64,000 nt of DNA. Source: Bacteriovoracia bacterium. Its GTDB lineage: Bacteria; Bdellovibrionota; UBA1018; CAIPTA01. Within the stretch, counting starts at the first letter, position 1; each line of letters opens with the position of its first letter. The translations under genes were made by a program, and so were the position numbers. The notes below the pieces were generated by a model that saw nothing but the letters and a program-made list of their open reading frames with translations, searched no databases and had not been told where the DNA came from. Location of the stretch: positions 1 through 64,000 of the forward strand of contig JBFWVL010000001.1 in the NCBI GenBank assembly GCA_050246755.1. The letters are read 5' to 3'. Of this stretch, positions 1 through 64,000 are shown one piece after another.

Positions 1-474
1 TCCGTGCCATTCCCACTCCCCCCGCTCCCGGAAATTTTCGAAGCTGATCGTCCATACGCAAGCCATCATGAGAAGGATGGCGAGAAATTTGTAGCGGCTG
101 AGGCCTTGGCCGAAAAAGAAAAAGCCCTCGAGGGTGAGGAATAAGGGAGAGAGGCTGAATACCATGATCGTGCGCGCGGATCCGAGGCGCTGGTAGCCGC
201 GGAAAAGAAAGTAGTCCCCCACCGCCAAGCCCACGAGACCGCTCAGAAAGAAGAGACCCGCCGAGGCTCCCGAAAGATCGGAGAGTTTTTCTCCCAGCAA
301 AAATACAGACACCACGGCCGCCACGAGAAAAGCCGAACCCGCCACGCAGTTCTTCACGAGGTTCATCCATAGCGCGGAATGGGAAACGCTGAAGCGGGCG
401 AAGATCACGCTCGCGCCCGAAAAAAGGATCGCGGCCGCTAGGGCGAGAAAATAAGCGCCGTGGGCTTGAAGCAT
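1..474 (-). CDS. EamA/DMT family transporter (runs off the window edge)
   Basis: Manual translation from ATG 474: MLQAHGAYFLALAAAILFSGASVIFARFS...LSGLVGLAVGDYFLFRGYQRLGSARTIMVFSLSPLF; hydrophobic helices with an EamA-type pattern. Confidence 0.8.
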   Translation of the reverse strand, partial: MLQAHGAYFLALAAAILFSGASVIFARFSVSHSALWMNLVKNCVAGSAFLVAAVVSVFLLGEKLSDLSGASAGLFFLSGLVGLAVGDYFLFRGYQRLGSARTIMVFSLSPLFLTLEGFFFFGQGLSRYKFLAILLMMACVWTISFENFRERGEWEWHG

Positions 475-479
475 CGCGG

Positions 480-1163
480 CTAGTTCGTGACGGGCGGCGG
501 AGCCGGCGTGAAAGCAATACGTTGAAGCACCAGCTTTAGGACCGATCCTTTGGGTGTGAACTCCCTCACCTCACCGTGGATCTCGTAGGCATACATACCG
601 GTTTGATAAAGGCGAGCATTGGTGAATTTAGCCAAAAAGCCCGCGAGGCCGCTAGCGACCGGTGCGCCAGACACCATGCGGCTGCTTTGGTAGCGGCCGC
701 GATAGCTTTGGATCAGGTAGGTGGTATCCACGCGCGATTTCACCCCCGCAGCGGAAATGGTCAGGAGACTCATCACGGGAAACCCGTACTCCGAGGATTC
801 GGTACTATTGATGACCGTGGAACATACGGGCTGCAAAATGCCGGACTGATCGAAAAATATTTCCTGGTAATGCACTTGCTGCGAAAGGTTATTATCGCGG
901 TCTTCCCGGGCGAAGTATTCCACGCCTCTATTTTGGTACGTGCCGGCGGGGAGGTTTTCGGCATCCGTTATAGGAAGGGCGCCCGGAACAAAAAGAGAAA
1001 TGGGCGAATAGTTCCCTTGGCATGGTCCGCTAGGAGCGGGAGCCTGTTTTTTACCGCCGCCCTGGGTGAGCTCAGGGTCTTGCTTCGTGGAAGGCCCGCA
1101 GCCGGCCAATAGCAGAACACTCAGAATAAAAAATCTCGCCTGAAATACGCGCATCCTTGGCAC
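480..1163 (-). CDS. hypothetical lipoprotein
   Basis: Lipobox LLAGC after a hydrophobic signal; co-oriented with neighbours; start could be ATG 1154. Confidence 0.7.
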   Translation of the reverse strand: MPRMRVFQARFFILSVLLLAGCGPSTKQDPELTQGGGKKQAPAPSGPCQGNYSPISLFVPGALPITDAENLPAGTYQNRGVEYFAREDRDNNLSQQVHYQEIFFDQSGILQPVCSTVINSTESSEYGFPVMSLLTISAAGVKSRVDTTYLIQSYRGRYQSSRMVSGAPVASGLAGFLAKFTNARLYQTGMYAYEIHGEVREFTPKGSVLKLVLQRIAFTPAPPPVTN

Positions 1164-1199
1164 CCCTTCCCGAAAATATATCCTATCTAATAGCGAAGT

Positions 1200-2372
1200 T
1201 TAAACAGAGAACTTCATCAGACGGGACATCCCCTCTTCTACCTCGTTTTCCCTGGAATACACGCCGGGGGAAAGGCGCACGAGGGGTTTATTCCCAACCT
1301 GTGGGAGCGCCAGCTGCACGTTACATTCGCGATAGATCCTGGTGGCCAGCTCGATCGCCGGGCCGTCTCCCCAGCCCACCGGCCGTGCAAAGCTGACCAG
1401 CGGCCCCATCCTGCCAGGTTCGCTGGGGCAAGCCCGCACCCAGCCCTGCGTCTCCGCCAGGCTCGCAGCTAGATCGCGCCACTTTCTTTGCTGCGCGCGG
1501 ATTTTCTCCGCTCCCTTTTCCTGCCAAAAATCCAGCACGGTACCGAGCGCCAAAAAAGGAATTGGGTCGATCGTGCCCGGCATTAGCCGGAGTGCCGCCT
1601 CGGCATCTCCCTCACCGAACGTTCCGTAGGAAGGAGGGATGCCAAAGCTCCCCCATCCCCCAAATTTCCACTCCAGCTTCCCTCGCCAGCGCGGGTTCAC
1701 CCAGCCAAATCCCGTTCCCGCCGGGCCAAGAAACCATTTATGAAAATTACCCCCGTAAAAATCAACGGCGCCTAGCTCACGGAGGGCCAGCGGCAAGGCC
1801 CCCACCGCATGCGCTCCGTCTACCAGCACCGCAATTCCGCGCTCGCGCAGCGACTCCGCTATCTTTGCGATCGGAAGCACGGCCCCGGTGCCGGTGGCCA
1901 CATGGCTGATGAGAAATACCTTCGTCTCCGGCTTCAGGGCGGCTAGGCATGCGGCCACCACGGCGTCGTCGCCGGCGGGATGCATGGGTAGAGCAAAGGA
2001 ACGGAAGCCCAGGCGCTCTTGCTGCGCGCGCCATCGCGCCAAATTCGAGATCGCCCCGTATTCGTGATCGTTCGTCAGAATTTCCGCGCCGGCTGCCATC
2101 GGCAGGGCAAACAGAAAATCGTTGAAGGCCGCCGTCACGTTCGCACGGAGAAATAAATCCGCCGGTTCGGCGCCCAAAAAAACCGCCAAGCGCTTCTGCA
2201 CTTCCCAGAGCGCGGGAAAACTCTGCACCATCGCCTTGGTCGGGTTCATTTCCGAGCGATCACGGGCACTCCGCATCCAGTCGAGCACCGCCAAGGGCGT
2301 GCGCGACTGGGTTCCCGCATTCAGGAAGAAAATTTCCCGGTCCTGCGTGAAGAGAGAGGAAAAATCGCCCAC
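1200..2372 (-). CDS. class V PLP-dependent aminotransferase/lyase (isopenicillin N epimerase/EgtE-like)
   Basis: VDGAHAVG and GNFHKWFLGP (PLP lysine) motifs. Confidence 0.85.
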   Translation of the reverse strand: MGDFSSLFTQDREIFFLNAGTQSRTPLAVLDWMRSARDRSEMNPTKAMVQSFPALWEVQKRLAVFLGAEPADLFLRANVTAAFNDFLFALPMAAGAEILTNDHEYGAISNLARWRAQQERLGFRSFALPMHPAGDDAVVAACLAALKPETKVFLISHVATGTGAVLPIAKIAESLRERGIAVLVDGAHAVGALPLALRELGAVDFYGGNFHKWFLGPAGTGFGWVNPRWRGKLEWKFGGWGSFGIPPSYGTFGEGDAEAALRLMPGTIDPIPFLALGTVLDFWQEKGAEKIRAQQRKWRDLAASLAETQGWVRACPSEPGRMGPLVSFARPVGWGDGPAIELATRIYRECNVQLALPQVGNKPLVRLSPGVYSRENEVEEGMSRLMKFSV

Positions 2373-3247
2373 TAGAGAGCCCTAGCGTGGGTGGAGGTCT
2401 TTAGCTTAGAAAAGTTTTTCCCTTTATTCTGGCCGAGCTCGCTGATGGTCAGCTCCATCTTCGTAAGGGACTCTTTGGATTTAGGCTCGAAGTAGAGCGT
2501 GCCCGCGCCTTCCGTCTCCACGTTTGCCGTGGCGCCCGAGGGAAGCTTCGAAACCTGCCGCGACTTGGCCAGCGTGATCCCGATGGACATCACCTTTACT
2601 CCCCCGGCTTCGGCCCACCCATCGAACTTACAGTCGAAAGAAAGCTTCATGCTCGCAGTATCGAGCTGGCCCTTCCATACCGCCCCGATCGCTTTATTCC
2701 CGGCGCCGGGAATACAAGTATAGTCCTGCAAGAGTCCCTTCATGCCGTCGAGCACCACTTCCTCGCGGAAGGTCATCAGCAGCGCCTGCCGCGCTGCGGG
2801 ATCCTTCACCTCCGCGGCGAGCTGGGCCCGCACGGCTTCGAGGTTGTCGATTTTTTTCGGTTGTCCTCCGCTACCGCTGACGCTGAGCGGTTTGGCGCTG
2901 AGATATAGGGAAAGATCCTGCGCAGTAACGTGGGGATCCATTCCCGGCATCAATTCCATTTTGGAGCGCGTACGGTAGGCCTCGTAGACCATCTCGAAAT
3001 GGTCCACGCCTTCTTCCGCCGGCATTTTTTTCCAGCGTATGCTTTGGTTGGTCTCGCTGGTGAATTTAGGCTTTTCGCTTCCATTCTCATAGGCGCTGAA
3101 CGACATCGCGTATTCATAGCGGGCGTCCGCCAGCGTAACCGCGGCCGGTGAAACTTCTTTCCATTCCGCCTTCAGAGGGTAGGTGCCGAAGTCGGTAAAA
3201 ATTGCCGCCGCTGCGTCTGGCGAAAAAAAGAGCAGGAAAAAAAGCAT
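2372..3247 (-). CDS. hypothetical secreted protein
   Basis: Likely start ATG 3247 (MLFFLLFFSPDAAAA) with GAGGT RBS; stop overlaps the next start (TAGTG). Confidence 0.7.
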   Translation of the reverse strand: MLFFLLFFSPDAAAAIFTDFGTYPLKAEWKEVSPAAVTLADARYEYAMSFSAYENGSEKPKFTSETNQSIRWKKMPAEEGVDHFEMVYEAYRTRSKMELMPGMDPHVTAQDLSLYLSAKPLSVSGSGGQPKKIDNLEAVRAQLAAEVKDPAARQALLMTFREEVVLDGMKGLLQDYTCIPGAGNKAIGAVWKGQLDTASMKLSFDCKFDGWAEAGGVKVMSIGITLAKSRQVSKLPSGATANVETEGAGTLYFEPKSKESLTKMELTISELGQNKGKNFSKLKTSTHARAL

Positions 3248-3457
3248 GGAAACCTCGTGAAATACCGCGTTGGGTTTTGAGCTTAGCAAGAATACTTTAC
3301 GTTCGCGGCGATTTTGCGGGCAACCTAAAATTCCCGTTTTTGTGGAAAGAAGCCCCGGGTGGGTAGCCCAGGTGCCGTAAAACGCTAGGAATGGATCTTG
3401 CGTGATCGGGAATAGCTGGCCATTTTGGCCGCTACTGGAACCAAAACAGGAGAGCGT

Positions 3458-3625
3458 ATGGACCAAAAGAAAAAATTCGACAATAAATCGGAAAAAGAAA
3501 CCCTTCGCCATAAAGCCGGCGACAAAATCGAACGCTTAGGAGAGAAAATGTCTAATGCTGGTTTGCCTAAAACCGGTAAGGCCATTTATAACGCCGGAAA
3601 CAAGCTCGAGCATTCTGATAAATAA
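3458..3625 (+). CDS. small hydrophilic protein (CsbD/stress-protein-like)
   Basis: GGAG RBS before ATG 3458; MDQKKKFDNK...AGNKLEHSDK; followed by a terminator. Confidence 0.65.
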   Translation: MDQKKKFDNKSEKETLRHKAGDKIERLGEKMSNAGLPKTGKAIYNAGNKLEHSDK

Positions 3626-3643
3626 TTAATTCGTATCAGAATC

Positions 3644-3678
3644 AAAACCGCGGGTGGTTTTTCCACCTGCGGTTTTTT
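3644..3678. terminator. bidirectional intrinsic terminator
   Basis: AAAACCGCGGGTGG-ttttt-CCACCTGCGGTTTT between convergent genes. Confidence 0.8.
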
Positions 3679-4300
3679 ATTGTTCCACGGTTTCCACTTT
3701 TCTCAATTTGGAGCGGCACACGTACTGCAGCCCGCCTTTCACCTGGCTCACGACGGCCGTGAGCTTATCATCTTTCTGCACGATGGAGTAAAAGCAGCGC
3801 CCGGTTACGCTTCCGCCTACGCACGCATGAAATAAGATCAGATTTCCGTTGGCCGGATCGGAAGTACACTGCACTCCCATTTTTTTTGCGCTCGCGGCGT
3901 TCTGCACTTTTGGAAAATCGAGCGCAAGCGGCTGCACTTCCTGCCCGTCGCCGGTGAATTTTATTTCCACCCCGCCCTTTTGGGGATCCCGGTTGGTGCT
4001 GGGATCCGCTTCGTAAGAAAATATCGAGTAACGGGTTGGCACCAAAAAGTTATCCAACGCCGCCTTGTTTCCGTTCAGGGTGCATTCACTCGAACCGATT
4101 TTATAAGAACCGGCAAGCTCCTCGTAAGGGCAGGCATTTTGTGCCTCGGCCGCCGCAGAAACTCCGGTGATGCTCTTAAAATCACGATTCTGCACCACCA
4201 CGGCAGCCGCTCCGGCTTCTCCGGCAGTTTTTTCTTCGTCTTTCCCGCACGCGCTGAGCACGCAGGCGAGGGCAACAAGCAGCAATATTTTAGCGTTCAT
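3677..4300 (-). CDS. hypothetical lipoprotein
   Basis: MNAKILLLVALACVLSAC lipobox; GAGG RBS; six further Cys. Confidence 0.75.
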   Translation of the reverse strand: MNAKILLLVALACVLSACGKDEEKTAGEAGAAAVVVQNRDFKSITGVSAAAEAQNACPYEELAGSYKIGSSECTLNGNKAALDNFLVPTRYSIFSYEADPSTNRDPQKGGVEIKFTGDGQEVQPLALDFPKVQNAASAKKMGVQCTSDPANGNLILFHACVGGSVTGRCFYSIVQKDDKLTAVVSQVKGGLQYVCRSKLRKVETVEQ

Positions 4301-4374
4301 GGTGAGCCTCAAATCGTAGTTATAATGCGCCGCGTTGAGATTTATCACCGCTCGTCTTCCGGTGCAAGCGCTAG

Positions 4375-4520
4375 CTGGTCTACTTGATTGTTGTTTTTCG
4401 GGCGATTCGCTCGTGAATTCGCAAACCTAGCTCCAACTGGTATAGATTAGAAACCATTTTAAAAAATTGTCGAAGGACTGCGCGTGGTTAGCCGCTTCCA
4501 TCAACAATCAAGTAGACCAG
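4375..4520. mobile_element. MITE copy 1 (146 bp)
   Basis: Perfect 19-bp TIR CTGGTCTACTTGATTGTTG / CAACAATCAAGTAGACCAG; colinear with 15135-15279 and 55018-55163 in the opposite orientation; TIR shared with the IS at 48551-49530. Confidence 0.85.
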
Positions 4521-4522
4521 GT

Positions 4523-5707
4523 TCAAATGCCACCGCTCGCAGCCCAATCACGCTGAAAGAGCGCCGAAAAATATTGGCATACCGAATCGCCGGTAATCAG
4601 CACGGCCGTCTCGCGGTTGCTCAGAACGGAATTTTCGTCCCAGTTGATGGAGCTCACTAAGGTCTTGGTCCCGTCCACGAGTAATCCCTTGTTGTGGATA
4701 TAATCCACTCCCATCGCTTTTAAATTCGCGATCCTGGCCTCCACCCTATATCCCTGGCCGCCAAGCGCATTGAGCGCATCCACCGTGGGCTGATTTTTCG
4801 ATTTCGTGGGTTCCTTGGAATGATTGAACACGCTCTCGTCGTTCAGTAATACCCGCACCTTCACGCCTCGCTTGGCGGCCGCTACCACGGCGTCGAAGAG
4901 CGAAGAACTGCGGTCGCCCCAATCCGAACTGAACATCATTTGCTCGATATCGATGGAAAGACGCGCCGAATTCAGCAGCGCCAGAAGAGCCGTTTCGCTA
5001 TTTTCCGGAGCCGTAATTTTCTGCACGGCCGTAGCCACAAGGCCAGGCTCGGGCGAAAACGTTTTTTCTTCGGGAAGAAGCATCTTCATCGCGGCCGATT
5101 TTGCCTCCGCGAGGTCCATCACGTCCCCGTGGGCGAGGCTCGTGTCGGACGAAAATAGGCCTGAGAAATCCTGGGCCAGATTGCGGTCGCGCACGATCAC
5201 TTCCCAGCCGCGATTTCCCTTGGTGCCGGGCGCAGGATGTCCCGAGGGAGAATAATTTTCCGAGCCGATGAGCACGGCTTCATTGTCGACCACGGCGTAC
5301 TTGCCGTGGTCAAAACGGAAGCGGCGCTTTGCCAAAGTAGCGTGGGAGCTCATCACGTAAAAATGATCGTTGCCGCTGGCTTGTTTCATGGCGGCCACCA
5401 AGCGCGCCTGCACTGCCCTGCCCTCTTTCGAGAGGCCGCCTACTGGTTGATTCTCCGCGAGGATCTCTACGTTCACGCCGGCCTGAATCCTCTCCTCGAT
5501 GGCATCGGCAATCGGATCCGAGGTGAATTCGTAGATATTGATGAAAAGATTTCTCTTGGCGCCGGAGATGGCTTTCAGCGTGAGCGCGAGGTCGTTTTCG
5601 GGCGCGTTGCCCACTTCCACCGGAATCGCCACGGCGGAAGCCGCGAACCAAAAACTTAGCAGTAGGCTTAGAACCGAGACCCCTAATAGTTTCCGTTTCA
5701 TTTCCAC
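4523..5707 (-). CDS. secreted phospholipase D-superfamily enzyme
   Basis: Two HKD motifs (HGKYAVVD, HNKGLLVD); signal peptide. Confidence 0.9.
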   Translation of the reverse strand: MEMKRKLLGVSVLSLLLSFWFAASAVAIPVEVGNAPENDLALTLKAISGAKRNLFINIYEFTSDPIADAIEERIQAGVNVEILAENQPVGGLSKEGRAVQARLVAAMKQASGNDHFYVMSSHATLAKRRFRFDHGKYAVVDNEAVLIGSENYSPSGHPAPGTKGNRGWEVIVRDRNLAQDFSGLFSSDTSLAHGDVMDLAEAKSAAMKMLLPEEKTFSPEPGLVATAVQKITAPENSETALLALLNSARLSIDIEQMMFSSDWGDRSSSLFDAVVAAAKRGVKVRVLLNDESVFNHSKEPTKSKNQPTVDALNALGGQGYRVEARIANLKAMGVDYIHNKGLLVDGTKTLVSSINWDENSVLSNRETAVLITGDSVCQYFSALFQRDWAASGGI

Positions 5708-5848
5708 CCCCTGATTGACTCCCTAAAAGGTAGAGAGGAAAAATGGAGCGGACAAGCGGATTTACGCAGCATCAGCCGATGACAGACGCTGTCTTTTCCT
5801 GTCAGGATTTGGAGTGGGCGACGGGTATATTTTTACCCAAAGCTTCGG

Positions 5849-6421
5849 CTATTGCTCGCTATCGCCGGCCAATAATTTTTCCGGTAAGTCTTGCAAAAGC
5901 GAGGGACCATGCTCTTGGGGCGTGATCAGCCAGGCGCGGTCGTAGGATTCCCCCGGCATTTTCGGCGCTTTTTTCACCCCGAACGCTTTGGCGATATCCT
6001 TCATGCTGTCGTGGTTCCAGCAAATCACCACGAATTTTCCATCGTAGGCGGCCGTCTCGTTCACGTGGCTCACCATTTCCGAAACGTCCTCGTCGGTATA
6101 AGCGGAATTCACGGCGAGATGCATCTCTTCCGACACGTATTTCAGGGTTTGGAGCGCGCGGATCGAACCCTTTTTCTTTTTCTTGGGAGCCATGCCCACC
6201 AACGCCACCGGTGCCCCGTGCTGGCTGAATTCCGCGCGCTGAAATAATTTCGGCAGGGCGCGGGCGCGCTCCCAGCCGCGCTCGGAAAGCTCGCGGCCCT
6301 CTTCCCCTTCCGGCTTCTCGCCGTGACGAATGAGCAGCACCTGCGCCGGCTTCGCCTGCGCGAGCTCGCTCAGCAGAAAAAGAGAACAAAGGGCGAGAAG
6401 GGAAATTCGGAGACGCATCAT
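5849..6421 (-). CDS. secreted histidine phosphatase-superfamily protein
   Basis: LIRHGE motif; signal peptide ending AQA. Confidence 0.8.
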   Translation of the reverse strand: MMRLRISLLALCSLFLLSELAQAKPAQVLLIRHGEKPEGEEGRELSERGWERARALPKLFQRAEFSQHGAPVALVGMAPKKKKKGSIRALQTLKYVSEEMHLAVNSAYTDEDVSEMVSHVNETAAYDGKFVVICWNHDSMKDIAKAFGVKKAPKMPGESYDRAWLITPQEHGPSLLQDLPEKLLAGDSEQ

Positions 6422-6510
6422 GATTACCTCTCCCTAATTTTACCCACGGAAATAGAAAGAGACCACTCCTTAAGAGCGGCCTCCCATAATCTAGGTCTTG
6501 GGAAACTAGA

Positions 6511-7740
6511 TTACTTCGTTACCTTGCGCAGGATACTGCTTTTGATGGTATTGCCCGCAGAATCCGTGGATTCCGCCTGGAAGAAATATTGCGTGGCCCC
6601 TTGCAGGCTGCCCACGTGCACCTGGTGCACCGTATTCGTGCTTCCGCTTTCCACCACCACGTTATCGAGCTGGGCGCTGCTGAGTCCCCAATAGACCTTT
6701 CCGTCGGCCGGCACGCCCTCGGTTTGCCAGATGAGATCGGCGCTATCGGCCGAGGTCACTCCGTCGAACGCTGTGATCGCGAGCGTGGCCGTGCTGGTAG
6801 AGGTACTCGTAGAGGTGGTCGTGCTCGTGGAAGTGCTGGTGCTGGTATTGGTGGCCACGGGATCCGGGGGGCAAGGATTCACCGTGGTGCCATTCGTCAG
6901 GAAAAAGTTCGCGGCGGGAATGGGCTTCCATCCCCGGGCTAAAAGATTATTGTATGCGGATTTTGCCACCGAAGGGCTATGCGTGGAATCGAAGTACATA
7001 TCATTGCCGGCTTGTCCGTCGGCCGGATCAAGCCACGCGCCGTGGGCCGTGGGCCAATCACGCCACATCAGCACGGCGGCGATGTGAAAGCGCGGGCCCT
7101 GGTAGTAGCGCAGACGTAAATTCAGCGCGCTCTGGGCGTTAAGGCTCACCGGCGCGCGGGCCACCACGAATTTCGTGCCGTGCGTTCCGTCGTTGTCTAC
7201 CACCGTCTCCCAGTGGTCATTTACTTTTTGCTCGAGCACGGCGCCGTCGTCGGCAAGCAGGGCGAATTGTTTATCGCCCGCGGTATCGCCGGCGGCCAGC
7301 TTCAGGATCGTGTTGAAATCGATGGCGAACCACTCGTAGAGCGTATTGCCCTGGGGCGTGGTGATCACCGAGCCCTGCGTGGTGATGAATCCCGAATCGA
7401 AGGGACGCGTGGGCACGTTCACCTGATCGAAGAAGAGTGTGGCGTCGAGCTTGGTGCCGTTGGTTAGATAGTCGGTCACGTTGTCGTAATGAGGTAAACT
7501 GGAATCTAGATAGTATAAATCGGCCTTAAGGCCGTGCTGTCCGCCGATCGAAGTGGTGCCGCCGAGCGGGTTACAAACCGGGTTAGAAACCTGGGGATCC
7601 GTGGAGATACGGGCATTATCGACGGTAACCGTGGAATTTCCCGCTTCTACCGAGGTGGGCAGTTCGCACCCCGTGAGCAAGGGCGCGCATAAGCAGAGAA
7701 CCAGCCAAAACCAGAATGATTTCCATGATTGAACCGACAT
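6511..7740 (-). CDS. lipoprotein with PA14-like domain, Thr/Ser linker and FN3-like domain
   Basis: LTGC lipobox; LADDGAVL...DNDGTH...YYQGP PA14-like motifs; (ST)n linker; C-terminal W...Y FN3 pattern; GGAGG RBS. Confidence 0.75.
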   Translation of the reverse strand: MSVQSWKSFWFWLVLCLCAPLLTGCELPTSVEAGNSTVTVDNARISTDPQVSNPVCNPLGGTTSIGGQHGLKADLYYLDSSLPHYDNVTDYLTNGTKLDATLFFDQVNVPTRPFDSGFITTQGSVITTPQGNTLYEWFAIDFNTILKLAAGDTAGDKQFALLADDGAVLEQKVNDHWETVVDNDGTHGTKFVVARAPVSLNAQSALNLRLRYYQGPRFHIAAVLMWRDWPTAHGAWLDPADGQAGNDMYFDSTHSPSVAKSAYNNLLARGWKPIPAANFFLTNGTTVNPCPPDPVATNTSTSTSTSTTTSTSTSTSTATLAITAFDGVTSADSADLIWQTEGVPADGKVYWGLSSAQLDNVVVESGSTNTVHQVHVGSLQGATQYFFQAESTDSAGNTIKSSILRKVTK

Positions 7741-7917
7741 AGCGCCTCCTGGCAACTGGGAACATCCTTGTTAATATAATTTAACAATATTTGACGCTAC
7801 TTGTCAAGTACCGGAAAAGCGCTGGAGATGCAAGGAGATGGCAGCTGGGAGCCTCCCTGAATTCCACACTTTTTCCACCTCCTGGCTATATAATCGAAGA
7901 GTTAAGCAGGAGGATGT

Positions 7918-9162
7918 ATGTTCGTCGTAACTTTATTGCTGATCACTCTCCCCGCCCAGGCACAGACGATCTCCTGGCAAGAAGCCGTGGCGCTGGCGCA
8001 AAAAAACAATCCCGAGCTTAGCGCCGCGGAGGCCACGCTGCGAGCCAATGCCGCCCAAGTGGGATCGGCACGGGCCGGGTTCTTGCCCAAAGTTACCGGA
8101 AGCCTTAGCGCCACTCGTGCCAATTCCGTCAGCGGCAATACTTCCCTTCCCCCCTCGAATTCGTATGCAGCCACCCTCACGGGTTCACAAAATTTGTTTG
8201 CCGGTTTTCAGGATGCCGCCCGGGTGAGGCAGGCCGAAGCCAATACCGCGGCGGCCGAGGCCGAAGCGCAAGCCGTGAAGGCCCGCCTAAGTTACGAGCT
8301 GAAAACTTCCTTCGAAGGCTTGCTCTACGCGCAGGAATACCGCGCCCTTACCCAGGAAATCATCAAGCGCCGCCGCGACAACCTGCGGCTCGTGCAGCTT
8401 CGCTTCGAAAGTGGCAGAGAAAATAAGGGCTCGGTACTGCTCTCGCAGTCTTATCTTTCCCAGGCGGAGTTCGACGGCCTGCAAGCGGAAAATACCAAAC
8501 GCTCTACCGGCGCCGACTTCAGCCGCACCCTCGGAATGGAGCCGGACGATGCACTCATCATTACCGGCGCCGTGCCGGTGGCCGAGCCAGGGGAAATCTC
8601 AAACTTTCAGCCAATCGCATTGGCCTCCCCCACTTACCTGCAAGCACGCGCCCAGGAAGCGGCCGCGAACGCCGGCATCGGGATCGCAAAATCGGGCTTT
8701 TTCCCCAGTCTCGATCTCAGCGGAACCTTCGGCCGCAGCAGCAATACTTTCTTCCCGCAAGCTCCCAACCGCTGGCAAACCGGCCTGACCCTCACCTTTC
8801 CCTTCTTCAACGGGGGCCGTGATCTCTACGCCACCAAGGCCGCCGCCGCCACCTGGGAGGCCGCCTCCCTGCGCGCCGAGGATAGCGGCCGCTCCCAGAC
8901 CGCGGAGCTCACGCAGGCCTTCACCGCCTATCAGGAAGCGGCGGCGAAACTGAAAGTGGACGAAGGCTTCCGCAACGCCGCCACGGTGAGAGCGGAGATT
9001 GCCCGCACGAAATACAATAACGGCCTCCTATCCTTCGAGGACTGGGACACGATCGAGAACGACCTCATCACCAGGCAAAAAACGCACCTTCAGAGCAAGC
9101 GCGCCCGCGTGGTGGCCGAGGCCGCCTGGGAACAGGCTCAGGGAAAAGGGGTACTGCAGTGA
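7918..9162 (+). CDS. TolC family outer membrane efflux protein
   Basis: ALAQKNNPEL, AGFLPKV, GFFPSLDL repeats; first gene of a tripartite pump operon. Confidence 0.9.
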   Translation: MFVVTLLLITLPAQAQTISWQEAVALAQKNNPELSAAEATLRANAAQVGSARAGFLPKVTGSLSATRANSVSGNTSLPPSNSYAATLTGSQNLFAGFQDAARVRQAEANTAAAEAEAQAVKARLSYELKTSFEGLLYAQEYRALTQEIIKRRRDNLRLVQLRFESGRENKGSVLLSQSYLSQAEFDGLQAENTKRSTGADFSRTLGMEPDDALIITGAVPVAEPGEISNFQPIALASPTYLQARAQEAAANAGIGIAKSGFFPSLDLSGTFGRSSNTFFPQAPNRWQTGLTLTFPFFNGGRDLYATKAAAATWEAASLRAEDSGRSQTAELTQAFTAYQEAAAKLKVDEGFRNAATVRAEIARTKYNNGLLSFEDWDTIENDLITRQKTHLQSKRARVVAEAAWEQAQGKGVLQ

Positions 9163-10130
9163 AAGCAAAATACTGGCTGGGAATTCTGGCCGTCCTGATT
9201 TTAATGGGTGGAGGTTTCTACTACTGGAAATCAAATCGCGTTCCCGCCGTCAGCTACCGCGAGGTAATCGTAGAGCGCGGCGATCTTTCTACTTCGATCT
9301 CCGCCACCGGCACCGTGCAGCCCGAGAACCGGCTGGAAATCAAGGCGCCCATCGCCGGCAGAATGGAAAGCGTGCTGGTGAAGGAAGGCGATAAAGTGCG
9401 TAAAGGCCAGATCCTCGCTTGGATGAGCTCCACCGAAAGAGCCGCGCTACTCGACGCCGCCCGCTCGCGCGGTGAAGAAGAAGTAGCGAAGTGGACCGAG
9501 ATGTACCGCCCCACTCCGGTGATCGCCCCTATTTCCGGAACCTTGATCTTGCGCAGCGTGGAGCCCGGCCAAACCTTCACCGGCACCGACGCAATTCTCG
9601 TGATGTCGGACCGGCTCACCGTGAAAGCGCAGGTGGATGAAACCGATATCGCGCAAGTGCGCCTGAAGGAATCCGCCACCATCACCCTCGACGCGTATCC
9701 CGGAAAAGAAATGCCGGCGAAGGTGGACCAAATCGCGTTCGAAGCGAAAACGGTGAATAACGTGACCACCTACGTGGTGGACGTGCTCCCCGATTCCACT
9801 CCCGAATATATGCGCGCCGGGATGACGGCGAGCGTCTCCTTCGTGACGGAATCGAAAAACGGCGCCCTCGTGGTACCCAGCGAAGTGCTAAAATCCGCCG
9901 AGCGCGGATTCGCCGTGATGGTACCCTCGCCGAATGGCCCGGTAGAAAAGCCCGTGAAGATCGGCCTCACCGATGGAAAACGAACCGAAATTCTCGAAGG
10001 ATTGGAAGAGGGCGATAAAGTTCTGGCCGCCCAGCTCGAGCTCGGAAAGAAATCATCCCAGGGAAGCAGCCCGTTCAGTCCCTTCAACAAGCGCCCCAGC
10101 GGCGGAAAAAATTCGGGAAGCAGGCGCTAG
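9159..10130 (+). CDS. macA: MacA-like periplasmic adaptor
   Basis: N-terminal TM helix; ATGTVQP, VKEGDKVRKGQIL, VDETDI motifs. Confidence 0.85.
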   Translation: MKAKYWLGILAVLILMGGGFYYWKSNRVPAVSYREVIVERGDLSTSISATGTVQPENRLEIKAPIAGRMESVLVKEGDKVRKGQILAWMSSTERAALLDAARSRGEEEVAKWTEMYRPTPVIAPISGTLILRSVEPGQTFTGTDAILVMSDRLTVKAQVDETDIAQVRLKESATITLDAYPGKEMPAKVDQIAFEAKTVNNVTTYVVDVLPDSTPEYMRAGMTASVSFVTESKNGALVVPSEVLKSAERGFAVMVPSPNGPVEKPVKIGLTDGKRTEILEGLEEGDKVLAAQLELGKKSSQGSSPFSPFNKRPSGGKNSGSRR

Positions 10131-10133
10131 GGC

Positions 10134-12083
10134 ATGATCGAAATCCGCGACATCAAAAAATCCTACCGCATGGGCGACAACGTGGTGCACGCCCTGCGCG
10201 GGATCAATTTGGTGATCGAAGACGGCGACTTCGTGGCGATCATGGGACCTTCCGGGAGCGGAAAATCCACCCTGACTCATATCCTCGGCCTGCTCGACGT
10301 GCCCGAATCGGGCTCCTACCTGCTCAATGGCCGCGAAGTTTCCCGGCTTTCGGAAGATGAGCTCGCCGTGCTCCGTCGCGATGAGATCGGCTTCATCTTC
10401 CAGCAATTTAATTTGCTTCCCCGCCTCAACGCGGTGGAAAACGTGGCGCTCCCCCTTCTCTATTCAAAAAAAGAGAATGGCGAGGAGCGCTCCAAAAAGC
10501 TCATGGCTCAAGTAGGGCTCGGCAGCCGCATGGATCACCGGCCCAACGAGCTCTCGGGCGGGCAGCAGCAGCGCGTGGCCATCGCGCGTGCGCTCATCAA
10601 CCAGCCGCGCATGATCCTGGCCGACGAGCCCACGGGAAACCTGGATTCGGTGAGCCAAGAGGAGATCATGCGCGCGCTCCAGGAGCTGAACGACCAGGGA
10701 ATCACGGTGATCGTGGTTACCCACGAGGAAGAAGTGGCGCAGAAAGCAAAGCGGCTGGTGCGGCTGCGCGACGGCGTGGTGCAGGTTGACGAGCGCCACG
10801 CTCCGCTGAAGAAAGCAGCGCCCGTGAAAGAAACGACCGCGGCGCCCGCGGCGAAGAATATTACGGGATTCGAAATCCTGGAATATTTCCGGCAGGGATA
10901 CAAAACCCTCGCGGGCAATAAAGTGCGCACCGCGCTTTCCATGCTCGGCATCCTCATCGGCGTGGCGGCGGTGGTGGCCATGATGGCGATCGGCAAGGGC
11001 GCGCAAAAAGCCATCGAAAGCCAGCTCACTTCCCTCGGCTCGAATCTTCTCGTGGTGCGCGCGGGCGCGCAACGCGTGGGCGGGGTTTCCCAGGAAGCGG
11101 GCGCTACCACGCGGCTCAGCCCCGAGGATGCCGGCGCCATTGAAAAAATTCCTACGGTCCGCGCCGTATCTCCCACCGTTTCGGGCCGCATCCAGGTTAC
11201 CCACCTCAATAAGAATTGGAGCTCCCAGGCGATCGGTGCCGGGCAAAACTACGCCACCATGAAATCCGCCCTGCCCACCGTGGGCAGATTTTTTACCGAG
11301 GAAGAAAATCGCCTGCGCGCCCGCGTGGCCGTGGTGGGCGCCACGGTGGTGCGCGAGCTATTCGGCAGCGCCAATCCCGTGGGCGAATTGATCCGCCTCA
11401 ATAAAGTGAGCTTCCAGATTATCGGGGTTTTGCCGGAAAAAGGCGCCACCGGATTTCGCGACGAAGACGACGTGGTGGTGATCCCGCTTTATACGGCTAT
11501 GCACCGCCTGCTCGGAAAAGACTACGTGGATTCCATCGACGTGGAGGTCAAAGAAGCCACGGAAATTGAAGATACCCAGGAAGCCGTGATGGACACCCTC
11601 TACTCCCGCCACCGCGTGCCGCCCTCGCAGCAGGACGCAGCTTTTCAGGTGAGAAATATGGCGGAGATTCAGGCCGCCCTCACCGAGAGCAGCAAAACCA
11701 TGGGGCTACTGCTGGCTTCAATCGCCGCCATTTCGTTGCTAGTGGGCGGAATCGGGATCATGAATATCATGCTGGTTTCGGTTACGGAGCGAACCAAGGA
11801 AATCGGCCTGCGAAAGGCGATCGGGGCCCGGCGCCAAGATATTCTGCTGCAGTTTTTGGCCGAGTCGATCGTGATCAGCGTGATCGGCGGGCTCGCCGGA
11901 ATTCTCTTAGGCTGGCTGATCACCATTCTGCTGGGGCAAGTGGCGGGATGGGCCACCTCGGTTTCGCCCCAATCGGTGGCGCTGGCCTTCACGTTTTCTT
12001 CCGCCATCGGCATCGTGTTCGGGATTTATCCCGCCCGCAAGGCCTCGCTCCTTCACCCGATCGAGGCCCTTCGCTACGAGTAG
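10134..12083 (+). CDS. macB: MacB-like ABC ATPase/permease fusion
   Basis: Walker A GPSGSGKS, LSGGQQQRV, ILADEPTG; C-terminal VGGIGIMNIMLVSVTERTKEIG. Confidence 0.93.
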   Translation: MIEIRDIKKSYRMGDNVVHALRGINLVIEDGDFVAIMGPSGSGKSTLTHILGLLDVPESGSYLLNGREVSRLSEDELAVLRRDEIGFIFQQFNLLPRLNAVENVALPLLYSKKENGEERSKKLMAQVGLGSRMDHRPNELSGGQQQRVAIARALINQPRMILADEPTGNLDSVSQEEIMRALQELNDQGITVIVVTHEEEVAQKAKRLVRLRDGVVQVDERHAPLKKAAPVKETTAAPAAKNITGFEILEYFRQGYKTLAGNKVRTALSMLGILIGVAAVVAMMAIGKGAQKAIESQLTSLGSNLLVVRAGAQRVGGVSQEAGATTRLSPEDAGAIEKIPTVRAVSPTVSGRIQVTHLNKNWSSQAIGAGQNYATMKSALPTVGRFFTEEENRLRARVAVVGATVVRELFGSANPVGELIRLNKVSFQIIGVLPEKGATGFRDEDDVVVIPLYTAMHRLLGKDYVDSIDVEVKEATEIEDTQEAVMDTLYSRHRVPPSQQDAAFQVRNMAEIQAALTESSKTMGLLLASIAAISLLVGGIGIMNIMLVSVTERTKEIGLRKAIGARRQDILLQFLAESIVISVIGGLAGILLGWLITILLGQVAGWATSVSPQSVALAFTFSSAIGIVFGIYPARKASLLHPIEALRYE

Positions 12084-12304
12084 TTCGATACGATGATGAT
12101 TCTTTCGCAGCTCCGACTGCAGTGCCGAGATCCGGTCATAGTCGTCGGAAAGGAGCTCTTAGTTTACCATGGAAACCAAGGGTCATTTTTTGGGGTTTTC
12201 TGGGCTCATTTTCACCCAAATCAAATATATCGGTAGCTTGAGGCAAAAAACCGCTTCCCAATACCCGAGTAATTTGATATGTTATGCGCCGAAATGAGGT
12301 CTGC

Positions 12305-13027
12305 ATGAAACACGTTCTCTTGGTTTCCGCGATGATGCTTTCCCTTACCACCTTGGCCCAGGCCACCGAACTCCCGGCCGCCGTAGCCGCCGGCTCTCCC
12401 GCCGCGGAAGCAACCGCCGCCCCGGCCCCCGAAGCGGTACCGCTGCCCGCCCCACGCCCCGCTGTCTTAGCCAATCCAAACCAGGCCATTCTCGATCACT
12501 ATCGCAATCTTGATCCCAAAAAAATAATTCCGGGCAAGCTGCTGGCAAAAGCCATCGTGGAATACCATACCCGCTTAAAAGATATTAAGAACCCCCGCTA
12601 CCTGACCGTAATCGACTACAGCCAGCCCTCCACTCAGAAACGTTTTTATATCATCGACATGAAATCGGGCGCCGTATGGAGAACCTACGTGGCCAACGGC
12701 AAAGGCTCCGAAGCGAAAAAAAATGGCCAAGCCACCGCCTTCGGTAACGACAAACGATCGCACCGCTCTTCGGTGGGCGTATTCCTGACCCGCGAAACCT
12801 ACCAAGGCAAGCACGGCCTCTCGCTGAAGCTTTCGGGCCTCTCCTCCACCAACTCGAATGCTCTCTCCCGCGCCATCGTGATCCACGGCGCGAACTACGT
12901 GCAAGATAAAGCCGTGGTGCAAGGCCGCAGCTACGGCTGCCCCGCTTTGCCCATGAAGTATCGCACCATGGTGATCGATATGATCAAGGGAGGAAGCTTG
13001 ATCCTCGCCGCCAGCAGCGTGAAGTAA
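12305..13027 (+). CDS. murein L,D-transpeptidase (YkuD_2-like)
   Basis: RAIVIHGANYV...GRSYGCPA catalytic H/C motif; signal peptide; Ala/Pro linker. Confidence 0.85.
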   Translation: MKHVLLVSAMMLSLTTLAQATELPAAVAAGSPAAEATAAPAPEAVPLPAPRPAVLANPNQAILDHYRNLDPKKIIPGKLLAKAIVEYHTRLKDIKNPRYLTVIDYSQPSTQKRFYIIDMKSGAVWRTYVANGKGSEAKKNGQATAFGNDKRSHRSSVGVFLTRETYQGKHGLSLKLSGLSSTNSNALSRAIVIHGANYVQDKAVVQGRSYGCPALPMKYRTMVIDMIKGGSLILAASSVK

Positions 13028-13090
13028 CCTGACGGGAACAGGTAGCAGACGCAGTTCTCGGCCGGGAATGCGCATGCTACACTTTCCTGC

Positions 13091-15130
13091 ATGAACCCCG
13101 ATAAATCTTCCGCCCTTTTTCGCTTCCAGGAACGCCTTCGCGTGGCGCGCCAGGGCGGACGCAAAGTCGATATCTCCTTCCTGCTCGACGAAGCCAAAGA
13201 GGCCAGAATCCCCGAAGACTTCGTGCGCTGGCTCGAGCAGGTGCTCGTGTGGATCCGGATTTCGGGCGGAAGCGGCACCTCCTCCCAGACCAGCCTCAAA
13301 TTTCTCCTCGCGAAAATCTGCCAAAATCCGGAATGGAAAGCCTCCACCTCGCACCTCCTGCAGCAGCTGCTGCTTCAGGGATCATTCGTGAAACTTTTTT
13401 CCGATACCGGCGTGCATAGCAACTACGCCTTTTTTCACGAAGCCCTCGACCGCCTGGTGCGCGGGCTTTTCCCCGCCTACGGCGATTTATCCAACATGGA
13501 TACCGCGGTGGGGCGGATCTTCAGCCGGGAAGAAGATGCCGAGTGGATTGGGCACCTGCCCCCCGAGCAGCGCGCGCAAATCTTGGAATGCTTTTTTTCC
13601 GACGAGCCCATTCAGCAAAAAATAAAGAATCACCTGATGAGTGACGTGGCCGAGGCCTGCTCTTTCCTTTGCGTGCGCCTCTCGGCCGTAAGCATCCAGC
13701 GCGACATCACCGTGCGCGCGGGAAAAACCCGCGTAGCCGATATTCCGCCGCTCCGCCTGCGGGCGCACATTGAACGCTATTTTGCGGAACTGCTTTCGGG
13801 CCGCAACCGCACCGAGCTCCAGGAAAGCTACGACCATATCAAAACGGAGATCGCGCATTCGCGAAAATACCTTGAAGACGTACGTGCCCATCTAGAGCAA
13901 TACGGAGTGAGCGTCGGGATCGTGTTCAGTCTCGAAACGGCCCATTCCATTCTCGATCGCATCCAGCTTCTGCTGCGCTTCTCGCGCTGGCTTTGTTTTT
14001 CCGAGGGGAACTTCGATCCTTGGCTGTTTTTCGCCGATTTTCTCCGCGCCACTCACGATGAAAACCGCATCACTCCCTTGATTAAGAGCAATTTTCACCT
14101 GCTTTCCCAAAAGATCGTGGAGAAATCCGGCGCCACCGGGGAAAACTATATCACCGGCAACCGCGAGGAATACCGCGCGATGTTTTTTGCCGCGGTGGGC
14201 GGGGGATTCATCACCGCCTTCACTGCGCTGTTCAAATATTTAGGACCGTCCTCGCTCGCCCCCTTCGTGCTCGGCCTCTACGCCGCCTTGAACTATTCCT
14301 CCTGCTTCATCCTCATGCACCACCTCCATTTCAAGCTCGCCACGAAACAGCCCGCAATGACGGCCGCCGCCCTGGCAGAACGCTTACGCCTTCAAGGTGA
14401 AGACCGCCACCTGACGGGTTTCATCGACCTCGTGGCCCGGATCAGCCGCTCCCAGTTCGCCGCGGTGGCGGGAAATATTTTGGCGGTGATTCCCACTGCC
14501 ATCGCCATCGACTGGATCTCCCGCCTATGGCTCGGCCGGTCCGTGCTGGGCGGAGAATACGCCGAGCACGCGCTGGAATCGCTGCATCCGATCGCCACGT
14601 TCACGATCTTCTACGCGGCTCTTACCGGCGTGCTCCTTTGGATCTCGGGCCTATTCGCGGGTTGGGTGGAAAACGCGTTCATCTATTTCCGTATTCCGGT
14701 GGCACTCGAGGGCCATCAGTTTCTCGCCAATTTATTTGGTCCGGAGCGCCTGAACAAGATCGTGCACCGGATTTCCAAGAACCTGTCGGGCTGGACCTCT
14801 TCCATCGCGCTAGGATTTTCGCTGGCCTTCGTGCCGGTAGCCGGCTCCTTCTTCGGCCTTCCCCTCGATGTACGCCACGTCACCCTCAGCACCGGCTCCG
14901 CCAGTTTCGCGATCGCATCGTTGGGCTGGGCGCACGTTAGCGGGCTCATGCTTTTGTTCACCATTGTGGGAATTCTCTTTATTGGAGCCATGAATTTCGG
15001 CGTGAGCTTTTTTCTCGCTCTTTACATTGCGGTGCGCGCCAATAATATTCCGTCCAAGCGTATTCTCGCCATCTTGCGCGCCTGCGGTCGCGAGTTTTTG
15101 CGTCAGCCGCGGAAATTTTTTCTTCCCTAA
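13091..15130 (+). CDS. Gcr-like polytopic membrane protein (family conventionally labelled 'site-specific recombinase')
   Basis: TGENYIT, AAVGGG, LATKQPAMTAA, LPLDVRHVTLSTG motifs; multiple C-terminal TM helices. Confidence 0.8.
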   Translation: MNPDKSSALFRFQERLRVARQGGRKVDISFLLDEAKEARIPEDFVRWLEQVLVWIRISGGSGTSSQTSLKFLLAKICQNPEWKASTSHLLQQLLLQGSFVKLFSDTGVHSNYAFFHEALDRLVRGLFPAYGDLSNMDTAVGRIFSREEDAEWIGHLPPEQRAQILECFFSDEPIQQKIKNHLMSDVAEACSFLCVRLSAVSIQRDITVRAGKTRVADIPPLRLRAHIERYFAELLSGRNRTELQESYDHIKTEIAHSRKYLEDVRAHLEQYGVSVGIVFSLETAHSILDRIQLLLRFSRWLCFSEGNFDPWLFFADFLRATHDENRITPLIKSNFHLLSQKIVEKSGATGENYITGNREEYRAMFFAAVGGGFITAFTALFKYLGPSSLAPFVLGLYAALNYSSCFILMHHLHFKLATKQPAMTAAALAERLRLQGEDRHLTGFIDLVARISRSQFAAVAGNILAVIPTAIAIDWISRLWLGRSVLGGEYAEHALESLHPIATFTIFYAALTGVLLWISGLFAGWVENAFIYFRIPVALEGHQFLANLFGPERLNKIVHRISKNLSGWTSSIALGFSLAFVPVAGSFFGLPLDVRHVTLSTGSASFAIASLGWAHVSGLMLLFTIVGILFIGAMNFGVSFFLALYIAVRANNIPSKRILAILRACGREFLRQPRKFFLP

Positions 15131-15134
15131 AGAC

Positions 15135-15279
15135 CTGGTCTACTTAATTGTTGATGGAAGCCGCTAACCATACGCAGTCATTCGACAAATTTTAAATTGG
15201 TTTCGAATTTATACCACCTAGCGGTAGGCCTTTAAATTCACGAATGAATCGCCGCAAAAACAACAATTAAGTAGGCCAG
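15135..15279. mobile_element. MITE copy 2 (145 bp)
   Basis: TIR CTGGTCTACTTAATTGTTG / CAACAATTAAGTAGGCCAG (18/19); colinear with copies 1 and 3. Confidence 0.85.
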
Positions 15280-15317
15280 CTGGCTCTTCAATAGGACAAT
15301 GAAAGCTCGGAGGGAAC

Positions 15318-16562
15318 GTGAAATCTTTTGTTCAAATCGCGGCCATGGCTTTTCTACTCCTCTCCTCCGCCTCCCACGCCGCCCCTGGCCACCCCCGGGT
15401 TGGCATCGTAGTAATCGACGTGCAAAAATCTTTTTTCGCCGCCGCCGCCAATGAAAATATGGCCGAGGTAACGGCCAATACGAAAAAAGTATTCGAGCTC
15501 GCCAAAAAAAATAAGACGCCCTTCTTTATTACCTACGAGGGAAAGAAAACCGGCGACCACGATATTCCAGAAACCCTTAGGCGCGTACTGCCGAAGCACG
15601 GGAAGTCTTTTATCAAAACCACCTACGCCGCTACCGGCCTCAAGCCCTTCGTGAAGGCCATCAAGGATTCCGGCGTCACTCACCTTGTCGTGCTCGGCTC
15701 CGAAACCGACGTTTGCGTGATGCATACCGTGCTCGGGCTGCGGAAAATGGGCTACCAGGTCTCTTTGCAGAAAGACGCGGTATTTTCTTCCGAGCATAGT
15801 CCTGGCGCCGCTTACCGCCGCATGGAGATGGCCGGCGTGCATATGGCCGATATGCCGGAAGTTGCGAAAATGATGGAGAGCGATACCCCGCCCGCGCCCA
15901 CCGTCCAAAACATCGATACTCTCCTGCAGCCCATGCGCGGCGGAAAACCCAATCTCGCCCTAGTCCTGAATCTATTCGACGAAGCCCATATCAAGGGCAG
16001 CGGCGATTCCTTCAAAGCCCCGAAGCTCGAGCGCATCCGCGAGCTGCTCCTGCTCGCCGAGTGGACCAAAATTCCGGTCTACGTGAAGGGCGTCAGTCCC
16101 CACGCCCCTCTGCCCGAATCCCTGAAAAAAATCATGCCCAAGGATGCGCTCCGTATTTTTGAGCAGAAAAAATGGCATTCCTTCGCGGATTTTCCGCCCG
16201 GTGGGTTCCAGCAGGTGCTGCTGGCGGGGAGTGAGCAGAATCTAAACGAAGTAGTTGGGGCACTCGGAAAAGAGCGCCAGCTGTTTCTCACCGAAGATTC
16301 CCTGCTTTCCTCGGCCAGGAAACCTATTTTGGAAACTGAGGAACTAGTTCCCCTCACCTATAAGTCTCTCTACTTTGGCCTGACCCAATCAATTTCCCAA
16401 AAAGAGTGGCCGGTGAAAGAGTGGATCGACCGCGACCCCACTTTTTATCCGCTGATGTCTCCGGCTGAGCAGTTGCTGCCGATGAAGCCCGCGAAACGCG
16501 CGGCTCCACCCCGTACTAGTTCCGGGGAACCCGCTCTTCTTCCCGCTACCAGCGCCCAATAA
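15318..16562 (+). CDS. secreted isochorismatase/cysteine hydrolase family protein with C-terminal extension
   Basis: VIDVQ, IKTT, GSETDVCV (D-K-C triad); signal peptide; GGAGGG RBS. Confidence 0.75.
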   Translation: MKSFVQIAAMAFLLLSSASHAAPGHPRVGIVVIDVQKSFFAAAANENMAEVTANTKKVFELAKKNKTPFFITYEGKKTGDHDIPETLRRVLPKHGKSFIKTTYAATGLKPFVKAIKDSGVTHLVVLGSETDVCVMHTVLGLRKMGYQVSLQKDAVFSSEHSPGAAYRRMEMAGVHMADMPEVAKMMESDTPPAPTVQNIDTLLQPMRGGKPNLALVLNLFDEAHIKGSGDSFKAPKLERIRELLLLAEWTKIPVYVKGVSPHAPLPESLKKIMPKDALRIFEQKKWHSFADFPPGGFQQVLLAGSEQNLNEVVGALGKERQLFLTEDSLLSSARKPILETEELVPLTYKSLYFGLTQSISQKEWPVKEWIDRDPTFYPLMSPAEQLLPMKPAKRAAPPRTSSGEPALLPATSAQ

Positions 16563-16722
16563 ACAAATGATGCGCCGCCGCAGTAGTTTTTAGCGGGCGG
16601 CTGGAGCCATTTGGGCTCCATTTTTTTCGCCAGAAATACCCCTGCCCCCAAATTTCTGCCCAACCACCCTGGCACAAGCCTTGCCTTGCGGCCCTCGCAA
16701 CGCTTTTTCCACCAGGAGTTTT

Positions 16723-18486
16723 ATGAAAAAAATCTTTCTCGCCACTTTGTCGGCCCTCGCAGTAGCCGGAGCCGTAATCGCTGCCCCATCTGAACGCCCA
16801 AGCTCTGATCTCACGCGCACCAAAACCGCGTCGGATGGTTTGAACGCGAAACTTTCCAAAAACATTTATCGCACGGAAGAATACGAGGCCAACTATACGG
16901 TATCGGTTCCCTACGAAGCCGACGAAACCTACTACGTTAGCGTTCCCTACCAAGACACCGAAGATTATTGGGAGAATGTTCCCTACCAAACCAGCGAGCA
17001 GGTTTGCACCGATAATGTAAGCTACCGCCAAGAGTGCCGGACGGAGCGCGTTTGTAATAATATTATAGACGTGAGCGCGAAGCTCCTCGCCTTGATGCCG
17101 GATGGGCCGGGAGGTCCTGGTGGTCCTGGACGCGGCGGTCCCGGAGGTGGACCTGGTCGAGGCCCCGGAGGTCCTGGTGGCCCTGGTGGCGGCGGTTGGG
17201 GTGGAGGACATGGTCCCGGCGGACCTGGAGGTCCCGGTGGCGGCGGTCATGGCCCTGGTGGCCCCGGAGGCGGGCCTGGTCACGGTGGTGGCGGTGGTTG
17301 GGGCGGTGGCCCCGGTCATGGTGGTGGCGGAAATCCTCCCCCGCCCCCGCGTCCCGTTTGTCACAACGAGCAACGTTGCACGCAAGTTCCCGTGCATAAT
17401 CGCGAGTGCCACATGCAATCCGTTACGCGCTATCGCCAAGAGCGCCGGACCCGTACGGTTACGAAATACCGCGACGAAGCGCGTACCCGCACCGTCACGA
17501 GATACCGCGATGAAGAGCGCTGCTGCGTAACGAAGACGCGCTCGGTATACGATCACCAGATCGCCGCCGACGTAACCTTCGTATTCCCCGCGGAAGCCAC
17601 GCTCGAAGCGAACGAAAAGGAATCTTTCCGTGCCGTGCTCGAGAGTGATGGCGACCTGAAGGTGAAGGCCCTTAAGTCCATCTATAGCTATTCTCCGCTC
17701 GTGAGTGATCTTGGCGGCGGTAAGTATAGCGTGGAAATGAAGCTCGTGCCCACCTATGCGGAAGACCAGCTTGGCCTGAAAACGGTCGGTAACCTCCGCC
17801 TCACGGTGGTGGGAGCCCGCTCCCGACTCACGTTCGAAGATCTCGGCGCCGTGAACAAAACTAAGACCGTCTACGACCTGCAATTAGTCGACGCCGCTAC
17901 CGGCGCCGTGCTGATCCAGGAGCTGAAGGAAAATCTCGCGAACAGCCAGCGGATCACTTGGGACCTCAACGCCACTACCGTGGCCGGAAAAATCGTGGCG
18001 GTTCGCCTGAACGTGGCGCGTGACGGTATCGTAGTCGCGGCCCCGGTGAGGTTCGAGCTCCAAGCGAGCCTAACGGTGAAAAAGGAAGCCTCGTACGACC
18101 CTAGCCCGTACACGAAGTCTTCCCGGATCCACCACTTCCGCATCGCCGGGAAGAACGACGCGATCGTGGTCAGCTTCCGCGACAATACGAAAGTGATCGA
18201 TGAGGTTTCCACGGAATACCGCCTCGGCATCTTCGTGCAGGAAGGAAAAACGGGACGCTTGCTAGTGGAGAAAACCTTCAACCGCGCGCAAGTGAAAGTA
18301 GAAAAAGATGGCGATATCTTGTTCTCCCTCGCCAACGACTTCGGCCTCGCGGCCGAGGAACTGGCCAATCTCAATCCCGGCAAAGTGATCGCCCTCAGCG
18401 GCGAGGTACTGCGCTATGGATCCCGGTTCAAAGAGGGCAAGGCGGTGGTTGCCGCTAAGGCTAAGCTCACGGTGCCCAAAAAATAG
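16723..18486 (+). CDS. secreted protein with beta-hairpin repeat stalk and Gly/Pro-rich loop
   Basis: AGGAG RBS, signal peptide MKKIFLATLSALAVAGAVIA; VPY and VT(R/K)YR 12-aa repeats; terminator follows. Confidence 0.85.
   Translation: MKKIFLATLSALAVAGAVIAAPSERPSSDLTRTKTASDGLNAKLSKNIYRTEEYEANYTVSVPYEADETYYVSVPYQDTEDYWENVPYQTSEQVCTDNVSYRQECRTERVCNNIIDVSAKLLALMPDGPGGPGGPGRGGPGGGPGRGPGGPGGPGGGGWGGGHGPGGPGGPGGGGHGPGGPGGGPGHGGGGGWGGGPGHGGGGNPPPPPRPVCHNEQRCTQVPVHNRECHMQSVTRYRQERRTRTVTKYRDEARTRTVTRYRDEERCCVTKTRSVYDHQIAADVTFVFPAEATLEANEKESFRAVLESDGDLKVKALKSIYSYSPLVSDLGGGKYSVEMKLVPTYAEDQLGLKTVGNLRLTVVGARSRLTFEDLGAVNKTKTVYDLQLVDAATGAVLIQELKENLANSQRITWDLNATTVAGKIVAVRLNVARDGIVVAAPVRFELQASLTVKKEASYDPSPYTKSSRIHHFRIAGKNDAIVVSFRDNTKVIDEVSTEYRLGIFVQEGKTGRLLVEKTFNRAQVKVEKDGDILFSLANDFGLAAEELANLNPGKVIALSGEVLRYGSRFKEGKAVVAAKAKLTVPKK
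17101..17350 (+). repeat. coding low-complexity repeat (GGPGGPG/GGGWGGG, poly-Pro)
   Basis: Repeated GGT/GGC/CCT codons; includes a duplicated GGTGGCGGCGGTTGGGG-like unit. Confidence 0.85.
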
Positions 18487-18506
18487 TTTTCGGCTCCCTT
18501 AAGCAG

Positions 18507-18533
18507 AAAGCCCGGCCCAAAGCCGGGCTTTTT
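18507..18533 (+). terminator. intrinsic terminator
   Basis: AAAGCCCGGC-ccaaa-GCCGGGCTTTTT. Confidence 0.88.
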
Positions 18534-18614
18534 CTATTTCCCCTCGATAAAATGCCGCGAACAGGTAGGAACAAATTTCTTCAAACCTTCTCGGCTATTT
18601 GCCGAAAAGTGGTC

Positions 18615-19685
18615 ATGAAAATACTATTTTTCGCTTCGATCCTCGCCCTCCTGCTTTTCTGCCTCCCTTTGTCTCCGGCCCAAGCTTGCTCCGCTTTCGG
18701 CAGCGGCGGCGGCGGCGCCATCTTGATGGGAAAAAGCTACGACTGGTCGATGCCTCAGGGATTGATCTATACGAACAAGCGAAACGTACAAAAGAAAGCG
18801 ATGTCGCTCGATCCTTCGCGCCCTACCGATTTTTCCTGGATCTCCAAATACGGCAGCCTCACCTTCAACCAGTACGGCCGCGAGCTTCCCAACGGCGGCA
18901 TGAACGAAAAAGGCCTCGCCATCGAGGTACTTTGGCTGAACTCCGCTGAATATCCGGCGGAAGATTCCCGCGTTGGCCTCAACGAAGGCCAGTGGATCCA
19001 GTATCACTTGGACACGTACGCGTCCGTAAAAGAGATGGCGGAGAATGCCGACAAGCTGCGCACCAATCCCGTTTTCGCCAAAGTGCACCACCTCGCCTGC
19101 GACGCGAGCGGAGAATGCGCCGTATTCGAGAATATCGCCGGCAAACTAGTGATCACCAGGGGCGAAGATGGCGCCTTAATCACCAATTCCACCTCCGCCT
19201 CTTCCCGTAAATACCGCAGAGGATTTTCTGGCTTCGGTGGCCGAAAAGAGATTCCGGAAGGCAGCTACCGCAGCGAAGACCGCTTCGTGACCCTTTCCCA
19301 CCTGCGCAAGCAATTCTCTTCGATCGCGGCTCCCCGGGAACGCTTAATGCACGCCTTCCGGATGCTTTCCGCCGTACGCTCCCAAGAGACATCGGTCTGG
19401 AATATCGTCTACGATTTTTCGGGAAAATCCGTTTCCTTTAAATTCCTGCCCGCCGGGCAAGCCGTTCGTAGCCTGCCGCTAGCCGACGTCGATTTTTCCT
19501 GCCTCACGCCGGTGCGTTACGTGGATCTATCGGCGACCGATTCCCAATGGAAAAACTACGACGCCCAGAAAAATTTCGAGCTCGTAAAACGCGGCATGGA
19601 AGAAAATGGCTCCCATTTGCCTAATGCCGAACTCATTACTCTAAGCCTAGCGAAATACCCCGAAACCACAAAGTGCCAGGAGTAA
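18615..19685 (+). CDS. linear amide C-N hydrolase (choloylglycine hydrolase/penicillin V acylase family, Ntn hydrolase)
   Basis: Signal peptide then N-terminal nucleophile AQA|CSAF; WISKYGS, GGMNEKGL motifs. Confidence 0.88.
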   Translation: MKILFFASILALLLFCLPLSPAQACSAFGSGGGGAILMGKSYDWSMPQGLIYTNKRNVQKKAMSLDPSRPTDFSWISKYGSLTFNQYGRELPNGGMNEKGLAIEVLWLNSAEYPAEDSRVGLNEGQWIQYHLDTYASVKEMAENADKLRTNPVFAKVHHLACDASGECAVFENIAGKLVITRGEDGALITNSTSASSRKYRRGFSGFGGRKEIPEGSYRSEDRFVTLSHLRKQFSSIAAPRERLMHAFRMLSAVRSQETSVWNIVYDFSGKSVSFKFLPAGQAVRSLPLADVDFSCLTPVRYVDLSATDSQWKNYDAQKNFELVKRGMEENGSHLPNAELITLSLAKYPETTKCQE

Positions 19686-19774
19686 ATCCTCGCTGCGGCA
19701 TTTAAGCGGGGTCAATGGCCGCCGTAAATACCCTTGATACCGCTCGTCATAAGTGCGAAATTCCCAAGTAAGAA

Positions 19775-21403
19775 ATGGAAAAGCACGACGTAAAAGCTGG
19801 ATTGAGCCACGCCCCTCAGCGGCAACAAAAAGATTTGGCCGAACCAAACGAAGTATTTCGTTTGCTCGTGGACGCCGTCGAAGACTACGCCATCTTTGCG
19901 CTCGATACCAAGGGCGTCATCCTTACTTGGAACCTCGGCGCCCAACGCTTAAAAGGCTACCTGCCGCACGAAGTGATCGGCCGTCATTTTTCCGTATTTT
20001 ATCCAAAAGAAGATATCGATCGCCGTCACCCCGAGTTCGAGCTCAAAGAAGCCACTGAAAAGGGCAAGTACGAAGAAGAAGGCTGGCGCGTGCGCAAAGA
20101 CGGCAAACTCTTCTGGGCCAACGTGGTGATCACCGCCCTAAAAAATGAAGCAGGAGTGCTGCTGGGATTCGGAAAAGTTACGCGAGATCTTACCGCCAAG
20201 AAAAATGCCGAGGCCAAGCTGCGGGAAAGCGAAGAACGTTTTCGCCTAATGGTGGAAGGCATTTCCGACTACGCGATCTTTATGCTCGACCCAAAGGGGA
20301 ACGTAGCCACCTGGAATAAGGGCGCCGAACGAAATAAGGGTTACTCCGAGAGCGAGATCTTAGGAGAGCATTTTTCCAAATTTTATCCGCAGGAAGATCT
20401 CGACGTCGGCAAGCCCGGCTTCGAGCTCCGGGAAGCCATTAAATCCGGCCGCTTCGCGGATGAGGGCTGGCGGATAAAAAAAGATGGCTCTCGTTTTTGG
20501 GCCAACGTGATCATCACGCCCGTTTACGATAAAAATAATACTCTGCTGGGCTTCTCCAAGATCACCCGCGATCTCACGGAGCGAAAAAAAGCGGAGGATG
20601 CGCTTCGCAATGCCAATGCCCAGCTCGAAGTGCGCGTGGCCGAGCGCACCACCGAGCTTTCGGCCGCCATGCACCGGGCGGAAGAGGCCGTGAAGGCCCG
20701 CGACCAATTTTTCTCGATCGCTTCGCATGAGCTAAAGACTCCCCTCACTTCGCTGAAGCTCCAGGCACAGATGAGGAAGCGCCACCTTGCCAAAGGCGAC
20801 TATTCCGATTTTGCGCCCGCAAAACTTCCTAAGCTTTGCGAAGACGACGAAAAGCAGGTGAACCGACTCGCCTTCCTCGTGGATAATATGCTCGATATCT
20901 CCCGCCTCACCTCCGACAATTTCCGTCTCACCTTCTCCGAGATTAATCTCGCCGAGTTCTTCGAAGAACTGGTGCGCCGCCTCGGCCCCAGCTTAAAAGA
21001 AACGGGCACCGAAGTTTTCGTCCATTCGGCCGCGAACCTGCATGGGGTATGGGACCGGCATCGTCTAGAGCAGGTTTTCACCAATCTCCTTTCCAACGCC
21101 GCCAAGTATGCTTCTGGGAAACCGGTAGACATTACCTTTTCCACCGAGGACAAAACGGCTACGATCTCGGTGCGCGATCACGGCGAAGGGATACCGGCCG
21201 CGGCGCAACTGCGTATTTTCGAGCCCTTTGAAAGGGTCAATGCCAAATCCGACATCGTTGGTCTCGGTCTCGGCCTCTATATCGTGAAACAGATCGTGGA
21301 CGCCCATGGCGGAAGCATCACCGTAAAAAGCGCACCCGGCGAAGGCGCCGAATTCATCGTGATACTGCCGATCGATGCGGCTCGATCGGCTTCCAATAAC
21401 TAA
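19775..21403 (+). CDS. cytoplasmic PAS-PAS sensor histidine kinase
   Basis: Two DYAIF...WNxGA...FWANVxIT PAS repeats; H-box ASHELKTPL; N box and G boxes. Confidence 0.93.
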   Translation: MEKHDVKAGLSHAPQRQQKDLAEPNEVFRLLVDAVEDYAIFALDTKGVILTWNLGAQRLKGYLPHEVIGRHFSVFYPKEDIDRRHPEFELKEATEKGKYEEEGWRVRKDGKLFWANVVITALKNEAGVLLGFGKVTRDLTAKKNAEAKLRESEERFRLMVEGISDYAIFMLDPKGNVATWNKGAERNKGYSESEILGEHFSKFYPQEDLDVGKPGFELREAIKSGRFADEGWRIKKDGSRFWANVIITPVYDKNNTLLGFSKITRDLTERKKAEDALRNANAQLEVRVAERTTELSAAMHRAEEAVKARDQFFSIASHELKTPLTSLKLQAQMRKRHLAKGDYSDFAPAKLPKLCEDDEKQVNRLAFLVDNMLDISRLTSDNFRLTFSEINLAEFFEELVRRLGPSLKETGTEVFVHSAANLHGVWDRHRLEQVFTNLLSNAAKYASGKPVDITFSTEDKTATISVRDHGEGIPAAAQLRIFEPFERVNAKSDIVGLGLGLYIVKQIVDAHGGSITVKSAPGEGAEFIVILPIDAARSASNN

Positions 21404-23065
21404 TTAGTAGTTCGCCGAGGCTTCCGAACTTCCCGTGGCCTGGAAAGGGCAGCTGTTCGGGGGCAACTCCACCGAGAAGGTGGTCCCGTCTCCTAACTTA
21501 CTATGAACCCGCACCGTCCCTCCCAGCGCGGCCGTTATACCTCGCACCAGCGTCAAGCCGATCCCCCAGCCAGTTTCCTGGCAAGAGCTGGCCGATTTTC
21601 CGCGGTGAAAGAGCTCGAACAAGTGCAATTGCTCCTCCATAGAAATTTCATTTCCCTCGTTATGCACCAGCAATTCAATTTTTTCTCTACTGCCATGGAT
21701 GGTTATCGTGATGGGAGTGGCCTTGGATCCATACTTGAGCGCATTGCTGATTAAATTTTCTAAAATCCGCCGCAGCCCCTCTTCTGACCATATCCCGAAC
21801 GCTTCCTTCGGCGCGTTGAAGGCAAATCTCGGCCCGTGGGTCACGACGAAATCGGCAATCACGTCTTGGGTAATCTGGCATAAATTTACCCGGCCGAGCC
21901 TCAGCGGCAAAGGCTGTCCGGCGCGGATGCGGTTGGCGTCGAGGAGATCTTTCACCATACGGTCTACTCGATCCATAATCTTAAGAATTCGGGCAGACCT
22001 CTCCTTTACGGTCGTATTTCCGTCGCGCATCAGCATCTGGGCGGTGAGGCGCACGCCCGCCAAGGGATTGCGGAGATCGTGCGTAAGCGCGTTCACGAAT
22101 CGCTCGCGGATTTCGCGCTCTTCCCGCAACCGCTCTAAATCTACTTTCGAAAGAGCCAGCAGGCGCAGGTTTTCCGCCTCGGTATTTTTCCGTTTCGTAA
22201 TATCGAAACATAGCCCCCGGAAACAAACCGCATTATTACACCCGTCCATTTCCGCCTGCACGCTGGTTTGGAACCACATGATATTTCCGTCGGCCGCGAT
22301 CACCCGGTGCTCGGCAATTTGCTCTTTTCCCGTCTGGCGGGCTTTTTCGAAAACTTCGAACGTTAATGTGCGATCCTCCGGATGCAAATGCAGCTCGAGA
22401 AAATGCGGCTCGGCCAGCCATTTTTGCACGGGGTAGCCGAGGATCGCTTCCGCCTGCCGCGAAACGAAGATGAAGCGATGCTCCGCCGCGTCCGAGATCC
22501 AGGCGATAGCATGGCTCAGGTGATTCACCACGTCTTCATAGCGTTCCTTCAGGCTCTCGGCTTCGAGGCGGGACTGGTCGGTTTTTGCCTGCTCCAGCCG
22601 GCAGAACTCCGCATAAGTGGCGGAGAGGCTTCCCGATAGCGTATCGAGGATGCAGTCCCGGTCGGCAATACTCAGAGGCCGGATACCTTCCAAGATAGAA
22701 AAAAGAGTTTTGCGAAGAACGCGGTACTCGATGGAAATTTGTTCCACGGAGTAATGGGCCAGCCGCGCGCGGCACTTGGCGTGTTCTTGCGAAGGCAAGT
22801 TAAGACCATCTTCTTGGTATTCACAACCTTCCAGGGAAGCAGAAATGCGCTTAATCAGTTTCGGCAGCGCATTTACCAACGAAAAAGCTTCCACGTCCTG
22901 CAACGAGGGAATTTCCTGCCTTACCTGTTTTTCCCAGGCTTGTAATATTTGCTCCTGGGAAAAATTTAGTAGCTCGGCCGTTGATAATCCTGCGAGCTTT
23001 TCCTTATCTTGCGGCAGATTGAAAGCGCTTCCGCACCCTTGATCATTATCAGCTGACTTCTCCAA
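21404..23065 (-). CDS. PAS sensor histidine kinase
   Basis: HPEDR PAS fold; H-box THDLRNPL; NLISNALKY; GWGIGL. Confidence 0.9.
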   Translation of the reverse strand: MEKSADNDQGCGSAFNLPQDKEKLAGLSTAELLNFSQEQILQAWEKQVRQEIPSLQDVEAFSLVNALPKLIKRISASLEGCEYQEDGLNLPSQEHAKCRARLAHYSVEQISIEYRVLRKTLFSILEGIRPLSIADRDCILDTLSGSLSATYAEFCRLEQAKTDQSRLEAESLKERYEDVVNHLSHAIAWISDAAEHRFIFVSRQAEAILGYPVQKWLAEPHFLELHLHPEDRTLTFEVFEKARQTGKEQIAEHRVIAADGNIMWFQTSVQAEMDGCNNAVCFRGLCFDITKRKNTEAENLRLLALSKVDLERLREEREIRERFVNALTHDLRNPLAGVRLTAQMLMRDGNTTVKERSARILKIMDRVDRMVKDLLDANRIRAGQPLPLRLGRVNLCQITQDVIADFVVTHGPRFAFNAPKEAFGIWSEEGLRRILENLISNALKYGSKATPITITIHGSREKIELLVHNEGNEISMEEQLHLFELFHRGKSASSCQETGWGIGLTLVRGITAALGGTVRVHSKLGDGTTFSVELPPNSCPFQATGSSEASANY

Positions 23066-23436
23066 ATATACTCCGGCCCATCACCCGCGGCTGCTAAATA
23101 TTTTCCAGCCATTCGTTATGGCCGCCAATGCTTCCCACACCATTCGTAGAGGAAATGAAAAAGAAACTCAAGCGACAATTAAGTTTTGAATAAAGTATTT
23201 GTGATTTTGTTTTTAAATAATTTTGCTCGCTGCGTCTGAATATTCGTATCGCGAAATTTCGCCATATAGATAAAAGAATTTGGCTAAAACCAACGCACAA
23301 AAATACTTATTCCTTCGCATCATGGGCAAGAACCGAAGGTGCCCTTTGGTTACTGCGTGAACGCGCCACTAGCGCCGCTCCGCTGCATCATGCGTTCCAG
23401 GAGAAAATCACGGTTCCCGGTAAAAACGTGCCGATA

Positions 23437-23583
23437 CTATTGGGACAGAAAACCCCAAAAATTATTTTCAAAGAGCTGGTGCGCATCGGCTTTCGGAACT
23501 TTCAGCAACGAGCCTTAAATCGCGACTCCGGTGATCACGATCGTTTGCCTAGAAAATAGTTTTAACTTTAGTTTGGTATGCAT
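23437..23583 (-). pseudogene. decayed short-chain dehydrogenase/reductase remnant
   Basis: Manual translation MHTKLKLKLFSRQTIVITG|VAI*GSLLKVPKADAHQLFENNFWG; SDR N-terminus joined to the post-NNAG segment, with an internal stop. Confidence 0.6.
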
Positions 23584-23762
23584 GGGCACCCTTGCTAGTT
23601 AGTGGATTGCTTGCTCGTGGAAAAGCAATGCACATGCCATAAGCCGCCGCCGAAACAAATTGTCCGCGGCCCGAGCGTGGATAACTATCCGATTTGTATG
23701 CGGCTATTTCCCTAACCAAACCCTAATTTGGCGCTCCGCGCTGGTCTTGATAAAAGCAGCGC

Positions 23763-24224
23763 GTGGAACGAAACAAAATAAATATTCTTTTCCTCTGCGT
23801 GGCCAATTCCGCGCGCTCGCAAATGGCGGAAGGTTTGGCCAAAAGTATTTTTGGTTCCTCCGCGGAAGTGCAAAGCATGGGCTCCAAACCCTGCGGCTAC
23901 CTTCACCCCTGGGCACTCGAAGCCATGGTAGAGCTAGGGATCGATATCCGCGATCAATACTCAAAACCCATCAGCGATATTCCCGCCAGCTTTCTCTCGC
24001 AGCTCGACTACGCCATCACCCTCTGCGCCGACGAAGCCTGCCCCGCGGGCGTGAAGGCCCGGCACCACCTAACCTGGCCCTTTCCCGATCCTGCCGGTGA
24101 CCCCGAAGAAAGTAAACCGGAAGCCTTTCGCCGGATCCGGGATAAAATGGAGACGAGAATCCGCGCGCTGGCGCAGGAGATACACGCCGCGCCCAGACTA
24201 AATTTAGCTACGCTAAAGCCCTGA
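23763..24224 (+). CDS. arsC: arsenate reductase, LMW-PTP fold
   Basis: LFLCVANSARSQMAEG P-loop; ITLC...ACP; WPFPDPA. Confidence 0.88.
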   Translation: MERNKINILFLCVANSARSQMAEGLAKSIFGSSAEVQSMGSKPCGYLHPWALEAMVELGIDIRDQYSKPISDIPASFLSQLDYAITLCADEACPAGVKARHHLTWPFPDPAGDPEESKPEAFRRIRDKMETRIRALAQEIHAAPRLNLATLKP

Positions 24225-24327
24225 TTCCTTAGCGAAAACTGGCCTTGACTTCCCTTTCACCCAACGATATAACGCATCACGCAAAAACAGTTTTTATTGC
24301 GGCCATTGCCCCTTACGAGGAGATTTC

Positions 24328-24783
24328 ATGAAAGCCTTCATCCTGCTTCTTTTGATCGCGCCCGCCTGCGCCCTGGCCGGCGGCGGCGGCGGACTACACT
24401 TCGACGATAAAGTAAAAGAAGTGAAAAAGGCCGAGTGCCGCTCCGGCGCGAGCCGCCTCACCTTCTCCGACATCACCTGGTACGATCCGGAAGAAGAAGA
24501 GTTTGATAGCACGAACCTCGTGATCGAAACTCCCGGGCAGCCATCGAAAACATATTTTGTTTGGGCGCACAGCGAGCTGCAAAATATTCGCAAAACCGGG
24601 GTGATCCAATGGAAAAAAGTCGCCATGCAGGAGCCCGGCAAAAATATCGAGATTTACTTCGACGTGAACGTGAACTTCTCCACCGGAGAGGGATATCTGG
24701 AAATGGCGTCCTACCTCGGCGGACGGGAGTTTTCGGCCCCCTTCGGCGCGATGCAGCTGAGCAACTGCGTATTGGCGCGGTAG
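24328..24783 (+). CDS. hypothetical secreted protein
   Basis: GAGGAG RBS; signal peptide MKAFILLLLIAPACALA. Confidence 0.75.
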   Translation: MKAFILLLLIAPACALAGGGGGLHFDDKVKEVKKAECRSGASRLTFSDITWYDPEEEEFDSTNLVIETPGQPSKTYFVWAHSELQNIRKTGVIQWKKVAMQEPGKNIEIYFDVNVNFSTGEGYLEMASYLGGREFSAPFGAMQLSNCVLAR

Positions 24784-24798
24784 GAAAGCTCTCTTTTC

Positions 24799-25638
24799 CT
24801 ACTGCTTCAAGTGGCCATACATCGCGGCGCAGCCCGCTTTCGGCAACGCAAGCAGCGCTTTACAGTTTGGGTATTGCACGGAGGCATCATCCAGCACTTT
24901 CCGCATAAAATCCTGGATGGTGAACGTACGTCCGCGGCCGCCGAACGTATCGAGAATATCCGCAAATCTTCTTTGGCTTATACTGAGCAGAACATTTTCC
25001 TGAGAGATGGGCACCTTAACTTCGTCATAAACGTTTAGGGCCGGACGAAAGCCGGGGAACAAACGATCGTGACGTAAGGGCCCCTCGTATTCTTTTCGCA
25101 TCCGCGCTTCGTAATTTTTATAGCGTAAATCCTGCCCCAGATTTTGTACCGCAATAAGCGTCACGGCGCTCTGGCCGATGAGGCAATTGCCGTCTGGGTG
25201 GCTGCCGGGGCATCTCACCTTGCCCTCTTCGTTATTGGCCCAATCTTTCACGATGGAAGGGGAAAGCGAATAGGAGTATAGCCCGCCCTCACTGTGGATA
25301 TAATTACGGTCGTATTCGCCTTCGAATCTAGGCTTATAAGGCCGCGCAATATTACGGAACAAAATCATATTGCCTTTATCGTCGACGAGATCTTTCAGCT
25401 CGGTGCTAAACGAAAAATTCGCATACTGGTTTCCGTTACTGACGGGCCGGGAAAATCCGCGCCAAGAATAAGGCGTGGTGGGAAAGCGGTCGACGAACGC
25501 CTGCACCTGCGCACGCAACTCCGCTGAGTTCGGGCATTCGGTGGCACCCACATTTCCAGCCGTGAGCAAAAAAGCACCAAGAACGACCCTCATGAGCGGA
25601 AAGGCGTTCCTTAGACGGTTTTGCGGCGGAAAACTCAT
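24799..25638 (-). CDS. hypothetical secreted protein, possible ADP-ribosyltransferase fold
   Basis: Signal-like N-terminus (start may be 25593); LFRN / YSYSLSP...WA / YDEV pattern. Confidence 0.6.
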   Translation of the reverse strand: MSFPPQNRLRNAFPLMRVVLGAFLLTAGNVGATECPNSAELRAQVQAFVDRFPTTPYSWRGFSRPVSNGNQYANFSFSTELKDLVDDKGNMILFRNIARPYKPRFEGEYDRNYIHSEGGLYSYSLSPSIVKDWANNEEGKVRCPGSHPDGNCLIGQSAVTLIAVQNLGQDLRYKNYEARMRKEYEGPLRHDRLFPGFRPALNVYDEVKVPISQENVLLSISQRRFADILDTFGGRGRTFTIQDFMRKVLDDASVQYPNCKALLALPKAGCAAMYGHLKQ

Positions 25639-25839
25639 ATTACTGCAACCTTTATGCTTTGGTATCGACGAAATGGGCGCGTACCTTGACGGTACTGGAC
25701 AAACAAATCCTCAAAAAACCGGTTAAAGCCATATATTCTTATTTTGAATAATAATTTATTAATTATTCATTTATTGTTTCGTGCCGTCTGGTAGATATTC
25801 CGCCTCGGCTGAACACGAACCACCAACTACGAGGTATAC

Positions 25840-26063
25840 GTGAAAAACCCAATTACCACTCTCGCGGCTCTCTGCTTGCTGGCCGCCTGGTGAGCCAGAA
25901 ACGCGGCTCCTGCGATGGCGAGACCTGCAATCCCGATACGCTCACGCTTCAGGTGAAAGCCCAAACCCAGTTCGAGCGTTCCGTGCGCCTGATCGTTCAA
26001 GCCGAAGGGCCGACGCGCGGAGACGATTGGTGCCGGGTGCTCTCGCTAAGAGTAACTCGCTAG
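25840..26063 (+). pseudogene. frameshifted or internally deleted small secreted-protein gene
   Basis: GAGGT RBS + GTG gives signal peptide MKNPITTLAALCLLAAW*; protein-like continuation in another frame (LVSQKRGSCDGETCNPD...WCRVLSLRVTR*). Confidence 0.5.
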
Positions 26064-26190
26064 AGTAGCTTCGGAGATAAAAAGCACAATGCAGGCTACT
26101 TGCCAGGAAACCACTCCCGCTTGCATGGCCAGCGCGCTGCTTACCTTAAAAGCAGGAAGGTAGCCAATCAAGGTAGGAACTCGAGCCCGC

Positions 26191-26592
26191 CTATTCCAGC
26201 CGACAGGTAATCGGCAGCTCCGCGGGCTCGGTTTCTTTCGTAGACTTAAGGCTTCCGATACCTCGGTATACGCCTTGTTTTCTATCGTAAGTAGCCGTTA
26301 CCAGCACCACGTCTTTCTCGTCTTCCTCGATATCGAGCTCGCCCGCAAGGCGCAAAGAGTGATTCTTTTTAACCTTAAACTCCGCGGGGGAAAACCGGGC
26401 CGACACGCTGAATCGATTTCCCGGATCAGTCCGCCGCAAGGTAAAATCTATATTCGAAATTTCTTTAAAGTCGCTGCTGAAGAAAGCCTCCACCACCACT
26501 TCGGCATCTTCGCCGTCTCTGCCCACACAGGTGAGCTGTTCGGCACTGGCTACGGAAGAAAGAAAAAATAATCCCAAGAAAAAATATTTCAT
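26191..26592 (-). CDS. hypothetical secreted protein
   Basis: GGAG RBS; MKYFFLGLFFLSSVASA signal; terminal Cys pair. Confidence 0.8.
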   Translation of the reverse strand: MKYFFLGLFFLSSVASAEQLTCVGRDGEDAEVVVEAFFSSDFKEISNIDFTLRRTDPGNRFSVSARFSPAEFKVKKNHSLRLAGELDIEEDEKDVVLVTATYDRKQGVYRGIGSLKSTKETEPAELPITCRLE

Positions 26593-26602
26593 ACCATTCT
26601 CC

Positions 26603-27574
26603 CTATTTTTGACAAATCGTATAATCGGAACTCAAGCTGTCGTTCCTGGGATTAAATCTCTTAGTAGAAAACTCCGCGCCGAGAATAACCATTCTCCCAC
26701 GGCCATTCATGCCGCGATAAGAGGCCGAGATAATGGCCTCCGGCCCGAGCGCTACCGCGATAGGGTTTCCGAACTGCCAGTACTTACTCCGAATCAAGCT
26801 GTCGTTCTTAAACTCCCCCACTTTGAGGCCGAGACTTCCGCAAACGGACTCCGCCCTTTCCGGCTGATCCACTCCGTCCAAATTATCGTCTACCTTCACG
26901 AATAACCATTTTTCCGGGTAGCTAAAGGTCCAGAAATTTTGCAATCCCGCCCTCCCCCGAAGCGCCGCATATTCGGGCTCCTTCAGCTGAAGCAGCGCCG
27001 CCGCGCTGAGGTAAGAATTAAAGTACCGGGCACGAATCGAATTCACCTGGCCGCGCTCCAGCGTGTCGGTATAAATGATCTCGTGGAGCATCAGCGAAGC
27101 CTGGTCGCGCACCGACATGCGATTCCAGATAGTGGCGTCGATCAGGTAGAATCTCTCCTCGGGAAATTGCGGTTTACGCTGGATCGCCACCTGCCGCAGC
27201 TCGCAGTTTCTCGGAATCACGATGTGATTAGAATCGGGCACGTCCACGAGATTCGCGTCGGGCACGAAACCGGCATTCTCCCGGAAGGCATCCACTTTCT
27301 TGCCATAATTTTTGGCGGACACAGGGTCGAATTTTGCCATGCGCGCCAAAATATTTTTCGCCGTCTCCTCGGCCGTGGCTCCGGTTAAAGACTGGTCGAA
27401 CTCAAGCCCGCGCAGCACGCGCGCTTCGTAGAGATCGAGCATCTCCACGCTGCCATCGGCGCAGACCAGGGCGTCTCCGCCATTCCCGACTCCATCTCCT
27501 CCGGCCTGCAACGGCGCCAATCCCGCACGCGCCTCAAAGCTTGCTAGCAATAGTAAGCAAAAGAATAGTTTCAT
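26603..27574 (-). CDS. secreted GGxxVGNGG-motif protein
   Basis: Signal peptide then AGGDGVGNGGDALVC, LDLYE, LMLHEIIY. Confidence 0.8.
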   Translation of the reverse strand: MKLFFCLLLLASFEARAGLAPLQAGGDGVGNGGDALVCADGSVEMLDLYEARVLRGLEFDQSLTGATAEETAKNILARMAKFDPVSAKNYGKKVDAFRENAGFVPDANLVDVPDSNHIVIPRNCELRQVAIQRKPQFPEERFYLIDATIWNRMSVRDQASLMLHEIIYTDTLERGQVNSIRARYFNSYLSAAALLQLKEPEYAALRGRAGLQNFWTFSYPEKWLFVKVDDNLDGVDQPERAESVCGSLGLKVGEFKNDSLIRSKYWQFGNPIAVALGPEAIISASYRGMNGRGRMVILGAEFSTKRFNPRNDSLSSDYTICQK

Positions 27575-28338
27575 TTTTGCGCTCCTTTGGAATCTTTATT
27601 TTCTAAAATCACCGGGAACAACTGAATGCCGAGCGTATACACTTCGTCGGCGTCGCCGTTTTCGAGCAGGCCGATCAGCTCGTCCTGAAAGCGCCGGATC
27701 GCCGCCTTCGCCTTGGGCAAGTTCTTCGTGTTCACGGCCGCCGTCTTGGTAAAAAACTCCCGCCGCTCCACGGCCACATTTTCCAATGCCAGCTCCGCGC
27801 GCTTTAGGTTCTGCCGGTGGTGGTTACGGATCGCGTTCGAGGGAATATCGTTCGTGGTGCTCAAAGGCTTCGAAGTACGCCGTAAGCGCCCCCGAGACAC
27901 TTCCAGCAACTCCATCCTTACCAGCCGCTCCAAGGCCGTAGCGGCCACGATCACCGGAATCCCTAGCCGCTTCGAGATCCAGGCCGGTTCGGCCTTATTG
28001 GAAATTTTCGCCAAATTTAGGATCGCGAAATAATACCAGTCGGCGATCAAGCGAAATTCATCTTCCCTAAGCAGCCGCGGGCGGGCCTGATCGTCGCTCA
28101 CGCGGGGCGAATCCCAGCGGAGCTTCTCCACTTCCATCGGGGAAAGCCCGAGCTTTGCGGCCACCAGCTCGAGATTTTTGCGCGAGAGCTGGCGCTTGCC
28201 GGCAATCGTGAGGCTCAGCGAAGCGGGGCTCACGCTCAGATCCCGGGCCATGGCCCGCAAGGAATACCCGGGATTCGCCGCCTGGCAATCCGCCAGGTGC
28301 TGCCTCAAGATCTCGGTGATCGTTGTTTTCTCGCCCAT
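27571..28338 (-). CDS. TIGR02147/DUF4423-type XRE-like HTH regulator
   Basis: NPGYSLRAMARDLSVSPASLS, IADWYYFAIL, AIRNHHRQNL, VYTLGIQLFP. Confidence 0.85.
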   Translation of the reverse strand: MGEKTTITEILRQHLADCQAANPGYSLRAMARDLSVSPASLSLTIAGKRQLSRKNLELVAAKLGLSPMEVEKLRWDSPRVSDDQARPRLLREDEFRLIADWYYFAILNLAKISNKAEPAWISKRLGIPVIVAATALERLVRMELLEVSRGRLRRTSKPLSTTNDIPSNAIRNHHRQNLKRAELALENVAVERREFFTKTAAVNTKNLPKAKAAIRRFQDELIGLLENGDADEVYTLGIQLFPVILENKDSKGAQK

Positions 28339-28344
28339 GCAATA

Positions 28345-28410
28345 ACTATCGGGAGCGGTAAGAAATAAGTCAATGCGCTCCGAAACAAAGTGTTTCGTTT
28401 GACGCGAAAC
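28345..28410 (-). promoter_or_regulatory. sigma70-like promoter (TTGACT-17-GATAGT) with adjacent palindromic operator
   Basis: -35 at 28368-28373; -10 at 28345-28350, 6 nt before ATG; CGAAACA-aag-TGTTTCG at 28381-28397; third CGAAAC at 28405-28410. Confidence 0.55.
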
Positions 28411-28429
28411 GGGTGCGGGTGGGGAAATA

Positions 28430-28462
28430 AAAAAACTCCAAGCCTTTTGGCTTAGGTTTTTT
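28430..28462. terminator. intrinsic terminator at the island edge
   Basis: A-run, AAGCC-tttt-GGCTT hairpin, T-run. Confidence 0.6.
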
Positions 28463-28472
28463 AATTATAGCC

Positions 28473-28673
28473 TTACCGAAAAAGCCTTCTTAATCTGGTA
28501 ACGTACTGACTCAAATGCCTAAGCACATCTGGCGGCAAGTGAGCCAGCCCCTTGCTTACATGCACCATAGCGGCCTCGAGTTGTTCAATTCTTGCCTCCA
28601 ATTCGTTAATTTGACGCTTAAGCGCCCTAATTTCAGAATCGCTCACTCTAGACCCCCTTAAATTTACTAACAA
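28473..28673 (-). CDS. small coiled-coil hypothetical protein
   Basis: EIRALKRQINELEARIEQLEAAM heptads; start uncertain. Confidence 0.55.
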   Translation of the reverse strand: MLVNLRGSRVSDSEIRALKRQINELEARIEQLEAAMVHVSKGLAHLPPDVLRHLSQYVTRLRRLFR

Positions 28674-28690
28674 TGCCTAAGATCACAACC

Positions 28691-29209
28691 TTAGCGGGTG
28701 CGGAAAATTTTAAGTGAATGCGCGGTTTGATCCTGGACAAGGAAAGCCATTTGTTCGTTATTATTTGCGGCAGCGTCTATTAGTCTTCCAGATATCCCAA
28801 ATTGATTGTCATAGGGTCCCTGAACCAATACCTTATCGACGGTGTCATAAACAAACAGTCCCTTGCCTCCACCCCCTGGGTTCGGACCGCTACCTTCGTA
28901 GGTGCCCAAAAAGTATATGTTGCCTGAATCACTTAGGCGGAAGCCTCTACAAAAATCTGCAGAAGCGCCAACGGTACTCCTGAGATCTTGCTCGACGCCG
29001 TCTTTGTCAATGAACCATGGGCGCGAGCCGTGGCAAATAGCCATCTCCCCTTTGGAGTTGAGTTCAAATTCCAGGCTGCCAATAAAGTGATTTTGGAGCC
29101 AGAGCCCATTAGTGAATTCTTTTGGAGCCCTGGCGAAAGCTTGACTGATTAAGAAAATTTGCGAGATTAGGCAAAACGATACCGTAAGCAGCTTTAGCTG
29201 TAATTTCAT
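28691..29209 (-). CDS. hypothetical secreted beta-rich protein
   Basis: AGGA RBS; signal peptide ending AFA. Confidence 0.7.
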   Translation of the reverse strand: MKLQLKLLTVSFCLISQIFLISQAFARAPKEFTNGLWLQNHFIGSLEFELNSKGEMAICHGSRPWFIDKDGVEQDLRSTVGASADFCRGFRLSDSGNIYFLGTYEGSGPNPGGGGKGLFVYDTVDKVLVQGPYDNQFGISGRLIDAAANNNEQMAFLVQDQTAHSLKIFRTR

Positions 29210-29221
29210 TGGTAGTTCCTT

Positions 29222-29965
29222 TTATCGTATAAATTGAATTGAGTTAATGATTGCAGCCGCTTCACTAGCCGTTTGCCCATCGTGTTTAGAAAGTACGCCA
29301 GGACTAGCTTTAACTACGTTAGTCGAAACCACCACCATTCGAAGTCCTCCGCTGATGGAAACAGCTTCATGCTGAAACATGCAAGTATCCGGAAAACTTT
29401 GAATAAGAGCGCGCACAGAAAACTGAATTCCGGACAGCATCGAATTTTCGCCAAAAGCAAATGGGATCCTTCGATAACGAACACCCAATTCAACATGGTC
29501 CACGTTAGGCTCTTTGCCGGTATATTTAGACCAATCGCCTTCTTTATTCGGTCTCACACGAATTATGATTTTACTGCACCATTCTCCACCCACCTCAGAG
29601 CCCGGTTTACCCGCAACTTTGCAAGCATCTGTAACTGGCATTAAATTTAAGGTGTTATCGGGATATTCTTCCTCTTCATCCGAAGGGACTACTTTCCACG
29701 ATTTTGGAAATTTTACCTTGGCACCGTAGCTTGCACCCTTAGGTGACAGCGTCGCAGATTCGGTTAGAGCGCTATCTGGTGTAGGCTCTTTAACTTTCCA
29801 GAAGTAATTAGGAAATTTTCCAGACAGTGATTGTGTGTCCGGGCAAGCTGCGACAGGTAGCGATTCCTTTTTCTGCTTTGATGCAGAGAAAGCGGCATTG
29901 GGAGATGCCATGCCGACGCTCAGCGTCACGAGCGCTGGCAGCATTAGTAAAATATGCTTCTGCAT
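29222..29965 (-). CDS. hypothetical secreted protein
   Basis: Probable start MQKHILLMLPALVTLSVGMA; ORF open further upstream to 30052. Confidence 0.65.
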   Translation of the reverse strand: MQKHILLMLPALVTLSVGMASPNAAFSASKQKKESLPVAACPDTQSLSGKFPNYFWKVKEPTPDSALTESATLSPKGASYGAKVKFPKSWKVVPSDEEEEYPDNTLNLMPVTDACKVAGKPGSEVGGEWCSKIIIRVRPNKEGDWSKYTGKEPNVDHVELGVRYRRIPFAFGENSMLSGIQFSVRALIQSFPDTCMFQHEAVSISGGLRMVVVSTNVVKASPGVLSKHDGQTASEAAAIINSIQFIR

Positions 29966-30219
29966 CGAAGTCACAAACTTTACACTGGTGGAATTGGAGT
30001 AGAAATCGCAGCGAGAAAAACGCATCCGTGGTCCTCTAAGGGCCGAATCCAATCAGCCTTAAATATACAATACGAGAAGGCTAATGGCCGTCGTCCACTA
30101 GCTGCAAGTACTTTTCCGTTACACTAAAATTTATATCAACCACAGTCACGCTAAAACAGTAATCGCATTTTTTGCAAACTAAATTCTTACCTATTTGATT
30201 TTTTATTTGGGAGCTATGC

Positions 30220-30713
30220 TGACCAGCCGGGAGTTTTTGTACCACTCCTAGAGTTTAACTGCGGCCAAAACTCTTCGGAAATCTTGCTCGAAAGCTAAAG
30301 GGGCCGGTGGCCTGTAGCCAAGCGCGCTGTGCGGCCTCTTCGTATTGTAATGCCTTCTCCATTGTTCAATTATAACCTTCGCCTCCAGTAGCGAGAAGAA
30401 GATTTCTCCGTTCAAAAACTCATAGCGCATCTTCCCGTTAAATGACTCGCAATAACCATTCTCCCACGGGCTTCCCGGAAAAATAAATAGTGGCTTTACA
30501 TCCAACGCCTTCAGCCACCAACGCAATTTCGTTGCCACAAATTCAGGGCCGTTATCAGAACGAATATGCTTTGGGACTCCTCGCTTTAGAAATAAATCGG
30601 CCAGCGCCTGAATCACATCTCCCGAACGAATTCTTCTCGCTACGATCGAGGCCAAACATTCTCGTGAGTATTCGTCGATGATATTTAAAATTCTGAATTT
30701 TCTTCCGTCATGC
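30220..30713 (-). pseudogene. truncated IS3-family element (integrase core + IR only)
   Basis: DGRKFRILNIIDEYSREC, RSDNGPEF, SPWENGYCESFN, RPHSALGY; end TGACCAGCCGGGAG at 30220; cut off by the neighbouring IS at 30714. Confidence 0.85.
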
Positions 30714-31958
30714 TGACCATCCTCCCAAAAACCTAGCCATTTGAAAGCTCTAAAAAACCGGGTATAACACGCCCGGCCGTAAGGCCGGGAGACCTGGGAG
30801 TAGAGCAAATGAAGAAGTCGAATTTCAAAGAAGAGGACATCGTAAGAATTCTTGGCCAAGCCGCAGCGGGAAAAGTACGGCCGAGATCTGCCGGGAAAAT
30901 AAAATCTCAAGCTACACATTTTATTCGTGGCGCAGGAAATTTTCCGGCATGGATGTGAAGGAAGCCAAGCGCCTGCGTGATCTCGAAAGCGAGAACGCGC
31001 GTTTGAAGCGCCTGGTGGCCGATCAGGCCCTCGACATCACGGTTTTAAAGGACGCGCTTGGAAAAAAGTAAGAAGGCCTTCTGAAAGAAAAACCTTGGCC
31101 CGTGCCGCGATTGAGCGGTTCGGGCTGAAACATCGACGGGCCTGCCGGATTTTTGAGATCAATCGCTTCACCTGGCACTACACGCCGCAACCTGATCGCA
31201 ACGTGAAGCTGCGCCAGCGAATGCGTGAGCTCGCGGCACAGAATCCGGTTTACGGCCACCCAATGCTTTTTTATCTCGTAAGGCGCGAGTGGCCGTACCC
31301 GATCAATCACAAGCGCACGGAGAAAATCTATAGGGAAGAAGGCCTTTCACTCAGGAGAAAGCGGAAGCGAAAAAAGTGGCGGCAATTGCGCCTGGCGCTT
31401 CCGCCCGCGATGGATCAAGAATACGTTTGGTCGATGGATTTTGTGCACGATCGCCTGGCCAATAATCAGCAGCTGAAGTTTCTCACGATGGTGGATCACG
31501 CTACGCGAACTGTGCCCGATCTTTACGCTGCCAAATCCATCAAAGGAACCGACGTAGTGGGAGTTCTCGAGCGGCTTAAGCTGCAAAACCGCAAGCCGAA
31601 AATCTTGGTCGTGGACAATGGGCCCGAGTTTCGCTCCAAAGCGCTTCAAGAATGGACTACGAGTAACCAGGTTCGCCTTCCCTTCATCGAACCGGGCAAG
31701 CCTTACCAAAACGGCTTCATCGAATCGTTCAACGGGAGATTTCGCGCCGAATGCCTCGATCGAAATGTATTCGTGAACGTGGATGCGGCAAGGATTTTTG
31801 CGCGAGGATGGAAGAATGAATACGAATCACAGCGGCCACACTCAAGTTTGCGAGGCCTTACGCCGAATGAATTTGCAGAACGAACAATGCGTGCTAAACA
31901 CGCCAACCAAAGCCCCGGTCTAGAGCTAATAAGTGGCTAGGAACAAGGGGGATGGTCA
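30714..31958 (+). mobile_element. IS3-family element, orfA inactivated
   Basis: IRs TGACCATCCTCCC...CCTAGCCA / TGGCTAGG...GGGGGATGGTCA; orfA 30809-31071 has an extra frameshift near 30870; A6G slippery site at 31062-31068; orfB to 31940 with WSMDF, DNGPEF, ESFN. Confidence 0.9.
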
Positions 31959-32005
31959 GGACGAAAACAACAGAAGACCTAAAAGAACTGCCCTCATTTT
32001 TATCA

Positions 32006-32518
32006 CTATGGCCGCTTCTTTTTCTTGGAGCATTGAGCAATCTCTAAAACCTCGTCCATGCTCTTTCCTTGAGAATATGCTTCGATTGCAGAAATTCTAC
32101 AGCGAATATAAGACGACTCGCCTTTAATACGATCTGGATAAGGCAATATACCGAAAGATCCACTTTCAACGTTGGCCAAGTTTCCCGAAGAGTTCATGAG
32201 GAACATTATAAGAAACGAGCCTACATTTTCTATGCTCGAAGGTGCATCCTTTTTATTTCCATTACGCTTGCTATGAAAGTAGGCAAAGCGTTGATTGTTT
32301 TTTTCTCCCTTAAAACTTCTAACTACCTCAAACTCTACACGCGTATCTGCTCCATTCCCATTTACAGAAGGTAGCCTTTCTACTTGCTTTACCTTTCCAA
32401 CAAAAATATTGTCGGATTTTTCGAGACTATCTTTAAGAGACATAACCGGTACTTCGCCCGTTGTGGCAAAAGCGAGACTGGAAACTATTAATAAAAGGCC
32501 TACGCCCACTTTAGTCAC
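32006..32518 (-). CDS. small secreted TIMP/NTR-like (OB-fold) protein, paralog 1
   Basis: Signal peptide; LEKSDNIFVGKV...FEVVRSFKG. Confidence 0.7.
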   Translation of the reverse strand: MTKVGVGLLLIVSSLAFATTGEVPVMSLKDSLEKSDNIFVGKVKQVERLPSVNGNGADTRVEFEVVRSFKGEKNNQRFAYFHSKRNGNKKDAPSSIENVGSFLIMFLMNSSGNLANVESGSFGILPYPDRIKGESSYIRCRISAIEAYSQGKSMDEVLEIAQCSKKKKRP

Positions 32519-33036
32519 TACGGCCGCTTCTTCTTTTTGTAACAGTAGGAAATCTCTAAAACCTCATCCATGCTTTTTTTCTGTGAATACGCCTCTAATG
32601 CCGAGATGGCACATCGCAGAGAGCTACTAAATTCTCCAGCAGCATCAGGGAAAGGTGGAATAAGAGTTGAACCGCTCTCGGTATTTACACGCCCCCCTAA
32701 AGATCCATTAGTGAAAATAATAAAGAAAGATCCAACATTCTCAATTGAAACGGGAGCATCCTTTTCATTGCCACTACGGGTACTATAAAAATATACGACC
32801 TGTGGGTTTTTCTTTTTTCCCTTGAAGCTTTTAATCACTTCGATCTCGGCGCGCATATCCGAACCATCTGCTTTTAGCGAAGACAATTTCTCGACTTTCT
32901 TTACTTTGCCAATAAAGATGTCGTCGGACTTCTCAAGCCTGTCTTTAAGGGGCATCACCGGAATTTCTCCCGTTGTGGCAAGAGCCAAACCAGAGAAAAT
33001 CAATGAAATGCAAAGAAATACCGTTATTCTACCCAT
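32518..33036 (-). CDS. small secreted TIMP/NTR-like protein, paralog 2
   Basis: LEKSDDIFIGKV...IEVIKSFKG; close tandem paralog of 32006-32518. Confidence 0.7.
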   Translation of the reverse strand: MGRITVFLCISLIFSGLALATTGEIPVMPLKDRLEKSDDIFIGKVKKVEKLSSLKADGSDMRAEIEVIKSFKGKKKNPQVVYFYSTRSGNEKDAPVSIENVGSFFIIFTNGSLGGRVNTESGSTLIPPFPDAAGEFSSSLRCAISALEAYSQKKSMDEVLEISYCYKKKKRP

Positions 33037-33592
33037 ACTGGAATCTCCATAAAGGTTCCTACTTCACGCTGCAACGAAACAAGCTTTTCATTCAGCAACT
33101 GAATTCTATTAATTGTATCCGCGATCAAAGCGTTAAGTCGCTCTATTTCTTCCGGATCAGTCTCTAATTTTAGCTGCCGTTCGTAAGCATTTTTCCTAGC
33201 TTCTTCTTCGTTAATGGCCGCCGTAAACCCACTTGCCGCACGTTTATTCCGAATATACGTGTGAGCACGCCAATTATGTATGCCCGGGCTTAAGCGTATA
33301 GAGTTTGCTCGCCACCGACTACCGGGTGCGTCTTCTAACGTCTTTTGCGACTGACCGTCAAGCTTAAGGGAAACAACGAATTCAAGCTCTTGGTTCTCAG
33401 GAAAATTAATTGCGTGCGCAACGAGTTGCGATCGTTCACCCGTTGCATAAGAATATTTATCCAGAGCGACTTCAATAAAAGCATTTCGCGGATTTGGAAT
33501 TATTTCCATCAAGGCTTGCCGTTTCGCTAAAACAGAATCGATTACTTGAAGCACGGCTTCTCTAGTAAATTCCAGCGGCGTAGTCGGTTGAT
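33024..33592 (-). pseudogene. 5'-truncated homolog of 36095-37051 (Ig-like + coiled coil)
   Basis: Frame stays open upstream of GTG 33554 (HQPTTPLEFTREAVL, cf. EPLEYEQEQVL) up to the tRNA-end repeat at 33593. Confidence 0.7.
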
Positions 33593-33604
33593 GTGGTGCT
33601 CACA
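33593..33604 (-). repeat. 12-bp copy of the tRNA-Leu 3' end (att-like scar)
   Basis: GTGGTGCTCACA identical to 37628-37639 and 37334-37345, same orientation. Confidence 0.65.
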
Positions 33605-33775
33605 ATTTACTCTTCGGTGAATCTTTTGCGCTTCATATCTTGCCTTTCTTTTTTTCAAGAAAAGAAGACTTTGTCACGCCGCTTCGAACATTTACTTTGG
33701 TACAGTTTCACCCACCAACGTCAAATGGAGCTAAAAATTTCATTCATTATTCTTAAGTGACCGATAAACTAACGG

Positions 33776-34234
33776 CTATGGCTTAATGCTTTTCAGCTTT
33801 TTAAGTTCTTCCCCGACATCACTAAATTTAATATTCCCACCGCCCATCGCTTGAGAAGTATAATTCCTATTGTTCAATTTTTTTGCATAGAAAAGAATTT
33901 CAGACTTATTCTTTGCTGCTCCTCGCATGCTATTGCCAGTATCGGGATTACAAACATCAAAAGAATCTTTAGGCTTACGATAGAAAACATCAACCATACT
34001 GCCTGACTTGCCTTTGCCTTTTAAAATAATCGTGACTTTTACTTTAACTTTTCTACTAAACTCAGGGGTCTTATCTGTTGTGTCTACATCTTCGGTAGGA
34101 ACGCCCACAAAAATAAAATCGGCGCTTTTAAAGCGCTCTTCAAGAGTGGGCATAGGAAATGTGCAAGTTAATCCAAATGCAGTGTTAGAAAAAACCAGCC
34201 AAATCGCACAAATTAGTGGAGCTAAAAATTTCAT
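33776..34234 (-). CDS. small secreted TIMP/NTR-like protein, paralog 3
   Basis: Signal peptide; TCTFPMPTLEERFKSADFIFVG...VKVKVTIILKG. Confidence 0.72.
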   Translation of the reverse strand: MKFLAPLICAIWLVFSNTAFGLTCTFPMPTLEERFKSADFIFVGVPTEDVDTTDKTPEFSRKVKVKVTIILKGKGKSGSMVDVFYRKPKDSFDVCNPDTGNSMRGAAKNKSEILFYAKKLNNRNYTSQAMGGGNIKFSDVGEELKKLKSIKP

Positions 34235-34299
34235 TCGTTGTTCCCTGCTAGTTTACGATTAAATCGACATTAATAAGACTACCAACAACAGTGCGATTT

Positions 34300-35535
34300 T
34301 GACCGGCTCCCCAAAACTCTACCAAAACCAATGTTAGTTTTCGGGCCTCAAACAGCCTTCTTCTGGGATATTTTTTCCAACCACTCCGCCGGCGCAAGAT
34401 TTCCTAGCGAACGATGTGGCCTCCAATTATTGTATTCGATTCTCCAATTTTCGATAACCTCTTTTGCCTCGTCTAAACTTAAAAACGTATTTGCGTTTAA
34501 GCATTCATCCCGAAGCCTTCCGTTAAAGCTGTCGATAAATGCGTTTTCCGTCGGCTTACCAGGTCGGATGAAGTGGATTTTCACGCTATTTTCAAATGCC
34601 CAGCGGTCTAATTCCTTTGAGGCGAACTCCGTTCCGTTATCCACAATCAGCGTCGCGGGCTTCGATCCTAGCTTCGCCAGAGCCGACAACACTTCCGTTA
34701 CTGCGCTCGAAGTCCACCCAGCCCTCGCCTCGAGCCGGGGGCTAACTCTGCTAAAGCTATCTACTATCGTTAAAATCCGAAATTTCTTTCCATCAATTGT
34801 CTGATCATGCACAAAGTCCATGCTCCAGCATTCGTTTGGAGCTGTTGGTTGTTCGGGTTTCACGCGCTTTGCTGCAGAGATTTTCTTGCGGCGCTTAGTC
34901 TTCACGCAGAGGCCTTCTTCTTTATATAGCCTTCGAAGTCTTTTTAAATTCATTTTGATGCCTTGCCTTGCCATCAGCACATGAATTCTCCGATATCCGT
35001 ATCTTGGACGTGCTTCTGCTAAATCTCGTATCTTGATTTTTAGATCCGACTCATCTTTTCTTACCGACCGATAGCGGTGGCCTGAGCGATCTATTTGCGC
35101 GAGCCCGCAGGCGCGCCTTTGGCTCGTATTAAAGGCATGGAGAAGGAATTCAACTATCTTTCTCCTCTTAGCGGGCGTTAGAACTTTTTTCTCAAGACCT
35201 CTTGAAGCATCTGCTTGTCGAGCATTAGATCTGCCACGATCGCTTTTAATTTTCGGTTCTCTTCTTCCACCTGGCGCATGCGCCGAAGCTCGGAAACATC
35301 CATCCCATGAAATTTCTTCTTCCAGCGATGAAAAGTGACTTCCGTAATTCCTAGCTTGCGACAAACCTCTTTGATCGGAGTACCTGACTCCGCTTCGCGA
35401 AGCGTCCGCACGATCTGCTCTTCCGAAAAATTCTTTCTGGGCATTCATTCCTCCTCCTTTTTTCGTATCAGGAGAAGGCCGCTTGGAGCGCCGCTTCTTA
35501 CATGAATTTTGGCTTAGTTTCTGGGGCTACCGTCA
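34300..35535 (-). mobile_element. IS3-family element, apparently intact
   Basis: IRs TGACGGTAGCCCCAGAAAC / TGACCGGCTCCCCAAAAC; orfA 35444-35178; A6G -1 frameshift site at 35184-35190; orfB to 34348 with WSMDF, DNGTEF, RPHRSLG. Confidence 0.92.
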
Positions 35536-35562
35536 AAATTTGTTATACTCTCATCGGTTTAG

Positions 35563-36105
35563 TTATAGGCGAAGCAAACCGGGAATTGATTCTAGGCAAG
35601 CCCTTTTTTCGCTACTCTTCATTTTTTCGCATTCTTTTTTCCGCTCTTCCGCTTGGCGCTTTCTAACTTCTATAAACCGCCGACCAAGCTCCTCGTCCGT
35701 ACCTGGCGTTTTTGTTACTTCATCAAAAATTTCAATATCTCTTACAGCATCAATAACGGGTAACGGGAAACTTTGTCGGTACGGTTCACTCTTCCCTCTA
35801 ATGGAAAATAAGTAGTCTTTTCCTATCTCTGGAATAAACTTAGGACCTCGATTTCTCACATAAACCGTGAGTTGAATACCCGGCTCACCCCGATAGACTT
35901 TGCCTACCCTTACGGTGACCTTGTGATCCCTCTCATATGCATCAAATTTACTTAAATCTAAAGAATCAACTCGCCCCACAAAAACAAATGTACTCTTTAA
36001 AAAATCTTTCCCTGTTCCAGGAATCTCTTCAGCCTTCGCCCAAATTGGGCTAGAAGAACTCACGATAAGAAATATGAATAGGGAAAAAACCGACTTAGTT
36101 AACAA
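35563..36105 (-). CDS. small secreted TIMP/NTR-like protein, paralog 4
   Basis: Probable TTG start at 36105 overlapping the upstream stop; FLKSTFVFVGRV...VRVGKVYRG...IGKDYLF. Confidence 0.65.
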   Translation of the reverse strand: MLTKSVFSLFIFLIVSSSSPIWAKAEEIPGTGKDFLKSTFVFVGRVDSLDLSKFDAYERDHKVTVRVGKVYRGEPGIQLTVYVRNRGPKFIPEIGKDYLFSIRGKSEPYRQSFPLPVIDAVRDIEIFDEVTKTPGTDEELGRRFIEVRKRQAEERKKECEKMKSSEKRACLESIPGLLRL

Positions 36106-37051
36106 AAATTTGATTAATTGCTTCGACGGATACAAGAGTCCTCCCAGCATTCAGTTGAATTTTTAGATCTTGAATTCTATTTAAAAGCATTATGTTCCTA
36201 TCAGTAATTATACCAATTTCTTGAGGATCTGTCTCGCGCTCCAGTCTCTTATTATTTGCCAGCACTTCGCCCTCAGATGCCACTATTCCTTGTTCTATAC
36301 TTTTTGCCCATCTGGAATTTTGCACATAGGCGCGAACTTCCCAAATATGGCTTCCCAGCGAAAGTGGAATACTTTTAGCCCCATAAATCCCAGAACTAAC
36401 CGCTTCAATTTTTAGGGGCGATCCATCAAAGTATGATTCCAAAAAATATTCTTGCTCCGGATTAGTCAAACTAGAAAGTACTCGCGCGCTTAAGTTTACC
36501 CTCTCTCCAACAGAAAAATTTTGCTTATTTGCAGAAAGACCGAATAATTTTTTTCTTTGATTTAGCAAAATTCCGGCAAGAACGGCCTTTATTTCACCGA
36601 GATTAAATTCAGATAAAACTTGTTCTTGCTCGTACTCTAAAGGCTCTATTTTAGAAGTTTGAACTGTATTATTCCGGATATATTTTTTGAGCTCATTTAG
36701 TTGCTTATAAGCAACGTCCCACTGATTCTTATCAAGATTTTGTTTGGCTAAATCAAGATTTGCGAGCATCGTCTCACGTCGCGCAGGTCCATTATTCGTA
36801 AACGCACGCTCAGGAAGATTTTTAATAGCAGTACGAAGAATCCGATAAATTACTGACTCTGAGTAAACTTTTATACCATTTTTAAATATCTGAAACCGTA
36901 CAATGCTTGGATCGTCAATCACCTGAACGGCAAAAGGTATCTCTTCACTACTCGCTAAACGATCCTCAGATAGGAACACAAAATAAACTAATCCGGCAAT
37001 ATCTTTTTTGGAGGCTAAAAGAGATTTAATATTCGTCCGAACTGGCTGCAT
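36095..37051 (-). CDS. hypothetical protein (helical bundle + Ig-like + coiled coil); 5' end probably eroded
   Basis: 318-aa ORF homologous to 33024-33592; upstream in-frame hydrophobic stretch IFFGIFLAALVA suggests a damaged signal peptide. Confidence 0.65.
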   Translation of the reverse strand: MQPVRTNIKSLLASKKDIAGLVYFVFLSEDRLASSEEIPFAVQVIDDPSIVRFQIFKNGIKVYSESVIYRILRTAIKNLPERAFTNNGPARRETMLANLDLAKQNLDKNQWDVAYKQLNELKKYIRNNTVQTSKIEPLEYEQEQVLSEFNLGEIKAVLAGILLNQRKKLFGLSANKQNFSVGERVNLSARVLSSLTNPEQEYFLESYFDGSPLKIEAVSSGIYGAKSIPLSLGSHIWEVRAYVQNSRWAKSIEQGIVASEGEVLANNKRLERETDPQEIGIITDRNIMLLNRIQDLKIQLNAGRTLVSVEAINQIFVN

Positions 37052-37239
37052 TGCAACTAATGCGGCGAGAAATATACCGAAAAAAATTTACTTTTTTTCC
37101 CGTGAGAAATGATGATTTCTCGCTAGGCAGAGTGGCTGGTGTTTTTTCTAAAGAAACGAAGAAAAGACCGCACGCATTAAACTCGATGCGGCGCAATTTT
37201 TCTTACACGGTGGAAGGCGGCGGTCTCCGGTCTTTTGCT

Positions 37240-37652
37240 CGCGTTCGAATTTCAGCGAACCGAGTCTCAGAAATCCCCAAATCTCCAAAGTTGAGGAGAG
37301 CGACGAAGGATTTGGGGATTTTCGGATTTCTGAGTGGTGCTCACAGAGGGACTCGCCCCACTACAGTCGAGTCTCCTGACTCTCCTTGCGTGGGCTCCCC
37401 TACGTCGCTAAGAAAAGCCTCCTGCTTTTCTTCCCCGCGCTAAATCGCCTTGCGATTCAGCGCAGGTCGCTCCTCCGCGTTCGAGTCCCGAAAATACCAA
37501 GTCTCAAACGAATAGAATTGCCCAAAGTCGAGGCGACGAGAGAGCGCAGCCGTGAGACGGGCTACTGCCCGTCGGAACGGGGCGCGAGCGAAGGCAACGA
37601 TGGATTTGGGCAATTCTATTCGTTTGAGTGGTGCTCACAGAGGGACTCGAAC
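37240..37652 (-). repeat. tRNA-anchored tandem repeat: 25-bp tRNA 3'-end duplication plus 24-bp hairpins
   Basis: TGAGTGGTGCTCACAGAGGGACTCG at 37331-37355 and 37625-37649; IR arms 37503-37526/37605-37628 (24/24) and 37266-37289/37311-37334 (21/24). Confidence 0.85.
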
Positions 37653-37713
37653 CCCCACACCTTGCGGCACTAGCTCCTAAGGCTAGCGTGTCTACCAATT
37701 CCACCATGTGAGC
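37629..37713 (-). tRNA. tRNA-Leu (anticodon TAG)
   Basis: GCTCACATGGTGGAATTGGTAGACACGCTAGCCTTAGGAGCTAGTGCCGCAAGGTGTGGGGGTTCGAGTCCCTCTGTGAGCACCA; 85 nt, long variable arm, encoded CCA. Confidence 0.96.
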
Positions 37714-37726
37714 AAACAGAAAATAG

Positions 37727-38742
37727 TTATAGCGTGCCGAGCTCTTTCGCCACCAAATGAGAATAGTGGCAAGCCGCGTAGTGGTTGCTTACTTTCTCCT
37801 CGAGGCGTGGAACGTCGGTTTTGCAATTTTCGCGGGCCATCGGGCAGCGCGGATGGAACGGGCATCCGGGCGGCACGTTGATGGGGCTCGGCACATCGCC
37901 CTGGAGCAGGATGCGCTGGGGGCGGCCCTTGGGATCCGGCATGGGGATCGCGGAAAAGAGCGCGCGGGTATAAGGATGCTTGGGATCTTTGTAAAGGTCC
38001 GCGGCGGTGGCGATCTCCACCACTTTGCCCAAATACATCACGGCCACCCGGGTAGAGATATGCTCCACCACTTTGAGGTCGTGGGCGATGAAGAGGTAGG
38101 TAAGCTTCAGCTCCTTCTGCAAATCCTGCAGGAGGTTGATGATCTGGGCCTGAATGGAAACGTCGAGCGCGGAAACGGGCTCGTCGCACACGATGAATTC
38201 GGGCTCCACGGCGAGGGCGCGCGCGATGCAGATGCGCTGGCGCTGGCCGCCGGAGAATTCATGGGGGTAGCGGTTCACGGCTTCGGCGCGGAGGCCGCAG
38301 AGCTCGAGGAGCTTCAGCACGCGCTTATTCACTTCGGCGCCTTTGGCGAGGCCGTGGATCTTGATGGGCTCGGCGATGATATTACCCACCGTCATGCGCG
38401 GGTTCAGCGAGGCGAAGGGATCCTGGAAAATGATCTGCATCTTGCGGCGGATGAGGCGGAGCTCTTCGGCGCCAAAACCGAGCACGTTTTGCCCGTTGAA
38501 GTAAACGTCGCCCGAGGTGGGCTCGATGAGGCGGAGGATGCAGCGGCCGAGGGTGGATTTCCCGCAGCCGGATTCGCCCACGAGGCCGAGGGTTTCCCCG
38601 CGCTTGATGGCGAAGCTCACGCCCTGGATGGCTTGCACGGCGGCCACTTCACGGCCGAGGAGCCCGCCCTTGATGGGGAACTTCTTGACCAAATTATTTA
38701 CCACGAGGAGGCCGTCGTTTGGATTCACGATGGTTGGCTGCA

Positions 38743-38743
<1 letters not shown>
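37727..38743 (-). CDS. oppF: oligopeptide ABC transporter ATPase
   Basis: [21 protein letters not shown]-terminal GCPFHPRC. Confidence 0.92.
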
Positions 38744-39759
<1,016 letters not shown>

Positions 39760-39776
39760 ACGTCTATTTTCCTGGC

Positions 39777-40703
39777 CTACTTCAACTTTGGATCCAGGGC
39801 ATCGCGGAGAGCATCGATGAGGATGTTCAGCGCCAATACCACGATCAGCATGGCGCCCGAGGCGGCGGCTAGCTGCCACCAAACGCCCCGCGCAAGCTCC
39901 AGCTTCGCTTCGTCAATCATCGTACCCCAGCTCGGCACGCCCTGCACGCCCATGCCCAAATACGAGAGAATTACTTCCGTTTTGATGGCGGCCACGAACA
40001 GGAAAGAGAAGTTGATGATGATCAAGTGGCTCACGTTGGGAAGGATATGGATGAAAATCCGGCGGGAATTGCCGGCGCCGAGGCTGCGCGCCGCCTGCAC
40101 GTATTCCCGTTCTTTATGCTTCATGAACTCGCCCCGGATCAAGCGGCATACGCCCGGCCAGCTAGTGGTGCCGAGCACAAGGCAGATAATGGCGAGCCCC
40201 TTCCCCAATACGAAGGACATCGAGAGGATGAGGAGGATCGAAGGGATATTGGAAATCGTGGTGTAGAACCAGGTAATGAGCTCGTCCACCCATTTTCCAA
40301 AGTAGCCGGCCAGGGCGCCGAGACTGACCCCGATCGGAATCGAAATCAGGGCCGAAGCGAAACCTACCGTCATGGAAATATAGCAGCCGTATACGGTCTT
40401 GAGCAGAACGGAGCGGCCGAAGATATCGGCGCCGAACCAAAGCTCCCAGCGCTCGAGGCTCGGTGGCTGGTATTCTATGCCGACGGTCTGGCCCCACTTC
40501 GTGGCAATCAAATTCAACGCCACCAAAATAGCCACCACGGCGTAGAAGATAACGATCCCGAGGCAAACCATGGCGAGCCGGTCGCGGCGCATGCGCATCC
40601 AGGCGTCGGCCCATAGGGAACGTCCCTTCGCCACCTTCGGGCGCGGCATCTCCAGCGGGGTGCCGAGGGTATGAGTCTGAATAGAGGGTTCGATCTTGCT
40701 CAT
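39777..40703 (-). CDS. oppC: oligopeptide ABC transporter permease
   Basis: [19 protein letters not shown] (EAA loop), [10 protein letters not shown]. Confidence 0.9.
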
Positions 40704-40713
40704 AGTAAGCGCC

Positions 40714-41649
40714 CTAGCCCAGCGAAACCCGTGGATCCACTAAGGAGTAGAGGATATCGGTCAGGAGGTTAAACACCATATACAACAAAGAGAAGATCAC
40801 CACGTTGGCCTTGATCACCGGAAAATCGGCGTTGTTTAGGGCGTCGATGAGCTGGAAGCCCATGCCGGGGATCGCAAAAAAACTTTCGATGATCAGGGAG
40901 CCGACGATCAGGAAAGGAATCTCGATCACGATGTTCGTGATGATCGGGATCATGGCGTTCTTGAGCACGTGCTTGAACATCACCACGCGTTCGCTGAGTC
41001 CCTTGGCGCGGGCGGTGCGGATATAATCCTGGCTAATTTCGTCGAGCATCACGGTGCGGTAGAAGCGAAGCTCGTTCCCGATCGTGAGGAAGAGCAAAAT
41101 AATCACGGGCAGCGCGATATAGGTGACCACTTCGGGGAAACCGAAAGAAAAGCCGGATATGGGAAATAATTCCCATTTATAGGCCAGGTAGTACTGGCCG
41201 AAAAGCACGTAGGCCAGCGAGGGCACCGAGATCAGCAGCACGCTCGCCACCACGAGGCCACGGTCCACCCAGGTGCCGCGCCAGAAGGCCACGAAGAGCG
41301 ACATCGAGATCGCCAGGCAGATCGAGATCACGAACGCGGGCATGGCCACCACGAAGGACACCGGCGCGGCTTCGCGGATCATCTGAAATACTTCGCGCTT
41401 GGACGAATAAGAGCGGCCGAAATCGAAATGGATGATCTGGTTCACGAACTCGAGGTACTGGCGCCAGAGCGGCTGATCGAGGCCTAGCTCATGGCGGAGG
41501 CTTGCGATGGATTCCGGCGTGGCGTGCTTGCCCACCATCAGCAGCACGGGATCGCCCCCCGCCACGTTAAACAGCAGAAAGGTAACGAGCGTGATCCCGA
41601 AAAGAATCGGGATCATGTAGATCACACGGCGAACAATGTAGCTCAGCAT
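40714..41649 (-). CDS. oppB: oligopeptide ABC transporter permease
   Basis: LGLDQPLWRQY, DYIRTARAKGL, DILYSLVDPR. Confidence 0.92.
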   Translation of the reverse strand: MLSYIVRRVIYMIPILFGITLVTFLLFNVAGGDPVLLMVGKHATPESIASLRHELGLDQPLWRQYLEFVNQIIHFDFGRSYSSKREVFQMIREAAPVSFVVAMPAFVISICLAISMSLFVAFWRGTWVDRGLVVASVLLISVPSLAYVLFGQYYLAYKWELFPISGFSFGFPEVVTYIALPVIILLFLTIGNELRFYRTVMLDEISQDYIRTARAKGLSERVVMFKHVLKNAMIPIITNIVIEIPFLIVGSLIIESFFAIPGMGFQLIDALNNADFPVIKANVVIFSLLYMVFNLLTDILYSLVDPRVSLG

Positions 41650-41655
41650 AGAAGC

Positions 41656-43452
41656 TTACTTTCCGTATTTTTTCTTCGTCTCAAGATCCACGCGCAGGTA
41701 CTTGGCGCGGTTATAGGCGAATTCGTCGTACTTGGAGTTCAGGATCCAAGGCTGGCGCAGCGAAACCACGAGGCGGTGCAAACCAAGGATCACCGGGCAA
41801 TCTTCGGCTACCATGCGCCCTAGTTTTTTATAGAGCTCGGTGCGGGCCGGGCTGTCCTGCATGGCACGCGCCTTCACGAAGAGGGCGTCGAACTCTTTAT
41901 TCTTATAGTAGGAGCTGTTCATGCCCCCGGGCTGGGCGTTCGGGCCGTAGAAAAGCTGGAGGAAGTTCTCGGCGTCGGGATAATCGGCACCCCACGCGAT
42001 CCCCCAAAGCTGGGCCTGGCGGTTCTGGATGCGCTGGAGCATGGCGGGCCAAGTATTGGCCACGAGCTTGAGCTTGATGCCCAGGCGGCCCACCTGCTTG
42101 GAGAAATACTCGAACATCTGGCGGCTGGTAGCGTCGGCGATGGAATCGTAGGGAATCTCGGGGAAACCCTTCCCTTCCGGGTAACCGGCATCGGCCAATA
42201 GCTTCTTGGCCAATTCCAAATTGCCGGTGCGGTAAGGGTTCTTGAATCCGGGATCGTAGCCGTTCACGCCGGGAGGAACCGGGGTCTGGGATTCGGTGGC
42301 CATGCCGTTGAAGAAAGTTTGGATGGCTTCTTTTTCTTCGAGGGCGAGCGAGATCGCCTGGCGCACGCGCTTGTCCTTGAACTGGGGAATCTCGGTGGAT
42401 TCCATATTGAACGCCGTATAGGTGAAATCCATCGCCACGGCCGTATTGAGCTCCGCTCCCTTGGCGGCGAGCTCGTCGGAAAGCTTCATATTATCGAGCG
42501 CGATCGGTTTGGACGGATCTTTCGGCAGAATGGCGGTCTTGAAATTATCTTTGGGCACGCCACCGATATCGATATCGCCCTTCATGAAATGCAGCCAGCG
42601 CGGCTGGTCTTCGGTGATCACGCGCACGTTGATCCCGTCGGCGAAGGGAATTTTTTTGCCGGCATCGGCAAGCAAGCCCGCCTCCTTGTCTCCCGCTTCC
42701 CCTTCGGAAGGATAGACGGCTTCCCAGTAGTTGGGGTTCTTTTTGTAGACGAGGATCTCATTGGGCTTATAGGTTTCGAGCACGAAGGGGCCGGTGCCCA
42801 CGGCGTGGTTGATGATCTCGGCGCCGTATTTATCCACCGCTTCTTTGGCTACCACCACGGTATAGGGCATGGCGAGCGCGTAAAGCAGCTGCGGGTATGG
42901 GCCCTTGAGCTCGATCTGCAGGGTATAGTCGTCGAGGGCTTTCAGGCCTTCGATCGGATCGTCGTAGTTGGCGGCGGTTCCCGCTTTTGCGAGCTTATCG
43001 TGCCATTCGTCGAGGCCTTTGATGCGGTTCTCGAAGAGCCACCAGCCCGTGGACTGCACTTTTGGATCGGCGAGGCGCTTGAAGCTATAAACGAAATCAC
43101 TGGCCTTTACTTCGCGGCCCTTGCCGTTGGGGAAAGCGGCATCATCGTGAAACAGCACGCCCTTTTTGATCTTGAAGGTATAGACGAGGCCGTTTTTCGC
43201 GATCACCGGCATCGACTCGGCCAGCAAAGGCTCGAGCACGTAGGGGCGCTTCAAGGGGTGATATTGAACCAGGCCTTCGAATACGCGCATGATCTCGAGC
43301 GAGGAATATTGGTCCTGGGCTCCGGCCGGATCCATGCCTTTGATTTTTTGCGGGTTCACGAGGTTAAGGAAATTAGGATTCTCCACGCCTTTTTTGGTGC
43401 AGGCAGTGAGAGCAACGGCAACGGTGAGCAGCAAAGGCAGCAACTTACGCAC
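41656..43452 (-). CDS. oppA: oligopeptide ABC transporter substrate-binding lipoprotein
   Basis: LTAC lipobox (probable GTG start 43452); VGTGPF, WGADYPDAENFL family-5 SBP motifs. Confidence 0.88.
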   Translation of the reverse strand: MRKLLPLLLTVAVALTACTKKGVENPNFLNLVNPQKIKGMDPAGAQDQYSSLEIMRVFEGLVQYHPLKRPYVLEPLLAESMPVIAKNGLVYTFKIKKGVLFHDDAAFPNGKGREVKASDFVYSFKRLADPKVQSTGWWLFENRIKGLDEWHDKLAKAGTAANYDDPIEGLKALDDYTLQIELKGPYPQLLYALAMPYTVVVAKEAVDKYGAEIINHAVGTGPFVLETYKPNEILVYKKNPNYWEAVYPSEGEAGDKEAGLLADAGKKIPFADGINVRVITEDQPRWLHFMKGDIDIGGVPKDNFKTAILPKDPSKPIALDNMKLSDELAAKGAELNTAVAMDFTYTAFNMESTEIPQFKDKRVRQAISLALEEKEAIQTFFNGMATESQTPVPPGVNGYDPGFKNPYRTGNLELAKKLLADAGYPEGKGFPEIPYDSIADATSRQMFEYFSKQVGRLGIKLKLVANTWPAMLQRIQNRQAQLWGIAWGADYPDAENFLQLFYGPNAQPGGMNSSYYKNKEFDALFVKARAMQDSPARTELYKKLGRMVAEDCPVILGLHRLVVSLRQPWILNSKYDEFAYNRAKYLRVDLETKKKYGK

Positions 43453-43533
43453 GGAGAACCCCTTCCGAAAACGAGATGGTAATGACACGCACGCTCAACG
43501 CGAACGCGCAAAAAACCTAACCGAACTCGAAAA

Positions 43534-44322
43534 TCAGTGCAAGGCTTTTATCTTTCGCCCAAACAGCTGCTGTTGCGGGATTTGAAACAGTTTTTTCTCT
43601 TGCGGAACGAATGGTTGCCAATCTCTCCAGGCAAAGCTGGCGGTCTCCGAAAATCCTTCCGAATTGGCGTGCGTCAGAGATATTTTTTGCGGAAAAGATA
43701 CTCCCGCGCGCGCTTGGTAGTCTTCATAACGGAAGGTGCTTACCGTTCCGTTGGCGTGGCCCGAAACCCATTCTTCCGGTTCCCGCAGCCGATCGCTCCA
43801 ACGCACCTCAGCGGGCCTCACGGCCCCTAGATCGGGCGCCACCCGTGGCTTGGCGCTATGCCCCTCAATCACAGGATTCCTCCATTCCTCGAGCGGCGGG
43901 CGCGCCAAAAAGGCCCGCACAAACTCTTTGCCTTGGCTGATCAGGCCTAAGCCCGCGGGTAAGCGGGACAAAGGACCGGTTAGGATATCGGGCAAGGATT
44001 TTTGGTAGAGCCAAAACTGGGTTCCATTCACCACGAATAAAGCCAAGGTGGAGCCCACGGGGTCCTGGATCTCGAGCCTTACCTTATCCGGCCACTGCAC
44101 CAGCATCACGGCCGGCGCCGTTACGTGCTCCCCTTTTATTTTAGCGGTAACGAAGAGCGTGCCCGAAATCTCTTGGCGGCTCTTTAGATGGGCGATCACC
44201 GAATCGAGCTCGGCCTGGGCGGCGGCGGGATCTTGTTTGACGGAAGTAGTGGCGCACCCCCAGGTAAGGAACGCGCCCAGGAAAACGCTAACGAGAAGCG
44301 GGCTTACGCAGCGAAGCGGCAC
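43534..44322 (-). CDS. LolB/DUF4292-like lipoprotein
   Basis: TWGC lipobox; DKVRLEIQDPVG; follows the TPR lipoprotein; start uncertain. Confidence 0.6.
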   Translation of the reverse strand: MPLRCVSPLLVSVFLGAFLTWGCATTSVKQDPAAAQAELDSVIAHLKSRQEISGTLFVTAKIKGEHVTAPAVMLVQWPDKVRLEIQDPVGSTLALFVVNGTQFWLYQKSLPDILTGPLSRLPAGLGLISQGKEFVRAFLARPPLEEWRNPVIEGHSAKPRVAPDLGAVRPAEVRWSDRLREPEEWVSGHANGTVSTFRYEDYQARAGVSFPQKISLTHANSEGFSETASFAWRDWQPFVPQEKKLFQIPQQQLFGRKIKALH

Positions 44323-46177
44323 CGCGGGCCGGACGTTTCTGTTCCAGGGTATTAACCGCGATGGCTTGAACCAAGTTCTTAAGCTTTTGCTCCACACGAG
44401 CCACGAACTCCTTCTCGCCTCCGGCCTTCAAGGCTTGCTGGTACACAGCCAAAGCTTTTTTCGGCATATTGAGCGCGGTGTAAACGTCGGCAAGGTGCTC
44501 GCCGATCACGCCCTCATCCATCCGCAGCGCGAAGGCTTTTTCGAGCTGTTTCATGGCCGCCTGAGACTTGCCCTGACGATAGAGCAGCCAGCCATAGCTG
44601 TCGAGCACAAAGGCGTCGCCCGGCTTGAGCGCAACGGCGCGCGAAAGGTAGTCCTCGGCCCGGTTCAGGTCTTTATTTTGTTCGAGCAGGGTATAGCCCA
44701 CGAAGTTAAGGGCATTGGGATTATTCGGATTCTGCCCTAGGAGACGCTCCATCGTGGCCACGCCTTTATCCTTGTCGCCTAGGCGATCGTAGAGGAAGCC
44801 GAGGTAATAAAGGATCGCTTCGTCGTTGGGAAATAGGCGCTCGCCCCGCTCTAAGGCGAATCTGGCTTCGGTAAGCTTCAGCTGGTCTTCATAAACGGCG
44901 GCGAGGGCCGGATAGAACGCCACCAGGTCGGGGCGTTTCTTGATCGCGTTCTGCATGAAATCCACGGCCTGATCATATTGCTTGTTGGCGCGCTGGAGGG
45001 CCACTACGCGGAATACCATCTGGTCGTATTTGGCGTAGTCCGGGCTGATCTGGCTGTAATAATTTAGCGCGGAGGAAATATCGCCGGTCTCGAAGGCCAG
45101 CTCGCCGAGGTAATAGGTAATTTCGTTGGAAGCCGGGAAACGGTCGTGCAGGTCGGAAAGCAATAGGCGGGCTTTGCCGGTCCATTTCAGCTGCCAGTAA
45201 ACCAGCGCAAGGCGCAGTTTTACGTTCTCGTTGGCGGGATCTTCTTCCACAAGGGTCTCGAGGAATACCACTGCCCCCTTGAAATCGGAGGAACCGAGGT
45301 AGATATCGGCCAGACGCTCGGCTAAATCCGCGCTGCGGCCTTCGGCAAACGCCTCTTCCAGCGAGGCTTTTGCCTTGGCGGGATTTTTCATCTCCACGTA
45401 GATGTCCGCGAGGGCGATCGCGGCTTTGGAGAAGGCGGGGCGGTGCTTCAGAGCGGACTCGAAAGCCTGGATCGCGTGGCTGCGCTGCCCGGCTTGGTCG
45501 TATACTTTGGCCAAGTAATAGTAGGCCACGGCACGGTCGATATTGCTTTCGGCGGAATCTTTCAGCTTCACGAGCTTCTCGAGGGCCACTACGCCCTCTT
45601 TTACTTTGCCTACTTCGGCGAGGGTTACCCCGAAATAAAGTAGCGCGTCGCGGTTCTGAGGATCGATCTTCAAAGCCTGGCGATACGTGGCAAGGGCCGC
45701 TTCGTATTCTTTCGCGGCCACCTGAATCCCGGCGAGCAGGAGGTAGCTATCCACGTATTTCGGATCGAGCTTAAGGGCTTCTTCGCAGAGGGTTTTGGCC
45801 TCGGCGAAGCTACCCAGCTTCACGAGTTCTGCAGCTAAACGGGCGCGCACCAAAGCCGACTTGGGGTCATGCACCAGCGTGGCCCGGTAGGCCTCGATCG
45901 AGCGCTGGGGATCGTTATCGAGGGAATAGGCTTGGCCCATGGAAAAATAGAAAACGGCGGCGTCTTCGGGATTCGTGGGCACGGCGAGCGCTCCCGAATC
46001 TTTTTGGCGCCCGAGAGGAGAATCTTCGGGAGAAAGCTGCAGCACGGTGGCTTCTTTTTGGCCTAGTTCCGACTGCAGGCGAACCACTTTTCCCTGGGGA
46101 TGCGTGGTGGCGCAGCCCAGAAGACCGAGAGAAAAGAAGATTGAGAGTAGCAGCCGGAAGCTGAAGAGTCTTTCCAT
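44288..46177 (-). CDS. TPR-repeat lipoprotein
   Basis: LLGC lipobox; many TPRs; ALNFVGY...LDSYGWLLY. Confidence 0.88.
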   Translation of the reverse strand: MERLFSFRLLLSIFFSLGLLGCATTHPQGKVVRLQSELGQKEATVLQLSPEDSPLGRQKDSGALAVPTNPEDAAVFYFSMGQAYSLDNDPQRSIEAYRATLVHDPKSALVRARLAAELVKLGSFAEAKTLCEEALKLDPKYVDSYLLLAGIQVAAKEYEAALATYRQALKIDPQNRDALLYFGVTLAEVGKVKEGVVALEKLVKLKDSAESNIDRAVAYYYLAKVYDQAGQRSHAIQAFESALKHRPAFSKAAIALADIYVEMKNPAKAKASLEEAFAEGRSADLAERLADIYLGSSDFKGAVVFLETLVEEDPANENVKLRLALVYWQLKWTGKARLLLSDLHDRFPASNEITYYLGELAFETGDISSALNYYSQISPDYAKYDQMVFRVVALQRANKQYDQAVDFMQNAIKKRPDLVAFYPALAAVYEDQLKLTEARFALERGERLFPNDEAILYYLGFLYDRLGDKDKGVATMERLLGQNPNNPNALNFVGYTLLEQNKDLNRAEDYLSRAVALKPGDAFVLDSYGWLLYRQGKSQAAMKQLEKAFALRMDEGVIGEHLADVYTALNMPKKALAVYQQALKAGGEKEFVARVEQKLKNLVQAIAVNTLEQKRPARGAASLRKPASR

Positions 46178-46607
46178 AGAGACTCTTCGGGACGGTGGGG
46201 GTCCGCCTTAAGGCGAAGGTGCAAAAAAGGTAGACATTTTAGAGAAAAGGCGAAAAAAACGGTCAATAATAACTAACTAAAATGGTCTTTATTGTAGAAT
46301 CCACCCCATTTTTTTCCAATCCTTCCCGAGCAATCTTCTTTTTTTTGCAGAGTCCTATTTCGGCCTTGTCAGCCCACGCTCGCCGCATTATCTAACCTCC
46401 TTCGGACAATTCAAGATGACGCGACCGAATGAAGTTTAACTTGACAGTAATTCGACGCAGTTGGTAGTGGCTAGTACTGCTTAAAACGACTGCTAAACGC
46501 AACGGGAGTTAGCAACTCATAGCGGACCACGACGATAGGCTCCAACGGGCCTCGTCAAAGGGAAGCGTGAAGCAAATTACCGGATGCCAATTGAGGTGGG
46601 GAGATTC

Positions 46608-46976
46608 ATGACCGAAGTAAAAGTAATCAAGCGCTATCAGAACCGTAAACTCTATGACACGCACCAGAGCTGCTATGTGACGCTGGAAGAAATCTCCCAG
46701 ATGATCAAAAACGGCGATGACCTCCGTGTGATTGACAACAAAACCAAGAACGACATCACGCAAGCTACCTTGACGCAGCTCCTCTACGAGACCGAGCGCA
46801 AGACTTCTGCTCCCGTGCCGGTAGAACTTTTGAAAGAAATCATCCGCAAAGGCGATGGCTCTTTCTCTGGCTTCATCCGCAACAACATGAAGGGCGACCT
46901 CTCCCGTTTCGAAAGCGAAACGTCGAGCAGAAGCGTTCCTGCTTCCAGCGAACTCGCTGAAGCCATTACTCAGTAG
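46608..46976 (+). CDS. PhaR-like DNA-binding protein (PHB accumulation regulator N-domain)
   Basis: IKRYQNRKLYDT...YVTLEEI...DIT motif. Confidence 0.85.
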   Translation: MTEVKVIKRYQNRKLYDTHQSCYVTLEEISQMIKNGDDLRVIDNKTKNDITQATLTQLLYETERKTSAPVPVELLKEIIRKGDGSFSGFIRNNMKGDLSRFESETSSRSVPASSELAEAITQ

Positions 46977-47067
46977 TCTTTAGGCGCATAGAGCGTACAC
47001 TCTGCCGTTTGCGGCGAACACGCTCTTGCTCTATCGCCGAACAAACCCGCCATGGTAAACTAAGGGC

Positions 47068-47622
47068 ATGAAAGCTCTTATTCTCCTCGGGTTGTTCGGC
47101 TTTTTTATTTCTTTTTCCGCGCAGGCCGCCGATGGCGACCAAGCCGCCGGCTTAATTGTCGGCCAGGTTTGGACCTCCGGAGAAATCGGCAAAGACGTGG
47201 ACGGTGCCGTAGCGCCGGGAATTTTCTACGAATACGGCGCGAGCGATATTTTTTCGCTCTATGTTTCCGCCGTCACCAGCAAACACAACGACGACAAGCT
47301 CAAACTCACCTCCACCAATTTAGGCATGAAGGCTAACTTGTTTTTCCTCGATAAGCTTTCTCCCTACGCACTCGTGGGCGCGGGACTTTACTTCGTGAAA
47401 CGCCAAGTAGGCCCACCGAATTTAGAAATCGCGAAGAAAACTGTTTTTGGCCTCAACCTCGGGCTCGGCGCCGAGCTTGATCTTTCGCAACGATTCTTCG
47501 TGGCCCTCGAATTCGACATCCACAATCTCTTCTCGGGAAACGTGACCCTCCCCGCTCACGGCCGCACCGAAATTTCGGGCCGCTGGACTGGTTTCTTCCT
47601 CAAGGGCGGAGTACGCTTTTGA
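47068..47622 (+). CDS. outer membrane beta-barrel protein (OmpA/OmpW-like)
   Basis: Signal peptide; SPYALVGAG; C-terminal GVRF. Confidence 0.85.
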   Translation: MKALILLGLFGFFISFSAQAADGDQAAGLIVGQVWTSGEIGKDVDGAVAPGIFYEYGASDIFSLYVSAVTSKHNDDKLKLTSTNLGMKANLFFLDKLSPYALVGAGLYFVKRQVGPPNLEIAKKTVFGLNLGLGAELDLSQRFFVALEFDIHNLFSGNVTLPAHGRTEISGRWTGFFLKGGVRF

Positions 47623-47625
47623 GCT

Positions 47626-48546
47626 ATGAAAACTTCTTTACTGATCGTTCTAGCGGCCCTTACCTGCGCTCCCTTCGCTAAGGCTGAAGATTCAGATCTC
47701 CCTCCGCCGAATATTCCGGGCTATAAGCCCACGCCACGCTCCCAGCCCCAACAGCCGGCCGACAAGAAGACGCTCTGGTTCCGCGACGCCGGCGAATACC
47801 TGAGTTACCGTTCGGTGCGTATGGGAGTGCCTACCGAGCCCTCCACCAAACTGATCACCGACGGCAAAAGATTCGACGCCGCCATGGGCAAGAGAATCTC
47901 AGTCCATAACTGGAGCGAAAAAAGCGCCACCGAAACCTGGGCAGTGGGCATCGACGGCGGGATGCTCGCTTCTCTCACGCGCTACAAGAAAAATGGCCAG
48001 CTCACCTTCGCCACCAATACCTTCGACGGATTCTTCGGCGCCTACCTAGGCTATATCGGCGGCGGCTGGCTAGGCTTATTCCGCTATGGCCACCTATCGG
48101 CCCACCTCGTGGACTCTAATCCCGACATTCTTTCGCCCGTTATCTATAGCCAGTTCTGGAGCGAGTTCATCGTGGGGAAAACTTTCCCTGATCCCACCGA
48201 GCTGAGCGACTGGGAAGTTCATCTACAGGGCTCCGCCGGATTCAATAATACGAGCGCCCCTAAAGCCAAGCAGCCGCGCGCTTCCTTCGGCACCACCGTA
48301 AGCTGGTCTCCGGGCGGCCCAGATTCTATGGCCATCATCGCGAGCGCGGATGCGCTAAGAGCCGGCGTCACCGGCCAAAAAAATTCCTACGCTTTCTTTA
48401 CGGGGATCGGCTCGCTCAACCGCCCGAACTCCACCCACCGTCCCTACCGCGTGGGCCTCGGCCATTACCTTGGGTCGGACTACCGCAATCAGTACTACGC
48501 GCAACGGCAGCGGTGGACGACGTTTGAAATCTCCACGGAATTCTAA
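47626..48546 (+). CDS. outer membrane protein (DUF1207-like)
   Basis: Signal peptide; HLSAHLVD motif; terminal Phe. Confidence 0.6.
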   Translation: MKTSLLIVLAALTCAPFAKAEDSDLPPPNIPGYKPTPRSQPQQPADKKTLWFRDAGEYLSYRSVRMGVPTEPSTKLITDGKRFDAAMGKRISVHNWSEKSATETWAVGIDGGMLASLTRYKKNGQLTFATNTFDGFFGAYLGYIGGGWLGLFRYGHLSAHLVDSNPDILSPVIYSQFWSEFIVGKTFPDPTELSDWEVHLQGSAGFNNTSAPKAKQPRASFGTTVSWSPGGPDSMAIIASADALRAGVTGQKNSYAFFTGIGSLNRPNSTHRPYRVGLGHYLGSDYRNQYYAQRQRWTTFEISTEF

Positions 48547-49534
48547 CAAACTGGCCTACTTGATTGTTGTTTTCAGGGCCGCTCGTTTAGGGATTTCCCT
48601 GCTCTCAAACCAAGTTTTCGTTATGAAAATGCGCGTAGAGCACGAGATGCGCATAAAGGCGGTCGGCTTGCTTCGTCGTGCACCAGGTTTTGCGGATTAA
48701 GCGATTCACATTGGCGCGAAACATCGCGCAGGTATGGTTAAGGCTAAAGAGGGGATCAAAGACGACCTTCTTTAATTCTCCCTGGCCAGTAATTGCCCCT
48801 CGTTTTCCCTTAAACGGCAGGTGCTGCGCATGGGGGAAGTATCTTTTTACATCCTTTGGGTAATGAGGATTACTGTCGGACTTGATAATTGCGTTCTCTT
48901 CAATGAAGGGAAGGATCTTTTGAAACAGCTTTCGTCTTCCTTCTCTCCGAAAATCTGGCCGGTAGCCATATTTTATATTCGCCTTCTTGGTCAATAAGCC
49001 CTTGGCCGGCATCACGCTGACTTCTAGCCCCAGAATCCTTCTCGTCCCAGTTTCCACCGCCAAAGTGATGGAGAGGGGTTTACATTTGCTGTGCTCAAAG
49101 GTTTCAAGATCATCGAACTCGATCGTAGTGGCTTTTTTCTTTTCGTAGTTATTGTGCACCAAAAGAAATTCAGACTTCAACGATAGGAAATAGAACTTCC
49201 GCGCGACCGTTAGCCTGGTTAAACACAGGATTTTAGCCGCTCTTCTTTGCGAGACGGCCGAAGAGAGAAGCTTTCTTAGGGTTTCATTCTTGTGGCGCTT
49301 CTTCTGGCGGTAACATTCCTGGTAAGTGGCCCTCGAGAAGGCTTTCTTGCAGCCTATACAGCGGAACCTTTGGATCCAAGTGGAGTCCGATGTTCGATAA
49401 TAGACGCCGTAGCGTACGATTCCACTACGGGGAAGCCTCTCTATCTCACATTTAGGGCACTCTGGGCGATGCATGCACCCGGCAAAAGCAAGTTCCTGGC
49501 CAATGAAAAATCAACAATCAAGTGGGCCAGTTTG
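48547..49534 (-). mobile_element. insertion sequence (IS1/IS1595-like), putative autonomous partner of the MITEs
   Basis: TIR CAAACTGGCC(T/C)ACTTGATTGTTG (22/23); CTAA flanks both sides (48543-48546, 49535-49538); single transposase ORF. Confidence 0.85.
48605..49474 (-). CDS. transposase (Zn ribbon - HTH - RNase H-like core)
   Basis: CPKC...CIGC; SQRRAAKILCLTRLTVARK HTH; IEFDD and IKSD acidic motifs. Confidence 0.8.
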   Translation of the reverse strand: MHRPECPKCEIERLPRSGIVRYGVYYRTSDSTWIQRFRCIGCKKAFSRATYQECYRQKKRHKNETLRKLLSSAVSQRRAAKILCLTRLTVARKFYFLSLKSEFLLVHNNYEKKKATTIEFDDLETFEHSKCKPLSITLAVETGTRRILGLEVSVMPAKGLLTKKANIKYGYRPDFRREGRRKLFQKILPFIEENAIIKSDSNPHYPKDVKRYFPHAQHLPFKGKRGAITGQGELKKVVFDPLFSLNHTCAMFRANVNRLIRKTWCTTKQADRLYAHLVLYAHFHNENLV

Positions 49535-50773
49535 CTAATCGTTCATCGAGCGATAATTCAACAAGCTAATATCCCCCACCCGCCTCACTTCCACCTCGCC
49601 CAGATCCTTCTCGGCCTCTTCCACGCCCTGTGTATTCTCCAGCCTCAGCGTGGCGTGGTATTTCCCCGGCTTCACCTGCACACGGGCCACCTGAAAGTTT
49701 TTGGGCAGGGTAAGCCAGGAGCGAAGGTCGGGTTGGCTCGCTACCATCATCCCGATCTTAAACAGCGTGCCAAGCCCTGCCTGTTTTTCGTCGATTTTAT
49801 TTCCGATCACTTCGCGGGCCACTACCCCGCCAAGGCGTTTGGCGATAATCGCGGCATATTTCTGCCTTAAGTTTTCAAAGGCGGCGGCTTCCACGTCGTA
49901 GAGAATTTCGGTGCGGGCCACCTTCTTACCATCGAGATAAAGGTGCGCGGCTTGGTGGCGATTGAAGCGGCTACGGTATTCGGGGATTTCGTGCCAATGC
50001 GGAGAAACGATTTTTTCCGGCGCGAAACCGTTTTGGTAGAGCAGCACCACCGCGCCGGTTTGGCGCAGGGAAGTTGCGGCTTCTTTTACCTCGGCGTCGG
50101 TGACGCCTAAAGTTTTTTTCCACTTATGGAGATCCGAGCTGGAATCCATCTTCAGGGCACCGCGCACCAGGTCCATCTTCAGGGGAGAGAATTCCGGGTT
50201 CAGCTCTTTGGTTTTTTTGTAATCCACGTAAGCGAAGTTCCAGTTGCGTTGGCGCTCGAAGAGAAGCCCCGCCAAGTACTGGGCGAAACCGTTGAGGCGA
50301 TAATCACGCTTGCCTTCGTCGCGGAGCAATTCCAGTTTCCTATTCACGCGGCGACAAGCCACGATCGCGTCCTCGTCGCGCTGGAGGGCGGCGAAATCCA
50401 GAGCTAAATAAACCGAGATCAAAACGGTTTCGAATTCTTCTCCCTTATATTGGATGATCCGATCGTTGGTGAATACCGAGGCCACTTCGGTGCCAATAGC
50501 CGTATAGTCCTTGATCTCGGCGAGCTTATCGGCCGCCAGGAAATCCTTTAGGCTCTGCTCGTACTGCCCGGCGAGGTTGCGCACGGTTCCGCGATCAAAA
50601 AGATAGACGAGCTGATCCACGCCCTCTTTTTCGGCGCCCTCGTGGTAGACGTCTTCGGCTTTGGTGAAATCGCGGCGCTCGAAGGCCTCGAGCCCGCCGC
50701 GGGTATTGGAGGTATAGCTGGCGCAGCCGGAGAGAACCACTCCGAGCGCCAGCACTAGAGACCAAGGTCTCAT
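49535..50773 (-). CDS. COG3014-type lipoprotein
   Basis: LSGC lipobox; YKGEEFE, PDLRSWLTLP; next to lpoB. Confidence 0.75.
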   Translation of the reverse strand: MRPWSLVLALGVVLSGCASYTSNTRGGLEAFERRDFTKAEDVYHEGAEKEGVDQLVYLFDRGTVRNLAGQYEQSLKDFLAADKLAEIKDYTAIGTEVASVFTNDRIIQYKGEEFETVLISVYLALDFAALQRDEDAIVACRRVNRKLELLRDEGKRDYRLNGFAQYLAGLLFERQRNWNFAYVDYKKTKELNPEFSPLKMDLVRGALKMDSSSDLHKWKKTLGVTDAEVKEAATSLRQTGAVVLLYQNGFAPEKIVSPHWHEIPEYRSRFNRHQAAHLYLDGKKVARTEILYDVEAAAFENLRQKYAAIIAKRLGGVVAREVIGNKIDEKQAGLGTLFKIGMMVASQPDLRSWLTLPKNFQVARVQVKPGKYHATLRLENTQGVEEAEKDLGEVEVRRVGDISLLNYRSMND

Positions 50774-50782
50774 ACGAACCTC

Positions 50783-51382
50783 TTAGAAGAGACCCACGGA
50801 TTTCTTCTTATACTTTTTGCGCACTTCTTTTTCTTCGGTGCAGTCGATGGTGGAAGTCTCGGTATTGGTGAGGTTCATCGTGAGCTTGTAGTAGATGAGC
50901 TTATCGCTACCCACTTGCTGCACGTTGGTCGCCAGCGCGCCGGTGAGGAGATAGTCCACGCCCACTTGCTTGCCCTTCTTGATCGCCGAATCTTTGGCCA
51001 CGCGGCCGGATTCTCCGTAGGCGGTTTCGTCGTCGATTTCCGCGCGCGACCCGCGGTCCACGAATTTCACCTTGCGGCTCTTCGTGAGCTGAGTGCGGAT
51101 CATCTCGGTGAGGGAATCTAGGTCGGGGTATTCTTCCGTGCGGTTAGCTACCTTCGAAACCGCAATCTTGGGGCGTCCCTTTGATTCCATGATCTCGGGG
51201 CACTCGAGAATGGCTTTCACCACCGTCTCGGCCATTTGCTGCATGTCGGCCTCGTTGAATTTGTCATCGAGGAGCTCTACGCGATTAGGATCATCATAGT
51301 CACCTTTAGTGAAGGCTTTGGGGCCGCAGCCCTGCAACGCAAATGCCGCCAACGCAGACGAGACAATCAAAAAACGCTTCAT
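50783..51382 (-). CDS. lpoB: penicillin-binding protein activator LpoB-like lipoprotein
   Basis: LQGC lipobox; VANRTEE, VKFVDR, YYKLTMNL. Confidence 0.75.
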   Translation of the reverse strand: MKRFLIVSSALAAFALQGCGPKAFTKGDYDDPNRVELLDDKFNEADMQQMAETVVKAILECPEIMESKGRPKIAVSKVANRTEEYPDLDSLTEMIRTQLTKSRKVKFVDRGSRAEIDDETAYGESGRVAKDSAIKKGKQVGVDYLLTGALATNVQQVGSDKLIYYKLTMNLTNTETSTIDCTEEKEVRKKYKKKSVGLF

Positions 51383-51528
51383 AAGAAATCTCCTTGGATA
51401 TGTCTCTATGGTACGGCGACTTAGCCGCCTTGCTCAAGCGGGAGCAACGAGATGGGAGGAAATTCCAACGACTTACCGCACAAGGCGTGCGATGCCCGGC
51501 ACAGGACGTATCCCGTACCGGTTAGGGA

Positions 51529-52965
51529 TTAGGTACGGTCGCCTTTATGCTTGAAAGTCCAGCGGATCGGATTGCCGCGGAAACCGTATTTTTCCCGGAC
51601 TACGCGCTTCAGGTAACGACGCAGGGCTTCGGGTACCTTATTCGCATCACGCACGAAGGCGAGAAACTGCGGTGGACGGTTCCCCACTTGGTGCACTTGG
51701 CGGAATTCACCGATGCTATTGCTCCATTTGGGGCCCACATCCAAGGCCTCACTCACGAGCTCCTTTAAATCCTTGGCGTCCACTTTCAGCTCGCGCTGCT
51801 CCACGAGTTCGATGCCGAAACTCCAGAGGCCGTCGATCGTGCGAGGAAGATTCCAGCTAATTTCGGAGTCGGCCGCATCGGTGCCGGCGGCGGCCCCGTA
51901 GAGCTTGCCCTTTTCGGCGGAGATCGCCACGAGCGGAGCGAAATCCAGGAAGGGCCAGTCTTTCTCGATGAGCTCCCGGAATTTTTTTACGCCCTCTTCT
52001 GAATCGGATTTGATTGCGTGGGGCGCCATATCCCACTTGTTCGCGATCACGATCACGGTGCAGCCCGACTCTTCCACGAGCGCGGCGATGCGGGAATCCT
52101 GGCTGGTGATGCCGTCGCTGGCATCGATCATCAGGAAGCAAAGATCGGCCTGATTGAGCACCCGCTGCGCATACATCACGGCGAGGTCTTCCACGTCGTC
52201 TTTGCGCTTGGCTCCGCGGCGGATCCCGGCGGTATCCACCAAAACGATTTTTTTGCCTTCGCGCTCCACCACTACGTCCACGGGATCCGTGGTGGTTCCC
52301 GGCATGGCGCTCGCCACCGAACGCTCTTCGCCCACCAGGTGATTGAGGAAGGTGCTTTTGCCCGCGTTGGGCCGGCCCACGATGCACACGCGGAGCATGC
52401 CTTCGGTGGACTCGGCCGCGGCGTCTTCCTCGGGCAAGAAGCGATTGATCTTCATCCAGAAATCGTGGATGCCCCATTTATGCTCGGCACTCACGGCCAA
52501 CACGTCGTCGGCGCCAAGCTCGTAGAAATCGCCGATCATGTAGGTATTTTTGTCTTCGTCGGATTTATTAGCGGCGATCACAAAGGGCACGCCGAGCTTG
52601 CGGATATAGTTCACGAGGTCGCGATCAAGGTCCGTGAGGCCGATCCGTACGTCCATCACGAGCACGATCACGGCACTTTCTTCGAGCGCCTTCAGCACTT
52701 GTTTCTCGATATTGCCGAGGAGCTCTTGGTCTTCGCGGCCTTTGCGCCAGTTGGCGGGCATCCAGCCGCCGGTATCGCAAATACGCACGTTACGATTATT
52801 GAGAATATCTACGGTCACGTTGCCGAACCGGCGGTCACGAGTAACGCCCTCGAAATCCATTACGATGGCTTGCTTGCGGCCGAGAAGCGCGTTGAAGAGC
52901 GTGCTCTTGCCCACGTTCGGGCGGCCCACCAGCGAGATCATGGTTTTCTTCTTCGTTTCCATCAT
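51529..52965 (-). CDS. der: ribosome biogenesis GTPase Der
   Basis: Two G domains (GRPNVGKS, GVTRD; GRPNAGKS, DTAG, NKWD); ATGA overlap with era. Confidence 0.93.
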   Translation of the reverse strand: MMETKKKTMISLVGRPNVGKSTLFNALLGRKQAIVMDFEGVTRDRRFGNVTVDILNNRNVRICDTGGWMPANWRKGREDQELLGNIEKQVLKALEESAVIVLVMDVRIGLTDLDRDLVNYIRKLGVPFVIAANKSDEDKNTYMIGDFYELGADDVLAVSAEHKWGIHDFWMKINRFLPEEDAAAESTEGMLRVCIVGRPNAGKSTFLNHLVGEERSVASAMPGTTTDPVDVVVEREGKKIVLVDTAGIRRGAKRKDDVEDLAVMYAQRVLNQADLCFLMIDASDGITSQDSRIAALVEESGCTVIVIANKWDMAPHAIKSDSEEGVKKFRELIEKDWPFLDFAPLVAISAEKGKLYGAAAGTDAADSEISWNLPRTIDGLWSFGIELVEQRELKVDAKDLKELVSEALDVGPKWSNSIGEFRQVHQVGNRPPQFLAFVRDANKVPEALRRYLKRVVREKYGFRGNPIRWTFKHKGDRT

Positions 52966-53924
52966 TGCCCTTCGGGAAGAATATAGCCCAGGCGTTTCAG
53001 CTCGGCGGCGTTCTTCGTCCACTTTGGAGTAACCTTCACGAAAAGGCGAAGTACCACTTTTTGTCCCAGAAATTTTTCAATCGTGCCGCGGGCGCTCTGG
53101 CCGATCTCTTTGATCTTGGCCCCGCCTTTACCGATCACCATCGGCTTTTGCGAATCGCGCTCCACGTGGATCGAAGCGGAAATTTCCGGATACTTGCGCG
53201 ATTCCGTGGGTTCGTCGTATTTTTCGATCTCGACCGCGCAGGAGTACGGAAGCTCTTCGCCGAGCAGGTAAAAAATAGATTCCTGGATCAGCTCGCCCAC
53301 GATCGAGCGCATGCTCTGGTCGGTGATCTCGTCTTCGGGAAAAAGCGCGGGGCCTTTGGGAATTTTTTCCTTCAGCGCCGCCACGAAAACTTCGAGGCCC
53401 TCGCCGTTTTTGGCCGATACGGGAAAAATTCCGGTCACGGGCAAACCCTGGAGACTCTCGGTGAGCTGGGACTGCCCGCCGAAATTCGCCTTGCCGGTTT
53501 CCCAGATATCCATTTTGTTGAGCAGCACGAAGAGCGGACGCGGCTTACGCACCAATGCCTCTTTTAGGCTCTGGAGCAGGAAGTATTCGTCGCTCTCGGG
53601 ATTCTCGGGCTGGAACGGGCGCGCGCCGTCGATGATGTAGACGGCCACGTCCACGCCCTGAAGGGAATCGAGCGCTTCCGACACGCAGAACTCGTTCAGC
53701 TTTTTACCTTCGGGGGCACGGTGCAGCCCGGGGGTGTCCACCAGGATGATCTGGGAGTCTTCGTCGGTGCGGATGCCGCGGAAGCGCTTCCGGGTGGTCT
53801 GGGCTTTGGGAGAAACGGCGGCGATCTTTTCGCCGATCAGGGAATTGAGTAACGTGCTCTTGCCCACGTTGGGCCGGCCAATCAGGGCCACGAAGCCGCA
53901 GCGGAAATCGTTAAGTAAGCTCAT
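52962..53924 (-). CDS. era: GTPase Era
   Basis: GRPNVGKSTL, QTTR, DTPG, EELPY, VIGKGG KH domain. Confidence 0.95.
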   Translation of the reverse strand: MSLLNDFRCGFVALIGRPNVGKSTLLNSLIGEKIAAVSPKAQTTRKRFRGIRTDEDSQIILVDTPGLHRAPEGKKLNEFCVSEALDSLQGVDVAVYIIDGARPFQPENPESDEYFLLQSLKEALVRKPRPLFVLLNKMDIWETGKANFGGQSQLTESLQGLPVTGIFPVSAKNGEGLEVFVAALKEKIPKGPALFPEDEITDQSMRSIVGELIQESIFYLLGEELPYSCAVEIEKYDEPTESRKYPEISASIHVERDSQKPMVIGKGGAKIKEIGQSARGTIEKFLGQKVVLRLFVKVTPKWTKNAAELKRLGYILPEGQ

Positions 53925-54645
53925 GGCGGCTCGCTTCTTCGCTGGCGCCGCGCAAAGCCTCGAGTAAAAATCTCGCGGCGTTCTGTTCGGCTTCTTTTTT
54001 ATTGCGGCCTTTTCCGTAGCGCTGCAAATCCTCGATGCTCACCATCACCTCGAACATTTTTTCGTGGTCGGGGCCGAGCTCGGAAACTACTTGGTAGGTA
54101 GGCGAGCGGCGGAAACGGGCCTGGCAAAGCTCCTGTAGCTGAGTTTTCGTGTCGCTAAGGCGGCTGAGCATCGCCACTTCCTCGAGGAGCGTGGCAAAAT
54201 GCAGGCGCACGGTTTGGAATACGGCGGCGAGCCCGCCGTCGAGGTAAATCGCGCCGAGCACGGCTTCGTAGCCCGAGGAAAGAATCGAGTCTTTCGCGCG
54301 GCCCTGAGTGCTTTCTTCCCCTTTGCCGAGCATAATATATTCGCCGAGACCGATCTCGCGGGCCACCTGGGCGAGCGTTTCTTCCTTTACGAGGAGGGAG
54401 CGCATTTTTGAGAGGCGGCCTTCATCTACCTGAGGAAATTTTTCCGAAAGAAAATCCGACATCACGAGCCCGAGCACGGCGTCGCCCAGAAATTCTAAAC
54501 GTTCGTTATGGAGAGAGACGAAATCCTCTTTGGAAATGCCCTGGCGGCGGGCTTCATTGGCGTGCGACTTATGGCGCAAAGCGAGGCCCAAGATCTCCGG
54601 ATCTTTGAATTGGTAGGCGAGTTTTGTTTCGAGCTCGGCGGACAA
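53911..54645 (-). CDS. rnc: ribonuclease III
   Basis: NERLEFLGDAVL signature; C-terminal dsRBD. Confidence 0.96.
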   Translation of the reverse strand: MSAELETKLAYQFKDPEILGLALRHKSHANEARRQGISKEDFVSLHNERLEFLGDAVLGLVMSDFLSEKFPQVDEGRLSKMRSLLVKEETLAQVAREIGLGEYIMLGKGEESTQGRAKDSILSSGYEAVLGAIYLDGGLAAVFQTVRLHFATLLEEVAMLSRLSDTKTQLQELCQARFRRSPTYQVVSELGPDHEKMFEVMVSIEDLQRYGKGRNKKEAEQNAARFLLEALRGASEEASRHELT

Positions 54646-54880
54646 ATATACCTCGGTGCGTTACTGCTAAAGGCTTGTACTATAGGGGAATTTTTTAATC
54701 AACTAATGAATTCAACTACTTCCGCTAGGCCTGTCTCGGCAGGGAAACAGGGTATCGAAGAGGGTCACCTGAAATCAGGGCTTTAGCGCCCCTCATTAGG
54801 AACAACTTAAAAATAGCCCGTAGTATTAGCGACTTAGGAATTGGGCCCTACCCTGCAATTACCCCTGCAGGAGATACGAT

Positions 54881-55015
54881 ATGAAACTCTACTTTTTGAT
54901 GATCCTTACGCTGCTAGTGATCGGACTGAAAATCGGTTCCGATGCCACCGCGAAAGTGGAAAAAATCCAGGCGCATCGCCAGGCGGTGTTTGCGCAAGTG
55001 TTTATGGGCGACTAA
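54881..55015 (+). CDS. small membrane/secreted protein (44 aa)
   Basis: GGAG RBS; MKLYFLMILTLLVIGLKIGSDATAKVEKIQAHRQAVFAQVFMGD*. Confidence 0.5.
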   Translation: MKLYFLMILTLLVIGLKIGSDATAKVEKIQAHRQAVFAQVFMGD

Positions 55016-55017
55016 AG

Positions 55018-55163
55018 CTGGTCTACTTAATTGTTGTTAGAGGCCTCTAACGATAGGTAGATATTCAAGAATTTCCAAAAACGGTTTCGGATTTATACCA
55101 CGCCGTGAGAAGTGGGCGGATCCACGTGGAAATCTCCCCAAAAACAACAATTAAGTAGGCCAG
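55018..55163. mobile_element. MITE copy 3 (146 bp)
   Basis: TIR CTGGTCTACTTAATTGTTG / CAACAATTAAGTAGGCCAG; colinear with copies 1 and 2 but more diverged internally. Confidence 0.85.
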
Positions 55164-55502
55164 CTAGAGATCGGCCAGAATTCCCATGCGCTTCACTTCC
55201 CGCTCCATGCGCCCCGCACACATGAGGGCAAACATCTGAAGATCGGCGAGTAAGCTCCACACGGGATAACGAAACGTGGCGGGATGATTTTTCTCCACGT
55301 AGAAATGCCCAAGCCAGGCCAGGCCGTAGCCCGTGACCGGAGCGGCCACCAGGAACCACGGGGAAGCCGTCGCGGCGAGGAACAGCCAAAGAAACGTTAA
55401 GCTGGTGCCGAGGAAATGCAGGCGGCGATTCAGGCGGCTGCGGTGCTCATTCACGTAGTAATGCCAGAACGCCTTGTACGTGGAGATGTCCCGATTCGTC
55501 AT
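55164..55502 (-). CDS. DUF962 (Mpo1-like) membrane protein
   Basis: FWHYYVNEH...RRLHFLGT...AWLGHFYVEKNHPATFRYP; start 55502 overlaps the upstream stop. Confidence 0.85.
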   Translation of the reverse strand: MTNRDISTYKAFWHYYVNEHRSRLNRRLHFLGTSLTFLWLFLAATASPWFLVAAPVTGYGLAWLGHFYVEKNHPATFRYPVWSLLADLQMFALMCAGRMEREVKRMGILADL

Positions 55503-56065
55503 GTTCCCTCCCTCCGCGATAGATGCGCGCTGCCCTTCCGGTAAAAACGCAAAGGCCAACCCGCCGCCTCTCCCGCATAGTCTACACCAATACGCGGGCC
55601 GGCCCCAATCTCTTCCGCCGCGGGAGCCTGGCCGGCATCTTCAATAAAGATTGTTTCACCGCGAAGGCTTTCCCCGTCGAGCGCCTTGGTGATGCGGAGG
55701 GCTTGGCAGAGCTTGGCCGGACCGTTCGTTTTCTCCAGGATATTTTCGGGCTCGAGGGCCCGGATCAGCACGGCCTCCGGCTCATCCACTCCTTTGGCCA
55801 CCACGTTAAAACAGTAGTGCATGCCGTACACGAAGTAGACATAGGCGTGGCCGCCCTCGAGGTACATCGACTGATTGCGCGCAGTGCGGCGCCCACCGAA
55901 GGTATGGGCCGCTTGGTCTTTGGCGCCGAGGTAGGCCTCGGTTTCCACGATGATGCCGGAGCGCCGTTTGCCCCGCCAAACGCGCACGAGTCGCATGCCG
56001 ATCAGCGCTTTCGCCAGCGGAACGGTCTCCTGGAGGTAGAATTTTTGGGGAAGCTTTTTTGCCAC
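55499..56065 (-). CDS. DNA-3-methyladenine glycosylase (MPG/AAG family)
   Basis: IVETEAY, YVYFVYGMHYCFN, AVLIRALEP, GPAKLCQAL, PRIG. Confidence 0.92.
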   Translation of the reverse strand: MAKKLPQKFYLQETVPLAKALIGMRLVRVWRGKRRSGIIVETEAYLGAKDQAAHTFGGRRTARNQSMYLEGGHAYVYFVYGMHYCFNVVAKGVDEPEAVLIRALEPENILEKTNGPAKLCQALRITKALDGESLRGETIFIEDAGQAPAAEEIGAGPRIGVDYAGEAAGWPLRFYRKGSAHLSRREGT

Positions 56066-56069
56066 CGCG

Positions 56070-56546
56070 CTAGAGGTTCGGGCAGTTTACGCGCTGGCAC
56101 CAGCCGTAGAGCTCGAGCTTATGGTCTTTCAGAGCGAAGCCGAGGCTTTCCGCCACGCGATTCTGCTGCTCTTCGATGGCTTCGTTTTCAAATTCAAAAA
56201 TCTTGCGGCAGCGCATGCAGATCAGGTGATCGTGGTGATGCCCGGCCTGGTGCAATTCGTATACGGAAGTGCGGTCGAGAAAGCGACGCTCCACGGCCAG
56301 GCCCGCCTCCACCAAGCTCGAAATAGTGCGGTACACGGAGGCCAAGCCCACGCCGGTGGCCTTCTTCTTCACGATCCGGAAAAGCTCTTCGGCCGAAAGG
56401 TGGCCACCCGCCCGCACGAACTCCGAAATGATCACTTTACGCTGGTTGGTGAACTTAAGGCTGTGCTGGGCCAAATAAGCCCGGTACGTCTCCATCAGGA
56501 CGTCGAGGTCGGGAGAATTTCCCTTCAGCTTGGCACGTTTGCTCAT
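56070..56546 (-). CDS. fur: Fur family transcriptional regulator
   Basis: HLSAEEL, GLASVYRT, HHHDHLICMRC, C-terminal CxxxxC; probable start 56546. Confidence 0.88.
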   Translation of the reverse strand: MSKRAKLKGNSPDLDVLMETYRAYLAQHSLKFTNQRKVIISEFVRAGGHLSAEELFRIVKKKATGVGLASVYRTISSLVEAGLAVERRFLDRTSVYELHQAGHHHDHLICMRCRKIFEFENEAIEEQQNRVAESLGFALKDHKLELYGWCQRVNCPNL

Positions 56547-56591
56547 GGGCCAGGCATACCAGAATTTGCCGATTTTTGATATGATCGCGCC
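56547..56591. promoter_or_regulatory. back-to-back extended -10 promoters for fur and ileS (leaderless)
   Basis: TGaTATGAT-6nt-ATG (ileS) and TGgTATGCC-6nt-ATG (fur) within a 45-bp gap; no SD. Confidence 0.55.
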
Positions 56592-59500
56592 ATGCAAAAG
56601 GCCAATGAAAGATTCTTTCCCGAGTTCGGCACCGACTATCGCTTCCCCGCCTTCGAGGAGGCGGTACTGGCCTACTGGAAAAACCAGAAGATTTTCGACC
56701 GTGTGCTAAGCACCAAGGACAAAAGAAAATGGTTCGGTTTCTACGACGGACCTCCTTTTGCCACCGGCTTGCCGCACTACGGGCACTTACTCGCCGGCAC
56801 GATCAAAGACATGGTGCCTCGCTATTGGACGATGCGGGGCTACCACGTGGAACGCCGCTTCGGCTGGGATTGCCATGGCCTGCCGGTGGAATTCGAGATG
56901 GAAAAAACGCTGAACCTCAGCGGCTCCCTCGCGATCCGTGCCTACGGCGTAGATAAATTCAACGAAGCCTGCCGCGGAATCGTTCTGCGCTATACCGCCG
57001 ACTGGCGCAAAACCGTGGAACGCATGGGCCGCTGGGCCGACATGGACAATGACTATAAAACCATGAGCCCGGAATTCATGGAGAGCGTCTGGTGGGTATT
57101 CCAGGAGCTCTGGAAAAAAGGATTAATCTATCAGGGAAAAAAAGTGGTGCCTTATTCCTGGCGCCTCACCGCCCCCCTTTCCAATTTCGAGGCCTCGCAA
57201 AATTACAAGAGCGTGCAGGATCCCGCGATCACCGTGCTCTTTCCGCTCGACGAAAATCCCGAAGAGGCACTCGTGGCGTGGACCACCACTCCCTGGACCT
57301 TACCGGCGAACCTGGCGCTCGCCGTGCACAATGATTTTACGTACGTAAAATTCCCCCTGCTCCAGCCCCAGGGCAAAGTGAAATACGCGTGGGTATTGCG
57401 CGAGCGCGCCGGCGATTTCGCCAAAGAACTCGACGTGACCAAGGAAGAGGACGAAAAGCGGGGCCACGATCTTCTAGGAAAAACCTACCAGCCCTTATTT
57501 CCTTTTTATGCCGACCATAAAAAAGCCGGCGCATTCCGCGTGATCCAGGGCGATTTCGTTTCCTCCACCGACGGTACCGGCGTGGTGCACATGGCGCCCG
57601 CATTCGGCGAGGACGACTTCTACGCTTGCCAGCGCGAGAAGATCGAGCTCGTGGATCCCACGAACCTCGAGGGAAATTATACCCGCGAGGTGAACGCGGG
57701 CACCATCCACCTCGAAGGCAAGCACGTGAAGGATCCGGCCACCGATAAAGAAATCATCAAGCTGCTTAAGGACGCCGGCCGCCTGCTCAAGCAAGACACG
57801 CTCCAGCACAATTATCCTTTCTGCGAGCGCTCCGATACTCCCCTCATCTACAAGGCGATCTCTTCCTGGTTCGTGGCGGTGGAAAAAGTAAAGGACCGGA
57901 TGCAGGAGCATAACCGCGACATCCATTGGGTGCCCGGGCATATCCGCGACGGACGCTTCGGCAAATGGCTCGAAAACGCGCGCGACTGGTGCATCTCCCG
58001 CAACCGATTTTGGGGAACGCCGATCCCCGTGTGGACCTGCGGGCACTGCCATCATCAGCACGTGGTGGGATCGCGCAAGGAATTAGACGCCCTGGCCGGA
58101 AAAGAAATGCCCGACCTCCACTCCCACTTCGTGGATAAGGTTGTGGCCGACTGCCCGAAATGCAAAACCAAAGACGGGCTGAAACGCACGCCGGAAGTTT
58201 TGGACTGCTGGTTCGAGTCGGGCTCGATGCCCTACGCGCAAGTGCATTACCCTTTCGAGAACGAAGCGAGCTTCAAGCAGCAGTTTCCCGCCGATTTCAT
58301 CGCCGAAGGCCTCGACCAGACTCGGGGCTGGTTCTATACCCTTACGGTTCTCTCCACCGCGCTCTTCGATAAGCCCGCGTTCAAAAACTGCGTGGTGAAC
58401 GGAATGGTTCTGGCCGAAGACGGAAAGAAAATGTCGAAGCGCCTGAAGAATTATCCGGATCCGATGGATATTCTCCACAAATACGGCGCAGACGCGCTCC
58501 GCCTCTACCTCATGCAGTCGCCCGCGGTACACGGCGAGGAGCTCCGGTTTTCGGAGCGCTTCCTCGTGGAAAACATGCGCGCCGTTCTGCTTCCTCTCTG
58601 GAACGCCTACCAATTCTTCGCGGGCTACGCCAATATCGACGGTTTCAATCCCGGGCACTGGAAAAGTGCTCCGCCCGTGAGTGAGCGCCCGCGCATCGAC
58701 CAATGGATCTTGGCCCTCCTAAAAGAAACCGAGATCGCGGTCCACAAAGAGATGGAAGCCTACCAGCTGGCCAACGTCTTCCCCCATATCTCGCGCTTCC
58801 TCGATAATCTCACGAACTGGTATATCCGACTCAACCGCGCGCGCTACTGGGAAGCCAAGGGCGAGAGCTTTTCGGCCGACAAGCTCTCGGCGTATAGCAC
58901 CGTGTTCGAAATTCTCGACCGCTTCGGGCTTCTGCTCGCACCGTACCTACCCTACTTCGCCGAGTACCTGCACGCGTCCATTCACTACGGCGTATCGCCG
59001 GATAAACTCGTGGGACATAAAGACCTGCCGAGCGTGCACGAGCGCATCTATACTCTTCCGGCGGCCCTCAGCGCCGAAGACCGCGCCCTGATCGCCGAGA
59101 TGGCGGTGGCGCAGCGAACGATTCTGCTGGGCCGCTCGCTGCGCGCCGAGGCCAAAATCGGATTGCGACAGCCGTTGCAGAAGATGAGCCTCGCCGGCTT
59201 GAGCACGGAAGAAATAAAGCACCTGCGCAGCCAGCAAGACCGCGTGCTCTCGGAGCTGAACTTAAAAGAATTGGCTTTCCTCGTTGATGGCACCGCGCTG
59301 GTGGTGGAGAGCGTGAAGCCGAACCTGAAGCGCCTCGGAGCAAAACTCGGCAAGAGAATGCCCGAAGTGACAAATGCCCTAAAAAGCTGGGGCAGCCGGG
59401 AAATCCGGGAATTCGAAAAAACCGGATCCGTCACGATCGCCGGCGCCGAACTCACGCAGGAAGATTTACTGATCGAGCGTAAAGCCGCGGCCGGAAAATG

Positions 59501-59831
59501 CGCGGGCGCGCTGGAAGGCCTAGTGGCCGAGCTGGACACCGCGCTTACGCCCGAGCTGAAGCGAGAGGGCTTGGGGCGCGAGCTGATCAACCGCGTGCAG
59601 CAGCGGCGTAAAGAAATGAAATTCAGCCTCACGGACCGTATCCACGTGCAGTACGCCGCGGGCGGGCTCTGCGCCGAGATTTTGTCGGCGGAGGAGAAGA
59701 AAGCCACGGCCCTCAGCCAGGAAACCCTCGCCACGAAATGGCAGGCCGTAGCGGCGGGCGATCTCGGGGCACAGGAAAAATTCGAAGACCACGGCGATTC
59801 CTGGGTGGCGTTTCGGCTCGAGAAGCAATGA
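56592..59831 (+). CDS. ileS: isoleucine--tRNA ligase (type 2)
   Basis: DGPPFATGLPHYGH, GWDCHGLP, WCISRNRFWG, KMSKR; long C-terminus with no Zn finger. Confidence 0.96.
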   Translation: MQKANERFFPEFGTDYRFPAFEEAVLAYWKNQKIFDRVLSTKDKRKWFGFYDGPPFATGLPHYGHLLAGTIKDMVPRYWTMRGYHVERRFGWDCHGLPVEFEMEKTLNLSGSLAIRAYGVDKFNEACRGIVLRYTADWRKTVERMGRWADMDNDYKTMSPEFMESVWWVFQELWKKGLIYQGKKVVPYSWRLTAPLSNFEASQNYKSVQDPAITVLFPLDENPEEALVAWTTTPWTLPANLALAVHNDFTYVKFPLLQPQGKVKYAWVLRERAGDFAKELDVTKEEDEKRGHDLLGKTYQPLFPFYADHKKAGAFRVIQGDFVSSTDGTGVVHMAPAFGEDDFYACQREKIELVDPTNLEGNYTREVNAGTIHLEGKHVKDPATDKEIIKLLKDAGRLLKQDTLQHNYPFCERSDTPLIYKAISSWFVAVEKVKDRMQEHNRDIHWVPGHIRDGRFGKWLENARDWCISRNRFWGTPIPVWTCGHCHHQHVVGSRKELDALAGKEMPDLHSHFVDKVVADCPKCKTKDGLKRTPEVLDCWFESGSMPYAQVHYPFENEASFKQQFPADFIAEGLDQTRGWFYTLTVLSTALFDKPAFKNCVVNGMVLAEDGKKMSKRLKNYPDPMDILHKYGADALRLYLMQSPAVHGEELRFSERFLVENMRAVLLPLWNAYQFFAGYANIDGFNPGHWKSAPPVSERPRIDQWILALLKETEIAVHKEMEAYQLANVFPHISRFLDNLTNWYIRLNRARYWEAKGESFSADKLSAYSTVFEILDRFGLLLAPYLPYFAEYLHASIHYGVSPDKLVGHKDLPSVHERIYTLPAALSAEDRALIAEMAVAQRTILLGRSLRAEAKIGLRQPLQKMSLAGLSTEEIKHLRSQQDRVLSELNLKELAFLVDGTALVVESVKPNLKRLGAKLGKRMPEVTNALKSWGSREIREFEKTGSVTIAGAELTQEDLLIERKAAAGKCAGALEGLVAELDTALTPELKREGLGRELINRVQQRRKEMKFSLTDRIHVQYAAGGLCAEILSAEEKKATALSQETLATKWQAVAAGDLGAQEKFEDHGDSWVAFRLEKQ

Positions 59832-60787
59832 TCTGGCTATTTCTATTCTTGCTCGGCACGGATCCCGCGCAAGCTCGCGTGGAAGCCATCCTCTCGGGCT
59901 CCGAGCTCGAAGTGAGCGGGCTCCCGAACGGCTGCGTGCTCCTCGACCGCCTAGCGATTTACGCCCAGGATGGCGAGCAGGAAACCCTCGGCTACGCGGA
60001 GATCACGGGCGAGAGCGGAAAAAAAGGTTTCTGCCGCGCTACCGTAAGAACGCATTCGCGCTCCGCCCTAGTGCGCGTAGGCGATCGCACCGAGCTGCTG
60101 AACTTGCAAAAACGGGACGCCGCCTTGCCCGGCCGCTACGATCTCGTGCTGGAAGATAAGAAAAAAATTGCCGCCCGCTACAAACCTCTCGTCTACGGGG
60201 GATACCTGTTCGGGGAAACCGCTTCCACCCTCGCCGAAGGAGAATTTCTCGTGGGGGCCTCTCCGCTCTTCTACGGAATCACCCATCGCCTGCAGATCGA
60301 GACCAAGCCTTTCCTCGCCTTCGCCAAAATCGCCACGCTGAGCGGAAAATATAAATTCTACGACACGGAAGACCTTACCTTCTCGATCCTCGGCACTGGT
60401 AACCAGCACTTCGACGTGGGAAAGCGCTCGTGGAGCGCCACGCTTTTCTACGATTCCACCTCAAACTCGAGGTCGATGTCACATACCACGATCACCTTCA
60501 ACTCGAAGCTGCCGACTGAAAAGCCGCTCGAGGAGAAAGATAAGCAGAAACGCTTCTCGGCGGAGATCACCTCCACGTATGAATTCGTGTTCAAGCGCTG
60601 GCAACGTTTATTGGTGGGTCCAAAATTTACGGCGGGCGAGAAAAAAGACCTGGGCTTCGTGGCCACCGCCGTATTTCCTTACGAATATTTTCACTGGGCC
60701 GTGAACATGGAACTGAACTCCATCACGCGCTTCCAATTCCGCGAAGGAAAGCAGCTCTTCTCTTTCGATTTTTTCTGGCGCCTCTAG
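59828..60787 (+). CDS. hypothetical secreted/outer membrane protein
   Basis: ATGA overlap with the ileS stop; short signal MIWLFLFLLGTDPAQA; beta-rich C-terminus ending FDFFWRL. Confidence 0.7.
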   Translation: MIWLFLFLLGTDPAQARVEAILSGSELEVSGLPNGCVLLDRLAIYAQDGEQETLGYAEITGESGKKGFCRATVRTHSRSALVRVGDRTELLNLQKRDAALPGRYDLVLEDKKKIAARYKPLVYGGYLFGETASTLAEGEFLVGASPLFYGITHRLQIETKPFLAFAKIATLSGKYKFYDTEDLTFSILGTGNQHFDVGKRSWSATLFYDSTSNSRSMSHTTITFNSKLPTEKPLEEKDKQKRFSAEITSTYEFVFKRWQRLLVGPKFTAGEKKDLGFVATAVFPYEYFHWAVNMELNSITRFQFREGKQLFSFDFFWRL

Positions 60788-61524
60788 GAAATCCTAAACG
60801 CACGCACGGCCAGGGGCCACGTCACTTTCTTCGGGTCGTTGCCCCACGCTCCGCGCAGCTCCTCCTCAATCAGTTCCCGCGGGTCACGGCCCTGTTCTTT
60901 TTTGTATTTTGCCAGCGCCGACCAGGTGCCCAGGTAGCCGAGCATTTCGTCTGCCGACCATTCCGCCTGCATCGCAAACGAGGGCGGCGGCAGCTCGGCG
61001 AATGGAAATTTCTCGTGGCGGTAGCCCTCCTCCACTAATTTCCGGCCTTTGTCCCAATAGGAACCAAGAATTTTCTCGTAGAGGTTTTCTACTATCCTGT
61101 TTACCACGGCATTCACGCTCGCGTTGCCGTAGCTCCAGACGACGAGCGCAGCGCCGGGCTTCGCCACGCGCTTTACCTCGGCATAAAATTTGGGCTGATC
61201 AAACCAGTGGAAGGCTTGGGCCACGGTGATGAGAGCCACGGAACCAGCGCTCAGCCCGCTGTCTTCGGCGGTGGCGCAACGATACTCCACCCTCGCGCTC
61301 ACGGTAGCCTCTTTCAGCTGTTTCTCGGAGGGATCGGTGGCAACGACGGCATCGAAGAAACGCGCGAGCTCGACGGCGGCTTGGCCATTACCGGTGCCAG
61401 CGTCCCACGCCAAGGTACGATCCGCCGATAAAGACGCTACGTATTCGTATAGGGCCTCGGGATACGTGGGGCGGTACTTGGCGTAGTCGTTAGCCTGGGA
61501 AGAAAACAAATCCTTAAACTTCAC
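60784..61524 (-). CDS. class I SAM-dependent methyltransferase
   Basis: YAKYRPTYP, WDAGTGNGQ, VAQAFHWF. Confidence 0.9.
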   Translation of the reverse strand: MKFKDLFSSQANDYAKYRPTYPEALYEYVASLSADRTLAWDAGTGNGQAAVELARFFDAVVATDPSEKQLKEATVSARVEYRCATAEDSGLSAGSVALITVAQAFHWFDQPKFYAEVKRVAKPGAALVVWSYGNASVNAVVNRIVENLYEKILGSYWDKGRKLVEEGYRHEKFPFAELPPPSFAMQAEWSADEMLGYLGTWSALAKYKKEQGRDPRELIEEELRGAWGNDPKKVTWPLAVRAFRIS

Positions 61525-63609
61525 CTATTTTCTCTCTCTATCCAGAAAAAGAAAAAAAGCATAACTCAGAGCCGTATTCTTGATCGCCTCAAAGCGCCCC
61601 GAGGCTCCGCTATGTCCCGCGTCCATTTCGGTATGGAGCAGAACCAACGCGTGGTTGGTTTTCATTTTGCGCAGCTTGGCCGCCCACTTGGTGGGTTCCC
61701 AGTATTGCACTTGGGAATCGTGGAGGCCGGAGGTGATCAGGATATTGGGATAGGCCTTCGCCTTCACGTTATCGTAGGGCGAATAGGTTTTCATGTAGTT
61801 ATAGTACTCGGATTTACGCGGATCGCCCCACTCGTCGTATTCGCCGGTGGTAAGCGGGATCGTATCGTCGAGCATCGTGGTGAGCACGTCCACGAAGGGA
61901 ACCGCCGCATGGATCCCGCGGTAAAGATCGGGGCGCAGGTTCGCCACGGCTCCCATTAGCAAACCGCCGGCCGAGCCTCCTTCAGCGTAGATCCTCTTTG
62001 GATCACAATATTTTTCCTTGATGAGGAACTCCGTAACGTCGATGAAATCCGTAAAAGTATTCATCTTCTTGAGGAGCTTTCCGTTCTCGTACCAGTGCCT
62101 TCCCATTTCCGATCCGCCGCGGATATGCGCCACCGCGAACACGAAGCCGCGATCGAGCAGGCTGAACACGCTCACGCTGAAATCGGGTTCCATCGAGATC
62201 CCGTAGGAACCGTAACCGTACTGGTACAAGGGCGCCGTGCCGTCTTTTTTTAATCCCTTTTTATATACGATCGATACCGGGACCTTCGTGCCGTCGCGCG
62301 CGGTGGCCCAGGCTCGCTCGGAAGCGTAGAGCGTTGGATCGAGCGTAGGAGTTTCCCGAACTTTCTTCACCGCGCTCGTTTTCTGGGCGAAGTCGTAGTC
62401 GAAAACGGTATCGGGCTGGTTCGGGGATTCGTAGTTATAGCGGAGGTAGCCGATATCGTACATCATGTTGCGGCCCGCGCTCACCACGAAGGCCGGGTCC
62501 GGAAACGTGATCTCGTGGCTGACATTTGTTTTGCGGTCCACCACGCGCAAGCGGCGGAGCCCATCGCGGCGCTCCTCCACGGCGTAGTGCGAGCGGAAAA
62601 AGGAAACGTCTTCGAGCAGCACGTCTTTATTATGGGCAATAACCTCCGTCCACTTTTCTTTCGGCGTGGGTGCATGGGGCGCCTTCATGAGGCGGAAGTT
62701 CCTGGCCTTATAGTTAGTCACGATATAGAAAGCGTCGCCGCCGTCTTCGAGAGCGTATTCGTGATCGCGTTCGCGGGGAAGAAATACTTCGAATTTTCCT
62801 CGCGGATTTTTCGCGTCGAGGTAGCGCCACTCGGTGGAGAGCGTGGAACCCGAAACGATGAAGAGGAAGTGATCGTTCCGTGATTTCCCGATTCCTACGT
62901 TATAGGTTTCGTCTTTCTCCTCAAAGATCAAATCGTCTTTCGCGTTGCCGAGCTCGTGCCGGTAGATCCACTGGCTGCGCAGGGTCTCGGGATGCTGCTT
63001 TCCGTAAAAAATCGTCTTATTGTCTTCGGCCCATTCGTAGCCGCCGGTAGTATTTCTAATTCCTTCGCCGATCAGCTTCCCGGTTTTTAAATCCTTTACG
63101 AACAAAGTATAAAAGCGGCGGCCCTGATCATCGGCGGCGTAGACCAGCTTGGTATGGTCGGGGCTGGGGCTCGGAAAAGGCACCGAGAAATAGGAATGGC
63201 CCTTGGCGAGCTCGTTCACGTCGATCAGGATTTCTTCCTTCGCGCTCAGGCTCCCCTCTTTGCGCGCGTAGATCGGGTATTCTTTCCCCTGCTCGTAGCG
63301 GGAATAATAGAAAAACTTGCCCATCTGGAAGGGAACGGTGGAATCGTCTTCCTTGATGCGCCCGCGGATCTCGGCGTAGAGCTTTTCCCGCAGGGGCTTT
63401 ACCGATTTCAGCTGCTCTTCCACGTAAGCGTTTTCTTCGTTGAGGTATTTAATCACTTCCGGGTTTTCCCGGTCCTTCATCCAGAAATAAGGGTCGATCC
63501 GCACTTCCCCGGTGGATTTGAGCTCGGCGGGCCTTTCGGCGGCCACGGGAGGCAGGGGTGCGTGGGCACAAGCGGTCATAAATACTCCTAAAACGAAAAG
63601 GTATTTCAT
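61525..63609 (-). CDS. ptrB: oligopeptidase B (S9A), lipoprotein signal
   Basis: GGSAGG nucleophile, HDSQVQYWEP, AGH; TAC lipobox. Confidence 0.92.
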   Translation of the reverse strand: MKYLFVLGVFMTACAHAPLPPVAAERPAELKSTGEVRIDPYFWMKDRENPEVIKYLNEENAYVEEQLKSVKPLREKLYAEIRGRIKEDDSTVPFQMGKFFYYSRYEQGKEYPIYARKEGSLSAKEEILIDVNELAKGHSYFSVPFPSPSPDHTKLVYAADDQGRRFYTLFVKDLKTGKLIGEGIRNTTGGYEWAEDNKTIFYGKQHPETLRSQWIYRHELGNAKDDLIFEEKDETYNVGIGKSRNDHFLFIVSGSTLSTEWRYLDAKNPRGKFEVFLPRERDHEYALEDGGDAFYIVTNYKARNFRLMKAPHAPTPKEKWTEVIAHNKDVLLEDVSFFRSHYAVEERRDGLRRLRVVDRKTNVSHEITFPDPAFVVSAGRNMMYDIGYLRYNYESPNQPDTVFDYDFAQKTSAVKKVRETPTLDPTLYASERAWATARDGTKVPVSIVYKKGLKKDGTAPLYQYGYGSYGISMEPDFSVSVFSLLDRGFVFAVAHIRGGSEMGRHWYENGKLLKKMNTFTDFIDVTEFLIKEKYCDPKRIYAEGGSAGGLLMGAVANLRPDLYRGIHAAVPFVDVLTTMLDDTIPLTTGEYDEWGDPRKSEYYNYMKTYSPYDNVKAKAYPNILITSGLHDSQVQYWEPTKWAAKLRKMKTNHALVLLHTEMDAGHSGASGRFEAIKNTALSYAFFLFLDRERK

Positions 63610-63698
63610 GGCCTTAGCATAGCATTCCCTTGGCGGGAGGGCAGCGCAGCAAAACGGCTTTCTTTTGACAAGTTTCCCCGTCCGCGATCATATTAGGT

Positions 63699-64000
63699 AT
63701 GCAGTCTTACCAAGATTTATTGCGCCTCCTGCTCGAAAAAGGCGTGCGTAAGGAAGACCGCACCGGCACCGGCACCCTCAGCCTCTTCGGCCACCAAACC
63801 CGCTACGATTTATCCGCCGGCTTTCCCGCCCTCACCACCAAAAAGCTGCACATGCGCTCGATCATCCATGAGCTGCTCTGGTTCCTCAGCGGAGAAACAA
63901 ATATTAAATATTTACGCGACCACGGCGTGACCATCTGGGACGAATGGGCCGACCAAGACGGGAACCTCGGCCCCGTATACGGCTCGCAGTGGCGCCACTG
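63699..64000 (+). CDS. thyA: thymidylate synthase (partial)
   Basis: MQSYQDLL...KEDRTGTGT...LTTKKLH...ELLWFL...IWDEWAD...[10 protein letters not shown]. Confidence 0.95.

Follow-up and report, generated by a model that had tools for sequence, protein, structure and literature searches.

An IS3-riddled island bordering a tRNA-Leu gene in a Bacteriovoracia bacterium carries TIMP/NTR-like genes and copies of a lineage-specific Ig-like module

The A and B genes described here form the tRNA-Leu-proximal part of a variable, IS3-riddled island of ca. 9 kb and low GC content (about 28.5-37.4 kb), located in the first 64,000 nucleotides of contig JBFWVL010000001.1 of an uncultured Bacteriovoracia bacterium (the window). 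The reading that we favour, and hold to be probable, is that of a decayed island in which the B genes encode exported binding proteins of the NTR type, the A genes are stray modules and the pairing of A with B is local. A1, A2 and B1 to B4 all lie on the same strand behind the tRNA-Leu(tag), and their positions are given in Table 1 together with those of the neighbouring elements.

Table 1. Location of the A and B genes and of associated elements in the window
Feature	Position	Strand	Evidence
tRNA-Leu (anticodon tag)	37629..37713	-	ARAGORN; Rfam tRNA, 59.3 bits
Degenerate 35-nt copy of tRNA-Leu 3' end	37331..37365	.	89% identical direct repeat
252-bp low-GC segment (A1 upstream region and first 28 codons)	36968..37219	-	blastn, alignment
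A1, 318 aa	36095..37051	-	AF2 model; A1/A2 homology
B1, 195 aa; signal peptide and TIMP/NTR-like domain, subtype 1	35563..36150	-	
IS3-family transposase between B1 and B2	34348..35448	-	Pfam rve, rve_3, HTH_21
B2, 152 aa; TIMP/NTR-like, subtype 2	33776..34234	-	
Duplicated B2 start (ribosome-binding region and MKFLAP), then stops	33726..33752	-	27-nt repeat, 93% identity
A2, A-module remnant, 176 aa from GTG 33554	33024..33554	-	open frame to ~33593; A1 homology
B3, 172 aa; TIMP/NTR-like, subtype 3/4	32518..33036	-	
B4, 170 aa; tandem paralog of B3; protein modelled	32006..32518	-	
Two IS3-family transposase remnants: orfB 31095-31940 (+), orfB fragment 30248-30919 (-)	30248..31940		Pfam rve, rve_3
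Two small secreted-protein genes, 172 aa and 276 aa	28691..30052	-	no known family

The GC content of the region is 38-46%, compared with 55-62% in its flanks. Its core-side boundary is the tRNA-Leu, whose synteny with an ABC ATPase gene is kept in three congeneric genomes. The copy of the tRNA 3' end occurs 294 nt inside the tRNA and looks like an att-type scar; the 21-nt core of this repeat is found exactly twice in the window for a chance expectation of 0. The tRNA identified by ARAGORN, the low GC and the duplicated tRNA 3' end bear out the original prediction of a tRNA-adjacent, acquired-looking island. The two small secreted-protein genes mark the far end of the island, within which Pfam recognized three IS3 remnants. 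The one separating B1 from B2 is composed of orfA (35178-35444) and orfB in an element of ca. 34299-35536, for which no second copy was detected in the genome by blastn. In an independent metagenome, A1-B1 is present with 3 differences over 1328 nt, the IS3 segment 34299-35536 occurs in the opposite orientation and the segment 30136-33770 is unmatched at >=90%. As a whole, the region is most readily interpreted as an island in which secreted-protein genes form a mosaic riddled with IS3; its contents correspond, as judged from sequence, to a partly decayed gene array for small, presumably exported proteins.

That the four B genes encode mutually homologous secreted proteins, as initially proposed, is confirmed as to homology, export being predicted. 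B3 and B4 share 63% identity (E 2e-72), and B1 and B2 match them with E values of 1e-3 to 7e-6 in pairwise BLASTP with signal peptides included. Profiles of the subtypes from which signal peptides had been removed matched one another in hhalign with probabilities of 90.7-97.4% (P 1e-6 to 1e-11), the reversed-sequence control giving at most 0.5%. Motifs SDxIFVGxV and KG are common to the aligned proteins, which fall into three subtypes (B1, B2 and B3/B4), each with a predicted signal peptide of the Sec type and a single cysteine pair specific to that subtype; in B2, one cysteine lies near the predicted mature N-terminus (LTC|TFP) and another in the barrel. The closest relative of B1 is P0007, and B2 is related to P0011, P0013 and five genes of a genome of the same genus (G004). 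The closest metagenomic relatives of the B proteins (P0005-P0013) are singletons on short contigs, and metagenome scans for their gene contexts found nothing.

Searched against 1.84 billion representatives, a profile built from the four B proteins retrieved 108 sequences at E<=1e-3, including 3 from the window itself. A Pfam scan taking in 56 of the 105 others indicated that 14 match TIMP, NTR or NtA at E<=0.01, with 6 exceeding the TIMP gathering score, while none of B1 to B4 individually reaches the Pfam threshold of these families. When compared by hhalign to eight bacterial TIMP-type proteins, defined by a Pfam TIMP match at E<=0.01 (6 above the gathering score) or by a CxC start, the mature B profiles gave probabilities of 98.5-98.6% (P ~1e-15) over 85-89 columns. 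Against PDB sequences, a 100-sequence B profile matched TIMP-2 (1br9, E 2.7e-10), TIMP-3, TIMP-1 and agrin NtA. The AF2 model of B4 (pLDDT 83.4, pTM 0.73) resembles in Foldseek the PCOLCE NTR domain, TIMP-2, the C3 C345C domain and NtA (E 4e-5 to 1e-3), and in VIA the C5 C345C domain (Z 11.4, rmsd 2.5, 115 aa) and TIMP-1 (Z 10.1); the alignment underlying this model is dominated by CxC TIMP-like proteins, so that the fold match depends in part on the sequence link. These profile and model matches agree with the OB fold of TIMP/NTR type first suspected from the sequence pattern, and they place the four B genes, as a divergent branch, in the bacterial superfamily of TIMP/NTR-like OB folds.

Once exported, the B proteins would act as stoichiometric modules binding or blocking other extracytoplasmic proteins, most likely a secreted hydrolase that would differ from one subtype to the next. 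Binding would take place by the surface, as in NTR modules, and not by the zinc chelation that TIMPs achieve through a free N-terminal Cys1. Alternatively, B proteins might be true TIMP-type inhibitors of metzincins or other zinc proteases, the array representing differing specificities that shield the cell, presumably a predator, against proteases secreted by itself or by a competitor. Their link to TIMPs by homology and fold is in line with this possibility, as is the host's order (Bdellovibrionales, by the label of a congener), which is predatory and protease-rich. The A-module proteins of the genome include one with a HELGH motif (C1:149017-152463) and another with Peptidase_C39_2, and an M48 zinc peptidase is encoded in the G004 island. 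Animal TIMPs bind the zinc through the free amine and the carbonyl of Cys1, and an N-terminal extension abolishes their inhibition. In B1, B3 and B4, however, no Cys or CxC is found at or near the mature N-terminus (an N-terminal Cys being absent from B1), and 4-5 extra residues precede the conserved E-I/V-P segment. Moreover, Pfam detected no protease gene in the island of the window or adjoining any of its B genes. A metzincin paired with a TIMP-like lipoprotein has been described in Listeria, but, as described there, the protease acts on the TIMP-like protein as its substrate and sets it free, and the latter is not a demonstrated inhibitor (PMC8235301). Overall, we regard inhibition of the TIMP type as doubtful and retain NTR-type binding.

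A1 and A2 are homologous, as originally noted, with 31% identity over 151 aa (E 2e-16; A1 155-300 against A2 12-158) and GER, DG, ETDPxEI and NRIQ motifs seen in the alignment. The extent first given for A2 (33024-33592) could not be kept, its length not being a multiple of 3. Homology in A2 continues on the 5' side of its first start codon, and the PLEF motif likewise precedes the first codon usable as a start (GTG at 33554), so that A2, which has no signal peptide, is a 5'-truncated remnant of an A module that has lost its 5' part by deletion. A1 begins with an orphan half, in which residues 1-62 are modelled with low confidence by AF2, and its signal peptide is atypical at best. The A module itself (~166-318) is modelled as an Ig-like sandwich with a helical hairpin (246-302) and a final strand (305-317), the pLDDT being 95-98 across residues 170-318, and matches Ig/FnIII structures with Z 10-11, in agreement with the Ig/coiled-coil architecture proposed earlier. 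No Pfam or NCBIfam family was matched by A1, and a word-indexed search covering 5.8 billion proteins returned no full-length relative. On the favoured reading, A1 is an A module joined to its orphan N-terminal half, and the A genes are copies of a lineage-specific module and not effectors.

Erosion is also seen next to A2, where the duplicated B2 start is translated as MKFLAPFDVGG* and is the scar of a further B2-type gene deleted just upstream of A2. In parallel, B3/B4 have a dN of 0.29 for a saturated dS, with a ratio of ~0.14 that indicates that B genes are kept under purifying selection. The notion that B persists while A erodes is therefore upheld by the 5' truncation of A2 and the B3/B4 ratio.

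A is a lineage-specific module of ~150 aa, in which the helical hairpin is inserted before the last strand of the Ig-like sandwich. Of 401 genomes sampled across the phylum, 16 contain the module, and many non-toxin proteins carry it at their N- or C-terminus. The host genome has nine copies, seven of which belong to two clusters encoding proteins with malectin, PKD/IPT or C39-like domains, or a stand-alone 169-aa protein. Similar clusters are present in four related genomes, and none of these contains a B gene. Conserved clusters of large secreted multidomain proteins are the normal home of the module. The 252-bp A1 segment, with a GC content of 40%, has a second copy of 96.4% identity (C1:156921-157172) in front of the malectin gene in another cluster with A modules; the flanks at that site have 56-57% GC, and the copy contains an in-frame TAA.

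The original prediction further assumed that A and B form a conserved, diversified two-gene module, each A overlapping a downstream B. The overlap holds for A1/B1 (56 nt between the A1 stop and the B1 ATG, or 41 nt with the TTG start of the database copy P0003) and for A2/B3 (13 nt), but not for B2, which follows IS3, or for B4, which follows B3 with a 1-nt overlap. The B profile was found in 5 of the 401 genomes, and A and B occur together only in the host genome (G000) and in G004; among the 16 genomes with the A module, 14 lack any match to B, so that the co-occurrence looked for elsewhere is mostly missing. In G004, the one further genome with genes of the B type, a 22-kb low-GC island carries seven B genes behind different upstream partner genes, along with four other paralogous small-protein families, an M48 peptidase, toxin-antitoxin-like genes and a divergently oriented tyrosine recombinase at its end. 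There, A is present only as a 68-aa fragment that immediately follows a B2-type gene and is itself followed directly by a gene for a small secreted protein. Because the seven B genes of G004 lie behind other partners and A is reduced to this fragment, A-B is no conserved cassette, and the adjacency looks like a local product of the mosaic history of the island. A protease or toxin had also been envisaged upstream of B; neither was found, A being devoid of toxin, protease or enzyme domains (Pfam, NCBIfam, PADLOC).

That A and B are nonetheless cognate partners seems unlikely to us. The OB domain of B would then bind the helical hairpin of A, much as the TIMP-like NtA domain of agrin binds the laminin coiled coil, and B would be an immunity or antidote protein, or a cap regulating the assembly of A-module complexes. 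The two overlapping A-to-B junctions, the A fragment within the G004 B array, the presence of A modules in both genomes with B-type genes, the weak Pfam NtA matches of several B relatives and the recurrence of the 252-bp segment ahead of an A-module cluster, a hint of common regulation, all speak for this possibility. Against it, most A-module genomes and the four inspected clusters of other genomes are without B, six of the seven G004 B genes and two of the four in the window have no A directly upstream, no toxin or enzyme domain occurs in A, and B carries a predicted export signal whereas A2 has none and that of A1 is questionable. Since A precedes an overlapping B twice and the G004 fragment precedes a small secreted-protein gene, the C-termini of A modules may in some way be functionally linked to the small secreted genes that lie downstream. 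A last and very improbable explanation, modelled on the recombinase-associated interbacterial defence clusters of Bacteroidales, would make the island an acquired orphan-immunity array against periplasm-acting toxins of competitors, with A pieces as toxin-gene leftovers; same-strand arrays of diverse small, putatively exported proteins in low-GC islands of two genomes, the recombinase and toxin-antitoxin-like genes of G004, repeated upstream elements and truncated gene pieces would fit, but no island gene has a toxin domain (Pfam, NCBIfam; G004 island included), PADLOC gave no match, the A module, a structural unit of Ig fold plus hairpin, stands at one or other terminus of many non-toxin proteins, and TIMP/NTR folds are not, to our knowledge, an immunity family.

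Among known systems, the closest analogue of the A module is provided by GlgE domains N/S (PF11896), likewise a beta-sandwich with an inserted helical hairpin. They are the top Foldseek match of the whole A1 model (E 3.5e-5), with a low query-normalised TM (0.26) and an rmsd of ~11 A, and the best structural cluster in Atlas (TM 0.55 over 117 aa); no sequence similarity exists and GlgE is a cytoplasmic enzyme. The equivalent region of GlgE is a dimer interface, a lead only, by analogy, towards a possible dimerising role for A.

The N-terminal domain of animal TIMPs (PF00965) shares with B a five-stranded OB-type barrel with flanking helices, secretion and core motifs equivalent to xDxVFxGxV and KG, the profile link passing through bacterial intermediates and the structural match reaching Z 10.1. 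Unlike TIMPs, B1, B3 and B4 do not start with CxC in their mature form, each subtype has one disulfide-capable cysteine pair instead of three disulfides, and B falls below the Pfam threshold and has no known partner metalloprotease. The Listeria Mtz-Tim pair, as far as its published description bears on this point, resembles B in that a bacterial exported protein of TIMP fold is encoded in mobile or phage-derived DNA, its gene coming directly after that of a partner; that partner is a metzincin which cleaves and releases Tim, a TIMP-like lipoprotein, whereas the gene upstream of B, where present, encodes an Ig-plus-hairpin module without protease motif (PMC8235301). Bacterial CxC TIMP-like proteins, which are bacterial members of Pfam TIMP (for example P0009, P0019, P0020 and one from G134), are like B in size, signal peptide and core motifs, but have a CxC after the signal peptide and SSASCG and LCS cysteines; the one context inspected, in G134, is a singleton and not an array. 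NTR and NtA modules (PF01759, PF03146) include the best structural matches to B, C5 C345C and PCOLCE NTR. They are domains of large eukaryotic proteins whereas B proteins are stand-alone bacterial proteins encoded in tandem arrays, yet as non-inhibitory protein-binding modules they agree with the loss of Cys1 in B.

The genome that carries these genes amounts to 3.55 Mb in 10 contigs, the window being positions 1-64000 of contig C1, and its GC content is 38-46% between ca. 28.5 and 37.4 kb vs 55-62% in the surroundings. The resulting island ends at a tRNA-Leu(tag) gene, whose 3' end recurs as a degenerate 35-nt repeat (37331-37365, 89% identity) 294 nt inside the island; the 21-nt core of this repeat has two exact occurrences in the window where none is expected by chance. 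Core genes flank the island at both ends: at one a DUF4423/TIGR02147 gene, at the other an oligopeptide-type ABC transporter. The order of the tRNA and an ATPase gene is syntenic in three congeneric genomes, and the GC content beside that tRNA is normal in the one congener examined further. Positions 37266-37628, between A1 and the tRNA, hold two related units, in each of which the tRNA-Leu 3' end is repeated beside an inverted repeat of 24 nt (37503-37526 and 37605-37628, 100% complementary; 37266-37289 and 37311-37334, 88% complementary), and the 275-nt spacer 37357-37631 resembles C1:1556334-1556607 with 76% identity.

Within 5 kb, the island holds three IS3-family transposase genes or remnants, all different, and blastn at E 1e-5 finds no further copy of any of them in the 3.5-Mb genome. 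An integron cassette array would be recognised by an IntI-type integrase and by attC recombination sites between cassettes; no integrase was found in the window, and the general models of Rfam detected no attC-like element. Promoter and terminator scans gave sites no more numerous than in shuffled sequence, and the match of an RNA run was confined to 35 nt in an IS remnant.

Features of the island and its edges, and A-module proteins of two clusters located elsewhere on contig C1
Feature	Position on C1	Strand	Remark
DUF4423 / TIGR02147-family HTH protein gene	27571-28338		Pfam E 5e-47; core-side island edge
Small coiled-coil ORF	28473-28673		between DUF4423 gene and island
Two genes for small secreted proteins	28691-30052	-	no known family
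Two IS3 remnants	30248-31940	one per strand	
B4	32006-32518	-	170 aa
B3	32518-33036	-	172 aa
A2	33024-33554	-	176 aa, truncated
B2	33776-34234	-	152 aa
IS3 transposase	34348-35448	-	between B1 and B2
B1	35563-36150	-	195 aa
A1	36095-37051	-	318 aa
tRNA-Leu(tag)	37629-37713	-	island's end
341-aa malectin protein	148466-156872 (cluster L013)		A module C-terminal
169-aa protein	148466-156872 (cluster L013)		stand-alone A module
959-aa PKD/IPT protein	148466-156872 (cluster L013)		A module N-terminal
1148-aa protein with HELGH motif (149017-152463)	148466-156872 (cluster L013)		A module C-terminal
344-aa malectin protein	823058-831663 (cluster L014)		carries A module
1051-aa PKD/IPT/cadherin-like protein	823058-831663 (cluster L014)		carries A module
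1299-aa protein with Peptidase_C39_2 domain	823058-831663 (cluster L014)		carries A module

The four small B proteins, all with signal-peptide-like N-termini, fall into three subtypes (B1, B2 and B3/B4). B3 and B4 share 63% identity and are only weakly similar to B1 and B2 in pairwise BLAST; when devoid of signal peptides, the three subtype profiles align with one another at hhalign probabilities of 90.7-97.4%, with reversed-sequence controls at 0.5% or below. Divergence between B3 and B4 (dN 0.29, dS saturated) gives a ratio of about 0.14, indicating that both genes are maintained by selection. None of the four matches an entry of Pfam, NCBIfam or PADLOC, and none matches TIMP (PF00965), NTR (PF01759) or NtA (PF03146) at a Pfam E-value of 1 or lower, which places them in a divergent branch of the TIMP/NTR-like superfamily, outside its curated families.

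The original prediction had likened the pattern shared by the B proteins to the OB fold of TIMP and netrin modules, and this was borne out by both profile and model comparisons. Searched against 1.84 billion representatives at E<=1e-3, a profile of the four B proteins retrieved 108 proteins, three being the window's own, with nearest relatives that differ by subtype (P0007 for B1; P0011 and P0013 for B2; P0005, P0006 and P0008 for B3/B4). A Pfam scan of 56 of the 105 other matches assigned 14 to TIMP, NTR or agrin NtA at E<=0.01, 6 of them above the TIMP gathering score. Proteins that hit TIMP or display a CxC were retrieved by a B-only profile at E 1e-4 to 6e-7 (1.84 billion sequences), and the majority of the remote matches resemble TIMPs in having a CxC start after the signal peptide. 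Mature B profiles further align with bacterial TIMP-type proteins (n=8, selected by a Pfam TIMP hit at E<=0.01, 6 of these above gathering score, or by a CxC start) at hhalign probabilities of 98.5-98.6% (P about 1e-15) over 85-89 columns, and a 100-sequence profile searched against PDB sequences found TIMP-2, TIMP-3, TIMP-1 and agrin NtA, with a best E-value of 2.7e-10.

The AF2 model of B4 built from the 100-sequence alignment (pLDDT 83.4, pTM 0.73) predicts an OB-type beta-barrel with N- and C-terminal helices. All 15 Foldseek matches at E<=1e-3 were NTR, TIMP, C345C or NtA domains, and VIA gave Z 9.2-11.4 over 108-122 aligned residues (model residues 22-155), the best being complement C5 C345C (Z 11.4, rmsd 2.5, 115 aa) and TIMP-1 reaching Z 10.1; the input alignment included TIMP-like sequences, which limits the independence of this fold match. 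Metagenome scans with B1-type and B3/B4-type alignments found no relative, and a search of genome contigs yielded the G004 contig alone; the closest metagenomic relatives of B, P0005-P0013, are singletons on contigs of 0.8-21 kb.

In TIMPs, a Cys1-x-Cys3 motif at the mature N-terminus is disulfide-bonded into the barrel and Cys1 binds the catalytic zinc. B1, B3 and B4 are free of cysteine over at least their first 100 mature residues, and B2 has a single one near its mature N-terminus, about 3 residues past the predicted cleavage site; judging from these sequences, B lacks what functionally defines a TIMP. One cysteine pair is conserved in each subtype, located in the C-terminal helices of B1 and B3/B4 and joining the N-terminal segment to the barrel in B2, a distribution that fits an exported, disulfide-bonded protein. 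A role of the B proteins as true protease inhibitors would agree with their TIMP/NTR-type fold; given the missing CxC start, and with no protease gene adjoining the B genes in the window, it is regarded as unlikely.

For A1, no family was found in Pfam or NCBIfam, and word-indexed searches, a method limited by word sharing, returned only A1 itself when queried with the full-length protein and only this genome's own proteins when queried with an A-module profile. The C-terminal 150 aa of A1 have seven further copies in the genome, distributed in two gene clusters; these clusters, L013 and L014, are paralogous secreted-protein clusters located outside the window. The homology of A1 and A2 noticed initially was confirmed (31% identity over 151 aa, E 2e-16), and both align with the 7 other genomic copies and with 15 from relatives, with HMM E-values of 1e-54 to 2e-56. 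In the AF2 model (pLDDT 95-98), a beta-sandwich precedes a helical hairpin that spans residues 246-302 and contains the ETDP turn, and one last strand completes the module. Structural matches of the sandwich are Ig/FnIII domains, at Z 10-11, and the whole arrangement is closest to GlgE domains N/S, a weak match. The A module is defined here as a Bdellovibrionota-type domain of about 150 aa that has no prior name.

This lineage-specific module was detected in 7 of the 61 relatives' genomes, that of the window included. Of 401 genomes sampled across the phylum, 16 contain it, 15 of these in several copies. Similar clusters occur in four other genomes (G001, G006, G007 and G055), where all module-bearing proteins have signal-peptide-like N-termini as read by eye. 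The A module is a candidate new assembly domain of secreted-protein clusters; it marks conserved clusters of large secreted proteins, is directly testable and may represent a more promising lead, and a more useful side result, than the B array.

The two A copies of the island appear to be strays in decay. A2 is the counterpart of A1 residues 155-300 and is 5'-truncated, since the homology, including the PLEF motif, extends upstream of the first possible start codon. Directly upstream of A2, the B2 start (MKFLAP) is duplicated over 27 nt and runs into stop codons, the scar of a deleted gene. The overlaps initially noted for A1/B1 and A2/B3 exist, as does that of B3/B4; a small downstream gene overlaps A by 41-56 nt for A1/B1 and by 13 nt for A2/B3, a layout also typical of polymorphic toxin/immunity cassettes, though this is evidence of position only.

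A and B had been proposed to form a repeated, translationally coupled two-gene module, and their pairing does not recur across the genomes sampled. B-type genes were found in only two of the 61 relatives, the window's own genome and the congeneric G004, and the B profile matched 5 of the 401 phylum genomes; three of these lie outside the genus, one (G134) with a CxC-type singleton and the other two with weaker matches. The A module occurs without B in 14 of the 16 genomes that have it, and no B gene was seen in the four A-module clusters inspected in other genomes. In G004, a 22-kb low-GC island (L045/L046, G004:C14:29000-52800) encodes seven B genes of several subtypes that follow other, unrelated small genes, together with four or more other paralogous small-protein families in repeated multi-gene units, an M48 peptidase, BrnT-like and DUF4160-like toxin-antitoxin-like genes (read by eye) and, at the contig end, a divergently oriented tyrosine recombinase that is generic and falls far below every NCBIfam cut-off. 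Repeated elements of 60-180 nt precede several of its genes; the repeats found precede genes and do not have the form of attC-like hairpins. All that is left of A there is a 68-aa piece, hairpin plus strand, which closely follows a B2-type gene and ends exactly at the start of a gene for a non-B small secreted protein. From G004 and the phylum counts, A and B thus largely fail to co-occur elsewhere.

Small genes downstream of C-terminal A modules (L1_166, L2_189 and the 168-aa gene of G004) gave no B-profile match; the recurrent arrangement in which a small exported protein comes after an A-module C-terminus leaves some room for a link between A and B. That the two are a cognate pair is held to be quite improbable in view of the distribution of the two genes. 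Least probable of all is an orphan-immunity array, which had been suggested by B genes persisting while A genes erode: the C-terminus of A, where a toxin/immunity cassette would have its toxin domain, is an Ig-like sandwich with a helical hairpin that corresponds to no toxin family in Pfam, NCBIfam or PADLOC, and PADLOC gave no match that would sustain a defence-system reading.

The island is mosaic and still changing. A 252-bp segment of 40% GC (36968-37219), comprising the region before A1 together with the first 28 codons of the gene, recurs with 96.4% identity at C1:156921-157172, just ahead of the malectin gene in one of the A-module clusters; this second copy has flanks of 56-57% GC and an in-frame TAA, and the duplicate could correspond to a shared regulatory region or to a scar of recombination between island and cluster. 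In contigs of the independent metagenome run X3, A1-B1 (3 differences in 1328 nt) and B2 are present and the IS3 element (34299-35536) is in opposite orientation. The stretch 30136-33770, with A2, B3, B4 and IS remnants, has no match in these contigs at >=90% identity, its place being taken by unmatched sequence of about 1.7 kb. One X3 contig of 426 bp comprises 37169-37354, then a 37-nt copy of the hairpin 28430-28466, then the tRNA at 37629, the hairpin segment replacing the 274-bp spacer of the window. An excision reading of the two joints (28466 to 37629 and 37354 to 28430) was rejected, both being in this single 426-bp contig with a short side of 37 nt.

Overall, it is probable, rather than certain, that B proteins are exported NTR-type binders and that A1 and A2 are stray copies of an assembly module. 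Once exported, B proteins would bind other extracytoplasmic proteins in the manner of NTR modules, hydrolases being the most plausible targets; the targets would differ between the three subtypes, and binding would work without the Cys1-zinc mechanism of TIMPs. A modules would serve secreted multiprotein clusters as units of assembly or docking. A more speculative proposal, considered a long shot, is that the Cys-less B proteins might dock on or cap the helical hairpin of the A module, by analogy with agrin NtA and the laminin coiled coil, in which case mobile low-GC islands would supply interchangeable regulators or antidotes for A-module secreted assemblies (malectin, PKD/IPT, peptidase) of Bdellovibrionales-type bacteria. 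If true, bacteria would be putting the NTR fold to a new use, and the new assembly module would gain its first function. The region is partly decayed and these data establish no new mechanism. What they do reveal is a divergent, cysteine-poor branch of the fold that forms expanded arrays, carried on variable islands by two species of the same genus. This points to recruitment of the NTR fold, in these bacteria, as a binding module that is extracellular and exchangeable.

Very little work exists on bacterial TIMP-fold proteins. The authors describing one such protein (PMC8235301) report having found no earlier record in the literature, and the limited literature searched contained nothing on such proteins in Bdellovibrio-type bacteria. 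The closest known systems are the bacterial CxC TIMP-like proteins, which are uncharacterised, animal N-TIMPs, NTR/NtA modules and the Listeria Mtz-Tim pair (PMC8235301). Unlike all four, B proteins have lost the CxC start, and their array organisation and island location are peculiar to them.

Follow-up and report, generated by a model that had tools for sequence, protein, structure and literature searches.

A folded repeat unit behind tRNA-Leu in a Bdellovibrionota genome belongs to a tRNA-trailing family with the layout of the tRNA-linked repeats of Escherichia coli

The window, a stretch of 64,000 nucleotides from a Bacteriovoracia bacterium (contig JBFWVL010000001.1, positions 1 to 64,000), carries a tRNA-Leu(TAG) gene that starts 13 nt after the stop codon of an oppF-like ABC ATPase gene (37727-38743; identified by Pfam on the upstream ORF). 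A complete repeat unit and, in tandem with it, a truncated one follow the tRNA (Table 1). As read on the tRNA-sense strand, units of this kind share a general plan of spacer (S), antisense segment (a'), core and tail copy (b). The spacer is variable, with a length of 45-140 nt, and is A-rich or contains a terminator-like hairpin or a long palindrome. Segment a' is antisense to G53, the T-loop and part of the 3' strand of the T-stem. The core consists of a junction, GCGGAG..GACC, the hairpins P2-P5 and then GTAGTGGG, while b corresponds to the tRNA from C56 to A76 and pairs with a' as helix P1.

Table 1. Features of the tRNA-Leu(TAG) locus, numbered along the window
Feature	Position	Strand	Basis or remark
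tRNA-Leu(TAG) gene	37629-37713	(-)	ARAGORN; Rfam RF00005, 59.3 bits
Unit 1 (full, 294 nt)	37335-37628	(-)	Starts at the base after the CCA of tRNA-Leu(TAG)
Spacer S of unit 1	37503-37628	(-)	Nested palindromic repeat: 24-bp arms, conserved 78-nt apical domain
a' of unit 1, GGGACTCGAAC	37479-37489	(-)	Reverse complement of tRNA positions 53-63
Conserved core of unit 1	37356-37478	(-)	Alignment A1, RNAalifold, model R1 (164.8 bits), covariation
Core junction GCGGAGGAGCGACC	within 37356-37478	(-)	Opens the unit-1 core
Hairpin P2	37433-37468	(-)	Unit-1 core
Hairpin P3, loop CAGGAG	37410-37433	(-)	Unit-1 core
Hairpin P4, loop GGAG	37389-37404	(-)	Unit-1 core
Hairpin P5, loop AGGA	37369-37382	(-)	Unit-1 core
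GTAGTGGGG	37356-37364	(-)	Core end, after P5
b of unit 1	37335-37355	(-)	Exact 21-nt copy of the tRNA-Leu 3' end, C56-A76 with CCA
Unit 2 (truncated)	37225-37334	(-)	In tandem with unit 1
Spacer of unit 2	37266-37334	(-)	Degenerate palindrome copy; apical domain down to 21 nt
Cut-off start of unit 2	37225-37265	(-)	Reading and comparison with the family consensus
GCGAGCAAAAGACC of unit 2	37229-37242	(-)	Family likeness stops beyond, at the edge of the low-GC block

The earlier note, made from the letters of the window, had described a perfect 24-bp stem with a 78-nt loop directly after the tRNA CCA. This was confirmed as inverted repeat I1, with arms at 37605-37628 and 37503-37526 that are 100% paired and have 78 nt between them. 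A 13-nt linker separates the palindrome from a'. As the note had also claimed, a' (37489-37479) is the exact reverse complement of GTTCGAGTCCC in tRNA-Leu. It covers G53, the T-loop and the first 3 nt of the T-stem 3' strand, and eight of its nucleotides pair with b, closing the core as P1. Segment b is identical over 21 nt to 37629-37649 of the tRNA. The reported 25-bp direct repeat of the tRNA 3' end was found 294 nt downstream, exact over 25 nt (CGAGTCCC...CACCACTCA) and extending to 35 nt at 89% (D1). With up to three mismatches, a 20-mer from this repeat is found twice in the window compared with 0.00 expected from 100 shuffles. The "further small hairpins" of the note had been underrated, as 37369-37468 proved to be conserved family core. 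The 294-nt unit 1 folds at -146.4 kcal/mol compared with -106.5 +/- 5.3 kcal/mol for 200 shuffles (z = -7.5). An opposite-strand tRNA-like gene was also considered and was dropped on reading, since its T-stem does not pair.

In unit 2, the second 24-bp stem was present as described, with 21 of 24 positions paired (I2, arms at 37311-37334 and 37266-37289, 88% complementary, 21 nt between), and is followed by ATTCGAACGCG at 37250-37240. The a'-like ATTCGAAC at 37243-37250 does not match the tRNA-Leu T-loop. A further direct repeat, D2 (22 nt, 82%), has the same 294-nt spacing as D1, so the two hairpins of the window are homologous copies in register, the second being a palindrome copy with a deleted apex. 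Unit 2 stops near 37225, on the border of a low-GC block.

This block occupies about 29-37 kb of the window at a GC content of 0.38-0.46. It contains three IS3-type transposase ORFs with rve domains, together with small ORFs that have no family match. Ten ORFs between 26191 and 37051 were all without an NCBIfam match, as were 10 of the 17 window ORFs with Pfam. It had been proposed that the repeats may be the capture site of a cassette island. No third copy of the tRNA-Leu repeat bounding the low-GC block was found in the window, which leaves that role without support; unit 2 is simply truncated, and the transposases inside the block are of the IS3 type. Downstream of tRNA-Leu(TAG) the DNA is variable among relatives. 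In genome G002 and in metagenome contigs L174 and L175, tRNA-Leu(TAG) has an identical 3' end with only plain hairpins behind it and thus represents an empty site. The G001 locus has a related-looking but different arrangement and repeat without an R1 match, and G007 has, at this tRNA, an island of 12 kb that includes a serine recombinase. Exact-pattern scans for the window's tRNA-Leu 3' end returned two genome and two metagenome contigs, none of them from the window's species.

The 24-bp hairpin is a palindromic repeat in its own right, which is nested in the spacer and lies outside the tRNA-matched module. In relatives it also occurs away from the units, both immediately after tRNA-Phe and tRNA-Ala and at other intergenic sites. 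The note had treated the stems as part of a tRNA-anchored unit; they are present and paired, but the same palindrome is also found without the module. An nhmmer search of the window's genome returned only two full palindrome copies, both inside the two full units of that genome (at tRNA-Leu and tRNA-Val). The apical domain of about 78 nt is conserved, while the arms vary between copies and stay complementary, with uninterrupted arms of 17-24 bp in seven of ten copies. Where the palindrome lies behind a tRNA, its arms include the tRNA CCA. Complementarity of the arms could be maintained by selection at the RNA level or by quasi-palindrome template-switch correction, a known mechanism. A MITE was considered for this hairpin and rejected, as it is the interior and not the arms that the copies have in common and, by reading, there is no short flanking duplication. 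Repeats of the REP/BIME type are dispersed non-coding palindromes of intergenic DNA, often at the 3' ends of transcription units. The hairpin repeat resembles them in being dispersed, non-coding, palindromic and intergenic; unlike them, it keeps its apex and changes its arms, which take in the tRNA CCA.

The units of the window belong to a non-coding folded family that trails many tRNA genes in Bdellovibrionota. A second unit in the same genome lies directly after tRNA-Val(TAC), with 76% identity (E = 3e-44); its b is the Val tail and its a' the complement of the Val T-arm. Covariance model R1 was built from an alignment of 14 units (A1). Searching the window's genome with R1 gave exactly two full units, the next match having E = 0.08. 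Units were found in 24 of 61 related genomes (E <= 1e-3) and, with stricter filters (E <= 1e-5), in 19 of 151 genomes sampled across the phylum. Copy number within the window's own genus ranges from 0 to 20 units per genome.

A tRNA on the same strand lies within 600 nt upstream of 29 of 44 units, which come from 35 sources; 23 match their own upstream tRNA over the last 18 nt (at most two mismatches), and 37 end in CCA. Twelve kinds of tRNA host these units; in related genomes the hosts include Trp, Ser (four anticodons), Pro, Met, Cys, Arg, Leu(GAG) and Gln. Units without a nearby tRNA are mostly located at contig ends or behind inserted islands. Tandem arrays are common at related loci, with periods of 220-294 nt, and contain two or three units at the G009 and G005 loci. 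No unit follows the tRNA-Val of G002. A discrete, non-coding structured unit recurring at tRNA 3' ends, as the earlier note had envisaged, was therefore found, each with the 3' end of its own tRNA.

The fold was assessed on 42 distinct units. Standard pairs occupy 91.9% of pair cells compared with 68.7% after shuffling of partners, pairing falls to 38-52% when partners are slid by 1-3 columns, and 27 of 30 pairs show double changes; these covariation figures overstate independence, as the alignment was fitted to the structure of the model and the genomes are kin. RNAalifold on A1 showed changes on both sides in 21 of 30 pairs. The earlier claim that the structure is under selection holds in that pairing is kept through compensatory change (model R1, 42 units). 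The conservation and strong co-variation of the fold speak for selection on the RNA itself. Moreover, G-U or U-G pairs fill 84 cells and A-C or C-A 15 (65 and 5 without P1), indicating that the fold is read on the tRNA-sense strand, as RNA. This asymmetry is not expected from a duplex or cruciform DNA site. Several described RNA types were also considered and set aside, there being no Rfam match at E <= 1: known ribozymes, GOLLD/ROOL-type large RNAs, ωRNA and bridge RNA.

In all 23 tRNA-matched units, the complementary run of a' is longer with the tRNA than with the unit's own b. Segment a' is also complementary to G53, T54 and T55 of the tRNA, positions that are absent from b. This excess complementarity is not required by the closing helix and gives a hint of an origin at the DNA level, through inverted duplication.

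The sequence context was also considered for expression. A scan of 37000-37900, weak either way, found no promoter-like site. No terminator-like site was found between tRNA-Leu and the unit, the sole one in 37000-37900 being located inside oppF on the other strand. Some spacers of related units, such as those at Ser(TGA) and Trp in G005, have terminator-like hairpins between tRNA and core, so that expression there would need read-through of the kind described for E. coli rrnB. In B. bacteriovorus strain s4, tRNA-Gln(TTG) is followed by an A-rich spacer, the unit and then a hairpin with a T-run. RNA runs were searched with the B. bacteriovorus homologue, the share being at most 0.22 in every run. 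Two RNA-library contigs of a Bdellovibrio relative, "organism A", join tRNA-Gln to the 3' part of a unit: X8 (347 nt, depth 45.6) and X12 (2153 nt). They are assembled contigs of another organism with possible DNA content, and strand, ends and level are not readable from them. In both, the stretch between the tRNA and the 3' part is diverged but equally long; this middle part has no cover at 85% likeness because the strain differs there. The bridging contigs lend weak support to co-transcription of tRNA and unit.

Taken together, the unit is probably a tRNA-trailer RNA of the type of the E. coli tRNA-linked repeats (TLRs), co-transcribed with its tRNA and spreading by recombination in the T-loop. 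Transcription of tRNA-Leu would run through spacer S into the unit, and the cut that matures the tRNA 3' end would free the trailer. The trailer is predicted to fold with the a'/b closing helix around four co-varying hairpins. As the unit closes at its 3' end with a copy of the C56-A76 tail, the enzymes that trim tRNA 3' ends would also set the end of the module. An RNase E/G homologue is encoded in the window's genome, and the terminal repeat of the E. coli TLRs has been proposed as an RNase E signal (PMC8144298). Among the mechanisms that the earlier note had listed, an RNA released by tRNA processing fits best, given the G-U/A-C asymmetry, the bridging contigs and the E. coli analogues as described in PMC8144298. 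For the folded core, a CsrA-type protein on the GGA-containing loops would be one candidate partner, not strongly favored.

The distribution of the units bears on how they would reach new tRNA genes. Unit cores cluster by genome and not by tRNA. At four G009 loci, the cores share 81-93% identity among themselves, compared with at most 67% to units of other genomes; in G000, the Leu and Val cores are 81% identical. The a' segments of the four G009 loci differ by 1-2 nt while each b is tRNA-specific, indicating that b is remade for each target and that a' travels with the unit and is adapted later. At the G009 Pro and "x" loci, a' complements little beyond the universal T-loop. Junction variant GGGTTGAATCC is common to the G009 Pro and "x" units, and GGGTCGAGCCC to both Ser units, which points to a crossover in the T-loop or T-stem. 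The orthologous tRNA-Val locus in G005 has the same flank after b as the window's genome and a different spacer, and its b follows the two acceptor-stem differences of that species.

Units would multiply in tandem and be lost precisely, which is seen as an outcome and not as the work of a given enzyme. New tRNA genes would be reached by recombination or template switching inside the near-universal T-loop. Microhomology recombination or template switching of this kind would give the observed product. In G009, the tRNAs Ser GCT, Ser GGA and Pro GGG are intact beside near-identical units, and the fourth locus (L028) showed no tRNA. An element with a foreign tail that crossed over in the T-loop would break its target tRNA, so a classical integrase crossover fits poorly.

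An integrase-based origin is nevertheless the first alternative to be weighed. The unit would then be a non-autonomous CIME-like DNA element, inserted by T-loop crossover through a tyrosine integrase acting in trans or a nuclease acting on folded single strands; the hairpins and inverted T-arm would be DNA recognition structures and the RNA incidental. Direct repeats from T-loop to CCA, as in the sites of T-loop-class integrases, tandem arrays, patchy presence among close relatives and the junction variants common to several loci would all be accommodated, and b-S-a' forms an inverted repeat that mimics a duplex T-arm. In addition, the L028 array directly follows a Phage_integrase gene. That gene is the only integrase at 26 related loci, where scanning of the flanks (about 1.5 kb; 52 of 67 ORFs, 15 being left out as shadow ORFs) returned one Phage_integrase and one ISL3 transposase. 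No recombinase was found in or beside the window unit among the 17 window ORFs scanned with Pfam. Thus, of the features of a CIME, the empty site was found and an integrase in or next to the segment was not. The intact G009 tRNAs, which T-loop crossover would have broken, and the excess of G-U over A-C (84 vs 15) also count against this origin, which we consider unlikely. The recombinase or HUH-nuclease substrate suggested in the earlier note finds no such gene at the unit.

A second alternative concerns function. The unit might be a CsrA-titrating small RNA in which GGA hairpin loops bind CsrA, coupling tRNA transcription to CsrA activity. CsrA titration has been proposed for the 5S-linked E. 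coli TLRs RrA/B/F, and RrB binds CsrA in vitro via GGA motifs, as described in PMC8144298. The window unit holds eight GGA motifs within 160 nt, of which the P3, P4 and P5 loops account for three, and a csrA gene is present in the window's genome (90.9 bits). The aligned P3, P4 and P5 loops read CAGGAG, GGAG and CAGGAG; the MFE fold closes one extra P5 pair, giving an AGGA tetraloop. GGA lies in the P3 loop of 27 and the P5 loop of 28 of the 42 units. However, the loops follow CNNGAN and not a strict GGA, with 14-15 of the 42 units having no GGA in P3 or P5, and GGA enrichment is modest (259 vs 225 +/- 10 for dinucleotide shuffles of the 42 units). The Rfam CsrB/Rsm models gave no match on the unit, and the 19 tRNA-operon TLRs of E. 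coli scored below 0.01 in a CsrA-sRNA predictor (PMC8144298). Titration of CsrA is accordingly regarded as rather improbable.

Two further explanations carry little weight. By analogy, the unit might be a retro-copied element, in which the antisense strand would act as a primer-binding-like site, the tRNA would prime reverse transcription and tandem cDNA would be fixed at the tRNA. The complement of a retroviral primer binding site resembles b in length and position (18-22 nt, CCA into the T-loop), and the unit holds sense (b) and antisense (a') copies of the tRNA tail and forms tandem arrays. Nevertheless, no reverse transcriptase was found among the scanned window ORFs or related flanks, the structure is selected on the tRNA-sense strand, and the argument is one of analogy only, so that this origin appears very improbable. 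A private att scar, that is, an attL/attR remnant of a decayed island plus the tRNA's own terminator hairpin, would suit a low-GC block with IS3-type transposase genes that begins right after the repeats, at a tRNA 3' end, a classic island site (as with the 12-kb island of G007 at the same tRNA), but it is refuted by the family, whose 160-nt core is kept at other tRNAs of the window's genome and phylum-wide, with compensatory changes, and by the missing third repeat at the block, and it retains hardly any likelihood.

Beyond the window, TLR-type modules might form a widespread class of self-propagating RNA genes that colonize tRNA genes by a templated T-loop step, in which the C56-A76 tail of the target is copied afresh as b and a' then evolves. 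We regard this broader proposal as doubtful. If true, the modules would be a prokaryotic counterpart of tRNA-anchored mobile elements with no need of a dedicated recombinase, and the folded RNA could in turn influence tRNA maturation, for instance by serving as a decoy or guide in 3'-end or RNase P processing. The many independent tRNA targets within single genomes show b remade for each target and a' inherited. A family member is located in a cultivable, genetically tractable species, at the tRNA-Gln locus of B. bacteriovorus. The family also carries a warning for annotation, namely that duplications of tRNA 3' ends are not always att sites of islands.

Among known systems, CIMEs and T-loop integrative elements share with the units the direct repeat from T-loop to 3' end, the regenerated tRNA, tandem accretion and polymorphic presence. 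Integration sublocations in tRNA genes, T-loop crossover among them, were reportedly classified by Williams in 2002. Compared with CIMEs, the Bdellovibrionota unit is small (about 230-290 bp), gene-less and without an associated integrase; its core is a co-varying RNA-type fold with strand asymmetry, and one core lineage is found at several different tRNAs. A literature search on non-autonomous tRNA-targeting mini-elements yielded eukaryotic or unrelated cases only. Like the unit, the E. coli 3'ETS-leuZ is an RNA from a tRNA 3' external spacer that is freed by tRNA processing; as described in PMC8144298, it is a short base-pairing sponge with no tRNA-tail copy, antisense T-arm segment or tandem units.

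The closest likeness in layout is to the TLRs of E. coli, of which 22 are described at ten loci, in arrays of one to five units each (PMC8144298). They have been known since 1978 (Egan & Landy 1978; Rudd 1999; as cited in PMC8144298), without a function or origin, and the Bdellovibrionota family now offers a co-varying fold. The E. coli set includes the 178-bp tyrT/tyrV repeats (rttR, RtT RNA, Rfam RF00391) and the 5S-linked sRNAs RrA/RrB/RrF, which, in the account of PMC8144298, are transcribed with the precursor and processed to a defined RNA. By the definition given there, the 3' 18-19 bp of a TLR are identical to the 3' end of the upstream tRNA. Reading of the tyrT/tyrV locus showed that its tandem units end in 19 nt of tRNA-Tyr and open with GGGGAAGGAT, whose reverse complement, ATCCTTCCCC, lies in the tRNA-Tyr tail. 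In literature searches on TLRs, RtT/tyrT and Bdellovibrio small RNAs and repeats, no such modules outside E. coli came to light.

The likeness does not extend to sequence. RF00391 (gathering score 45 bits) gave no match at E <= 1 in 36000-38500 or at four related loci (L002, L029, L031, L149), and the positive control, L158, returned four E. coli units at 133-137 bits. In the reverse direction, R1 with filters off scored the TLRs of the E. coli tyrT locus at about 9 bits, below the 13 bits of the tRNAs themselves, so homology detectable at this level is rejected. The earlier note had named a match to a described tRNA-linked repeat family among the findings that would speak against its interpretation; the E. 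coli TLRs are such a family in architecture but not in sequence. The Bdellovibrionota units belong to the TLR class by layout, a' included, and not to the RtT sequence family.

In both groups, one unit or a short tandem array comes directly after a tRNA and has its orientation, and each unit ends in the last 18-22 nt of that tRNA, with a spacer, sometimes holding a terminator, between tRNA and unit. The window unit has this position and orientation, a tRNA-identical end of 21 nt, and one full and one truncated unit in tandem. Moreover, the E. coli tyrT units share with it an antisense start, complementary to the T-loop and T-stem, that is able to pair with the terminal copy. The Bdellovibrionota core, at about 125 nt with four hairpins, is longer than that of the E. 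coli TLRs, and b has 21 nt compared with 18-19 nt. Unlike the TLRs of E. coli, the window unit has a second palindromic repeat nested in its spacer, and the Bdellovibrionota family extends across a phylum and at least 12 kinds of tRNA.

At the tRNA-Leu(TAG) gene of the window, only 13 nt separate the stop codon of an oppF-like gene from the start of the tRNA (37714-37727). A scan of 37000-37900 revealed no promoter-like site, and the opp operon and tRNA-Leu may share transcription. Positions 29000-37200 form a low-GC block (GC 0.38-0.46 compared with approximately 0.57 in the surroundings) containing three transposase ORFs. The small minus-strand ORFs arranged in a row within this block had no match in Pfam or NCBIfam; two of them, at 32518-33036 and 32006-32518, are clearly paralogous, and their N-termini resemble signal peptides. 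Just past the block, 27571-28338 on the minus strand encodes an HTH protein with DUF4423 (E = 5e-47).

Transposase ORFs inside the low-GC block
Feature	Position	Strand
IS3-family transposase ORF	34348-35448	-
IS3-family transposase ORF	31095-31940	+
IS3-family transposase ORF	30248-30919	-

The tRNA-Leu(TAG) locus of two related genomes is arranged differently. In L013 (G001; 1000-1500, minus strand), an A/T-rich hairpin of 21 bp, with the CCA as part of it, lies behind the tRNA and is followed by GGGACTCGAA, with an inverted 19-nt copy of the tRNA 3' end about 400 nt further on. No direct copy of the 3' end was seen in this interval, and the arrangement was not matched by R1, the model built from 14 aligned units. 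It may represent a further TLR-like variant. In L026 (G007), a 12-kb island (3633-15972) separates the tRNA from a displaced unit, whose b element, the copy of the tRNA tail, ends early, after GTCGAGTCTATC. The island encodes a Replic_Relax protein and, at 9854-11764, a serine recombinase of the large type.

In G009, L028 carries three near-identical units with a period of 226 (1154-2865). Immediately ahead of them are a displaced fragment of a tRNA tail and a gene for a tyrosine integrase, but the 3-kb locus contains no tRNA. The antisense element a' of these units matches their own b over GGATTC and no further. In L034, also of G009, unit 3 (1167-1351) of the tRNA-Ser(GGA) array has a tRNA-tail-like fragment (…GAGTCCTCTCTCTCCGCCA) inserted in the P3 loop, as if produced by crossover within the core.

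The palindromic repeat of the spacer (window 37503-37628; also L159 and L160 of G008) adjoins the tRNA, incorporating the CCA within its arms and carrying TGG at the distal end. With arms rich in A on the 5' side and in T on the 3' side, the repeat resembles a stretched version of a bidirectional terminator with a conserved insert within the loop.
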